DNA of 38,890 nucleotides from Bacilli bacterium (GTDB taxonomy: Bacteria > Bacillota_I > Bacilli_A > RF39 > UBA660), in NCBI GenBank assembly GCA_045580645.1, contig JAZNOG010000026.1, forward strand, positions 1 through 38,890. Direction: 5' to 3'. The notes under the pieces were generated by a model. That model was not told the DNA's origin, ran no database searches, and was given only the letters and a program-made list of their open reading frames with translations. Both the position numbers and the translations under genes were made by a program. This document shows positions 1 through 38,890 of this stretch, piece by piece. Numbering within the stretch: the stretch's first letter is position 1; each line of letters begins with the position of its first letter.

Positions 1-1
1 T

Positions 2-343
2 AAAAAAATAAATTTATCTGATAAGATAAATAATCAATCATTATTCGCAAATTTTAATCTTAATTATGATACTGATTATTTTAAAGAATCTAACTTTGTA
101 AGTTCACTAAGATATTCTAGTTCTTCAGTCATAGCTCTTCATTTATTAAGAACTTTTGAATATGATCCGGAAAAGGCTTTTTATTTATTTGATAAAAGTT
201 TTAAATACACCGGGAATAATTCTCTTAATTATTTTAAAAAGATAGATTTTAATTATAAGGATTATGACTATGCACTAGATTTAATATTTAGTTGGGATAA
301 ATTTTTGGAAGATGAACTAATAAAAAGAAAAATTAGGAAATAG
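2..343 (+). CDS. 3' end (113 codons) of a CDS that begins upstream of the window; hypothetical protein
   Basis: Frame 2 is open from the window edge to TAG at 341-343 (...FEYDPEKAFYLFDKSFKYTGNNSLNYFKK...ELIKRKIRK*). It is missing from the ORF track because no start codon lies in the window. No family recognised. Confidence 0.5.
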   Translation, partial: KKINLSDKINNQSLFANFNLNYDTDYFKESNFVSSLRYSSSSVIALHLLRTFEYDPEKAFYLFDKSFKYTGNNSLNYFKKIDFNYKDYDYALDLIFSWDKFLEDELIKRKIRK

Positions 344-347
344 CAAA

Positions 348-998
348 TTATTTTCTAATTTTTTTTATTTTTACTCTCTTTATCTTAACAGGATACATTA
401 AACTTCTATTTTCACCATTTTCAATATAATTAAGCATACTCTTTTTTATATTTATTTCCCTTTGATATAATTCACATAACTTTATTTTTCTTTCCTTTAA
501 AACTTCTAATTTTTCTAATTTTAAATTTTCTATATTTATTTTTCCTTCTAAATTTCGTATTTCAATTAATATTTCTTGATTTTCTTCTTTATTTTTTATT
601 TTTTCAATATAAATATTATTAACCTTTTTAAATAACTTATTTTCCATAGTTAAAAAACAACCTGAACTTAAAATAAAATTTGATACTCCCAATAAAATTT
701 GTCTAATTTGCGTTTCACCAAAATAACTATAACCTAAATAATATGAAAATATTACACACAATATTATTGTTGTCATTTGAATTAAAGATTGAATTATTTT
801 TACTAAATTTTTAATAATTTCTATTTTTCCATTTATAATTCTTTCTTTATTCTTTTTATCTTCTTCAATTGTTTTTATCATAATTTTATAGCTATTTATT
901 TGTTCATCTATTTCTAAACCTTGTTTTTTTAATTCATTTTCCTTATTCTCTAGAAAAGTTATTTCATTCATCAATTTCATTAAAAAACTATCTAACAT
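348..998 (-). CDS. hypothetical membrane protein with N- and C-terminal coiled-coil segments flanking 2-3 hydrophobic helices
   Basis: 216-aa ORF. Has K/E/I/N-rich heptad-like segments around a central hydrophobic core (TTIILCVIFSYYLGY, ILLGVSNFILSSGCF). No recognisable catalytic motif. Confidence 0.55.
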   Translation of the reverse strand: MLDSFLMKLMNEITFLENKENELKKQGLEIDEQINSYKIMIKTIEEDKKNKERIINGKIEIIKNLVKIIQSLIQMTTIILCVIFSYYLGYSYFGETQIRQILLGVSNFILSSGCFLTMENKLFKKVNNIYIEKIKNKEENQEILIEIRNLEGKINIENLKLEKLEVLKERKIKLCELYQREINIKKSMLNYIENGENRSLMYPVKIKRVKIKKIRK

Positions 999-1055
999 AT
1001 TACAAGTGCACCTCTTTTTATTTACACTTAATTATATGTTAAGAATGATATATTT

Positions 1056-1081
1056 AAAAAAAACACATCTTTAAAATGTGT
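1056..1081 (-). terminator. intrinsic terminator downstream of the RDD-family gene
   Basis: On the minus strand, ACACAU-loop-AUGUGU (6 bp) is followed by a run of 8 U (plus-strand A-run 1056-1063). Confidence 0.55.
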
Positions 1082-1101
1082 AATTTATCAATAAAATAAA
1101 A

Positions 1102-1758
1102 TTATATTTCTTTTTCATCATAAACAGCTTCAATTACATGAGTATCTTTCTTTTCCTCTAAATTAACATCAACTACACTTGTTTTAGCTAAAATATCATG
1201 AAGCCCTCTTCCATCAAATCTCCAAAACATCATTATAATTGCAGCATACATTAAAACAGTTCCAATATTATTAAAACCCATATTAACATAATAATAAATA
1301 TTTTCTTTTAAAATTAATACAAAAACAACTGATAAAATAGTAGCAAATAAATTATTAACAATTAAACTTCTAATAAAATAACTAAATATTGAAACTTTTC
1401 CTCCATTATCAGAAGTAACCTTTATTTTCATTAACTTCTTTCCAACAGTTTGCCCTTTCATAAAATATTGAAAAACAACAAAATATAAAATTAAAACACT
1501 AATACCAAGAACATTATAATTAACGCCAGTTCTATTCATTTCATAACTTAAACTAATTATTTGTTGATTATATTCTTCCTCTGATATTTCCTTATCATTA
1601 TATGAAACCATAACCTCATTAATCTTTTCCTGATAATCACTATATTTATCTAAATTAATATTTAAAAAATCAAAAGTAGAAAAAACACTTATAATAATAC
1701 TTACAATTAAAATATCAATAATATACGCTATACCTCTTTTTAAAATTATTTTGTTCAT
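1102..1758 (-). CDS. RDD-family integral membrane protein
   Basis: Multi-TM protein with the RDD-type N-terminus (KRGIAYIIDILIV) and GQTVGKKLMKIKV. Start moved to the ATG at 1758, preceded by GGAGGG; the track start at 1809 gives an unlikely extension. Confidence 0.7.
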   Translation of the reverse strand: MNKIILKRGIAYIIDILIVSIIISVFSTFDFLNINLDKYSDYQEKINEVMVSYNDKEISEEEYNQQIISLSYEMNRTGVNYNVLGISVLILYFVVFQYFMKGQTVGKKLMKIKVTSDNGGKVSIFSYFIRSLIVNNLFATILSVVFVLILKENIYYYVNMGFNNIGTVLMYAAIIMMFWRFDGRGLHDILAKTSVVDVNLEEKKDTHVIEAVYDEKEI

Positions 1759-1819
1759 AAAATCCCTCCATATATATAATACTAAAAAAAAGAAAATGAA
1801 GCAAAACATACTTCATTAA

Positions 1820-2935
1820 CTATTCGTTATTTAATGTTAATTTAATATCAACTATTTTAACTTCTTTACCCCTTACATAAGTTAATTTAATAGTGTCTCC
1901 TGGTGAATATTTATATAACTCATATCTTAAATATCCAACACTCTTAACTTTTTCATTATTAACCTTAGTAATAACATCTCCCTTTTGAAGTAAACCCTCA
2001 GCAGGAGAATTATCTGCAACTGCAACTACTACCGCACCACTTTCTATAGAATTATCTAACATAATTCTATTTTGATACAAATAATATGTATCAGTTACAT
2101 TCACCATAGAAACACCAAGTAAAGGCCTTTCTAATTTTTCGCCTTTTTCAAACTGTTCAACATGAAGCATAACATCCTCAATCGGAATTGCAAATCCAAT
2201 TCCTTCAACTTCATCCTCAACTATTTTCAAAGAATTTATTCCTATAACTTCACCATTTGAATTTACTAAAGGTCCACCACTATTACCTGGATTAATCGCA
2301 GCATCTGTTTGAAGAACTTTCATTATATAATCTCCAGAACCATTTGTATTAGAAACACTTACCAACCTATCTTTACCTGATAAAATTCCTTTTGTAACAG
2401 TTCCCATATACTCTAAATCCACTGGAGTTCCAATAGTAAATACAGTATCACCAAGTTTTGACTCCTCACTAGAACCAAGTTCTGAAACCTTTAAAACTTC
2501 ACTTTTATCAATAGCAATAACTGCTATATCCAAAAGTTCATCTCCACCTAAATAAGTTGCATCAACTGTTTTTTCATTAGATAAAGTAACCTTTAAACTA
2601 GTATTACCACCAACTACATGATAATTAGTAAGTAAATACCCATATTTAGAATCCACTTTATATACAAATCCAGTTCCAGTTGAATATAATTTATCATTCT
2701 TAAAATTTTGAATTAATACAACTGCATCATATATTTTATCAACAGAATCACTTATCCCCTTTTCGTTAATTGTAACCTTATTTTCACAAGCAGTATAACA
2801 AACACCATTTGATGAAGAATAACCACCAAAAAGCTGATCTTTAAATTTATAAATACAAAGAATAGTAGCAAAAACACCCATAAAAAACACTACAAAACAA
2901 ATTACTATTTTAGAAACAACTTTATTTTCTGTCAT
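1820..2935 (-). CDS. htrA: HtrA/DegP-family serine protease with N-terminal membrane anchor and C-terminal PDZ domain
   Basis: Trypsin-like triad contexts TNYHVVGG, DIAVIAI and GNSGGPLVN. PDZ-like tail (AEGLLQKGDVITKVNNEKV). Confidence 0.9.
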   Translation of the reverse strand: MTENKVVSKIVICFVVFFMGVFATILCIYKFKDQLFGGYSSSNGVCYTACENKVTINEKGISDSVDKIYDAVVLIQNFKNDKLYSTGTGFVYKVDSKYGYLLTNYHVVGGNTSLKVTLSNEKTVDATYLGGDELLDIAVIAIDKSEVLKVSELGSSEESKLGDTVFTIGTPVDLEYMGTVTKGILSGKDRLVSVSNTNGSGDYIMKVLQTDAAINPGNSGGPLVNSNGEVIGINSLKIVEDEVEGIGFAIPIEDVMLHVEQFEKGEKLERPLLGVSMVNVTDTYYLYQNRIMLDNSIESGAVVVAVADNSPAEGLLQKGDVITKVNNEKVKSVGYLRYELYKYSPGDTIKLTYVRGKEVKIVDIKLTLNNE

Positions 2936-3882
2936 AAAAACAACTCCCTCTTTTCTATATCAATAATATCCATAAAGTTTTCAGGAAATCCCATTCTATC
3001 TAAAATTTTATTTATTGGAATAGTTCTTAAATTATACTCTAAATTTTCAATTACACTCTTAAGTTCCAACATTAAATTTCTAACTTCAGATTCCTTAAGC
3101 ATAGACTTCATAATAATAATTAACGCAAATAAATCATTCTTTCCATATATAAATTCATTATTCATAATAGGAATTTTAAGTAAATTATGATATTTACAAT
3201 CATCTATATATTTAAATGTTCTATTATCATACAAAATATCCTCATGAGCACATAAATTTCTATAATTCGAAAGTATTGGAAGATAATCTAAAAATTGACT
3301 AAGTTCTACATCATATAAATCAATAATTGCATATTGATCTTCCTTCTTCAAAATAGAAAAAAGCTCAGTAACAATACCAAAAGATAAAACCTTTACTAAA
3401 ACCCATAAAGGAATATAACCATAATTATTTATATAATGCTGTGTTGCAGAATGTTGTGTTGCATTAACCTTAATTTGTCTTTTCATTTTATTTAACAAAT
3501 CATTAACTTGTCTTCTTTTTTCACTAGAAGTATTAAAATTATTAGGATTTAAATAATTCTTTTCCCTATAACCATATTTTAATGATAATTGATATGAAAT
3601 TATAGACTTAAGATTATTTTCAATAATAAGAATATTTTTAAATATAATATTTCTTAGCTCCCTATCGAATAAAAGTAAACTATACACTTCTTCAAATCTA
3701 GTTCCATCAATATATACCTTATTATCTTTTGACTTCATAAAAGGATGACGATAACCATTAAGAAAAAAATAATTTTCCCTAAGCAATATCTCTTTCGCAT
3801 ACTTTTCATCATTTATAACAAGATTCTTACTTCTTAAAATTTCAATTTGTTCATCTAATGTCTTAAATATTTTATTCCCCAT
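2932..3882 (-). CDS. Abi_2 (AbiD/AbiF-like) abortive-infection family protein
   Basis: The N-terminus FKTLDEQIEILRSKNLVINDEKYAKEILLRENYFFLNGYRHPF matches the AbiD/AbiF-type family signature, and the ~316 aa size fits. Its stop overlaps the htrA start (ATGA at 2932-2935). Confidence 0.8.
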   Translation of the reverse strand: MGNKIFKTLDEQIEILRSKNLVINDEKYAKEILLRENYFFLNGYRHPFMKSKDNKVYIDGTRFEEVYSLLLFDRELRNIIFKNILIIENNLKSIISYQLSLKYGYREKNYLNPNNFNTSSEKRRQVNDLLNKMKRQIKVNATQHSATQHYINNYGYIPLWVLVKVLSFGIVTELFSILKKEDQYAIIDLYDVELSQFLDYLPILSNYRNLCAHEDILYDNRTFKYIDDCKYHNLLKIPIMNNEFIYGKNDLFALIIIMKSMLKESEVRNLMLELKSVIENLEYNLRTIPINKILDRMGFPENFMDIIDIEKRELFL

Positions 3883-3984
3883 TAAATCCTCTCCTAGTAT
3901 AAAAATTATATCACATAATTTTAAAAAAATATAGCATTAAAATATTAAAAAATAAAAAAGATATAAACAAACTATATATCTTTA

Positions 3985-5172
3985 TTAATCAATCAAATTC
4001 TTTAAATTATCTACTTCTAACTTTAAAACATCATTGTCAAAGTCATTAAATAAATAACTATATCTAAATACAAAAAATCCATTATAATTACTCTTATTTC
4101 GCGCAATTATTACTTGTTTTTTTATTATATTATCATTTTCAATCCATTCATTTTTACCAGTTCCTGCAAAAGTATCCTCTAAACCAGCTTTATAAATTGA
4201 AAGAGCAATATATAACTTAGTATCTGTCTTAATTAAATCATTCCAAGTATCAACTGTTTCAATATAAGGTTTATTAGAATTATCAAATCCATAATAAATT
4301 TGTGGAATAATAAAATCTAAATATCCTTCATTTTTTAAAATATATTCCACATCCAAATATTCTTCATTTAAATTATTCTCTATATTACCTGAAGGAGATA
4401 TACCAAATAAAACATCTTTTTGAACACTTTTAACAGTTTTATAACTTTCCTTTATTAAAGTATTTATAATATCAATCCTATATTCTTCTATAGTAAGTTT
4501 TCCACCATTATTAACATAATCCTTATAATTTTTCTCATCTATAGACTTGCTTGGATAAAAATAATCATCATATAAAACACCATCAACATCATAATTAGAA
4601 ACTACTTCCTTAACACCATCTAAAATGAGTTCTAAAACTTTGCTACTAGCAGGATTAAAATAAATACCACCTTCACTAACTTCAATATCATTTGAATTTA
4701 TCCAATCATAAAAATATGAATCTTCACTAATAGAACTAGTATCAGAAGTATTTCTTATTCTATAAGGATTTATCCATGCATATAAACTAATCTTTTTTTC
4801 ATGACACTTAGCTATAAAATACTCTAAAATATCAAAATTTAAAGCATCACCTTCATTAAGCGCAACAACACTAGAAGTTTCAAATAAATTAGATTCATAA
4901 ATTGCATCCGCAAAAGGTCTAACCTGCAAAACAACATTATTTAACCCATAACTATGAACATTATCAATCATTTGATCAATAAATTGTTTCTGCAATTCCT
5001 CATCCTTACCCTTTAAAGGACTATAATCTATATAAGAAATAAAAACTCCCCTAACTTCTTCATTATTTAAATCATTATTAACAAAATTATCATTATTTTC
5101 ATCACTATATCCACTATACAAAAAATAAATACCAATAACAAATAATATAATAATTAACAAAACTTTCTTCAT
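3985..5172 (-). CDS. secreted/lipoprotein glycosyl-hydrolase-like family 10 protein (YngK/YddW-like, UPF0748)
   Basis: Signal/anchor peptide followed by a TIM-barrel-like pattern (RGVFISYIDY, VVLQVRPFADAIYES, YAWINPYR, DGVLYDDYFYP). Confidence 0.6.
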   Translation of the reverse strand: MKKVLLIIILFVIGIYFLYSGYSDENNDNFVNNDLNNEEVRGVFISYIDYSPLKGKDEELQKQFIDQMIDNVHSYGLNNVVLQVRPFADAIYESNLFETSSVVALNEGDALNFDILEYFIAKCHEKKISLYAWINPYRIRNTSDTSSISEDSYFYDWINSNDIEVSEGGIYFNPASSKVLELILDGVKEVVSNYDVDGVLYDDYFYPSKSIDEKNYKDYVNNGGKLTIEEYRIDIINTLIKESYKTVKSVQKDVLFGISPSGNIENNLNEEYLDVEYILKNEGYLDFIIPQIYYGFDNSNKPYIETVDTWNDLIKTDTKLYIALSIYKAGLEDTFAGTGKNEWIENDNIIKKQVIIARNKSNYNGFFVFRYSYLFNDFDNDVLKLEVDNLKNLID

Positions 5173-5855
5173 AACTTTACACCAAACCTTCCTTTTAAAT
5201 ATTCCTTTTCAGTAACATATTTATTATCCTTCTTTATAACATGTTTACTATCTTTATAAAAATTATTAAATCCTTTGATTGTTTTAACTTTTTTAAAATT
5301 AAATTTATCCAAGTATCTTTCAAGTAAAAATCTGTTATATAAATAATCTTGTCTTCTTAAATAAATAAAAACTTCATAAAATAAAACTAAAACCATACAA
5401 GTCAAATTTGTATTGGAACTTTTAAATAAAATAAAAACTATAAATAAAAAAGATACATAAACAGCTATCTTATTTCCCTTCTTAAATGGAAATATATAAT
5501 TTAAAACTATATTTAAAATCTTACCACCATCAAGAGGATAAATAGGCAATAAATTAAAAAATAATAAAGCAAAATTATAATTCTTAAAAAGTAAATAATT
5601 TCTATAACTAATCAAATTATTATCAAACATAACACAAATTATTAAAAAATATAACATTTGAGTCATTGGACCAGAAATTAAAATTAAAAATTCCTCATAA
5701 AGTGGTTTATTTAATTTTTCATTAAACTTAACACAGCCACCAAAAGGATAAATACAAATCTTATCTAAATTCCATTTAAATATCAAAGAAGCACTTAAAT
5801 GTCCTAATTCATGAATAATAATAAGAGAAAAAATAATCATAAATTCTTTATACAT
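5169..5855 (-). CDS. spoIVFB: M50 site-2 metalloprotease, SpoIVFB-like (pro-sigma-K processing type)
   Basis: HELGH zinc motif plus NLLPIYPLDGG second motif; polytopic membrane protein. Lies directly after the M23-like gene and mreCD, as in Bacillus spoIVFA-spoIVFB. Confidence 0.75.
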   Translation of the reverse strand: MYKEFMIIFSLIIIHELGHLSASLIFKWNLDKICIYPFGGCVKFNEKLNKPLYEEFLILISGPMTQMLYFLIICVMFDNNLISYRNYLLFKNYNFALLFFNLLPIYPLDGGKILNIVLNYIFPFKKGNKIAVYVSFLFIVFILFKSSNTNLTCMVLVLFYEVFIYLRRQDYLYNRFLLERYLDKFNFKKVKTIKGFNNFYKDSKHVIKKDNKYVTEKEYLKGRFGVKL

Positions 5856-5910
5856 ACCAGTAATAACTACTAAAAAACAAAGGCAAATAGTTAAAGGATG
5901 AATATAAATT

Positions 5911-6510
5911 TTATTTAAGATATTCTTGATAATCTAAATACTCCCCATCTTTAGAAAAAACTAAATATAAATTACTACTAGCTTCCCCCAAAAACTCTCC
6001 TTTATTTACATAATCATATAAATTAACACTTATATTTGAAATATTACCATACCAAACATCAACACCATCAACTTGTTGAATAATAACAGTTTTTCCATAT
6101 CCATCCTTTTCACCAGAAAAAACCACTATCCCACTTTCTAGTATTGGAACAAGATATTGAGCATCAACAGTAAGTTTAACTCCATCCTTGTAAATGCTAG
6201 AATCACTATATGATAAACTTTCATTAAAAACAGAAACAACATCATCTTTAACTATTTTTTCAAAAGGCAAAATATCTCCAAAATTATCCTTAAACCACTT
6301 ATTTATTGAAGCAAAACTTATATTATGACTAGATATATACTTATAAATAACTTGATTGTTATTCTTATCTATCTTTAAAACAATAAGCCCCACCAAAAAT
6401 AAAACAATACAAATCATAACTTTAAATAACAATTTAACAAAAAAACCTTTTATACTTTTTTTACTTTTTTGTTTCATTAAAAACTTATTAACAGACTTAT
6501 ACTCACCCAT
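5911..6510 (-). CDS. membrane-anchored degenerate M23/LytM-domain protein, SpoIVFA-like
   Basis: One TM helix and a C-terminal LytM-like fold (GIVVFSGEKDGYGKTVIIQQVDGVDVWYGN...VNKGEFLG). Sits upstream of spoIVFB. Start set to the ATG at 6510 after GGTAGGTGA. Confidence 0.6.
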   Translation of the reverse strand: MGEYKSVNKFLMKQKSKKSIKGFFVKLLFKVMICIVLFLVGLIVLKIDKNNNQVIYKYISSHNISFASINKWFKDNFGDILPFEKIVKDDVVSVFNESLSYSDSSIYKDGVKLTVDAQYLVPILESGIVVFSGEKDGYGKTVIIQQVDGVDVWYGNISNISVNLYDYVNKGEFLGEASSNLYLVFSKDGEYLDYQEYLK

Positions 6511-6542
6511 TTTTATCACCTACCAAAATATATGATAGATAA

Positions 6543-7028
6543 CTAATATTTAAGTTTTTTATTATAACCAAAAATACGACCTTTATATACAAAAATAAAA
6601 ATAAGAAAAAATAAATAATTCAAAATTAAAGAATGACTAAACTTATAAAAAAAATCATTTATATCCATAAAACTAAACCCAAGTAAATTAAGTAATAAAA
6701 GCACTAAAAAATCATACAAAAATACACATAATATAAAAGACAAAAACAAATTAAAAACTTTTCTATTTCTATTTAATAAATGAATAATTAAACCAATAAC
6801 AATCAAAACTAAAACATTTAAAAATATAAAAGAACTATAAAAAACATCATATAAAAAACCAATAACAATCAAAATAATAAAAAAACTTTTTTTAGAAAAT
6901 AAATAATACATTATAGGAATAAAACTAATAAAAATCATAGGTGTAAAATATGATAAATTATTATAAGAATAAGGTATAATTTGCCAAAGACTAAAATCTA
7001 AAAACAATACAAATATTAAAAAAATCAT
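6543..7028 (-). CDS. mreD: rod shape-determining protein MreD
   Basis: Small, very hydrophobic 5-TM protein. Its start overlaps the mreC stop (ATGA at 7025-7028). Confidence 0.75.
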   Translation of the reverse strand: MIFLIFVLFLDFSLWQIIPYSYNNLSYFTPMIFISFIPIMYYLFSKKSFFIILIVIGFLYDVFYSSFIFLNVLVLIVIGLIIHLLNRNRKVFNLFLSFILCVFLYDFLVLLLLNLLGFSFMDINDFFYKFSHSLILNYLFFLIFIFVYKGRIFGYNKKLKY

Positions 7029-7801
7029 TTGTCTTCCTTAAGAACTGCTACATATTTAATATTATTAAAATCAATATCATTACTAACATATAATATATTA
7101 CTTATTCCAAAACTATCCTGTTTTATTTCCTTGACAGTGCCAAGTAAAATACCACTAGGCAAATTACCCATTCCAGTTGTCATAACCTTATCACCTAACT
7201 TTACATTATCATAATTGTTAATATCTTTTATTAAATAAAAACCATCATTAAATTCAGTAACAGAACCATAAATATTTTCCTTAGAACTTGACACTTTGAT
7301 AGATATGTTTACATCTTTGCCATTATAGAGTTTGACAGTGGAACTATTGTCAAATGCATCATTAATCACGCCAATTAAACCACCATTAGCAATAACTGCA
7401 TCACCAGTTTCTAACCCATCATTTAATCCTTTATCAATAGTTATTATATTTTGAAAATACATTTTATCATTCATAATAATTGTAGAATAAATAAGTTCAT
7501 ACAAAGAATAAACCTTTTTTAAACCAAGTGCACTTTTAAGTTCTAGTATTTCCTTTTCAAGCTCCGAAACTTTTAAATTATTATTTTCATATTCCATAAG
7601 TTTAATGTTTAAATCCTTATTTTCATTATAAATATGCTTATAATCCTTAAATAATAAAAATTCATTATATATTTTGGAAATATTAAAAAAATGATCTTTA
7701 ATCTTAAAATTAAAATTTATTTTACTATTTATAATAAAAAATAAAGCTAAAGAAAATATAATAAGAAAAAGAACCCTATAAAATTTTTTATATTTTTTCA
7801 T
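7025..7801 (-). CDS. mreC: rod shape-determining protein MreC
   Basis: N-terminal TM helix, coiled coil (LKVSELEKEILELKSAL) and beta-rich C-terminal domains (GDAVIANGGLIGVI, GDKVMTTGMGNLPSGILLGTV). Confidence 0.85.
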   Translation of the reverse strand: MKKYKKFYRVLFLIIFSLALFFIINSKINFNFKIKDHFFNISKIYNEFLLFKDYKHIYNENKDLNIKLMEYENNNLKVSELEKEILELKSALGLKKVYSLYELIYSTIIMNDKMYFQNIITIDKGLNDGLETGDAVIANGGLIGVINDAFDNSSTVKLYNGKDVNISIKVSSSKENIYGSVTEFNDGFYLIKDINNYDNVKLGDKVMTTGMGNLPSGILLGTVKEIKQDSFGISNILYVSNDIDFNNIKYVAVLKEDK

Positions 7802-8493
7802 ATCTTCCTCATAAAACTGTCATTATCAAAAAAACTATAATAATTGTCATCACCAAAGATAATATGATCAATAACAGGTATTTGCTGAAGCTTTCCAATT
7901 TCGACAAGTGATCTAGTTAAAAATACATCATCTGGACTAGGCGAAACATCACCACTTGGATGATTATGCATACAAACTATCGATGAAGCCGATAACAAAT
8001 ATGCCTCCTTAAATATTTCTCTAGGATGCACAATACTTTTATTTAGTGTTCCCATAAATAACAACTTCCTTTCTATTAACTCTTTTTTAGAATTTAAATA
8101 TAAACAGTAAAAATACTCCTTTTTCTTATCACAAAATAAATATTTATTATATTCATAAATAACTTTTGAATTATTATAAATTTCTTTATTTAAATTACTT
8201 TTAATTAAATAAAGCCTCTTTCCTAGTTCAATAGTTGCCAAAAGTTCTATAGCTTTAGCTTCCCCAATACCCTTAATACTTTTTAACATTTCAATATTTA
8301 TTTCTTTTAAATTTTCTAACTTTTCAATTTTTTTCAATAGATTTGTGGCAACAGAAGTTACACTTTCACCTTTTGTCCCACATTTAAGTATTATAGATAA
8401 AAGTTCTATATTCGATAAACTATCTGTGCCAAACCTAAGAAGTCTTTCCCTAGGCCTTTCTTCTTTTGGAACATCTTTAATTAACAACTCCAT
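7798..8493 (-). CDS. radC: RadC-family JAB/MPN-domain protein (UPF0758)
   Basis: PRERL N-terminus, HhH region and the JAMM motif HNHPSGDVSPSPDD. Sits upstream of mreC as in Bacillus. Confidence 0.9.
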   Translation of the reverse strand: MELLIKDVPKEERPRERLLRFGTDSLSNIELLSIILKCGTKGESVTSVATNLLKKIEKLENLKEINIEMLKSIKGIGEAKAIELLATIELGKRLYLIKSNLNKEIYNNSKVIYEYNKYLFCDKKKEYFYCLYLNSKKELIERKLLFMGTLNKSIVHPREIFKEAYLLSASSIVCMHNHPSGDVSPSPDDVFLTRSLVEIGKLQQIPVIDHIIFGDDNYYSFFDNDSFMRKI

Positions 8494-8944
8494 TTTCTAC
8501 TACCATCTCCTTATAATTAGAAATAACTATTTTTTCTATACCAATTAAATCTTCACCATTTGAAGCAATTGATGTAATTTTATCATATTCAGTTAAAATA
8601 TTTAGAAAAGAATAATTACTTACATATTTTTCCTTTATATATATATTATTCGCTAAAGACTCGTAATACACCTTGATATTTTCTGCAGTTTTTTTATTTT
8701 TTGTAATTCCAACATACAAATGATATCCATCCTCTTCCTCTAAATACAAATGGTCTTTATAATTTTTCACATTAGACTTTAGAGCTTCTAAACTAGAATA
8801 AACACCCATTTGAACAAAATAAACTTTTTCACCCTCTTCAAAAACAGATAAAGAATTTTCATTATAATCATTAAAAAACACTTTTCCTATTAAAAAACCA
8901 ACAACAATTGATAAAACAATAGGCACTAAAAATTTTACTTTCAT
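8477..8944 (-). CDS. membrane-anchored SPOR-domain-like protein
   Basis: TM anchor plus YFVQMGVYSSLEALKSNVKNY...GYHLYVGI, typical of SPOR repeats. Start set to the ATG at 8944 after GGTGAT. Confidence 0.5.
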   Translation of the reverse strand: MKVKFLVPIVLSIVVGFLIGKVFFNDYNENSLSVFEEGEKVYFVQMGVYSSLEALKSNVKNYKDHLYLEEEDGYHLYVGITKNKKTAENIKVYYESLANNIYIKEKYVSNYSFLNILTEYDKITSIASNGEDLIGIEKIVISNYKEMVVENGVVN

Positions 8945-9008
8945 TATTATCACCACTACTAGTATAAAATAACAAAAATAAAAAAAATGTCGAAAAAAAA
9001 AGAAGATA

Positions 9009-9515
9009 TTACTCTTCTAAAAAATCTTCTCCTTTAAACGGTTCACATCTTAATAAATCATTATAATCTTGCTGTCTTAAAACTTCATATAAAACAATTG
9101 CAACACAATTTGATAAATTTAAAGCTCTAACATTTTCAGTCATAGGAATTCTCATACATCTATCCAAATTTCCTTTTAATAATTCCTTAGGAATACCAGT
9201 GGATTCCTTACCAAATATTAAATATATATTTTCATCACTATTACTATAATCAAAAGAAGTATGAGGTTTTTTACCATATCTCGTAAAATAATAAAATGTT
9301 CCATCATTCTTATTTAAAAAATCTTCAAAATTTTCATAAACTTCAAAATTTAACTTATCAAAATAATTAACACTACTTCTTTTTACATATTTTTCATCTA
9401 AAGAAAAACCAAGAGGTTTGATTAAATGAAGTTTACTATTTGTTGCAACACAACTTCTAATAATATTACCAGTATTCTGTGGTATCTCTGGTTCATATAA
9501 AACAATATTTATCAT
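9009..9515 (-). CDS. trmL: tRNA (cytidine/uridine-34 2'-O)-methyltransferase, SpoU/TrmL family
   Basis: MINIVLYEPEIPQNTGNIIRSC start, ~165 aa, and the SPOUT knot region LIFGKESTGIP...RIPM...RALNLSN. Confidence 0.85.
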   Translation of the reverse strand: MINIVLYEPEIPQNTGNIIRSCVATNSKLHLIKPLGFSLDEKYVKRSSVNYFDKLNFEVYENFEDFLNKNDGTFYYFTRYGKKPHTSFDYSNSDENIYLIFGKESTGIPKELLKGNLDRCMRIPMTENVRALNLSNCVAIVLYEVLRQQDYNDLLRCEPFKGEDFLEE

Positions 9516-10018
9516 AATTCATAACCTTCCAAAAATTCTTTAACTAAATTATTAACATCAGTAATATCGTCACTTGGACTTAACAAATCAATGATTTTAC
9601 CACCACTAAAAACCACAATTGAAGGATAATTATATAATTTTTTTATTAAATCTTCATGTTTATATTCATTATAAATTCTAGTAAGTAAATGATTTTCATC
9701 ACTATTATAACCTATATTTAAATATACAATATCATCTGACAAATTATTCTTAACTATATAATCTTTAAACTTATTTTCAAAATTACGACACTTACTCTCA
9801 CTAGAAGAACACATATAAACTACTAAAAAATCTCTTTCTCTTACAACATTATCTAAATCATTATAATTAACTTCCCTTAAAACAGACGAAATAACAGAAG
9901 TTCCAAGTTTAGAATCATTATATTGTTTATATAAATTTAAAGCATAAATTGTTAAAAGAATTGTAAATGTCATAATAAAAAATAATATAATATAACTTTT
10001 TAAACTACCCTTTTTCAT
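9512..10018 (-). CDS. membrane-anchored thioredoxin-fold-like protein of unknown function
   Basis: One TM helix, then a ~130-aa domain whose spacing resembles a thioredoxin fold (FLVVYMCSSSESKC...PSIVVFSGGK). No CxxC active site. Start at the ATG at 10018 after GAGGTG. Confidence 0.35.
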   Translation of the reverse strand: MKKGSLKSYIILFFIMTFTILLTIYALNLYKQYNDSKLGTSVISSVLREVNYNDLDNVVRERDFLVVYMCSSSESKCRNFENKFKDYIVKNNLSDDIVYLNIGYNSDENHLLTRIYNEYKHEDLIKKLYNYPSIVVFSGGKIIDLLSPSDDITDVNNLVKEFLEGYEL

Positions 10019-10132
10019 AAGTAACACCTCACTTAATTATATTCTACCATAACTTAAAATCTTTATAAAGAAAATCTTTTTCAACATTTTTTTACTTTCA
10101 ACTAAACTATAATAATTTAAAAAGGAGAAATT

Positions 10133-10297
10133 ATGAAAGTAAAAATATTTGATGAAAACCATGAAAAAGATTTAGAAGAAAAAATCAATGACTTCATTGA
10201 AGAAAAAGAAGTCATTGATATAAAATATCAAGTAGCAATTGCAGTATCCGGAGAAGACCAAATATACTGTTATTCCGCAATTATTATGTATAATTAA
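10133..10297 (+). CDS. small sporulation protein, Cse60-like (54 aa); not in the ORF track
   Basis: AAAGGAG at 10121-10127, then the ATG at 10133. Translation: MKVKIFDENHEKDLEEKINDFIEEKEVIDIKYQVAIAVSGEDQIYCYSAIIMYN*. The pattern (MKVKIFD...LE..IN.F) matches my recollection of the Cse60 family. Confidence 0.6.
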   Translation: MKVKIFDENHEKDLEEKINDFIEEKEVIDIKYQVAIAVSGEDQIYCYSAIIMYN

Positions 10298-11272
10298 TTA
10301 TTTATTAAAATACTTATAAGCTTCTTGTGTAGCAATTCTACCACGAGAAGTTCTTTTCATAAAACCTATTTGAATTAAATATGGTTCATACATATCTTCA
10401 ATTGTAGATACTTCTTCACCAATGCTAGTAGCAAGAGTATCTATTCCAACAGGTCCGCCATTAAATTTATCAATTATAGTAAGCAAAAGTTCCTTATCTG
10501 TTTCATCAAGTCCTACTTTATCTATTTTTAATCTATCAAGAGCCTTATTAGTTATATCTAAATCTATAATGGGTCTTCCATCAACTAAAGCAAAATCACG
10601 AACACGTTTTAATAATTTATTTGCTATTCTAGGCGTCCCACGACTTCTTCTAGCAAGACTAATTGCAGCGTCATCTTCTATTTCAACCTTAAGAACTCTG
10701 GCAGTTCTTTTTACAATTAAAGTAAGTTCTTCAACTGTATAATATTGAAGTTTATTAACGATTCCAAATCGATCCCTAAGTGGAGAAGTTAAATCCCCTG
10801 CTCTAGTAGTAGCACCAACCAAAGTAAATGGAGGTAAATCAATTTTTATATTACGAGTAGAACCTTCACTACCAATAATAATATCTAAAGTAAAATCTTC
10901 CATCGCGGGATATAGTATTTCCTCAATATATCTAGGCATACGATGTATCTCATCAATAAACAAAACATCACCAGGTTCCAAATTAGATAAAACTGCCGCC
11001 AAATCTCCACTTTTTTCAATAGAAGGCCCACTTGCAGTCTTTATATTAACACCAAGTTCATTCGCAATAATATAAGCCATTGTAGTCTTACCAAGTCCAG
11101 GAGGACCATAAAGCAAAACATGATCTAAACTTTCACCACGCATTTTAGCAGCTTCAATAAACACCTTCATGTTTTCTTTAACTTCACTTTGTCCGATATA
11201 TTCATCAATTAACGAAGGACGAATAGAGCTTTCAAATTCTACTTCCCTTTCTTCTTCCAATTTCTTCTTCAC
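10298..11272 (-). CDS. ruvB: Holliday junction branch-migration helicase RuvB
   Basis: Walker [10 protein letters not shown], Walker B LFIDEIH, sensor regions and RuvB winged-helix C-terminus. GTG start after AGGTGG. Confidence 0.95.
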
Positions 11273-11280
11273 AAAACCAC

Positions 11281-11832
11281 CTACCTAAGTAATAATTTTA
11301 ATGCTTCTTTAACTTGTTCTTCAATACTTAAACTACTATCAATCTTAACAAGAATATGTTTAAAATCCTTTTCTTTATAACCAAGTCCAATTAAAACATC
11401 TCTAAGTTCTTCATATGAACTATCACTACCACTTGAACTAGAAACAACCTTTCCTTTTAAATCAAGAACAATCTGCCTAGCAACCTTTTCACCAATCTTA
11501 GGAAACTTTTTAAGATATAAAATATTTTCCCTATCAATTGCATCACAAATGCCACTAACAGAACCAGTAGCAAACATAGGAAGAGCCATCTTTGGTCCAA
11601 CCCCTTTAACACTTATAAGTTTTAAAAACATTTCCTTTTCTTCTAAATTTTTAAAACCATATAAACTATGTTCATCTTCCTTAATAACTTGATATAAATA
11701 AACTTTATACTCTTTATCAATTTCATAAGCATAAGGATTAGCAACATAAACTAAATAACCAATATTATTAACATCTATAACTATATAAGATGAACCTTGT
11801 TCCACAACTTTTCCATAAAAATATGCATACAT
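11281..11832 (-). CDS. ruvA: Holliday junction DNA-binding protein RuvA
   Basis: MYAYFYGKV...[10 protein letters not shown]-fold start, HhH region ([12 protein letters not shown]) and domain III. Immediately upstream of ruvB. Confidence 0.9.
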
Positions 11833-11899
11833 AAAATCACCTACTTATCATCTAAATCAATCATATCACAACAAACGATTGTTTGCAAGTAAAAACATA

Positions 11900-11920
11900 A
11901 TAAAAAAAGACCAAAGTCTT
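11900..11920 (-). terminator. intrinsic terminator after spoVIF
   Basis: Minus strand AAGAC-UUUG-GUCUU followed by a U-run. The stem includes the stop codon. Confidence 0.45.
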
Positions 11921-12164
11921 ATTTAATAAATTTATCCAAATCTTTAGGAACCTTATCATCCATAATAGTTTTAATAATCTTATCTTCCTTCTCTTGAGAC
12001 ACTTCCTTACCAGTTAATTTACTAATTTGCTTAATAACATCTCTTAAAGCATCCTCATTTTTCATATTACCTTCTTGAAGTTTGCTCGCTAAAGATAAAA
12101 TTGTATCCTTATCTATACTAGTTTTATTTTCAACTTTCTTAAAGAAATTATCACTTAATCTCAT
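11919..12164 (-). CDS. spoVIF: stage VI sporulation protein F family (SpoVIF/YjcC-like)
   Basis: 81-aa protein whose DNFFKKVE...ILSLASKLQ...NMKNE..LR.VI..IS.LTGK.VS.E.E..II layout fits the SpoVIF family. Confidence 0.6.
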   Translation of the reverse strand: MRLSDNFFKKVENKTSIDKDTILSLASKLQEGNMKNEDALRDVIKQISKLTGKEVSQEKEDKIIKTIMDDKVPKDLDKFIK

Positions 12165-12205
12165 AAAAACCCCCTAATTCATTATATGAAAAAGGAGGTT
12201 TTGTG

Positions 12206-13519
12206 TTATTCCATATCTGTTTTATTTTTAAACACAATCTCTATAGGAACACCCTCAAAATCAAAGTTTTCCCTTATTTTATTTTCTAAATATCTTAAAT
12301 ACGAAAAATGAACTAATCCCTTATCATTTACATTAAAAGTAAACTTAACAGGATTTACACTTGACTGATGAACATAATATATCTTAAGTCTTCTTCCCTT
12401 ATATGATGGAGCAGGATTTAACTGATAAGCATCCATAATAACATTATTTAACACCGAAGTTTTAACCTCTTTATTTAAATTTTCATAAACACGTTTTACC
12501 TCAGGCATTAAAGTATGAATTCTCTTCTTAGTAAGTGCAGACAAAAATACTATTGGAACATAATCAATAAATTTAAATTCTTCTCTTATTTCCTTAGTAA
12601 ACTTCTTAATATCTTCATCCTTTTCAGTAACTGTATCCCACTTGTTAACAACAATTACTAATCCTTTTCCTCTTTCAATTGCATAACTTGCTATATGCTT
12701 ATCATGCTCTATTATTCCCTCTTCACGATTTATAACAAGAAGACAAACATCCGCGCGTTCAATAGCCCTTATACTTCTAAGCAAACTATATTTTTCAATA
12801 ACTTCAAATATCTTACCCTTCTTACGCATACCTGCAGTATCTATTAAAACATAATCACACTTTTCATATTTAAAATCAATATCAACTGCATCACGAGTAG
12901 TCCCAGCCACATTACTTACAATAACCCTTTCTTCATTTAACAAAGCATTAACTAAACTACTTTTACCTACATTAGGTCTACCTATTACACATATTCTAGT
13001 CTTAGAAGATTCTTCCTTTTCATAAGGCTTAAAATCTAAAACTATCTCATCAAGCAAATCTAAAATACCAGTATTTTGTTCAGCACTAACTTCTATAAAC
13101 TTATCAAAACCGAGTTCATAAAAATCATATAAATGTTCCTTAGATTGTCTACTATCAACTTTATTTATTACAACAATAACTTCTTTTCCAGACTTTCTAA
13201 GCATATCACGAACTTCAAAATCATTTGATGTAAGTCCTTCCTTGCCATCAACAACAAAAATAATCTTATCAGCTTCTAAAATACCAATTTCTACTTGAAC
13301 TCTAATTTCATCATTAAAAACATCCTTTGATACATCAATACCACCAGTATCAATTAAATTAAATTTATATTTTCCATAAGATACTTCCCCATAAATCCTA
13401 TCACGAGTAACCCCAGGAGTATCTTCAATAATAGATATTTTCTTTCCTACTAACTTATTAAACAAAGTAGACTTTCCTACATTTGGACGCCCTACTATAC
13501 AAACAGTTGGTAAATTCAT
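12206..13519 (-). CDS. der: ribosome-biogenesis GTPase Der (EngA)
   Basis: Two tandem G domains (GRPNVGKST...DTGG and GRPNVGKSS...DTAG, NKVD/NKWD) and a KH-like C-terminus. Start at the ATG at 13519 after GAGGTGAT. Confidence 0.95.
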   Translation of the reverse strand: MNLPTVCIVGRPNVGKSTLFNKLVGKKISIIEDTPGVTRDRIYGEVSYGKYKFNLIDTGGIDVSKDVFNDEIRVQVEIGILEADKIIFVVDGKEGLTSNDFEVRDMLRKSGKEVIVVINKVDSRQSKEHLYDFYELGFDKFIEVSAEQNTGILDLLDEIVLDFKPYEKEESSKTRICVIGRPNVGKSSLVNALLNEERVIVSNVAGTTRDAVDIDFKYEKCDYVLIDTAGMRKKGKIFEVIEKYSLLRSIRAIERADVCLLVINREEGIIEHDKHIASYAIERGKGLVIVVNKWDTVTEKDEDIKKFTKEIREEFKFIDYVPIVFLSALTKKRIHTLMPEVKRVYENLNKEVKTSVLNNVIMDAYQLNPAPSYKGRRLKIYYVHQSSVNPVKFTFNVNDKGLVHFSYLRYLENKIRENFDFEGVPIEIVFKNKTDME

Positions 13520-13579
13520 AATATCACCTCTCAACTTAACAAATTATACCAAAAAAAACAAAAAATTTCCACATAATTC

Positions 13580-14128
13580 TCACTTTTTCCCAAAAACCGA
13601 AAGTATCTTAGATATTTCAAACAAAATATCATTACACTTATTAACAGCAAAACCTTTTCCTATAGCTTTTCCTCCAATAGTTAAAGCAGAAATAACGCCA
13701 GTTAATATAAGTATTAAATAAAAAGAATTAACATCTAAAATATTAGAAAGTTTAAGCGCAATTGAAAGTCCACAAGAACCACTAATAACACCACAAATAT
13801 CTCCAATTACATCATTACAAAAAGATGAAGCCTTATCCCTTTTATTTATTAATTTTATTGCAATCTTAGAACCTTTTATCTTTTGAGATGCCATAGAATG
13901 AAATATCTTTTCATCTGCTGTTGTAATAGAAACCCCAATAATATCAAATATAACACCCAAAAATATAAAAAATAATAACAGAAAAATTGAAAGCAATATA
14001 TTTGCCTTAGGTATTATAAGTTCTGATACCAAAGAAAGCAAAAAAGATATAACAAAAGATAAAATAGTAATTAATAAAATCCATGATACATTCTTATCAG
14101 TCTTATTCTTATTTTTCTTTTTTTCCAT
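13580..14128 (-). CDS. four-TM membrane protein (~20 kDa) with a basic loop and a DxxxD motif; possibly OLE-associated protein A (OapA)-like
   Basis: Four hydrophobic helices. K-rich loop SQKIKGSKIAIKLINKRDK. NDVIGDICG (D106/D110 counting from the ATG at 14128). Its SD, AGGTGA, overlaps the stop of the upstream 252-aa gene. The OapA assignment is inference from size, topology and motif only. Confidence 0.35.
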   Translation of the reverse strand: MEKKKNKNKTDKNVSWILLITILSFVISFLLSLVSELIIPKANILLSIFLLLFFIFLGVIFDIIGVSITTADEKIFHSMASQKIKGSKIAIKLINKRDKASSFCNDVIGDICGVISGSCGLSIALKLSNILDVNSFYLILILTGVISALTIGGKAIGKGFAVNKCNDILFEISKILSVFGKK

Positions 14129-14133
14129 AGCTA

Positions 14134-14892
14134 TCACCTAAAAACATCTTCTCTTATTTTCTTCAATATCTCCAAAACATCATGATTATGAGCACTAGAA
14201 CACATACCAAAACATAAAAACAAATTTTTAATAACATCTATATTATGTTTATCTAATCTAAGAATTCCATACTTTATCTTACTAGAATTATTTCCTATTA
14301 TTTCATTACTATTTAAAAACTCTAACATAGGAATATCCATATAAAGCATTGGTTGAACCCCAGTAGCGTATTGCTGTTTTTGAATAGTAATTTCAGATAC
14401 AATAGAACAAGAATCACTAAGCATATTAAAAGTAGGAAGAGTTATAACAGACTTAAAAAAATCAACATTATTTATCTCAACTTCGCCTTCAACTATTGCT
14501 TTAATAGGATACATATCCTGTAAAAATTCTTTTATATTTTCTATAAAATTAATTAAATCTTCTACTTCATTCTTACTTATTAAACCTATTTTACAAGCAT
14601 AATAAAAAATTTCTGATAATTCATAAGGATTCTTATTCTTTCCATTTGCACCTACAAAAACTAAATTAGTTAAAGCAGTTGTTTTACTATCATCATTTAC
14701 CTTAACATCATAACCAATTTGCCATTCAACATAACTATTCTTACTTATCAAAGTAGACTTAGGTCCAAAACTTTTTCCATATTCTTGAAAGTGATCTCTA
14801 TATTTACATCTAAATTTTCCCTGACTAGTTAAAGGAACAAAAACATCAATATAAGAATCATTTACTTCATATTTCATCTGTGGAACTACCAT
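14134..14892 (-). CDS. hypothetical cytoplasmic protein (252 aa); candidate restriction-endonuclease partner of the divergent methyltransferase
   Basis: GGAGG SD before the ATG at 14892. No motif I can assign with confidence. Divergent from the MTase gene, with 123 bp between them. Confidence 0.3.
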   Translation of the reverse strand: MVVPQMKYEVNDSYIDVFVPLTSQGKFRCKYRDHFQEYGKSFGPKSTLISKNSYVEWQIGYDVKVNDDSKTTALTNLVFVGANGKNKNPYELSEIFYYACKIGLISKNEVEDLINFIENIKEFLQDMYPIKAIVEGEVEINNVDFFKSVITLPTFNMLSDSCSIVSEITIQKQQYATGVQPMLYMDIPMLEFLNSNEIIGNNSSKIKYGILRLDKHNIDVIKNLFLCFGMCSSAHNHDVLEILKKIREDVFR

Positions 14893-14962
14893 AAATAACC
14901 TCCAATTAATAATTATATATTTATTTTAACAATTTTTATGTATTATTACAACAACCAATATA

Positions 14963-14991
14963 TTGAAGAAAAAAAACTATTTTGCTATAAT
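14963..14991 (+). promoter_or_regulatory. sigma-A-type promoter of the methyltransferase gene
   Basis: TTGAAG (14963-14968), 17-bp spacer ending in TGc, then TATAAT (14986-14991). SD AAGGAG at 15001-15006. Confidence 0.6.
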
Positions 14992-15015
14992 AAAATAACA
15001 AAGGAGACTAAAAAT

Positions 15016-16167
15016 ATGATAAATCTATCAGAAAATACCCACCTAACTCGTGAAGATATCATTAAAAACGGAAGTATATTCACGACAGAAAATTTAGTAA
15101 ATATAGTATACAATATGCTTGAAAAATATATAGACGATAACAAAATAATTGCTGATTTCGGCGCAGGTTATGGTTCATTTATCAAAGTCTTTCAAAACAA
15201 AGGAAAAAAATGTTTTGGAACAGAAATTGATAAACAATCATACGAACTACTAAAAAAACAATTTCCAAATACAGAATTTTATCTAGAAAACTCTCTTTTT
15301 AACGTAAATAGAAAAAAATACAACATCAAAAAAAATGACGAACTAATTATAATAGGAAACCCACCTTACAATGACATAACAAGCCTCTACAAAAAAGGCA
15401 ACAAAGGAAATATATTATGCGATGAAGACATAAAATCAAGAGATTTTGGAATATCATTTTTAAAAGCCTATAACAAATTAAATGCTAAATACATATGTAT
15501 ATTACATCCACTTGCCTATTTAATAAAAAAACAAAATTTTAAATCATTAGATAATTTTAGAGAAAATTATAAATTGATAGATGCTACAATTTTTTCAAGT
15601 AAAGAATTTGAATCAATAAAAAAGACAAACTCAGAGTTCCCCGTAGTAGCGGCACTATATGAAAAAAACAATAACGGAATGGACTTCAACTATATAGAAA
15701 ACTTTAACTTTAAGATACTAAATTCAAACAAAACATTATGTTTAAATAAAATATCCACAATTGATGGAAAAATAAATAAATATCCAAAAAAAGAAAAACA
15801 AGAAAAACTACAATTTTATACCTTAAGAGACATAAATGCCTTAAAAAGAAATGCTACCTTTATAGAAGGAAAAATAACTAATGGTATAGATGTCAATATT
15901 AAAAACCTATATCAATATGCTTGGTTGTATTTTTTCAAAAATAATTTTAATCCAAAAGAAAACAATTTTATATATAACAATTTATCCCCTTTATATACAA
16001 AAAAAATTGAAGAAAAAAAATATCAAAACGCACTAGTATCGTATGCGTTCAATAATTGTCCTTTAATAAAAAAATACATTTCAAAAGAAGAAATAGAAAA
16101 AGAATATGGAATAATAATAAATAATTATGAAATAATACTAGAAGAAATAGAAAAACTATATATATAA
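15016..16167 (+). CDS. N6-adenine DNA methyltransferase, gamma class (Eco57I/TaqI-like)
   Basis: Motif I IIADFGAGYGSF precedes motif IV IIIGNPPYN, and a variable C-terminal half fits a target-recognition domain. Start moved to the ATG at 15016 (SD AAGGAG 9 nt upstream); the predicted promoter lies inside the track's longer ORF. Confidence 0.8.
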   Translation: MINLSENTHLTREDIIKNGSIFTTENLVNIVYNMLEKYIDDNKIIADFGAGYGSFIKVFQNKGKKCFGTEIDKQSYELLKKQFPNTEFYLENSLFNVNRKKYNIKKNDELIIIGNPPYNDITSLYKKGNKGNILCDEDIKSRDFGISFLKAYNKLNAKYICILHPLAYLIKKQNFKSLDNFRENYKLIDATIFSSKEFESIKKTNSEFPVVAALYEKNNNGMDFNYIENFNFKILNSNKTLCLNKISTIDGKINKYPKKEKQEKLQFYTLRDINALKRNATFIEGKITNGIDVNIKNLYQYAWLYFFKNNFNPKENNFIYNNLSPLYTKKIEEKKYQNALVSYAFNNCPLIKKYISKEEIEKEYGIIINNYEIILEEIEKLYI

Positions 16168-16190
16168 AATGCAAAATTTGCATTTTTTTT
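16167..16190 (+). terminator. intrinsic terminator of the methyltransferase gene
   Basis: AAUGCA-loop-UGCAUU hairpin directly after the TAA, followed by a U-run (16183-16190). Confidence 0.55.
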
Positions 16191-16193
16191 AAT

Positions 16194-16215
16194 AAAAAAA
16201 AAGAGCAAACGCTCT
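16194..16215 (-). terminator. intrinsic terminator of the large ncRNA
   Basis: Minus strand AGAGC-GUUU-GCUCU followed by 9 U. Lies back to back with the MTase terminator. Confidence 0.55.
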
Positions 16216-16806
16216 AAATAAATGGTCTATTCTATAATTAATTTTACGTCTTAGGTCAAGTTGGATTTCCCTATTTCTTACTATCCGTTACCAGATAAGC
16301 AGTTCCCTTTTAAAAGAAACAGTAGTATGTCACCATATCTACGACTTGATTACCACTTAGTACGCACTTAAATCTTATAGAATGTCACTCTAGGGGTTTT
16401 CCCCAATAACTTGTTATCTATTAATACTCTTTTGCAACTAAAGTTTCAAAAAGCGATTCCTATAATAACTGGCCAATTATTATAAGATTGTTCCTTTATC
16501 CCCCTTAATCACTCAAGTCAAGCTACTCTATTCATAACTCATCGCCACATAATAGGTTCTTTCTTATCTCGTAGAAAATCATCAAGTTGTCTGTATAGAT
16601 TTTCCACAATAATAAGTCTCCACGAATAAATGGAAACATTCCTTACATGCCATTGTAAGTGTCCATAAATTCTTAACCCTCAGCATCCACCCTAAACTGG
16701 GCGTAAAAGGCAAACACCAAGGACTTCACAGATATGCTCTTTAGTGGATTTTTAGGCCCACCCTCATAGATAACTTATTAACTAGAATAATGTGCCATCT
16801 GTTAAT
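16196..16806 (-). ncRNA. large (~610 nt) structured non-coding RNA candidate, OLE/ROOL-class; class unassigned
   Basis: No ORF in any frame. About 35% G+C by hand count (210/600 over 16201-16800), against 13-28% in sampled flanking lines. Own promoter and terminator. 5'/3' closing helix (16798-16795 with 16225-16222; 16789-16783 with 16234-16228). Hairpins at 16487-16458, 16666-16630 and 16404-16393. Confidence 0.7.
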
Positions 16807-16812
16807 AAACTA

Positions 16813-16841
16813 ATTATACCACAAAACTTAAAAAAAATCAA
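16813..16841 (-). promoter_or_regulatory. sigma-A-type promoter of the large ncRNA
   Basis: Minus strand TTGATT (16841-16836), 17-bp spacer, then TGgTATAAT (-10 at 16818-16813). The -35 box contains the TGA stop of the LysM gene. Confidence 0.65.
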
Positions 16842-17287
16842 ATTTTACGGTTTACAATAAGCTGATCAGGCAATAAATATATACTATTATTACTATATAA
16901 CACATCTTGTGGATCAACTTTAAAATATGAAGCAACAGAAGTAATTGTATCCCCATCACTTGTTATATATGTTTGTATATTCACCTTAGGAACAAGAAGC
17001 GTTTGTCCAGGATAAATATATTCATTAGCATTTAAACCATTAATTGCAGAAAGTGTCTTACTATTCGTTCCATAGGCACTTGCAATCTTATATAAAGTAT
17101 CATTCTTACTTACCTTATAATAATCAAAAATATTAAAAGTTCCAGTAGGAATATTCAAAACTTGTCCCTCTACTATATTATATGGCTTTTTCAAATTATT
17201 AAATCTTATAATCTCAATCGCGGGAATATTATATAAACTAGAAATAGAACTAATAGTATCATCTTTTTTAACCAAATATGTATCCAT
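16838..17287 (-). CDS. LysM-repeat peptidoglycan-binding protein (three LysM domains)
   Basis: Three copies of the Y.VKKGDTL..IA......I...N.L......GQ.L.IP pattern. Start at the ATG at 17287 after AAAGGGG. Confidence 0.85.
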   Translation of the reverse strand: MDTYLVKKDDTISSISSLYNIPAIEIIRFNNLKKPYNIVEGQVLNIPTGTFNIFDYYKVSKNDTLYKIASAYGTNSKTLSAINGLNANEYIYPGQTLLVPKVNIQTYITSDGDTITSVASYFKVDPQDVLYSNNSIYLLPDQLIVNRKI

Positions 17288-17331
17288 GATAACCCCTTTC
17301 ATTAAAATATATGAAAAAAGAAGTAAAAATT

Positions 17332-18486
17332 TTACTTCTTATAAACAAAAACTCTATTAAAAGGATTAAACCTAAGTTCATCATAAATAACAACCGGTTT
17401 TATAACACTACCTATTTCATAATAATATAAAATATTATCACTAACAAAATATATAATATTATCTAAAATATTTATATTATTAATCTTCATATTAAACAAA
17501 ATAGTTTCAACCTTAGTTTCTTTATTATACATATAAAAATTATTATCATTATCTAAATAATAAGAAAAATTATCTAAATCCTTATAAAAAACATATCCAT
17601 TGTTATTCCCAAAAATCTTCTTCTCATTCTTAAATTCATAAATATCTAAAGTTTTAAAAGAATCATCATAAAACAAAGCACCAAGCTTCTTATTACCAAC
17701 TTCCCTAATTTTTTTATTCTTAGGATTTATCTCATATTGAACTAGGGTATCAACATCAAATAAATAAATTTTTCCATCTACAATTCCATTTATATAACAA
17801 TTTTTACTAATAGAATCCTTAAGATTAATAACTTTCTTTCTATCGTTTACAATATTATAAATATAAATACTATTATATTCATACTTATCATCATAATTTA
17901 AAGTAACATAATATTTATCTACTAAAACACCTAATTCATTATTATAAACATCATTAGAAAAAACATCTATAACAGAAAGTTCATCACTAACCTTATAAAA
18001 ACCATTATAATTCCAAATATAAATATAATTATCATCTAAAACATTATCAACATAAACCTTAGATAAATCCAAATTTTTTGTTTTAAAACTTTCTTCTTCC
18101 TGTAAAGCAAAATCACTTAATTCTTCTAAAAAATAATATGAAGAATAACTATTACCATCTTTAAAACAACTAACATAACTATTTTCCAAATTTATATCAA
18201 TACATTTTAAATTATCTTTCTCATAATAACTAATATTTTTTACAATCTCTTTATCCTTATGATAAACATTATCTAAAATATAAGAAAAATATTCTTCCCC
18301 TAAACTAACTTTAATATAATACTTATCATGCTTAAATATTTCGTTAACTACATACTTTTTATCATCAAATTTTAACTCATAATTTATATCATGTTTAGTC
18401 TTAAAACACCAAAAAATAAATTGTCCAATAAAATATAAAATAATTAAAATCAATAATAACTTTACTACTTTTTTCAAACCTACCAC
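17332..18486 (-). CDS. membrane-anchored hypothetical protein with Y/N/D-rich beta-repeat (propeller-like) ectodomain
   Basis: N-terminal TM helix (LLLILIILYFIGQFIFWCF). Repeated motifs of the DGKIYLFD / DNIIYFVSDNILYYYE type. The start is ambiguous: GTG at 18486, or TTG at 18477 after AGGTGG. Confidence 0.5.
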   Translation of the reverse strand: MVGLKKVVKLLLILIILYFIGQFIFWCFKTKHDINYELKFDDKKYVVNEIFKHDKYYIKVSLGEEYFSYILDNVYHKDKEIVKNISYYEKDNLKCIDINLENSYVSCFKDGNSYSSYYFLEELSDFALQEEESFKTKNLDLSKVYVDNVLDDNYIYIWNYNGFYKVSDELSVIDVFSNDVYNNELGVLVDKYYVTLNYDDKYEYNSIYIYNIVNDRKKVINLKDSISKNCYINGIVDGKIYLFDVDTLVQYEINPKNKKIREVGNKKLGALFYDDSFKTLDIYEFKNEKKIFGNNNGYVFYKDLDNFSYYLDNDNNFYMYNKETKVETILFNMKINNINILDNIIYFVSDNILYYYEIGSVIKPVVIYDELRFNPFNRVFVYKK

Positions 18487-18798
18487 CTAATCTATAACTA
18501 CACTTAATTTTATTATTAAATCCATATCATCATCAATAGAGGCAATATTCTTTTTTAATACTCCACATTTCTCACATCTATAAAGTATTTTATATCCCTT
18601 TTTAAACTTTTCAATACCAATAGGCCTTAAAACACCACCACAATCAGCACTCCTATCACCAGGATTTATATCAACATGCAAAGAACACAAACACTTTGGA
18701 CAATGATCTCTTGCAGTATAATTTAACTTTTCAACAAAATTACCACAATTAAGGCAAACAAACTCCTCATCTATCATTTTAAATTTCTTATCTTCCAT
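18487..18798 (-). CDS. RNHCP-domain zinc-ribbon protein
   Basis: CLNCG...RDHCPKCLCSLHVD...CGG...RCEKCG matches the RNHCP domain signature; ~100 aa. Confidence 0.75.
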   Translation of the reverse strand: MEDKKFKMIDEEFVCLNCGNFVEKLNYTARDHCPKCLCSLHVDINPGDRSADCGGVLRPIGIEKFKKGYKILYRCEKCGVLKKNIASIDDDMDLIIKLSVVID

Positions 18799-18805
18799 AT
18801 AACAC

Positions 18806-20083
18806 CTACGAATAATTACTTAATAAATCTTTAAGTTCTTCTTCCTCATTTTTTTCTAATATTTGTTTTTCAATAGTTTGATTAAACCAATCAGGAAGCA
18901 TTTCTTTATTCTTAACCTTTAAAGTAGAAGTCCCCTTCTTAACTTTTTTATGTTCCTTAATACAAGCATTCATTGCTTCTTCCACTGTTTCAATACCAAG
19001 TCTTTTCCAATGACTTGCAATAGTCTCCACATATGCTTTATTTAATTTTTGATTATTAACCCTTAAAACATAATCAAGTAAAACATTAACTACTCCAGGC
19101 ATTAACTTTAAATCAACTAGTAATTCCTCAAGTAAATTTATATCTCTTTGAAGAAGCTTTCCATCTTTATATTTACTTCTTAAAAAAGAAGTAGGATTGG
19201 TATTCTCAAAAGTCCATATCATTTTAGCCCTAGGAGAAGAATCCCCAAGTGGTGTTTTTAAATATTCTGGTTGCTTCATATTTATAAGTGTAGGAAGCTT
19301 TCCACTATTTTCGAATTGATAATAACTCCTAGCAGTTTTTCTTAAACATTCCTTATCAATAAAGCCCTTTTCGTTTATACAAGATTTTATCATCCCTTGC
19401 ATAGTCAAAACATCTATATCATATATATAACACAAACTATTTATTAAAGACCTAACATCCTTATTAAAAGTCCTCTCAGTAATATAAGAAGAAGAAATAC
19501 CTGATATTAAAAGTTCAAAATCAACTTCATTTTTAAACTTAATTTCCCCTTTTTCTTTAATCCTTATATTATCATTTTGAAAAAACGAAATACCAGGAAC
19601 ACTCTTAAATACCTCATCAAAAGATAAAGAAACATCTTCATAATCCTTTAAACTAATTCTAGGAACCTTATAAGATTCTACTATATTTTGATATTCCTTT
19701 TTCCCTATATTATTATATAAAACAACATTAAGTATAGGATGATTTAAAAACTCATTACTAGATAAAGGAGCATATAAAATATATATATAATTATTTATAG
19801 TATCCTTCTTAACACAAGTTTTTAAAAGTCCAACAGCTTCAAGCCTTTCTCTAGCATTTAATATTTCCTCAAGTGACATTTGCATAACACTAAGTAAATG
19901 ATGATGTGTAATAACTTCAGTCATAATTTCATTCTTTTCTAAATCATTTAATAAAGTATAATACAAAGAAACAGCCTTGTTTCCTATAATAGGTTGATAA
20001 AGATCTATTATTAACTTCTTATCAAGCTCTGATATTACATTTTTATTAACAACAACATAACTATCTGCAGGTAAAAGCATCAT
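18806..20083 (-). CDS. replication initiation / membrane attachment protein, DnaB-like (DnaD-domain family of Firmicutes)
   Basis: The N-terminus ...LDKKLIIDLYQPIIGNKAVSLYYTLL... and the C-terminal DnaD-like repeat (VLLDYVLRVNNQKLNKAYVETIASHWKRLGIETVEEAM) fit the family. Confidence 0.65.
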   Translation of the reverse strand: MMLLPADSYVVVNKNVISELDKKLIIDLYQPIIGNKAVSLYYTLLNDLEKNEIMTEVITHHHLLSVMQMSLEEILNARERLEAVGLLKTCVKKDTINNYIYILYAPLSSNEFLNHPILNVVLYNNIGKKEYQNIVESYKVPRISLKDYEDVSLSFDEVFKSVPGISFFQNDNIRIKEKGEIKFKNEVDFELLISGISSSYITERTFNKDVRSLINSLCYIYDIDVLTMQGMIKSCINEKGFIDKECLRKTARSYYQFENSGKLPTLINMKQPEYLKTPLGDSSPRAKMIWTFENTNPTSFLRSKYKDGKLLQRDINLLEELLVDLKLMPGVVNVLLDYVLRVNNQKLNKAYVETIASHWKRLGIETVEEAMNACIKEHKKVKKGTSTLKVKNKEMLPDWFNQTIEKQILEKNEEEELKDLLSNYS

Positions 20084-20171
20084 ATCACCACCATTTACAA
20101 ATATTATACAATAAGGCCTTTAAAAAAACAACCAGGCTCAATCACCAAGTTGCTTAAAATTATATATATAC

Positions 20172-21251
20172 TTATAATTGTTCAACAAAAGTATCATATA
20201 TTCTAATATACCTATATGTTATCCTATTAGTTCCCTCTTTTTTCTCTTTTATAACTACATTAAGTTCTATCAATTTATTTAAAATATTTAAAATAGAATT
20301 TATATGAACATTAAGTTCATCAGCCATTTCTTGCGCTGTAAACACTATTTTTTTCATCATTAAAGGATGCATTTTTAGAACAATACTTCCTTTTATATTT
20401 TGTTTTATTGTTTCCTCATCTTCATTATAAACCCTATTGATTTTTTCTATTCTGCCAATATTTCTCGTGCATTGGTCAATAACACATTGTAAGAAAAATC
20501 TAATAAATCCATCTATGTTACCATTTCTACATTCATTAAGTGCATTATAGTAATTAGCTTTAAATAATTCTATAATTTCTGATAAAAATAATATTGGTTC
20601 ATCATCTTTTAATTTAGCAAGTTGTAATGTCATTAAAGCTCTTCCCATTCTTCCGTTTCCATCTTTATATGGATGAATAGATTCAAATTGAACATGAGAG
20701 ATTGCCACTTTAATAAAAGATTCTTCATCATATAAATTATTCATATATTCCATTAAATTTTCTAAAAGAAAAGGCACATCTTCAGGAACTGGTGGAACAA
20801 ATGTTGCTCCTTCCTTACCAAGACCACGCAGTCCTATATAGTTTTGTATAGTTCTAATTTCTCCAGGTGATTTTTCTTCCCCTCTTACACCTGATAACAA
20901 AATTTTATGCATTGAATTGATCATATGAATACTAAAATCCTTATTTTTTAAGGTTTCATTAGCATACTCAAGCATTGATTTTAAATTTTTAACTTCCTTA
21001 ATACTATCATTAGACTCTTTAAAATTCATATAATACATATCATCTGGTGATATTTGAGTCCCCTCTATTCTAGATGATCTAGTACTTTCACCTAAAACTA
21101 AAGAATCCAAAAAATATTTTTGGTCAAATTTGAACATTTTTAATAATGATTTATATTGACCGTATTTATCATTAGCTTGACCTAACAATTTAATAGTTTC
21201 TTTATCAAGTTTATATGAAAAAGGCAACATTTTAGCTTTATATGGCTCCAT
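20172..21251 (-). CDS. Fic-family AMPylase-type protein (class II, with an intramolecular inhibitory helix) and a C-terminal winged-helix domain
   Basis: Fic motif HPYKDGNGRMGRAL. N-terminal inhibitory motif SSRIEG ((S/T)xxxE(G/N)). wHTH-like tail. Confidence 0.85.
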   Translation of the reverse strand: MEPYKAKMLPFSYKLDKETIKLLGQANDKYGQYKSLLKMFKFDQKYFLDSLVLGESTRSSRIEGTQISPDDMYYMNFKESNDSIKEVKNLKSMLEYANETLKNKDFSIHMINSMHKILLSGVRGEEKSPGEIRTIQNYIGLRGLGKEGATFVPPVPEDVPFLLENLMEYMNNLYDEESFIKVAISHVQFESIHPYKDGNGRMGRALMTLQLAKLKDDEPILFLSEIIELFKANYYNALNECRNGNIDGFIRFFLQCVIDQCTRNIGRIEKINRVYNEDEETIKQNIKGSIVLKMHPLMMKKIVFTAQEMADELNVHINSILNILNKLIELNVVIKEKKEGTNRITYRYIRIYDTFVEQL

Positions 21252-21380
21252 TTAATCACTCTCCTTAGTTATAATATATCATATTTTTGTAAAATTTATA
21301 CATTAAAATGCAAATTACTGTATATTTTACACTATATCTTAACAAATTTCAACACTTTTTTGTTTAAAATTTACACAAAC

Positions 21381-21402
21381 AAAAAAAGCAAGTATTAACA
21401 AG
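21381..21402. repeat. 22-bp direct repeat, copy 1 (AAAAAAAGCAAGTATTAACAAG)
   Basis: 21/22 identical to 24068-24089. Confidence 0.8.
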
Positions 21403-21412
21403 CTTTTCATCA

Positions 21413-21436
21413 CTAATCTTTAATTACTACAACTAA
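21413..21436. repeat. 24-bp direct repeat, copy B; a relic copy of the 3' end of the 651-aa gene
   Basis: 21/24 identical to 22068-22091. On the minus strand it reads L V V V I K D stop, against L V R V I K D stop for the real gene end. Confidence 0.7.
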
Positions 21437-21437
21437 A

Positions 21438-22043
21438 TTAATATCTTTTTCTTATTAGTTTCTTTTTATCATTTGAATCAATAACATACAGTTGTTCCCT
21501 CAAATTATTAAATATTTCTAAATTACCTTTATAACCCATAGGAGATACAGGACTTGGATGATAAATTGGTATAACTTTAATATCATTTATATAAAATTCT
21601 TTTCCAACCACTTCACTAAACTTTTTATATTTTATATTTAATACAGATTTTGTCGCAAAATCACCTAATGTTAAAACAATTTTTGGCTGAATTATTTCTA
21701 ATTGCATGCATAAAAATTTCCTACAATTATTACTACAATTACTCAAATACTTTCTATCTTTAGGAAAACATTTAATAGCTTCTAAAAAATACAAATCTTC
21801 AAGTTTTAATGAAACTATATCTAATAACCTTTGTAATACTATTCCTGAAGGTAATAATTTTCCATTAACGTCATACCAAGCAATTCCACTTTTTCGCCAA
21901 CCATTCCTTGCAGGTGCTTCACCTAATATTACAATATCATTTGCTTTACCCATAGAAACTGTATAACTATTAAGAAATTTTTCAATCATATCACCACATA
22001 AATTACAGTTATGTATTTCATTATCTATATCATCAAGTAACAT
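21438..22043 (-). CDS. uracil-DNA glycosylase superfamily protein (family 4-like)
   Basis: Motif A LGEAPARNGW and motif B PIYHPSP. N-terminal CNLC plus further Cys residues could ligate an Fe-S cluster. GGAG SD before the ATG at 22043. Confidence 0.7.
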   Translation of the reverse strand: MLLDDIDNEIHNCNLCGDMIEKFLNSYTVSMGKANDIVILGEAPARNGWRKSGIAWYDVNGKLLPSGIVLQRLLDIVSLKLEDLYFLEAIKCFPKDRKYLSNCSNNCRKFLCMQLEIIQPKIVLTLGDFATKSVLNIKYKKFSEVVGKEFYINDIKVIPIYHPSPVSPMGYKGNLEIFNNLREQLYVIDSNDKKKLIRKRY

Positions 22044-22067
22044 AAAAAACTCCTTTTATATTTTATA

Positions 22068-22091
22068 ATTAATCTTTAATTACTCTAACTA
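22068..22091. repeat. 24-bp direct repeat, copy A (the true 3' end of the 651-aa gene)
   Basis: See 21413-21436. Copies A and B bracket the UDG-like gene exactly. Confidence 0.7.
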
Positions 22092-24024
22092 ATGTATTAC
22101 TATCTAACTTCATCAGTTGTTCATTATAATCAATTAAACTTCTTATACTACTTTTAAACTTTAAACAAATAGAACTTATTTTCTTAACTTGTTCTTCTAC
22201 CAATAAATCACTTTCAATCACTTCATTACACTCTATTAATGTTAATTTTAAAAATTCATCTATATCACTTTTTAAACCAAAATTAGCCTTATCAATAACC
22301 TCTTTAGCATATTCAAGTGTTTCCTTAATAAAAGACTCTATAACCATATAATTAGTTAAATCACTAGATAACTTCTCATTAGTTACCTTAACTACTTCTT
22401 TATCATTCATAAGATTCTTTATATTATTTTTAATTATTTCTGTTTTTACTAATTCTATAAAACTATCCAAAGATTCATAAAAACTTTTAATTACTAAAGT
22501 CTTATCATCACTACTACATAAACTATTCTTATATTCTAAAAGTATAACTTTAAACCTTTCTAGAAAAACATCATCACCATATTCTTTTACAAATAAATAT
22601 TTTTCTCTCAATAACGAATTATTATCTTCTTCAATATTTTCTATATTTAACAGTTCACTTATAACATTAAAATTTTCTTCTATATAAATGTTTAATTCAT
22701 CAAGTAGTTTTGATAGTTCTAGTTCTAACGTTCTTTCAATATTATCTGTTTCTAAAGTAAGTTTTATACCATCACTATAATCTTGTTTAGTATAACCACT
22801 ATATTTATTTAAAATAACAAGTAACTTATCTTTAAAAAGATTGCTACTTTGTTCATCAAGTTTTTCTAAAATCAAAGCTATATCAACAACAGTAGAAAAT
22901 ACACCATCTTTATTTTCTAAACTATTAAGGAAACTAATTGACTTACTAACTTTATTACTAAAATCAGATGTCCTAAAAGAAATATTTAACAAAAGCAAAT
23001 TTAAACTAGATATAAAATTACCTCTAACTTGAAGTAAAGAATTAGGACTTAAAGATAAAGAAGTATCCCTATCATATGTAGGTTTTACACTTTTAACACC
23101 TTCTTGATAAGTTCTTTTAATTTCTTCTAATTTTTCTAAATATATTTGTCGTTCTTCTTCCTTTAAATTTTGGGTTAAACCAAGTATTTTATTCACTAAC
23201 TTTTGTTCTTCCGATAATTCTTTATTTTCAATAACATTTATTTTAACTTCATTTGCAACAATGTTATGCACAAAATGCCTATCAATAAATTTTTTTATAG
23301 TAGAACTATTAAATTTACCATTATATGTATGGCTATCATTAAAACAAACAGATGAAAATAACAATTTTTTTGTAAGCGCAATATCATTTTTCTCATCTAT
23401 CAAATATTCTATTGGCTCCACTTTAACCCAATAATGTTCATTTTTTCTTATTTTTCTACCATCTGATAAAATTCTTCCCTTCATATAATATTTACCCAAT
23501 ACAAAAACATATTTATCCCCATCATACTCATATTCATAGTATTCTTTTGTATCAATATTATAAATTTTCCCTGTTAATTTTAAAGTATTATTTTTAAGAT
23601 TTTTAGTTAATTTTCTTGATAATTTTTTATCAACAATTGTCTGTGGATATTCATCACATAAAACCTCAAAAACCTCTGTACCAATTCTTGATTTAATAAA
23701 GCACATAGAAGAAATTGATGAATAAGAAGTACAAAGTCGATAATTTAAATTAGGATAATCTAGTAGTGAAGATATATACTTTATCCCTTTTTCAGTAACT
23801 GTAAAAACACTATCGGTAAAAACTTCATGATTAGTCTTAGTCCACCACCAACCAGCACCTTTTTTTAACCCCGTTTTGTTATCAATATATTCATAAGGAA
23901 TGTAACTACCACCCAAAAGAATAGCAAAATCTGTTATTTCTGCTTTTGTCCCTATTCTTTTAAACATATCAAGACAATCTTTACCCCATATTTGATCTTT
24001 TTCTAATAAAGTAAATTCTCTCAT
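22069..24024 (-). CDS. large hypothetical protein (651 aa): N-terminal ~230-aa globular domain plus a long helical, repeat-like C-terminal region
   Basis: The N-terminal domain has GAGWWWTKT and VEPIEYLIDEKNDIALTKKLLF, which from memory resemble DUF6273-type domains. The remainder is E/K/L/N-rich and predicted helical. Possible promoter TTGCTT-17-TATAAT (-10 at 24050-24055). Confidence 0.5.
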   Translation of the reverse strand: MREFTLLEKDQIWGKDCLDMFKRIGTKAEITDFAILLGGSYIPYEYIDNKTGLKKGAGWWWTKTNHEVFTDSVFTVTEKGIKYISSLLDYPNLNYRLCTSYSSISSMCFIKSRIGTEVFEVLCDEYPQTIVDKKLSRKLTKNLKNNTLKLTGKIYNIDTKEYYEYEYDGDKYVFVLGKYYMKGRILSDGRKIRKNEHYWVKVEPIEYLIDEKNDIALTKKLLFSSVCFNDSHTYNGKFNSSTIKKFIDRHFVHNIVANEVKINVIENKELSEEQKLVNKILGLTQNLKEEERQIYLEKLEEIKRTYQEGVKSVKPTYDRDTSLSLSPNSLLQVRGNFISSLNLLLLNISFRTSDFSNKVSKSISFLNSLENKDGVFSTVVDIALILEKLDEQSSNLFKDKLLVILNKYSGYTKQDYSDGIKLTLETDNIERTLELELSKLLDELNIYIEENFNVISELLNIENIEEDNNSLLREKYLFVKEYGDDVFLERFKVILLEYKNSLCSSDDKTLVIKSFYESLDSFIELVKTEIIKNNIKNLMNDKEVVKVTNEKLSSDLTNYMVIESFIKETLEYAKEVIDKANFGLKSDIDEFLKLTLIECNEVIESDLLVEEQVKKISSICLKFKSSIRSLIDYNEQLMKLDSNTLVRVIKD

Positions 24025-24067
24025 ATAAAGCCCCCTTAAATTGCCCTATATTATATAACAATACAAT

Positions 24068-24089
24068 AAAAAAAGCAAGTATCAACAAG
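24068..24089. repeat. 22-bp direct repeat, copy 2 (AAAAAAAGCAAGTATCAACAAG)
   Basis: 21/22 identical to 21381-21402. Overlaps the stop codon of the 24082-24552 gene. Confidence 0.8.
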
Positions 24090-24552
24090 TCTTAACAACT
24101 AGTTTTAACTTACCCTTTATTTCCTCTAACTTATCCCCATAAATAACTTCATAAAAATCACTTAATAAACATATAACTTCTTCACTTATTTCATCTATAT
24201 CAACATAATAATTATCTTTATAATAATAAACATTATACTTATCAATTAAAAAATAATCATTAAACTTTAAATAAATCTTAGAATCCTTGACAATCTTAAG
24301 TTTTAAATCCACTAAATCAGGAAAAAAATCTAAATCACTTTCTTTATTTACTTCTAATATAAAACCATATTTTTCATTACTATAAAATAAACAATCATAA
24401 AAACCACATATATTTTTTAAAAACTTTCTTTTTATATAAAGAAGCATTTTTTTAACTTTTTTCTCTATTTCTTCTTTACTTATTTCTAAAATATTAAATT
24501 TATCTTTAATATTATATATTATAAATCCATCATCATTATAAGTAACTTTCAT
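24082..24552 (-). CDS. hypothetical protein, weakly MecA-adaptor-like
   Basis: ~156 aa. The N-terminal MKVTYNDDGFIIY and C-terminal YYYKDNYYVDIDE...LSDFYEVIYGDKLEE recall the MecA layout (YYLYVDF...LLEY...LEEYGK). This is recollection only. Start at the ATG at 24552 after GGGTGA. Confidence 0.3.
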   Translation of the reverse strand: MKVTYNDDGFIIYNIKDKFNILEISKEEIEKKVKKMLLYIKRKFLKNICGFYDCLFYSNEKYGFILEVNKESDLDFFPDLVDLKLKIVKDSKIYLKFNDYFLIDKYNVYYYKDNYYVDIDEISEEVICLLSDFYEVIYGDKLEEIKGKLKLVVKTC

Positions 24553-24586
24553 ACATTCACCCACAATTTATTGTATGAAAAAAGGT

Positions 24587-25180
24587 CTATAAAGTTTCAA
24601 AAACTAGACCTTCTATTTCTTTTAATATATCTTCTCTTCCTTCTTTTGTTACATTAGATAATACTATAAAAGAATCATCTTTTTCTAAATCTAAAGTTTT
24701 AAGTATTAACTCTTTAGCTTTAGCTCTTTTAGAATTAGGAACCTTATCAGCTTTAGTTGCCACAATTGTAACAGGTAACTGATAATATTTTAAAAACTTA
24801 TACATTAAAACATCATCTTCACTAGGTTTATGTCTTAAATCAACAAGCATATAAGTTCTTTTTAAATTTTCTCTTTTTTCTAAGTATTCTTCAATCATAA
24901 GACCAAATTTCTTTTGTTCCTTTTTACTTACATTAGCGTATCCATATCCTGGAACATCAACAAAATAAAATTCCTTATTTAAAAGATAAAAATTTAAATT
25001 ACGTGTTTTCCCTGGAGTATTAGATACACGAGCCATTTTTTTATTATTAGTAATTGTATTTATAAAACTACTTTTACCAACATTACTTCTACCCACTAAC
25101 ATAAACTCAGGTAAATTATCAGTCGGATATTGACTTCTCCTTACAGCACTTATAATAAGTCCAGCACTTGTAATTTTCAT
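24587..25180 (-). CDS. engB: ribosome-biogenesis GTPase EngB (YsxC/YihA)
   Basis: GRSNVGKSSFIN P-loop, DVPGYGYA, TKADK; ~197 aa. Confidence 0.95.
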   Translation of the reverse strand: MKITSAGLIISAVRRSQYPTDNLPEFMLVGRSNVGKSSFINTITNNKKMARVSNTPGKTRNLNFYLLNKEFYFVDVPGYGYANVSKKEQKKFGLMIEEYLEKRENLKRTYMLVDLRHKPSEDDVLMYKFLKYYQLPVTIVATKADKVPNSKRAKAKELILKTLDLEKDDSFIVLSNVTKEGREDILKEIEGLVFETL

Positions 25181-25182
25181 CC

Positions 25183-26148
25183 TTAATCACTACTTTCTAT
25201 ATATTTTTTACATAAATTATCTAAATCTTTAACCAAAAACTCTAGTTCTTCAAAAGAAGGAATCTTTGCGCCACTAGCTAATTTATGTCCTCCACCATTA
25301 TATTTTTCGGCGATCTTATTTATTACAGGACCTCTGGAACGCATAGATATTTTTATACAACTATTTTTAACATCTTCCATCGCAGTTATCCAAACAAGTA
25401 GTTCATCTGTATAGTTAAACTCATTTATTAAACTACCAGTAGAAACTGTATCAAGTTGATACTTACTAATAACATCATTAGATACTTTAACATACCCTAC
25501 ACCATTATCAGTAATTTTCATATTTTGAATCATATAAGCAAATAACATAAGTTCAGAAAAAGGTCTTCTATATAAATCAGCATAAGAATCTGTAATATCA
25601 AAATTAGCCTTATCAAGCATCTTAGATACATTTAAAAATGTCTTTGAAGTTGAATTATTAAACAAAAATCTATTAGTATCAGATACCATACCAGTATATA
25701 AAATTCTAGCAATATCTTCATCTAAAACAAGTTTCGTATTGTCAATAAGTTCAAAAATCATTTCAGATGCACTAGATTTATTATCATCAATAAATTCCAT
25801 ATCACAAAAAGTTTCTATAAACGGATGATGATCTATTTTTATACTAAAATCATATTTAAATTCATCCATATCTACCCTTTTTCTATCTGGAGTATCAACT
25901 ACTATTAAAAGAACTTTGTCTTCTTCCTTAAAAACAGGTAATTTATCAAGTTTTCCTAAATAATTAAATCTAACTGTTCCATTTCCAACAGCGTACACAT
26001 TTTTATTAGGAAAAGTTTTTCTAATTGAATCCCTAAGTCCAACTTGACTTGCCATAGCATCAGGATCAATACTAACATGTCTTGCTATAACAATATTATC
26101 AAAATTTTTAATTGCCTTATATATTTGCTTATACATAACATCATCCAT
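25183..26148 (-). CDS. nrnA: DHH/DHHA1 phosphoesterase, NrnA-like oligoribonuclease/pAp phosphatase
   Basis: DPDAMAS, VVDTPD, IDHHP and GGGHKLASGA motifs; ~320 aa. Confidence 0.85.
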   Translation of the reverse strand: MDDVMYKQIYKAIKNFDNIVIARHVSIDPDAMASQVGLRDSIRKTFPNKNVYAVGNGTVRFNYLGKLDKLPVFKEEDKVLLIVVDTPDRKRVDMDEFKYDFSIKIDHHPFIETFCDMEFIDDNKSSASEMIFELIDNTKLVLDEDIARILYTGMVSDTNRFLFNNSTSKTFLNVSKMLDKANFDITDSYADLYRRPFSELMLFAYMIQNMKITDNGVGYVKVSNDVISKYQLDTVSTGSLINEFNYTDELLVWITAMEDVKNSCIKISMRSRGPVINKIAEKYNGGGHKLASGAKIPSFEELEFLVKDLDNLCKKYIESSD

Positions 26149-26160
26149 TCTATTCTTTAA

Positions 26161-27342
26161 TTATTTAGTAATAAAACTATAAGCATCTCTAGCTATTACA
26201 ACTTCTTCATCTGTTGGAATAACATATACTAAAACGCTTGAATCATCACTAGAAATTTGTGCTTCAACACCACGAATATTATTTCTTTCTTCATCTAATT
26301 TAATTCCTAAACAAGCAAGTCTTTTTACTATTTCATTTCTTACATATTTAGAATTTTCTAAAGTTCCAGCAGTCATAACAATTGCTTCACATCCACCTAA
26401 AAGAACATAATATTTAGCAATATATTCTACTATTCTTCTAACATAAATATTAAGTGCTAAAGCGCATCTTTCATTTCCTTCTAAAATACCAGCTTCAATG
26501 TCACGACAATCGCTACTGATACCACTAACACCTAAAAGTCCTCCATTTTTATTTAGAGCATTATCTACTTCCTTAGCGCTCATTCCTGTACAACTTGAAA
26601 TATAAGATACTATTGATGCATCAATATCCCCAGAACGAGAACCCATCATAATACCAGCATTTGGTGTAAATCCCATAGATGTATCAATACATTTACCATT
26701 TAATACAGCACTAATACTTCCACCATTTCCAACATGACAAGTAATAAGTTTAGTATCAGTCTTACCTAAAATTTCATTCATTCTTTCTGATACATATTTA
26801 TGACTTGTTCCATGGAAACCATATTTACGAACACTATATTTTTCATACCATTCATAACTTACTGGATAAATAAATGCTTCTTCATCCATTGTTTGATGAA
26901 ATGCAGTATCAAAAACCGCAACCTCTATAGCATTTGGAATAATACTTTCAAATGCTTCAATTCCTATCAAATTAGCAGGATTATGAAGTGGTGCAAGTGG
27001 TGTAAGTTCTCTTAAAACATCTTTTACATCTTCTGTAATAACAACAGATGAAGCATACTTACTTCCACCATGAACTACTCTATGACCTACGCCTTCTATT
27101 TCACTTAAATCTTTTACAACACCATAATTAACTAATTCTTCAGTTAAAATTCTAACTGCATCCTTATGGTTTTCTAAAAGAACTTCCTTTTTAATCTTTT
27201 CTCCATTAAATTTAATTGTGTAAAAACTACCTTCAATTCCTATTCTTTCAAACACACCAGAAATTAAAACTTTTTCCTCTGGCATTTCATATGCTTGAAA
27301 TTTTAAAGAAGAACTTCCAGCATTTACTGATAAAATTTTCAT
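26161..27342 (-). CDS. ackA: acetate kinase
   Basis: MKILSVNAGSSSLKFQ start, HRVVHGG, and the GFHGTSH...HVGNGGS signature. Start at the ATG at 27342 after AGGAGG; the track's 19-aa extension is rejected. Confidence 0.95.
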   Translation of the reverse strand: MKILSVNAGSSSLKFQAYEMPEEKVLISGVFERIGIEGSFYTIKFNGEKIKKEVLLENHKDAVRILTEELVNYGVVKDLSEIEGVGHRVVHGGSKYASSVVITEDVKDVLRELTPLAPLHNPANLIGIEAFESIIPNAIEVAVFDTAFHQTMDEEAFIYPVSYEWYEKYSVRKYGFHGTSHKYVSERMNEILGKTDTKLITCHVGNGGSISAVLNGKCIDTSMGFTPNAGIMMGSRSGDIDASIVSYISSCTGMSAKEVDNALNKNGGLLGVSGISSDCRDIEAGILEGNERCALALNIYVRRIVEYIAKYYVLLGGCEAIVMTAGTLENSKYVRNEIVKRLACLGIKLDEERNNIRGVEAQISSDDSSVLVYVIPTDEEVVIARDAYSFITK

Positions 27343-27469
27343 ATTTCTTCCTCCTATAACTAAACATATGATACCACAAATAAAATAATTTTTCCACAAA
27401 AATTAAAATTTGAAAAAAATAACCTTAATTTTTGAATATTTCACAAAACAATAAATATACATTTTTTAA

Positions 27470-27517
27470 GAATTTCGTTGTGCACTTTTCAAAAGAATTG
27501 TTGTGCACTTTTCAAAA
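27470..27517. repeat. tandem direct repeat (25 + 23 bp) in the ackA upstream region
   Basis: GAATTTCGTTGTGCACTTTTCAAAA / GAATTGTTGTGCACTTTTCAAAA. The 18-nt cores at 27477-27494 and 27500-27517 are identical, 23 bp apart. Confidence 0.85.
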
Positions 27518-27552
27518 AACAAAAATTATTTTCACACACAAAAAGTTATATT

Positions 27553-27586
27553 CAAAAAAAGACGGAACAACATAGCGTTCCATCTT
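27553..27586 (-). terminator. intrinsic terminator of the SASP gene
   Basis: Minus strand AGAUGGAAC-loop-GUUCCGUCU (9 bp including one G.U), followed by 7 U. Confidence 0.7.
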
Positions 27587-27604
27587 TTTCATAATCTATT
27601 TCAA

Positions 27605-27814
27605 TTATTTATTACTATATCCACTTAATTGAGACATTCCTCTTTCAACTAAACGTTTAGTAATTTCTCCACCTACTGAACCATTAGCTCTAGAAGTTGT
27701 ATCTGGTCCTAAAGTAACACCAAATTCTCTAGCTATTTCATATTTCATTGAATCGATAGCTTGTCTAGCTCCTGGAACTACTAGTTTATTACTATTATTT
27801 GATTGGTTAGCCAT
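27605..27814 (-). CDS. small acid-soluble spore protein, alpha/beta type
   Basis: The signature [31 protein letters not shown] is diagnostic. Start at the ATG at 27814 after AGGAGGTG. Confidence 0.95.
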
Positions 27815-27837
27815 TGTTTTCACCTCCTATGCATTAA

Positions 27838-27867
27838 TAGAATGTGAAAATTTTGTCAAATCTATAC
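27838..27867 (-). promoter_or_regulatory. forespore (sigma-G/sigma-F type) promoter of the SASP gene
   Basis: Minus strand GTATA (27867-27863), 18 bp, then CATTCTA (27844-27838). This fits the GHATR-18-CATnnTA consensus. Confidence 0.55.
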
Positions 27868-27898
27868 ATAATTAAGAGTGGTAAAAAATTCCTATATA

Positions 27899-29080
27899 CT
27901 ATAATAAATCTTCAAAATCATTTTCATTTTTAATTTTAACTACAAATGTATTAGCAACACACTCATCAATCATTTCCTCATAATTAATAAGTTTTTCATA
28001 GAATACACATTTACTAAGTTTTGGATTTATAACAGGATGTTTTGGAACAAATATAGTGCAACAATCTTCATAAGGAAGAATACTTGTTTCATATGTTCCA
28101 ATTTTTTTAGCAATATCAATAATTTCTAACTTATCAAAACACGCTACTGGTCTTAAAACAGGTGTTTTAACAACTTCATTTATTACATTCATACTAGTTA
28201 AAGTCTGAGATGCAACTTGTCCAATACTTTCACCATTTATTAAAATAAGATGTCCATACTTTTTAGCAATTTTTTCAGATATACGATACATCATTCTTCT
28301 TAAAATGGTTATCATATAAGTAGTATCTATATTATGATAAATTTCTTCTTGTAATTTTGTAATTGGCACAACATATAAATTAAAATCAAGTGAATATTTC
28401 AAAAGTTCCTTAGCTAAACTAATAACCTTTTCTCTAGCATTTAAACTAGTATGAGGAATAGCTTCAAAATATATTGCATCAATTTTAACACCACGTTTTA
28501 AAGAAAGATATCCAGCTACTGGAGAATCAATACCACCAGATAACATTAAAAGACCTTTTCCTAAACTTCCATAAGGATATCCACCCATTCCTTTTATATC
28601 ATTAAAATAGATATAAGTTTCATCCTTATTTATCTCAATATTAACATAAATATCTGGATTTTTAACATTAACCTTAATGCCTGAAATATTCTTTAAAACA
28701 TGTCCACCAATAACATTATTAAAATCCATACTGCAAATACTAAAACTCTTATCACGACGATTAGTAACAACTTTAAAAGTTTTAAAATCAATTTCTTTTA
28801 AAAGATTTAAAACCTTTTCCTTTATATCGTCACTATTAGTATTAACCTTATACGCTAAATTAAACGCATGAATTCCAAATGTCCTTTTTAAAACACTTAA
28901 AACTTCATCTTGATAAACCTCATCAAAAGAAATATACATTCTTGCATAATCTTTAATAATTTTAACATTAAAATCTTTTAACTTTTCAGATAAATATCTA
29001 CTTAAAATATTTATAAATACTTTCCTATTATCTTTTTTAGTAGTAAGTTCTCCATACTTAATTAAAATCAAATTTTCCAT
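27899..29080 (-). CDS. thiI: tRNA 4-thiouridine synthase / sulfurtransferase ThiI
   Basis: N-terminal ferredoxin-like/THUMP region and the PP-loop LSGGIDSPVAG; ~393 aa. Confidence 0.9.
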   Translation of the reverse strand: MENLILIKYGELTTKKDNRKVFINILSRYLSEKLKDFNVKIIKDYARMYISFDEVYQDEVLSVLKRTFGIHAFNLAYKVNTNSDDIKEKVLNLLKEIDFKTFKVVTNRRDKSFSICSMDFNNVIGGHVLKNISGIKVNVKNPDIYVNIEINKDETYIYFNDIKGMGGYPYGSLGKGLLMLSGGIDSPVAGYLSLKRGVKIDAIYFEAIPHTSLNAREKVISLAKELLKYSLDFNLYVVPITKLQEEIYHNIDTTYMITILRRMMYRISEKIAKKYGHLILINGESIGQVASQTLTSMNVINEVVKTPVLRPVACFDKLEIIDIAKKIGTYETSILPYEDCCTIFVPKHPVINPKLSKCVFYEKLINYEEMIDECVANTFVVKIKNENDFEDLL

Positions 29081-29115
29081 ACAATCACCTTAAAAAAATA
29101 AGCATTTGCTTATTT

Positions 29116-30375
29116 TTAATTATTTTCTTTTAAGAAATCTATTGTTTTTCTAACTTCCATTTCATACATTAAGATATCTAAATCACCATATGCTTTTAAG
29201 AATTCTTCTTTAGACATATTATATTTTTCAGCCATATCTTCTGCTTCTTTATCCGCTTCTTCTTTGGTTACAACAATATTTTCTTTATTCTTAATTTCTT
29301 CAATTATAAATCTATATAAAACATGATTTTTTGCTTCTTCTTTCATTTGATCTCTTAAATCAGCTTCAGTAGACTTAGTCATTTCATAGAATACTTCTAA
29401 AGAAATACCTTGCATTCTAATTTGCCCTTCAAATCTTTTAACTAAACTATTTATTTCTTCTTCAATTAATTCTTCTGGAATATCAACAGTAGTATTTTTT
29501 GCTATTTCTTTTAATAGTTCATCTATATAAGCATTTTCACTATCCATTTCTTTATTAGCTTTAATATTTTCTTCTACTTCTTTTTCTAAAGTTTCTCTAG
29601 AATTAACACCTTCAATTCCCAAATCTTCAAAGAAATCTTCATCAAGTTCACGAGTAACCTTTTCCTTAATTTCATTTACTTTAACTTTAAATACAACTGG
29701 TTGTCCTTTTAAATCTTCAGCATGATAATCTTCTGGGAAAGTAACATTGATATCCTTTTCTTCATCCTTTTTCATTCCTACTAATTGTTCTTCAAAACCT
29801 GGAATAAATGTATTTGAACCAATAGTTAGAGAATAATTTTCACCTTTACCGCCTTCAAATGCTACTCCATCTTTAAATCCTTCAAAATCAATAACGGCAA
29901 CATCACCAGTTTCTACTGTTCCTTCTTCTTTAATAGATAATTCTGTATATCTTTCAAGAATATGTCCAATTTCATGTTCAATTTCTTCTTTAGAAACCTT
30001 TACTTCTTCTTTTTTTACTTTTAAACCCTTATATTTTTTAATTTCAATTTCAGGCATAGTTGTAATAGTAAACAAAAATTCAACACCTTGATCACTTAAA
30101 GATTTTAAATCTACTCTTGGTTCAATGATAGGTTTTAAATCATTTTCATTAAATACTCTGTCATATGCTTCAGGCAATAATTCATTTACTGCATCCATAT
30201 ATAATGATTCTTTACCATTTCTTTTAAAATATACATCTTTTGGAACTTTACCTTTTCTAAAACCATCAAGTTCAATTTTATCTTTTTTCTTATCAAATGC
30301 TTTATCAATTGCATTATCTAATTCTTCTTTATTAAAACTTATAACTACTTCATGAATATTTTTTTTATTTTCCAT
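29116..30375 (-). CDS. tig: trigger factor
   Basis: GFRKGKVP ribosome-binding signature, a central FKBP PPIase domain and an acidic C-terminal arm. Start at the ATG at 30375 after GAGGAG. Confidence 0.95.
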   Translation of the reverse strand: MENKKNIHEVVISFNKEELDNAIDKAFDKKKDKIELDGFRKGKVPKDVYFKRNGKESLYMDAVNELLPEAYDRVFNENDLKPIIEPRVDLKSLSDQGVEFLFTITTMPEIEIKKYKGLKVKKEEVKVSKEEIEHEIGHILERYTELSIKEEGTVETGDVAVIDFEGFKDGVAFEGGKGENYSLTIGSNTFIPGFEEQLVGMKKDEEKDINVTFPEDYHAEDLKGQPVVFKVKVNEIKEKVTRELDEDFFEDLGIEGVNSRETLEKEVEENIKANKEMDSENAYIDELLKEIAKNTTVDIPEELIEEEINSLVKRFEGQIRMQGISLEVFYEMTKSTEADLRDQMKEEAKNHVLYRFIIEEIKNKENIVVTKEEADKEAEDMAEKYNMSKEEFLKAYGDLDILMYEMEVRKTIDFLKENN

Positions 30376-30402
30376 ATTAATCCATCTCCTCTTTTCCCTA
30401 AT

Positions 30403-30431
30403 ATTATACAATAACACTTTTTAATTAGCAA
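30403..30431 (-). promoter_or_regulatory. sigma-A-type promoter of tig
   Basis: Minus strand TTGCTA (30431-30426), 17 bp, then TATAAT (30408-30403). Confidence 0.55.
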
Positions 30432-30442
30432 GAAATATTTTT

Positions 30443-30467
30443 AAAGAAAAAAGACCCACAAGGATCT
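30443..30467 (-). terminator. intrinsic terminator of greA
   Basis: Minus strand AGAUCC-UUGU-GGGUCU followed by a U-run. The stem includes the greA stop codon. Confidence 0.6.
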
Positions 30468-30936
30468 ATTTAATATCAATTACTTTTATCTCATAACTTC
30501 CATTAGGACTTTCAACAGATACAACATCTCCTACTTTATGTCCCATTAAAGCTACTGCTATTGGAGATTCATTAGAAATTTTACTTTCAAATGGATCAGC
30601 TTCTTGACTACCAACTATTTTATATTCATCAGTTTCATCTTCTTCATCAATATAAGAAATAGTTACAGTATTACCTACCCCTACTTTTCCAGTTTCAACT
30701 TCTTCAATAATAGTAACATCTTCTAAAATAGCTTCTAACTTCTTAATTTTAGCTTCTATTTCAGCTTGTTCATTTCTAGCAGCATCATAATCTGCATTTT
30801 CCGATAAATCACCAAGTGCTCTAGCTTCCTTAATTGCATTAACATTTTCAGGTCTAGCTACATTTATCAAATAATTTAATTCTTCTTTTATTTCTTCAAA
30901 TCCTTCTTTAGTAAGGAAAATTGGTTTTTTATTCAT
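30466..30936 (-). CDS. greA: transcription elongation factor GreA
   Basis: Coiled-coil N-terminal domain with GDLSENADYDAAR, and a C-terminal FKBP-like domain (SPIAVALMGHKVGD). Confidence 0.95.
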   Translation of the reverse strand: MNKKPIFLTKEGFEEIKEELNYLINVARPENVNAIKEARALGDLSENADYDAARNEQAEIEAKIKKLEAILEDVTIIEEVETGKVGVGNTVTISYIDEEDETDEYKIVGSQEADPFESKISNESPIAVALMGHKVGDVVSVESPNGSYEIKVIDIK

Positions 30937-30972
30937 TATTTCTTCACCTCATATAAAATTAAGTTCCTCAAA

Positions 30973-31001
30973 AGGATACCATTTTTTTGGATTTTTGTCA
31001 A
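30973..31001 (-). promoter_or_regulatory. sigma-A-type promoter of greA
   Basis: Minus strand TTGACA (31001-30996), 17 bp, then TGgTATCCT (-10 at 30978-30973). Confidence 0.5.
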
Positions 31002-31079
31002 GTCTTACACCCGTTTTAAGTGTAAACATAGTAATATATAATATGCTAATAAATAAAATAATAACCAAAAACTAAAAAG

Positions 31080-31679
31080 TTAAATTCTTTTTTCAGTTAC
31101 TGAAAGACCATCACCTATATCGTAGAAAGTCGTCTTATATTTTATATTATCATCCAAAAACATAATATAATTTCTAATTTTCTTAACTAAAGATCTTAAA
31201 TTTCTATTTTCAATTTCACTTAAATCTTTCTTTACATAACCATGAAAACTCAAATTATCAGTAATAATTGTTCCTTTATTATTTAAATTCTTTTCAAAAT
31301 GATTAAAGAAATCCAAATTCTTACTTTTAGCAGCATCAATCAAAATCAAATCAAATTTTTCTTTAAACTTAACATCTAAAGCATCTTTATAAATTAAAGT
31401 TATTCTGTCTTCTAAATGTAACTTCTTAACATTTTTAACTGCTTCCAAATACCTATCTTGATCTTTTTCAATAGAAACAACTGTAACATTTGGATTAGTA
31501 AGAGCCATCATAATCGCAGAATATCCTATCGCAGTTCCTATTTCCAATATTGTTTTAACTTTTTTCTTAATAATATAAGAAGTTAAAAAATCAATACTTT
31601 CATCTACCATAATAGGAACTTTATTATCTAAAGCATACTTTTTAATCTCCGTAATATCCTTATATATTTGTTCTACCAT
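31080..31679 (-). CDS. trmR: class I SAM-dependent O-methyltransferase, YrrM/TrmR-like
   Basis: The SAM-binding region ILEIGTAIGYSA...DLILIDAAK, and the position after mltG as in Bacillus yrrL-yrrM. Start at the ATG at 31679. Confidence 0.7.
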   Translation of the reverse strand: MVEQIYKDITEIKKYALDNKVPIMVDESIDFLTSYIIKKKVKTILEIGTAIGYSAIMMALTNPNVTVVSIEKDQDRYLEAVKNVKKLHLEDRITLIYKDALDVKFKEKFDLILIDAAKSKNLDFFNHFEKNLNNKGTIITDNLSFHGYVKKDLSEIENRNLRSLVKKIRNYIMFLDDNIKYKTTFYDIGDGLSVTEKRI

Positions 31680-32773
31680 TCTAACCACAATCCTTCATTT
31701 TGTAACTTTTCTTGCATATTAACATGTTCACTATAAGATTTAGTAAAATATAACTTATTATTTTTATCTGAAACAAAATAATAATAATCTGTTTTTATAG
31801 GCTTAATAACGGCAACAATTGCATCTTCTCCCGGAAGACTAACTGGTCCTACTGGCATTAAAACAGCACCATCTCCACGTGTATTATAAGCATTAACCGC
31901 ATCAATATCACTTTGATATAGCTCATCAGTCATATCTTTTTTTACTCCATAATAAGAAGTAACACAACTACCAAAAGGCATATTACTATTTAGCCTATTA
32001 TAAAAGACACTTGCTATTTTTTTAAAATCATCTTTTGTAAATCCTTCTGACTGAGTAACAGATGAAATAGTTAAAAGTTCATGCACGCTATAAGAAGACT
32101 TTTCAATCTCAGTTTTATATTTAGATAAAACCTCATCCATCCTATCTAGCATAACCTCAAATATTTCTTCCACTGTCGCATCTTTTCCACTTATATAATA
32201 AGTATCAGGATATAAATAACCCTCTAAAGAATAATATATTTTACTATTTTTAACATCTTTTGTTATAAACCAATATTTATTAATTAAACTATCTAAATAC
32301 TTTTTATCTTTTAATTTATTCATAACATCTTTATAACTATTATCAGTATTTTTATCAATCAAAGATGCTACTTGTCTCATATTTAGTCCTTCTTTAAAAG
32401 TAATGGATATTTGATTAGTATTTGCGCCTCCTAATAATAAAACATCCACTATTTTTGAAACATTCATATTATAATTAAATCTATATGAAGCAGCATAAAT
32501 ATTATCAATACCCTTAACTTTTAAATATAAAACAAAAAACTTTTCATTTCTAATTAAATCTTTTTCTTTCAAAATAGATGCAATATCATAATAACTAGAA
32601 CCACTAGGAATTACTACATCTATATTTTTATTCTCATTATTTACTGGACTATAAAAATAATAACAAATCCCAAAAATAACAAATAAAATAAACAATAAAG
32701 ATAAACCAAATACTAAAAATAATATTTTTTTCTTAATTTTCTTTTTATTTTTCTTTTTTTTATTACTTTTCAT
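31673..32773 (-). CDS. mltG: endolytic murein transglycosylase MltG (YceG family)
   Basis: N-terminal TM anchor and YceG motifs (LEGYLYPDTY, ASVFYNRL, YNTR...PVGPVSLPG). Start is uncertain: ATG at 32773 is preferred over the TTG at 32818. Confidence 0.85.
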   Translation of the reverse strand: MKSNKKKKNKKKIKKKILFLVFGLSLLFILFVIFGICYYFYSPVNNENKNIDVVIPSGSSYYDIASILKEKDLIRNEKFFVLYLKVKGIDNIYAASYRFNYNMNVSKIVDVLLLGGANTNQISITFKEGLNMRQVASLIDKNTDNSYKDVMNKLKDKKYLDSLINKYWFITKDVKNSKIYYSLEGYLYPDTYYISGKDATVEEIFEVMLDRMDEVLSKYKTEIEKSSYSVHELLTISSVTQSEGFTKDDFKKIASVFYNRLNSNMPFGSCVTSYYGVKKDMTDELYQSDIDAVNAYNTRGDGAVLMPVGPVSLPGEDAIVAVIKPIKTDYYYFVSDKNNKLYFTKSYSEHVNMQEKLQNEGLWLEW

Positions 32774-33062
32774 CAGTTTTTCCAGTTTCTTCTTGTAATA
32801 CTCTAAGAGCAGTCTCAATTACTTTCCATTCTTTTTCTGTAGTAATAGGTTCAAGTTTCATATATTCTCCTTCTTGAGTAACAATTGAACCATAAGCCTT
32901 TAAATTACCATTTTCATCTGGTTCATTATCCGTATAAGCAAGATAATGCTTACCTGTTTCATTTGAATCAAATTCCAATAACTTATAAAACGTTTTTTGT
33001 TCACCATTTTCGTTAAATCCAACAAACATATCATCTCTTAATTCTTGTTTTTCTTTTTCCAT
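32763..33062 (-). CDS. DUF1292-family protein (YrzB-like)
   Basis: Acidic ~100-aa protein with F..L..F......YL.Y...E....G.....Y. Synteny between ruvX and mltG. Confidence 0.7.
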   Translation of the reverse strand: MEKEKQELRDDMFVGFNENGEQKTFYKLLEFDSNETGKHYLAYTDNEPDENGNLKAYGSIVTQEGEYMKLEPITTEKEWKVIETALRVLQEETGKTDEK

Positions 33063-33063
33063 T

Positions 33064-33477
33064 TTATTTTTCCTTTCTATCTAAATAAGATTGAAGTATA
33101 ACAACCGCTGAAACCCCATCTATTACTTTCTTTCTTTTTTTTCTTGTTAAATTTGCACTTATTAACATATCTTGTGCAACCTTAGTAGTAAGTCTTTCAT
33201 CTTCTAAAATTACTTCTTTTTGAGTAAGTTCCTCTAATTTTTCCTTAAATAAAATTGTATCTTTTGCTCTATCACCACAAGTATTATTCATATTCTTAGG
33301 AAGTCCTAAAACTATTTTTTCTACTCCTTCATTCTTAACAATTTCATTAACTGAAATAAGTAATTTATCTACATCATCATATGTTAAATTATCATAAAAA
33401 GAAGCAACTATTCCAAGCTTATCAGATAAAGATACACCTAAAGTTTTAGTGCCTAAATCAAGTCCTAAATATCTCAC
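33064..33477 (-). CDS. ruvX: putative pre-16S rRNA nuclease / Holliday-junction-resolvase-like YqgF (RuvX)
   Basis: MRYLGLDLGTKTLGVS start, DERLTT, and AAVILQSYL-type C-terminus. Confidence 0.9.
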   Translation of the reverse strand: MRYLGLDLGTKTLGVSLSDKLGIVASFYDNLTYDDVDKLLISVNEIVKNEGVEKIVLGLPKNMNNTCGDRAKDTILFKEKLEELTQKEVILEDERLTTKVAQDMLISANLTRKKRKKVIDGVSAVVILQSYLDRKEK

Positions 33478-33737
33478 TGTATATCCCTCAAATAATCTTT
33501 TAAAAGTGCTTCAAGTATCTCATCACGACTAATTTTAGATAACTTATTCTTAGAATCCTTATAATCTGTAATGTAAGATAAATCACCATTTAAAAGATAT
33601 CCTACTATTTGATCTATTCCACAAAAACCTTGTTCATCCAAGGCATTTTTAACATTTAACAAAGTCTCAGTAATCATATAATTTTCTTTTTTATCAAAAT
33701 TGTATACAATAACATCTTCTTTTACCAAAATTTTCAC
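33474..33737 (-). CDS. ireB: IreB/YrzL-family regulatory protein (UPF0297)
   Basis: The QIVGYLLNGDLSYIT...R core fits the family; ~85 aa. Precise start uncertain (GTG at 33737 or TTG at 33728 after GAGGTG). Confidence 0.8.
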   Translation of the reverse strand: MKILVKEDVIVYNFDKKENYMITETLLNVKNALDEQGFCGIDQIVGYLLNGDLSYITDYKDSKNKLSKISRDEILEALLKDYLRDIQ

Positions 33738-33791
33738 CTCTTATAAATATACAATACATATTCTAACATTTTTTTTATAACTTAGCAACAA

Positions 33792-33823
33792 CAAAAAAGA
33801 GATTAACCTTAAATTAATCTCTT
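33792..33823 (-). terminator. intrinsic terminator of the 325-aa orphan gene
   Basis: A 10-bp stem, AAGAGAUUAA / UUAAUCUCUU, followed on the minus strand by a U-run. Confidence 0.75.
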
Positions 33824-33832
33824 ATATATTAA

Positions 33833-34810
33833 TTAAAAACCTCTTCTTATTCTAGAAATATTTGCCTTAGTATATGGATGAACCACTCCAGATTTTACCT
33901 CTTTACCTAAAGATTCTAAAATTACACCCTCATATACTTCAATAGTCGTATGTTTAGCATGAAAAACATTATTGTTATTTCTTACCCCATCAGCATCTAA
34001 GCTTAATATTTCAAGAGTTTTTAAAGTAATATTTTCATCAGTAATTTTTTCATTAAAAGAACAAATCTTTGTAAAATTAGTCCCACTTACAGGTTCAATA
34101 ATTAAACAACTTGAATCATCAAAATTATAAGCGTAAGCCCTATATGCAAGTTTATTGCTTTTTTTACTTATACAATTACAAATAGCAACTGGATTATGAC
34201 TATCTAAAATCCTAAATCTTTCTTCTTCACCTAAAATAGAATATTTTCTTTCTGGTGCGTGACCTCCCCTAGATATTCTATGAGAATTACTAGTGGTTTC
34301 AACTTCATCATACATAACAAAACTTTCATTTGGTCTTATAGATTCAAGATATTCTTCTTGTAAATATCCAATATATAAACAAAATCTTCTAGCGGCATCT
34401 CTATATAAATCATTAACACTTTCTACTTCATCATATGGCTTAATAAATCTGTTATCAATACCACGTATTTGATTCATATAAGAATTATGATCAATCTCAG
34501 TTGCTTCTCTTAAAATATGTCCTTCAGATACCTTATATCCTCTCATATCTGACTTATCATATAATAAATAATCATTAAATACTAACAAAATACTATGACC
34601 ATCATTAGCGCTTAAATAAGCTTTCCCGTTTTTATCAAATTCAATGAAATAATTCATAGTATTAGGATTAACCAATTTGGATTTAACCTTCATAACATTA
34701 AAAATTGCATCTTTAATACTGCCAGGAATAACCCTTTCATCAATAGGTATATATGGTAATGTAATATTATTCTCCTCAATAAATTTTTGAATCACTTGTA
34801 AAAATGACAT
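33833..34810 (-). CDS. hypothetical protein (325 aa), no recognisable family
   Basis: Start at the ATG at 34810 after AAAGGGGG. The track's upstream extension starts before the predicted transcription start. Monocistronic, with its own promoter and terminator. Confidence 0.6.
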   Translation of the reverse strand: MSFLQVIQKFIEENNITLPYIPIDERVIPGSIKDAIFNVMKVKSKLVNPNTMNYFIEFDKNGKAYLSANDGHSILLVFNDYLLYDKSDMRGYKVSEGHILREATEIDHNSYMNQIRGIDNRFIKPYDEVESVNDLYRDAARRFCLYIGYLQEEYLESIRPNESFVMYDEVETTSNSHRISRGGHAPERKYSILGEEERFRILDSHNPVAICNCISKKSNKLAYRAYAYNFDDSSCLIIEPVSGTNFTKICSFNEKITDENITLKTLEILSLDADGVRNNNNVFHAKHTTIEVYEGVILESLGKEVKSGVVHPYTKANISRIRRGF

Positions 34811-34838
34811 ATAAATTCCCCCTTTTATTAAATAAAAA

Positions 34839-34889
34839 TCCCATTGTATAAACAATGAGAAAGCAAAGTCATAAACAACCCCCATTGTT
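34839..34889 (-). promoter_or_regulatory. 5' leader with mutually exclusive terminator/antiterminator hairpins
   Basis: Three segments: (1) AACAAUGGGGG at 34889-34879, (2) UCUCAUUGUU at 34860-34851, (3) ACAAUGGGA at 34847-34839. Segments 2 and 3 form a 9-bp stem with a UUAU loop, followed by UUUUUAUUU. Segments 1 and 2 can pair instead (7 Watson-Crick pairs plus G-C and G.U extensions). Confidence 0.45.
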
Positions 34890-34902
34890 AATAACTGCAC
34901 AC

Positions 34903-34931
34903 ATTATAACACAAATATTTGCATTTGTCAA
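34903..34931 (-). promoter_or_regulatory. consensus sigma-A promoter of the 325-aa orphan gene
   Basis: Minus strand TTGACA (34931-34926), 17 bp ending in TGt, then TATAAT (34908-34903). Confidence 0.7.
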
Positions 34932-34932
34932 A

Positions 34933-36075
34933 CTAACCAGTAACAACCACAAAATTCATTATTATTAAAAATATAAAATACATTAAAGTAAATATAATTC
35001 CATTAACTTTATCACCAATTGTTCCTTTTGATTTTATACCAAAAGCCATAGTCATCAAAAAACCACCAACTAAACCACCAATATGTGCAAAATTATCTAC
35101 TGATGGAATCATAAAACCAAATAATAAATTTATTAAAACAATTGGTAAAATTTGTCTAACTAAAGTATTACCAAGATATACTCTAAAATTATAACCAAAA
35201 TAAAGTAAAGCTCCAAGTATACCAAATATTGCACCACTTGCCCCAACACTTACTCCATCAATATTAAGAAGTATTGATAAAAGACTTGCAGTAATCGCAC
35301 TAAAAATATAAATACTTAAAAATTTAAACTTTCCAAAAAAACTTTCAGCTTGACTTCCAAGAACATATAAAGCATACATATTAAAGAAAATATGAAATAT
35401 ATCTGCATGCAAAAATGCACCACTTAAAAGCCTATAATACTCTCCCATTCTAATATATGGTCCATAAACCGCAAAAGTATTGATTAAAAAACTATCAAGT
35501 CCAAAAAACTTTTGTAAAACAAAAACTAAAACATTTAAAATAATAAGAGTATATGTAATAACAGGTTTCTTAGGAGTGAAAATCTTATCAACCATTTCTG
35601 CCTCCTTTTTATTTTTTTGATTTATATCATCTGTTATCTTTAAAAACAAACTAACACCTTCTTCATTAAATGTTAACTTTTTATCTATATCAGGAAAATA
35701 TTGATACAAAAAATCATATTTTTTAATATCACTTTCATCTTCCAAATAAATACAATCAACATCTTTATTATTTGATAAAGAAACATTATCCCCCAAATCC
35801 ATAAATATAGACAAAACCCTAACTTTAAAATTAAAAGTTTTCTTCTTAATATTTTTTACTATTCTATTAGTTTTAAATAAATCAAAACCAAATTGCTCAT
35901 TATTATGAATATAATTAGAAACTATTCTAACAATCTTATAATCCTCATCCATATTTTCAAGCCAAATTTCATTTTCAACTCCATGCAAAATAACAGGATT
36001 ATAGTTTTTTTCTGTAATAAAATAATGTAATAATTTCATAACTATTTCATCTTTTTTATTCACATTAATTTCCAT
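34933..36075 (-). CDS. rhomboid-family intramembrane serine protease with N-terminal cytoplasmic domain (GluP/YqgP-like)
   Basis: GASGAIFG catalytic Ser motif and AHIGGLVGG catalytic His motif, with 6-7 TM helices in the C-terminal half. Confidence 0.85.
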   Translation of the reverse strand: MEINVNKKDEIVMKLLHYFITEKNYNPVILHGVENEIWLENMDEDYKIVRIVSNYIHNNEQFGFDLFKTNRIVKNIKKKTFNFKVRVLSIFMDLGDNVSLSNNKDVDCIYLEDESDIKKYDFLYQYFPDIDKKLTFNEEGVSLFLKITDDINQKNKKEAEMVDKIFTPKKPVITYTLIILNVLVFVLQKFFGLDSFLINTFAVYGPYIRMGEYYRLLSGAFLHADIFHIFFNMYALYVLGSQAESFFGKFKFLSIYIFSAITASLLSILLNIDGVSVGASGAIFGILGALLYFGYNFRVYLGNTLVRQILPIVLINLLFGFMIPSVDNFAHIGGLVGGFLMTMAFGIKSKGTIGDKVNGIIFTLMYFIFLIIMNFVVVTG

Positions 36076-36126
36076 TTATACTCACCTCACATAATAATAA
36101 ATATTAACACAAATATGTTAAAAAGT

Positions 36127-37011
36127 CTATTCAAAATAACTTAAAATATCTAAAAACTCTTTTGGTGGACGTGCAGTATAATAAAGTTCTACATTTGTAA
36201 TAGGATGAATAAACTTAATACTTGTAGAATGAAGCATTTGTTCAAAATCATTAAATAACTTCCTATTACCATAAACAGGATCATTTACAATAGGATGATT
36301 TATATAATCCATATGAACCCTTATTTGATGAGTTCTTCCAGTTTCAAGCTTACATTCTAATAAAGTAGCATCTTTAAATCTTTTTAAAACCCTAAAATGC
36401 GTAACAGAATTTTTACTATTAACACTAGTAACAGCATATTTTTGCCTATTATTTAAATCTCTTCCAATTGGAGCATCAATTGTGCCTTTTTCATGTCCCA
36501 AAACTCCCCATACAAGTGCCAAATACTTTCTTTCAATCTTCTTATCCTTAATCATATTAGCAAGTTTATCATGAACAATATCATTTTTAGCAACAACCAT
36601 TAGTCCACTAGTGCCCTTATCAAGTCTATGAACAATTCCAGGTCTAATAGAATTTTCCTTACTAACATTATTAAAATGATATAAAAGTCCATTAACTAAA
36701 GTTCCACTATGATTACCAACTGCAGGATGAACTACAATTCCACTTTTTTTATTTATAATAGCTAAATATTCATCTTCATAAACTATATCAAGGTCCATTT
36801 CTTCAGGAATAATATCTGTTACTTCTTCTTCTATTTCCCCTATTGTAATAACATCATTTTCCTTTAATACATAACTAGAACTTACGACCTTTCCATTTAC
36901 TAAAACCAGTTCTTCTTTAATTAACTTTTGAATCTTGCTTCTAGAATAATCTAAATTTTCACCCAAAAACTTATCAATTCTAACACTACCTACATTTACT
37001 TCTATTTTCAT
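36127..37011 (-). CDS. rluD: RluA-family 23S rRNA pseudouridine synthase (RluD-like)
   Basis: N-terminal S4 domain, catalytic HRLDKGTSG and the RTHQIRVH motif. Confidence 0.9.
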   Translation of the reverse strand: MKIEVNVGSVRIDKFLGENLDYSRSKIQKLIKEELVLVNGKVVSSSYVLKENDVITIGEIEEEVTDIIPEEMDLDIVYEDEYLAIINKKSGIVVHPAVGNHSGTLVNGLLYHFNNVSKENSIRPGIVHRLDKGTSGLMVVAKNDIVHDKLANMIKDKKIERKYLALVWGVLGHEKGTIDAPIGRDLNNRQKYAVTSVNSKNSVTHFRVLKRFKDATLLECKLETGRTHQIRVHMDYINHPIVNDPVYGNRKLFNDFEQMLHSTSIKFIHPITNVELYYTARPPKEFLDILSYFE

Positions 37012-37450
37012 TTATTTCACCTCTTACCATATCAAATATAATTAAAAATGTAGAAACACATATAAATATATCCGCTAAATTAAAAACTGGAAATTTATAA
37101 CCAAAAATATTAAAACTTAAAAAATCAATTACTTCACCATATACTATTCTATCAAATAAATTACCAATAATTCCACTAATTAAAATCATATAACAAATAT
37201 TTTGAAACCTAGATAAATTATCCTTAAGTAAATACTTAAATATATAAAACAATACCACAAAAGCAATCAAAATAAATATTAAAGAATAACCCTTGCCTAT
37301 AGAAAAAGCAGCACCTGTATTCTTAATCAAAACTATTTTAAAAAAATTGGGAATAACAGTAATTATTCTATCTAAACCCAAAACTAATCTTTTACTAAAA
37401 AAATCTAATAAAAAACATATAATAATCCCAATATAAAAACCTTTCTTCAT
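36986..37450 (-). CDS. lspA: lipoprotein signal peptidase II
   Basis: NTGAAFS and FNLADIFI motifs; 4 TM helices. Start at the ATG at 37450 after AGGTGAT. Overlaps the rluD start. Confidence 0.9.
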   Translation of the reverse strand: MKKGFYIGIIICFLLDFFSKRLVLGLDRIITVIPNFFKIVLIKNTGAAFSIGKGYSLIFILIAFVVLFYIFKYLLKDNLSRFQNICYMILISGIIGNLFDRIVYGEVIDFLSFNIFGYKFPVFNLADIFICVSTFLIIFDMVRGEINENRSKCR

Positions 37451-37620
37451 AATATCACCTAAATATAAAAATAACACTTATCTTATGAATAAGTGTCAAA
37501 CAAATTTATTATACAATACTAAATTTATAAAGTTTAATAGACATATTCATAATTTATACTGTCAAACTTCTTTTAAACACAAACATATTGTATTATATCT
37601 TTAATAAAAAGTCAATTAAA

Positions 37621-37842
37621 CTATATCCTAACTAATATAACATCGTCACCAATTCGTTCAATTTTATCCCAACTTATTTCAGATTCACCTTCCGTTTGCT
37701 TAAATTTTAAAAATTTCCTACTACTTTCTATAACTAAAGAAATAAGTTTTCCATCACGATCTAATTTTACATCAATAATATTCCCTATTCTTCTTCCGTT
37801 TAAATCAACAATATCTTTATGTTGTAACTCAGATAAACGCAT
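37621..37842 (-). CDS. ylmC: YlmC/YmxH-family sporulation protein (PRC-barrel)
   Basis: MRLSELQHKDIVDLNGRRIGNIIDV fits the family; ~73 aa. Start at the ATG at 37842 after GGGTGAT. Confidence 0.8.
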   Translation of the reverse strand: MRLSELQHKDIVDLNGRRIGNIIDVKLDRDGKLISLVIESSRKFLKFKQTEGESEISWDKIERIGDDVILVRI

Positions 37843-37914
37843 AATATCACCCATTAAATTTTATTTTTATATTTCATATTTATGAAAATTATGTATAATA
37901 AAATTGGTGATTTT

Positions 37915-38805
37915 ATGAACTCTTTAAAAAACTGCACATTATGTCCTCATAATTGTAAAGTAGATAGAACAAAAACATTAGGATTTTGTAAAGCAAATGA
38001 CAAATTAAAAATTGCAAGAGCAGATCTTTATTACTATGAAGAACCATGCATTTCAGGAACACAAGGTAGTGGTGCAATCTTTTTTAGCAACTGTAATTTA
38101 AAATGTATTTACTGTCAAAACTATGAAATAAGCTGTGACAACATTGGTAAAGAAATAACAATAAATCATCTAGTTGACATCTTGTTAGACTTGCAAAAAC
38201 AAAATGCCTTAAATATTAACTTAGTAACGCCAACACATTATGTTCCTTTAATAATTAAAGCTTTAAAAATAGCTAAACAAAAAGGCCTAACAATACCAAT
38301 TGTATACAACACTAGTAGTTATGAAAATGTAGAAACAATAAAATCATTAAATGGGTTAATAGATATATATCTACCAGATTTTAAATATTATGATGATAAA
38401 TATGCAATAAAATACTCAAAAGCACCAAATTATTTTAAATATGCTAAAGATGCAATAAATGAAATGTTCAAACAAGTAGGAAAACCAGTATTTGATGAAA
38501 ATAACAATTTAAAAAAAGGTGTTTTAATTAGACACCTAATACTACCAAATTTAAAAGAAGACTCCAAAAAAATTATAAAATACATTTATGATACCTATAA
38601 AGATAACGTTTATATAAGTATTATGAATCAATATACACAAATTAAAAATTATAAATATGAAGAACTAAATAGAAAAATAACTAATGAAGAATATGACGAA
38701 ATAATAGAATATGCCTACGATTTAGGTATTAGAAATGCTTATGTTCAAGAAAAAGGAACAGTAGACGAAAGCTTTATTCCAGATTTTAAAACACAAAACT
38801 TTTAA
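37915..38805 (+). CDS. radical SAM protein, PflX-like putative glycyl-radical-activating enzyme family
   Basis: CNLKCIYCQN (CxxxCxxC) plus an N-terminal CTLCPHNCKVDR cysteine cluster. Start at the ATG at 37915 after GGTGAT. Confidence 0.75.
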   Translation: MNSLKNCTLCPHNCKVDRTKTLGFCKANDKLKIARADLYYYEEPCISGTQGSGAIFFSNCNLKCIYCQNYEISCDNIGKEITINHLVDILLDLQKQNALNINLVTPTHYVPLIIKALKIAKQKGLTIPIVYNTSSYENVETIKSLNGLIDIYLPDFKYYDDKYAIKYSKAPNYFKYAKDAINEMFKQVGKPVFDENNNLKKGVLIRHLILPNLKEDSKKIIKYIYDTYKDNVYISIMNQYTQIKNYKYEELNRKITNEEYDEIIEYAYDLGIRNAYVQEKGTVDESFIPDFKTQNF

Positions 38806-38890
38806 CTACATCATCTTTCTAATTCTAGTTAAAGCATTTTTTTCTAACCTTGAAATTTGAGCCTGAGAAATACCAATTTCATCTGCTATT
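38806..38890 (-). CDS. 3' end of a sigma-70-family sporulation-type sigma factor (region 4.2); probably sigG by synteny with ylmC
   Basis: The reverse strand translates to ...IADEIGISQAQISRLEKNALTRIRKMM*, which is an HTH of the SigF/SigG/SigE type. The CDS continues beyond the window edge. Confidence 0.65.
   Translation of the reverse strand, partial: IADEIGISQAQISRLEKNALTRIRKMM

Follow-up and report, generated by a model that had tools for sequence, protein, structure and literature searches.

A mobile restriction–modification cassette very likely splits the ole–oapA spacer of an OLE RNA locus from gut Bacilli

Organization of the locus

The window (the whole stretch of DNA that was analysed, 38,890 nucleotides) carries an OLE RNA gene and, on the same strand, oapA, the gene for the OLE-associated membrane protein A. 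To our knowledge, OLE RNA ranks among the largest bacterial non-coding RNAs that still lack an assigned biochemical function; in phylogenetic profiling, its most strongly correlated partner protein is OapA. Between ole and oapA lie exactly two genes, as the initial annotation had counted, one at 14134–14892 on the minus strand and one at 14938/15016–16167 on the plus strand. The features of the locus are as follows.

13580..14128, minus strand: oapA, OLE-associated membrane protein A, 182 aa (HMM of synteny-defined OapA proteins)
14130..16193, no strand: inserted segment of ~2.06 kb, restriction–modification cassette (homology break against L130)
14134..14892, minus strand: PabI-family restriction DNA glycosylase (R), 252 aa (Pfam PF09522)
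14923..14951, minus strand: predicted promoter of R and, putatively, of oapA (TTGTAA, 17 nt spacer, TAAAAT with TG)
14963..14991, plus strand: predicted methyltransferase promoter (TTGAAG, 17 nt spacer, TATAAT with TG)
15016..16167, plus strand: type II DNA methyltransferase (M), 383 aa (PADLOC MTase_II; reading frame open from 14938)
16166..16191, plus strand: probable methyltransferase terminator, 9-bp AU-rich hairpin then U8 (fold energy −6.4 kcal/mol)
16202..16215, minus strand: ole intrinsic terminator, AGAGCGTTTGCTCT then U9 (terminator scan)
16206..16814, minus strand: OLE RNA gene, full length (Rfam RF01071)
16813..16841, minus strand: predicted ole promoter (TTGATT, 17 nt spacer, TATAAT with TG extension; 10 of 12 matches in a consensus scan)

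The RNA at 16206–16814 (minus strand) is a genuine full-length OLE RNA. Its suspected identity was confirmed by the RF01071 covariance model, which it matches over model positions 1–616 with 393.3 bits against a gathering cut-off of 50 (E 3e-112). Identity to the OLE RNAs of the relatives L001 and L004 is 84–87%, and for the 3' half it reaches 98% against L130, a related contig that appears chimeric at its own 5' end. The predicted ole promoter is located directly upstream of the match. The terminator has a GC-rich stem (fold energy −5.9 kcal/mol, z = −4.4), and its hairpin is kept in L001 and L130. Of the two back-to-back terminators proposed earlier, this one holds, whereas the methyltransferase hairpin is weak, with a z of −1.15 that is not significant on its own and falls below the terminator-scan threshold.

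The arrangement LysM–ole–oapA–(0–1 genes)–der–spoVIF–ruvAB is kept in the relatives L004–L009, while L001 and L002 share the layout of the clade with methyltransferase fragments in place of the LysM gene. The OLE locus does adjoin der, as first described, but this is not atypical: in this clade of uncultured gut Bacilli, it normally lies beside der. OLE was present in every syntenic relative examined, and no case was seen of the membrane-protein gene upstream of der without the RNA. Two further partners, OapB and OapC, are lacking in some gut clades, RF39 and TANB77 (PMC11332333).

Identification of the membrane protein

The oapA gene starts 2,077 nt after the end of the RNA, in agreement with the earlier estimate of about 2 kb on the same strand. 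The length of 182 aa is counted from an ATG; the open frame reaches up to a GTG at 14137. The protein was compared with a taxonomically broad set of at least 120 OLE loci, taken as 8-kb loci, which provided 110 first downstream open reading frames. H. halodurans is not among the OLE loci listed, and other Bacillaceae genera serve as comparators in its place. An HMM built from 104 proteins encoded directly 3' of OLE in independent genomes, among the loci listed, gives the 182-aa protein 225.2 bits (E 1.3e-67). In a phmmer search, it matches 104 of the 110 first reading frames 3' of OLE in the loci listed, with E from 1e-26 to 1e-62; no oapA lies within the 8-kb locus in 5 of the 120 OLE loci listed.

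The DxxxD motif, NDVIGD, is found at D106 and D110 exactly as claimed, and both columns hold Asp in all 104 aligned proteins from the loci listed. Indeed, the protein has every invariant residue of these 104 synteny-defined OapAs, DxxxD included. This motif is known as a conserved feature of OapA (PMC11332333, PMC9723947), and the two residues correspond to D100 and D104 of H. halodurans OapA, which are mutated in the PM1 mutant (PMC9723947). The four transmembrane helices proposed at first agree with an AlphaFold2 model (mean pLDDT 87), which has four long helices at residues 9–41, 44–70, 97–131 and 135–163. The lysine-rich loop, SQKIKGSKIAIKLINKRDK, can be read straight from the sequence, and residues 74–99 include eight Lys or Arg.

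A generic CNNM/MpfA-type Mg2+ transporter that lies near OLE by chance would be expected to resemble CNNM proteins, and such a resemblance exists: the Pfam CNNM model (PF01595) matches weakly, and the four best Foldseek matches of the model are CorB/CorC transmembrane domains, with 7m1t, 7m1u and 7cfg at probability 0.99–1.0 and TM-score 0.5–0.6. This explanation is nevertheless extremely unlikely. The CNNM score of 16.6 bits remains under the Pfam cut-off of 28.4, which is how OapA behaves, as H. halodurans OapA also combines weak CNNM similarity with a CorB-like fold (PMC11332333). The protein has only 182 aa in total, without the CBS pair or CorC domain of the CNNM/CorB/CorC/MpfA transporters; it has four helices where they have three, and it carries DxxxD, which is absent from CNNM domains. 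Its score against the synteny-defined OapA model and the fact that its orthologues abut OLE also speak against a chance neighbour. Elsewhere, the protein leaves few traces: a PDB sequence search gave chance matches only (E 0.03 or worse), with no deposited OapA structure, and NCBIfam has no model for it. By sequence, the 182-aa protein is therefore placed as an OapA orthologue, its membership being set by the synteny-defined OapAs of other genera. A position directly 3' of ole is the commonest arrangement but not a universal one, and the window oapA departs from it, with two foreign genes intervening.

The two intervening genes

The 252-aa protein had been regarded as an orphan, which is incorrect. 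It matches Pfam PF09522 with 72.4 bits (cut-off 25), the R.CcoLI structure 7cfa with E 1.2e-31 over residues 15–246, and the R.PabI structure 2dvy with 4e-8. When its residues were mapped by hand onto R.CcoLI from the 7cfa alignment, with residue roles taken from PMC7806768, the catalytic Y61, H235 and D238 and the AP-lyase K87 aligned with Y52, H222, D225 and K71. Similarly, K26, R28, E56, Q58, I59 and F228, together with a Q...GVQ.M.Y block, match all ten base-contacting residues of R.CcoLI (PMC7806768). Judged by these residues, the protein is a PabI-family restriction DNA glycosylase whose catalytic and GTAC-reading positions are intact.

The plus-strand gene matches the PADLOC MTase_II model (1.5e-55) and shows the FGAGYG and NPPY motifs. 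Its product aligns end to end with 383–385-aa partners of R in L131, L133 and L135 at 57–62% identity, and this alignment begins at Met27 of the long open reading frame. An AAGGAGA ribosome-binding site precedes 15016, and this start is further supported because the predicted methyltransferase promoter lies downstream of the ATG at 14938; the true start is thus probably 15016. The adjacent cognate partner of R is thus this 383-aa type II methyltransferase, which is encoded divergently and carries NPPY. The same divergent pairing occurs in L131, L133, L135 and L137, the divergence of M between cassettes parallels that of R (57–62% and 57–60% identity), and a TGnTA(T/A)AAT element is found upstream of R in other cassettes too. 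The two intervening genes are one M–R unit.

GTAC sites are also scarce. Of all 4-base palindromes in the window, GTAC is the one depleted most strongly, with 6 sites observed against 44 expected and a minimum of 25 in 300 Markov simulations; there are no sites in 1–10000 or in 30001–38890. It is likewise depleted in the cassette-bearing L131 and L133–L136 (0–3 observed against 5–12 expected), and not in OLE relatives without the cassette (78 observed against 72 expected, 27 against 33, 74 against 83). Other GTAC-specific systems in the lineage could account for part of this depletion. One GTAC site lies within OLE (16360). It was considered as a constrained position and ruled out: GTAC is present there in 31 of 129 loci, and a position so variable is without special meaning.

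It might be supposed that the two intervening genes encode dedicated OLE partners, for example an RNA methyltransferase that modifies OLE RNA. Both genes lie within the ole–oapA locus, and NCBIfam models of the rRNA methyltransferases Erm and KsgA match the methyltransferase weakly (E 1.6e-5 and 4.8e-5), far under their cut-offs. The idea of an RNA methyltransferase was rejected on three grounds: the gene matches a DNA methyltransferase model, it is paired with R, and GTAC is depleted. Partnership with OLE is in general very improbable, as homologous pairs elsewhere occur, judging from their flanks, without oapA or an OLE-sized gene-free gap, R keeps the full set of PabI catalytic and GTAC-recognition residues, and GTAC is scarce in contigs with the cassette but not in the OLE relatives without it.

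Insertion between ole and oapA

Homology to L130 ends at 16194 and picks up again at 14129, while 14150–16164 of the window matches only M–R cassettes of unrelated contexts (L131–L136, 67–69% DNA identity). Relatives without the two genes have the membrane-protein gene directly next to OLE: its start lies 8–35 nt from the OLE match in L001–L009 and some 57 nt from it in L130. This places the insertion at about 14130–16193. In most of the 115 loci listed, OapA follows the OLE 3' motif by 30–200 nt; the 2,125 nt of the window is the largest distance among them. The M–R cassette is mobile, the divergent pair being found in unrelated gene contexts elsewhere (three such contexts). The insertion suggested by the initial annotation is thus borne out by adjacency in the relatives together with M–R cassettes that have different neighbours elsewhere. 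A search of the cassette ends for target-site duplications or terminal inverted repeats yielded only AT-rich chance repeats.

The opposite history, in which the pair is ancestral at the locus and the relatives lost it by deletion, would fit the GC content of the cassette (0.23–0.25), which is near that of its neighbours, and also the GTAC count at 0.14 of expectation, which implies that a GTAC-specific system has long been resident in the lineage. Such a history is very unlikely, since ole and oapA are directly adjacent in about 105 of the 115 loci listed, across Bacilli and Clostridia, and ole abuts oapA even in L130, whose OLE 3' half is nearly identical. The occurrence of the cassette in three unrelated contexts argues against it as well, as does the orientation of the methyltransferase gene against the strand bias of the region; besides it, only one plus-strand gene in the window reaches 90 aa.

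When metagenomes were scanned for either junction of the insertion, right or left, no other public contig was found, so this allele is documented by one assembly only; nor does any other record contain the exact R protein. This rarity, together with the apparent chimerism of L130, could point to an assembly chimera in which an M–R contig was joined into an OLE locus. Little credence can be given to this, however. Both junctions are clean, with host synteny collinear on each side, and the R frame runs unbroken into host sequence to end on the oapA ribosome-binding site. Moreover, host DNA far from the cassette has been stripped of GTAC, which ties the flanks to a GTAC-restricting genome. All the parts are of known kinds, and their arrangement is an unusual natural variant.

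Taken together, these results support the earlier interpretation of a split OLE/OapA locus. It is highly probable that the ole–oapA spacer was split by a mobile M–R cassette, and R and oapA probably now share a transcript. Terminator hairpins follow R homologues elsewhere, and none follows R in the window, where the ribosome-binding site of oapA (AGGTGA, 5 nt, ATG) overlaps with the R stop codon. For these reasons the R promoter probably drives oapA, with co-transcription and the strength of both terminators being predicted from sequence features.

Comparison with known systems and proposed mechanism

The nearest known system is the OLE/OapA complex of Halalkalibacterium halodurans (Breaker laboratory; PMC11332333, PMC12265935, PMC9723947). 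Common to both are a full-length OLE RNA, oapA downstream of ole on the same strand, and an OapA of about 180–200 aa with four transmembrane helices, a basic loop, DxxxD (at 106–110 here, 100–104 there), weak CNNM similarity and a CorB-like predicted fold. In contrast to H. halodurans, foreign DNA of 2.06 kb parts ole from oapA here, and a restriction-gene promoter probably drives oapA. The neighbours of ole are LysM and der, while isoprenoid genes (dxs, ispA) are typical in Bacillaceae.

The cassette belongs with the PabI family (R.PabI, R.HpyAXII, R.CcoLI; PMC4615327, PMC7806768, PMC10273834). R is a HALFPIPE-family protein (PF09522) that shares the Tyr/His/Asp catalytic triad, the AP-lyase lysine and the GTAC-contacting residues. 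As in that family, a methyltransferase gene with an NPPY motif is tightly linked to R, and the pair moves as a bare two-gene unit that replaces a short host segment. GTAC is strongly avoided in the host DNA, a trait of long-term carriers that Helicobacter and Campylobacter show too. In the described PabI lineages, the two genes either run tail-to-tail (archaea) or share a strand with M upstream of R (bacteria) (PMC4615327), whereas M and R are head-to-head in the window and in four related cassettes, diverging from a promoter region of 105–123 bp. The host also differs, being a gut Bacillota, while a 2023 review of the family lists mainly Helicobacteraceae, Campylobacteraceae and a few archaea.

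In this reading, the locus is a normal OLE ribonucleoprotein locus of uncultured low-GC gut Bacilli, with oapA directly after ole in the ancestor, into whose short spacer the two-gene mobile cassette was inserted, as the break in homology shows. By analogy with the family, the methyltransferase would protect the adenine in GTAC, and R would excise the unmethylated adenine and nick the abasic site via Lys87. As in H. halodurans, OLE RNA would still be made from its own promoter and end at its own terminator, and OapA, a four-helix CNNM-like protein with DxxxD, would still bind the RNA and anchor it to the membrane. The two genes now appear to be parted by two facing terminators and an antisense gene. 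R would have lost the terminator that other cassettes have, which would make oapA the second gene of an R–oapA transcript.

Implications

If expression of ole and oapA is indeed uncoupled, this genome would indicate that their co-transcription is not required, and it would be a case in which to study what sets the RNA-to-protein stoichiometry. The cassette extends the host range of PabI-type restriction and GTAC avoidance to gut Bacillota, and its head-to-head order differs from the gene orders described in the papers cited here. For annotation, the lesson is that an "orphan plus methyltransferase" between functionally linked genes can be a mobile defence cassette.

Two bolder possibilities, held only tentatively and rather doubtful, are that the cassette may have captured oapA, an important host gene, into its operon and that head-to-head M–R cassettes may form an undescribed PabI lineage. 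In the first case, terminator loss and the R–oapA fusion would make oapA dependent on the R promoter, so that deleting the selfish element would silence the OLE partner too, a stabilisation route unlike classic post-segregational killing. The new lineage, if real, would be found widely among low-GC gut Bacillota, with base-excision restriction strong enough to have removed GTAC from their genomes.

The OLE RNA and its locus

The initial annotation described a large RNA, a membrane-protein gene and two genes between them, and the features of the region were found as described:

17302-16838, minus strand: LysM-domain gene (ORF/Pfam scan)
Between the LysM gene and 16167, minus strand: gene-free stretch, the RNA (ORF scan)
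14938-16167, plus strand: methyltransferase ORF (M; ORF scan)
14892-14134, minus strand: 252-aa ORF (R; ORF/Pfam scan)
14128-13580, minus strand: membrane-protein ORF (oapA), open from the GTG at 14137 (ORF/Pfam scan)
13534-12206, minus strand: der (ORF/Pfam scan)
Downstream of der, minus strand: spoVIF, ruvA and ruvB (ORF/Pfam scan)

The suspected identity of the RNA is borne out by Rfam, whose sole above-threshold match in the whole window is the OLE RNA (16206-16814, minus strand; 393.3 bits, gathering score 50, model positions 1-616). A promoter-like site lies 5' of it (TTGATT, 17 nt, TGnTATAAT; 16841-16813, minus strand), and its 3' end is a GC-rich hairpin with a tail of nine U residues (16215-16202, minus strand).

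The membrane protein as OapA

OapA, the OLE-associated membrane protein A, has four helices, a weak relationship to the CNNM domain and a distinguishing DxxxD motif (Fernando and Breaker 2024, PMC11332333), and it nearly always co-occurs with ole (PMC11332333). Neither Pfam nor NCBIfam has a curated model for it. The 182-aa protein has no NCBIfam or PDB match and, in Pfam, only a sub-threshold one to CNNM (16.6 bits), similar to the weak CNNM resemblance published for OapA (PMC11332333). Membership was assessed independently of the protein, by scanning 185,579 species-representative genomes for the conserved 3' motif of OLE, which gave at least 120 OLE loci in Bacilli, Clostridia and other Bacillota. 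From each locus the ORF nearest to OLE on its 3' side with a length of 100 aa or more was taken, and among the matches listed the window's protein matches 104 of 110 such ORFs (E 1e-26 to 1e-62). Against an OapA HMM built from those 104 proteins, with the window's protein and its close relatives left out, it scores 225 bits (E 1.3e-67).

In the alignment of the matches listed, the columns of D106 and D110 hold Asp in 104/104 proteins, and the remaining invariant residues (D62, G109, G117, K154, K158) are all kept. These two aspartates correspond to D100/D104 of H. halodurans OapA, which are mutated in the PM1 protein (PMC9723947). An AlphaFold2 model (38 homologues; mean pLDDT 87, pTM 0.77) has four long helices and short loop helices, and its four best PDB matches are CorB/CorC transmembrane domains (7m1t, 7m1u, 7cfg; probability 0.99-1.0), as was also found for the published OapA model (PMC11332333). 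The four transmembrane helices and DxxxD motif originally noted thus hold, and because of the score against this synteny-defined HMM, the invariant residues, the D100/D104 match and the CorB/CorC-like model, the protein is, by homology, an OapA orthologue. As a pair, OLE and OapA are typical of their family.

The inserted pair as a restriction-modification cassette

R, previously regarded as an orphan, matches Pfam RE_R_Pab1 (72 bits, cut-off 25), and its residues 15-246 align with the R.CcoLI crystal-structure sequence (7cfa, E 1.2e-31); its similarity to R.PabI is weaker. When the R.CcoLI residue roles (PMC7806768) are transferred by hand onto this alignment, the catalytic triad (Y61, H235, D238), the AP-lyase lysine (K87) and 10/10 residues that contact the four bases of GTAC are present in R. 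As judged from sequence, R clearly belongs to the PabI family.

The plus-strand gene encodes FGAGYG and NPPY motifs and matches the PADLOC type II DNA methyltransferase model (1.5e-55). An rRNA methyltransferase was also considered and rejected, the weak resemblance being ascribed solely to the common SAM-binding fold. Homologues of R occur in three other contigs (57-60% identity), each head-to-head with a 383-385-aa gene whose product is 57-62% identical to M. The start of M is probably 15016, not 14938, because these partner proteins align end-to-end from Met27 of the long ORF; 5' of ATG 15016 are a ribosome-binding site (AAGGAGA) and a promoter-like site (14963-14991, plus strand). The 409-aa ORF call is probably 26 codons too long (14938-15015, plus strand), with this predicted promoter inside the extension.

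The cassette flanks differ in all three contigs (UDG and GIY-YIG; DUF1003 and VanY; an NMN transporter), and hence the M-R pair is a mobile two-gene unit. Its head-to-head order differs from the two published gene orders of PabI systems (PMC4615327), and its Bacillota host lies outside the main distribution of the family listed in a 2023 review. Such proteins in Bacilli MAGs are already labelled by database annotation (P0219), and the cassette extends the record rather than being a discovery.

Among contigs with related cassettes, L137 (2115-5045) has a divergent 397-aa gene followed by two PabI-family genes in tandem (245 and 257 aa). In L131 (1168-5555) the cassette adjoins a UDG-superfamily gene and a GIY-YIG/DUF4357 gene that forms a pair with a Dam-like methyltransferase, a grouping that resembles a small defence island. 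The window, too, has a UDG-family gene, about 5 kb away from its cassette.

Insertion between ole and oapA

The order in relatives' contigs with OapA 65-73% identical is LysM-ole-oapA-(0-1 genes)-der-spoVIF-ruvA-ruvB, except that L001 and L002 have methyltransferase fragments where the LysM gene would be. The der-side position, initially called atypical, is therefore the norm of this clade. In these contigs oapA starts 8-35 nt after the Rfam-defined OLE end. In the short contig L130, whose OLE 3' half is 98.4% and oapA gene 86.6% identical to the window's, about 57 nt separate the OLE terminator from oapA. Homology between the window and L130 ends at 16194 and restarts at 14129, and window 14150-16164 matches only M-R cassettes elsewhere. 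Among the matches listed, the OLE motif-to-OapA distance is 30-200 nt in most of 115 loci with both visible; the largest value, 2,125 nt, is that of the window. Strand bias is extreme, with 40/43 ORFs of at least 90 aa on the minus strand; M is one of only two plus-strand genes of this size in 38.9 kb. No target duplication or terminal repeats were found at the cassette ends, in keeping with the published mode of insertion of PabI systems, in which a short segment is replaced (PMC4615327).

Compared with these relatives, the cassette at ole-oapA is an insertion and not ancestral. The earlier interpretation of an inserted pair is thus supported and the finding is real; what changes is the nature of the pair, a restriction-modification system instead of a methyltransferase and an orphan.

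In L130, a YraN-like coding fragment (1-81) is joined straight to mid-OLE; the 5' end of this low-coverage contig (0.8x) is probably a chimera, and only the OLE-oapA part of the contig was used. The nearest genome records by OLE similarity, among the matches listed, are uncultured gut/rumen "Bacilli", "Tenericutes" and "Erysipelotrichaceae" MAGs.

Predicted expression after insertion

After the insertion, ole would retain its own promoter and terminator. M is transcribed towards ole, and a 9-bp AU-rich hairpin with U8 stands at its end. R has its own predicted extended -10 promoter (14951-14923, minus strand), and a TGnTA(T/A)AAT-like element is also found 5' of R in other cassettes. A terminator hairpin follows R in other cassettes, and none is present 3' of the window's R, whose last five codons (EDVFR) are unlike those of its homologues. 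The stop codon of R, TGA, forms part of the AGGTGA ribosome-binding site that stands five bases 5' of the oapA ATG. Because R lacks a terminator and stops inside this site, oapA would probably share an mRNA with R, as its second cistron.

GTAC depletion

GTAC counts in the window, contigs with related cassettes and cassette-free OLE relatives
Sequence; observed; expected
Window, 38.9 kb; 6; 44
L131, with cassette; 0; 11.9
L133, with cassette; 1; 11.6
L134, with cassette; 2; 10.8
L135, with cassette; 3; 7.8
L004 + L006, without cassette; 78; 72
L001, without cassette; 27; 33
L007 + L008 + L009, without cassette; 74; 83

GTAC is the most depleted of the sixteen 4-base palindromes in the window (ratio 0.14), and the counts in 300 second-order Markov simulations went no lower than 25. 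From this depletion we infer that the M-R system would be active and GTAC-specific; GTAC avoidance is likewise known in Helicobacter and Campylobacter, published PabI carriers (PMC10273834). An assembly chimera would place the cassette and its flanks in different genomes; the depletion reaches the far window ends (no sites in 1-10000 or 30001-38890), which argues that both come from one genome. GATC is also under-represented in the window (31 observed, 69 expected).

A second variable block occupies 20172-24024 (minus strand), between a 160-aa gene and a dnaB-like gene, and is missing at the equivalent position in the relative L004. It contains:

Within 20172-24024, minus strand: SoFic-type Fic defence protein (PADLOC 2.1e-89)
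21438-22043, minus strand: UDG-superfamily protein
Within 20172-24024, minus strand: 651-aa ORF, no family match

Three of the six window GTAC sites lie inside this block, which suggests that it was acquired more recently than the surrounding DNA.

Surroundings of other OLE loci

In the gut Bacilli MAG loci L032 (4213-4791, plus strand) and L058 (same position, locus reverse strand), a ~192-aa ORF without Pfam match lies between OLE and oapA; the motif-to-OapA distance is ~750 nt, and the ORF represents another, different insertion into this spacer. The fragments at the LysM site of L001 and L002 (4292-4917), just 5' of OLE, are Dam-like (MethyltransfD12). Restriction-modification DNA seems to be drawn to the vicinity of ole. 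In five loci (L015, L029, L036, L055, L101), including Clostridium senegalense and an Ammoniphilus MAG, oapA is absent from the whole 8-kb locus, and a dxs-like gene directly follows OLE in L015, L029 and L101.

Every component of the window's locus is from a known family; what is new is limited to how the parts are arranged and to the PabI-type cassette, for its host range and its architecture.

Follow-up and report, generated by a model that had tools for sequence, protein, structure and literature searches.

OLE (ornate, large, extremophilic) RNA, which has reportedly been known since 2006, is a large structured non-coding RNA of bacteria. More than 2,800 species of Bacillota are listed as carrying it (PMC11332333), and its gene, ole, is usually found with oapA immediately downstream (PMC11332333, PMC12265935). 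The product of oapA, OLE-associated protein A or OapA, is a four-helix membrane protein with weak similarity to CNNM/DUF21 proteins; it binds OLE RNA and brings about its placement at the membrane (PMC11332333, PMC12265935). Within the RNA, conserved loops act as dimerisation contacts and a hairpin with a GUGA tetraloop and a bulge is the site for a further protein, OapB (PMC12265935, PMC7936274); OapB and OapC are, however, missing from some OLE-bearing clades (PMC11332333). In Halalkalibacterium (Bacillus) halodurans, ole lies in a long polycistronic operon, again with oapA immediately downstream (PMC12265935).

Here, we have analysed a 38,890-nucleotide (39-kb) stretch of DNA from a Bacilli bacterium (assembly GCA_045580645.1, contig JAZNOG010000026.1), the whole of which we refer to as the window. 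A preliminary description had proposed that its minus strand carries a structured non-coding RNA gene of about 610 nt, of the OLE/ROOL class or possibly of a new family. We are close to certain that this is an OLE gene of full length, equipped with a promoter and a terminator of its own, and that the ole-oapA pair has been split by a PabI-family restriction-modification (R-M) insert. The features concerned, in the direction of ole transcription, are as follows:

16813..16841, minus strand: sigma-70-type promoter of ole (TTGATT at 16841-16836, a 17-nt spacer ending in TG, TATAAT at 16818-16813)
16206..16814, minus strand: OLE RNA gene (RF01071), full-length type, from the Rfam match, pairing, covariation and a fold z = -3.3
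16194..16215, minus strand: intrinsic terminator of OLE, AGAGCGTTTGCTCT plus T run (hairpin 16215-16202; AGAGC-GUUU-GCUCU followed by a U run)
14938..16167, plus strand: type II DNA methyltransferase, convergent with ole (PADLOC MTase_II, E 2.2e-55; weak N6_N4_Mtase match)
14134..14892, minus strand: PabI-family (R.Pab1) endonuclease (Pfam RE_R_Pab1, E 4.5e-20; PDB 7cfa, E 1.2e-31; REase_II)
13580..14128, minus strand: oapA, 182 aa from ATG 14128, from homology, synteny and fold

The RNA gene occupies the gap between the stop codon of the methyltransferase gene (16167) and that of a LysM gene (16838; ORF 16838-17302, minus strand). This gap had been described as free of open reading frames, and in no frame does one exceed 44 aa; the hand count of 210 G+C in the 600 positions 16201-16800 (35.0%) was exact. 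The OLE segment as a whole is 34.5% G+C, compared with 23-28% in the genes on either side and 25.1% in the window overall. Scanned from end to end with Rfam 15 at gathering thresholds (50 bits for OLE), the window yielded OLE (RF01071) at 16814..16206 on the minus strand, with 393.3 bits and E 3e-112; the match is untruncated, covering model positions 1-616 of 616, and its score falls within the range of 385-407 bits found in relatives. It was the sole Rfam match in the window at these thresholds, so that the covariance scan proposed in the preliminary description, which was to take in ROOL, GOLLD, raiA, RNase P, tmRNA and group II intron models alongside OLE, yielded OLE and none of the others. 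ARAGORN found no tRNA or tmRNA in the window.

One alternative is that the RNA belongs to another family of large structured RNAs, whether known or new (ROOL, GOLLD, raiA or one as yet undescribed), and is like OLE in size only. In its favour are the length of about 600 nt, which also fits ROOL, and the caveat in the preliminary description that consensus nucleotides had not been matched. However, the OLE covariance model matches at all 616 positions with 393 bits, the window contains no match to any further Rfam family at its gathering score, and the oapA partner gene is present, all of which makes this alternative vanishingly improbable, and the full-length match excludes a new family. From its sequence, we regard the question of class as settled: the gene is OLE RNA. 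It is a routine new member of a known family, in which the non-adjacency of ole and oapA is the sole departure, and as a discovery it has little value since routine Rfam annotation would label the gene as OLE.

The secondary structure agrees with this assignment. When the Rfam structure is mapped onto the window sequence, 143 of the 152 model pairs with both residues present (94%) are canonical. We also aligned the window sequence with 74 full-length OLE genes from relatives using MAFFT, which is blind to structure, giving a 75-sequence alignment independent of the Rfam seed. The relatives were gathered via OapA homology and cover a single part of the OLE tree, gut Bacilli bins for the most part. 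Across the 75 RNAs, pairing of the Rfam structure amounts to 87.5%, a figure that falls to 39-45% once the 3' partners are shifted by 1-3 columns, and none of 500 shuffles reached any of five pairing measures. Both sides change at 117 of the 152 pairs, which bears out the covariation that the preliminary description had proposed to look for in the helices, and 120 columns are invariant. The minimum free energy fold of the window RNA (-156 kcal/mol) has a z of -3.3 relative to shuffles and recovers many of the Rfam helices. Compared with the family model, the RNA lacks the small hairpin of positions 424-435, and one of its loops carries a 10-nt insertion; the same loop element is found in close relatives, for example at the loci that we designate L001, L004 and L007.

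Several helices had previously been read from the window by hand, and these can now be compared with the family structure. The 11-bp stem at 16487-16477/16468-16458 lies, in equal register, within a 14-bp family helix (16489-16476/16469-16456) with the loop UGGCCA, and the two-tier hairpin has the register of the Rfam helices 16666-16663/16633-16630 and 16658-16654/16647-16643. The element GGGG-AAAA-CCCC is a hairpin of the family, but was placed one base out of register, the family form being GGG/CCC with a GAAAA loop. The proposed closing helix divides into two parts. Its outer part, AUGG/CCAU (16798-16795/16225-16222), is absent from the Rfam OLE model but is 91% paired in the 75 sequences, being mostly invariant, with AU, GU, GC and UA at one pair, and from these sequences it is a plausible outer closing helix. 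Its inner part, UAUUCUA/UAGAAUA, is only 49% paired in the same sequences; the 5' strand is an invariant family box, and the 3' strand pairs instead with 16384-16376, where pairing is 96% and 9/9 pairs covary. Judged on the alignment, the complementarity of these two strands is coincidental in the window sequence. The long-range pairing proposed at 16590-16581/16350-16341 is also rejected, being 58-61% paired with no pair-type advantage; the conserved AUCAAGU that forms its 3' strand is instead, in 100% of cells, paired to ACUUGA at 16263-16258.

In the Rfam alignment of the window RNA, the loops and blocks that match the consensus include CUAAAAAU, ACGCCCAGU, CAAUGGCAUG and UGGCCA, and further matching blocks are CGCCCAG, AAUGGCAU, ACUAAGUGGUAAUC, GGGAAAUCC and GACCUAAG. 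A conserved loop motif, CCUAUACA...UUGAUGG, is also seen at 16598-16579. Also retained is the hairpin that has GUGA as its tetraloop and a single bulged base (U), which suggests, by analogy with described OLE RNAs, that OapB could bind if it is encoded elsewhere in the genome. In the 39-kb window itself, a search of all ORFs of at least 60 aa found no oapB or oapC gene and no L7Ae or KOW-type match. We note that oapB and oapC need not be linked to ole, and that for a stretch of 39 kb this negative result carries no information.

The transcription signals proposed at the two ends of the gene also hold, and the preliminary description shows that such a gene can be recognised, with strand, ends, promoter and terminator, in unannotated DNA. 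The promoter, TTGATT-17-TGgTATAAT at 16841-16813, ranks first among the promoter-like sites of the region, with 10/12 matches, and its -35 box shares bases with the LysM stop codon. Of 73 related OLE loci, 64 have a promoter of the form TTGACA-17-TGnTATAAT followed, at a distance of 19-28 nt, by the invariant UAUUCUAG box, and the retention of this position means that having a promoter dedicated to OLE characterises the clade. At the other end, the terminator hairpin AGAGC-GUUU-GCUCU with its U run was confirmed (the shuffle expectation for such terminators being 0.4-0.5 sites per region), and the same hairpin and T run follow OLE in L001, L007 and L087, in all of which the R-M insert is absent. 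The terminator is therefore ancestral, and the insert can be ruled out as its source. The transcript is predicted to start near 16806, 7 nt past the -10 box, and to end near 16196, within the U run of the terminator, which gives a probable length of about 611 nt. The gene had been called free-standing, and this is correct for its transcription signals; functionally it does not apply, as the RNA belongs with oapA 2 kb downstream.

The 182-aa membrane protein encoded at that position has no Pfam or NCBIfam assignment, and NCBIfam holds no model for OapA, for the endonuclease or for a 384-aa protein encoded nearby. An exact-sequence look-up found no identical sequence on record, and a sequence search of the PDB gave chance-level matches only. 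There are, however, 5041 homologues of about 175-200 aa. In a sample of 80 loci (one genome per species, with OLE detected by an HMM built from three OLE sequences), OLE is on the same strand and upstream of the oapA homologue in 76, directly upstream in about 69, and out of reach in 4; in most of the 76, OLE ends about 10-100 nt before the oapA start codon. Matches to CNNM (PF01595), all sub-threshold, were found for 27 of 30 family members, with a best E of 8e-7 and 6e-3 for the window protein. The AlphaFold2 model of the window protein (pLDDT 85.6) has long helices at H10-38, H44-70, H97-131 and H135-163 together with short helices, and its top five PDB fold matches are CNNM transmembrane domains of CorB/CorC (7m1t, 7m1u, 7cff, 7cfg), with probabilities of 0.97-1.00 and TM scores of 0.52-0.63. 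On the basis of its homologues, the OLE synteny in 76/80 loci, the weak CNNM similarity and the CorB/CorC-like fold, the protein is OapA. The ORF is intact, carries all 32 family-invariant residues (the alignment defining invariance includes the window oapA) and keeps the ribosome-binding site AGGTGA; an alternative start, GTG 14137, overlaps the endonuclease stop codon. All the defining features of OLE and OapA that sequence can address are found here, with the two genes non-adjacent.

What separates them is an interval of about 2.07 kb, from the T run of the ole terminator to the oapA ribosome-binding site, which holds the methyltransferase and endonuclease genes; the interval has this length because the R-M pair was inserted between those two points. 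The alignment with PDB 7cfa spans endonuclease residues 15-246, and a PDB sequence search with the methyltransferase found nothing. A promoter-like sequence, TTGTAA-17-TGnTAAAAT, lies at 14951-14923 on the minus strand, just upstream of the endonuclease start, and the TGA stop codon of the endonuclease (14136-14134) sits inside the oapA Shine-Dalgarno sequence AGGTGA. These signals suggest that oapA is probably expressed with the endonuclease gene, on its transcript, rather than by read-through from ole. After the methyltransferase stop codon, at about 16170-16189, there is a weak AT-rich hairpin, TGCA-AAATT-TGCA followed by T7, which was read by eye and was not flagged by the scan.

The insert is absent from the ole-oapA interval of L001, L004-L007 and L087. 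In L004-L006 the gene order is LysM - OLE - oapA - Der - SpoVIF - RuvAB, and in L004 the oapA start codon lies a few bases past the OLE 3' tail. In L001, L007 and L087 the terminator hairpin stands between ole and oapA, which starts 20-70 nt later. The closest relative is L087, with 90% OapA identity and an ole 3' end that adjoins oapA, but this 1-kb contig (coverage 0.8) has a 5'-truncated OLE fused to coding-like sequence; it was therefore used for the 3' junction only and rejected as evidence on the insertion. The nearest loci are gut metagenome bins labelled Bacilli or Bacillota, the best match being HGM10836 with an OapA identity of 74%.

The tetranucleotide GTAC, which we take to be the PabI recognition site, occurs 6 times in the window where 44 are expected from trinucleotide frequencies (ratio 0.14), and no other of the 16 four-base palindromes is avoided as strongly. 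In relatives without the R-M system the ratio is 0.7-1.2, and 0.88 when pooled. The depletion is indirect evidence that the R-M system recognises GTAC. It implies a long residence of the system in this genome, where it appears to be established and probably active.

These observations allow two further alternatives to be weighed. The first is that ole is decaying, having been cut off from oapA by the R-M insertion, and that its RNA is no longer used. The separation of the two genes by 2.07 kb and a convergent gene could be taken in that way, but the gene itself shows no sign of decay: it scores 393 bits where relatives score 385-407, 94% of its pairs are canonical, and its conserved loops, promoter and terminator are intact, as is the oapA ORF with its 32 invariant residues and its ribosome-binding site. 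Moreover, a terminator between ole and oapA is already found in the closest relatives, which means that their separate transcription is older than the insertion, and the GTAC depletion points to a long residence of the R-M system during which OLE has not decayed. We therefore regard decay as highly improbable.

The second is that the order ole/R-M/oapA is an assembly chimera and that ole lies beside oapA in the true genome. Relatives are known only as metagenome bins, and the related short contig L087 itself looks chimeric or truncated, so that such an error is conceivable. Against this, synteny is continuous on both sides of the insert, with LysM, the 384-aa gene, RNHCP and DnaB upstream and Der, SpoVIF and RuvAB downstream, the G+C content of the insert (23-26%) matches that of the host, and the endonuclease ORF runs into the native oapA leader and stops within it. 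In addition, GTAC is avoided across the whole 39-kb window, as expected from a resident GTAC-specific system. Taken together, a chimera is even less probable than decay, and a genuine insertion remains our reading. The window further encodes RuvAB, Der, MreCD, AckA, ThiI, trigger factor and GreA, and apart from the locus discussed here it is ordinary chromosome of an AT-rich spore-former. Its SpoVIF, alpha/beta SASP and DnaB helicase loader genes, together with the Bacilli and Bacillota labels of the nearest loci, place the OLE gene in a Bacillota host; OLE RNA typically occurs in anaerobic or extremophilic members of this phylum.

Among the relatives sampled, ole and oapA are adjacent in about 86%, and an R-M pair in the ole-oapA interval was found in none of the 80 other genomes sampled. 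Other same-strand genes do occur there in 7 of these 80 species, in the form of polysaccharide deacetylase (two), DUF3800 and acyltransferase genes, and the remaining intervals of the seven hold a cold-shock protein gene, a gene for a 192-aa unknown protein and one longer spacer. The ole-oapA interval thus tolerates insertions, including a whole R-M pair, and this bears on the co-expression of the two partners; as ole and oapA are non-adjacent in the window, their coordinated expression cannot be assumed. It is conceivable, although we consider it rather unlikely, that the ole-oapA junction is, in gut Bacillota, a recurrent landing site for accessory genes and that the R-M module, as a selfish element, has captured the expression of oapA, uncoupling OLE from OapA. 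The idea of capture comes from the position of the endonuclease stop codon within the oapA ribosome-binding site. If correct, the locus would be a natural experiment on how closely the levels of OLE and OapA must match, and the arrangement may make the R-M module hard to lose. Equally, the accessory genes of the seven other species may extend the OLE system in function.

We propose the following working of the OLE ribonucleoprotein (RNP) in this host. Signals in the DNA indicate that ole would be transcribed from its own sigma-70 promoter as far as its own intrinsic terminator, and the product would be a non-coding RNA some 611 nt long. By analogy with described OLE RNAs, this would fold into the conserved multi-helix architecture, may dimerise via its conserved A-rich, kissing and palindromic loops, and would be bound by a dimer of the four-helix, CNNM-like OapA at the cell membrane. 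The resulting RNP may help the cell to withstand stresses that include cold, short-chain alcohols, excess Mg2+ and poor carbon sources. In this genome the usual gene pair is split by the insertion of a PabI-family R-M pair into the stretch that leads from the ole terminator to the ribosome-binding site of oapA.

How, then, does this locus compare with known systems? ROOL and GOLLD are, like OLE, large structured bacterial non-coding RNAs, and ROOL is of similar length, but neither has an Rfam match in the window and neither has an OapA partner. With the PabI-family R-M systems (R.PabI; PDB 2dvy, 3waz, 7cfa), the window endonuclease shares the R.Pab1 domain and has an adjacent type II methyltransferase; what sets this pair apart from the other 80 genomes sampled is its place between ole and oapA.

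The OLE RNA of H. halodurans, the genetic model for RF01071, belongs to the same family as that of the window, with the same conserved loops and a partner of the OapA family, and the window OapA model has the CNNM-like fold published for H. halodurans OapA (PMC11332333). The GNRA (GUGA) tetraloop of P13 with its one-base bulge, which binds OapB, is also common to both. The two differ in that the window ole has its own promoter and terminator in place of the long operon, and its oapA lies 2.07 kb away behind the R-M pair. The neighbours differ as well, being LysM, DnaB-loader, Der, SpoVIF and RuvAB genes in the window and isoprenoid or folate genes in H. halodurans, and relative to the latter the window RNA lacks the hairpin 424-435, has the 10-nt loop insertion and is 34.5% G+C. 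More generally, the gut clade has an ole with its own promoter, conserved in position, and in the closest relatives a terminator stands before oapA, an arrangement that differs from the polycistronic one of the model organism.

For the OLE RNAs of Clostridium acetobutylicum and C. botulinum, dimers have been seen by cryo-EM. The loop sequences described as dimer contacts, namely the A-rich P4 loop, the P5.1/P6.1 kissing loops and the palindromic GGCC of P9, are all present in the window RNA. Finally, the window RNA shares its kind of host, uncultured AT-rich Bacillota bins from the gut, with the variant 1 (TANB77) and variant 2 (RF39) OLE RNAs (PMC11332333). In these variants P7-P9 are shortened or missing and the OapB site is often absent (PMC11332333), whereas the window OLE is of full length, spanning model positions 1-616 and keeping the central helices, the long P9-type stem and the tetraloop and bulge of the OapB site.

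GTAC is the most strongly avoided of the four-base palindromes across the whole window, with 6 sites observed against 44 expected (ratio 0.14), and in related loci lacking the PabI-type system, the methyltransferase and PabI-family endonuclease genes that separate ole (the OLE RNA gene) from oapA (the gene of its partner protein) in the window, the ratio is 0.7-1.2. The six remaining sites lie at window positions 16360, 21082, 23678, 23729, 25993 and 26588. One of these is held by the OLE gene (GUGCGUACUAAG) and three fall inside a block of accessory genes, which suggests that this block, the first of the following window features, is a recent arrival.

20175-24024: SoFic-type Fic protein, uracil-DNA glycosylase family protein and 651-aa protein, between a DnaB-loader gene and a 160-aa gene
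2935-3882: AbiD/Abi_2 abortive-infection protein (PADLOC E 1e-62)
17335-18486: 384-aa ORF, in conserved synteny

The Fic protein is assigned to the SoFic type by PADLOC (E 2e-89) and the 651-aa protein has no family match. Because the DnaB-loader and 160-aa genes directly adjoin each other in three related loci (L004-L006), the block is the window's second insertion of accessory or defence genes. The AbiD/Abi_2 gene, surrounded by housekeeping genes, is the third defence gene within 39 kb.

The interval between ole and oapA also holds an extra gene in other species, on the same strand in every case, at the following locus coordinates.

L015: 3448-4707
L029: 348-1604
L059: 4083-4817
L066: 3488-4480
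L023: 4693-4908
L070: 4213-4791

The products in these six intervals are a polysaccharide deacetylase (in two species), a DUF3800 protein, an Acyl_transf_3 protein, a cold-shock CSD protein and a 192-aa protein; cell-wall and cold-shock themes recur among them. On the other side, directly upstream of OLE, L001 and L002 carry fragments of a Dam-like methyltransferase (MethyltransfD12; 6292-6917), in the place occupied by LysM in other relatives, and GATC is strongly avoided across the L007 locus (1 site versus 13 expected). Restriction-modification genes seem to be drawn to both flanks of ole in this clade. The 384-aa ORF has no match in Pfam, NCBIfam or PADLOC, and L001 and L004 keep the order RNHCP, 384-aa gene, LysM, OLE, with versions of the gene encoding 383 and 389 aa, respectively.

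Across the whole window the plus strand contains 7.8% G versus 17.4% C, an extreme asymmetry. The minus strand carries every large ORF apart from two, the methyltransferase gene and the final ORF at 37882-38805, a pattern compatible with the window belonging to a single replichore in a Bacillota chromosome.

By OapA the closest relative is L087 (90%). In its region 1-330, OLE is present only from model position 286 on and is joined to coding-like sequence at about nt 84, on a 1-kb contig with coverage of 0.8; this represents a chimeric assembly or, alternatively, an OLE gene that has been truncated. According to the literature OLE and OapA co-occur near-constantly. Using nhmmer and Rfam, no OLE was found within 5 kb upstream of the oapA homologues of L011, L071 and L074, nor upstream of that of L069, which is at a contig edge, and OLE may be located elsewhere in these four genomes.

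Within OLE itself, a hairpin loop (window 16598-16579) carries the motif CCUAUACA...UUGAUGG, common to many relatives (columns 226-262 of A1, our OLE RNA alignment). The motif includes ACUUGA, identical to the 3' strand 16263-16258 that partners AUCAAGU; in the loop it might serve as an alternative partner, form a tertiary contact or match by chance.

Finally, a near-consensus TTGACA-17-TGnTATAAT promoter lies upstream of OLE in 64 of the 73 related loci (among L001-L086), at a fixed position 19-28 nt before the UAUUCUAG box, and therefore OLE is transcribed from its own promoter in this clade, whereas in H. halodurans the OLE gene is embedded in an operon.
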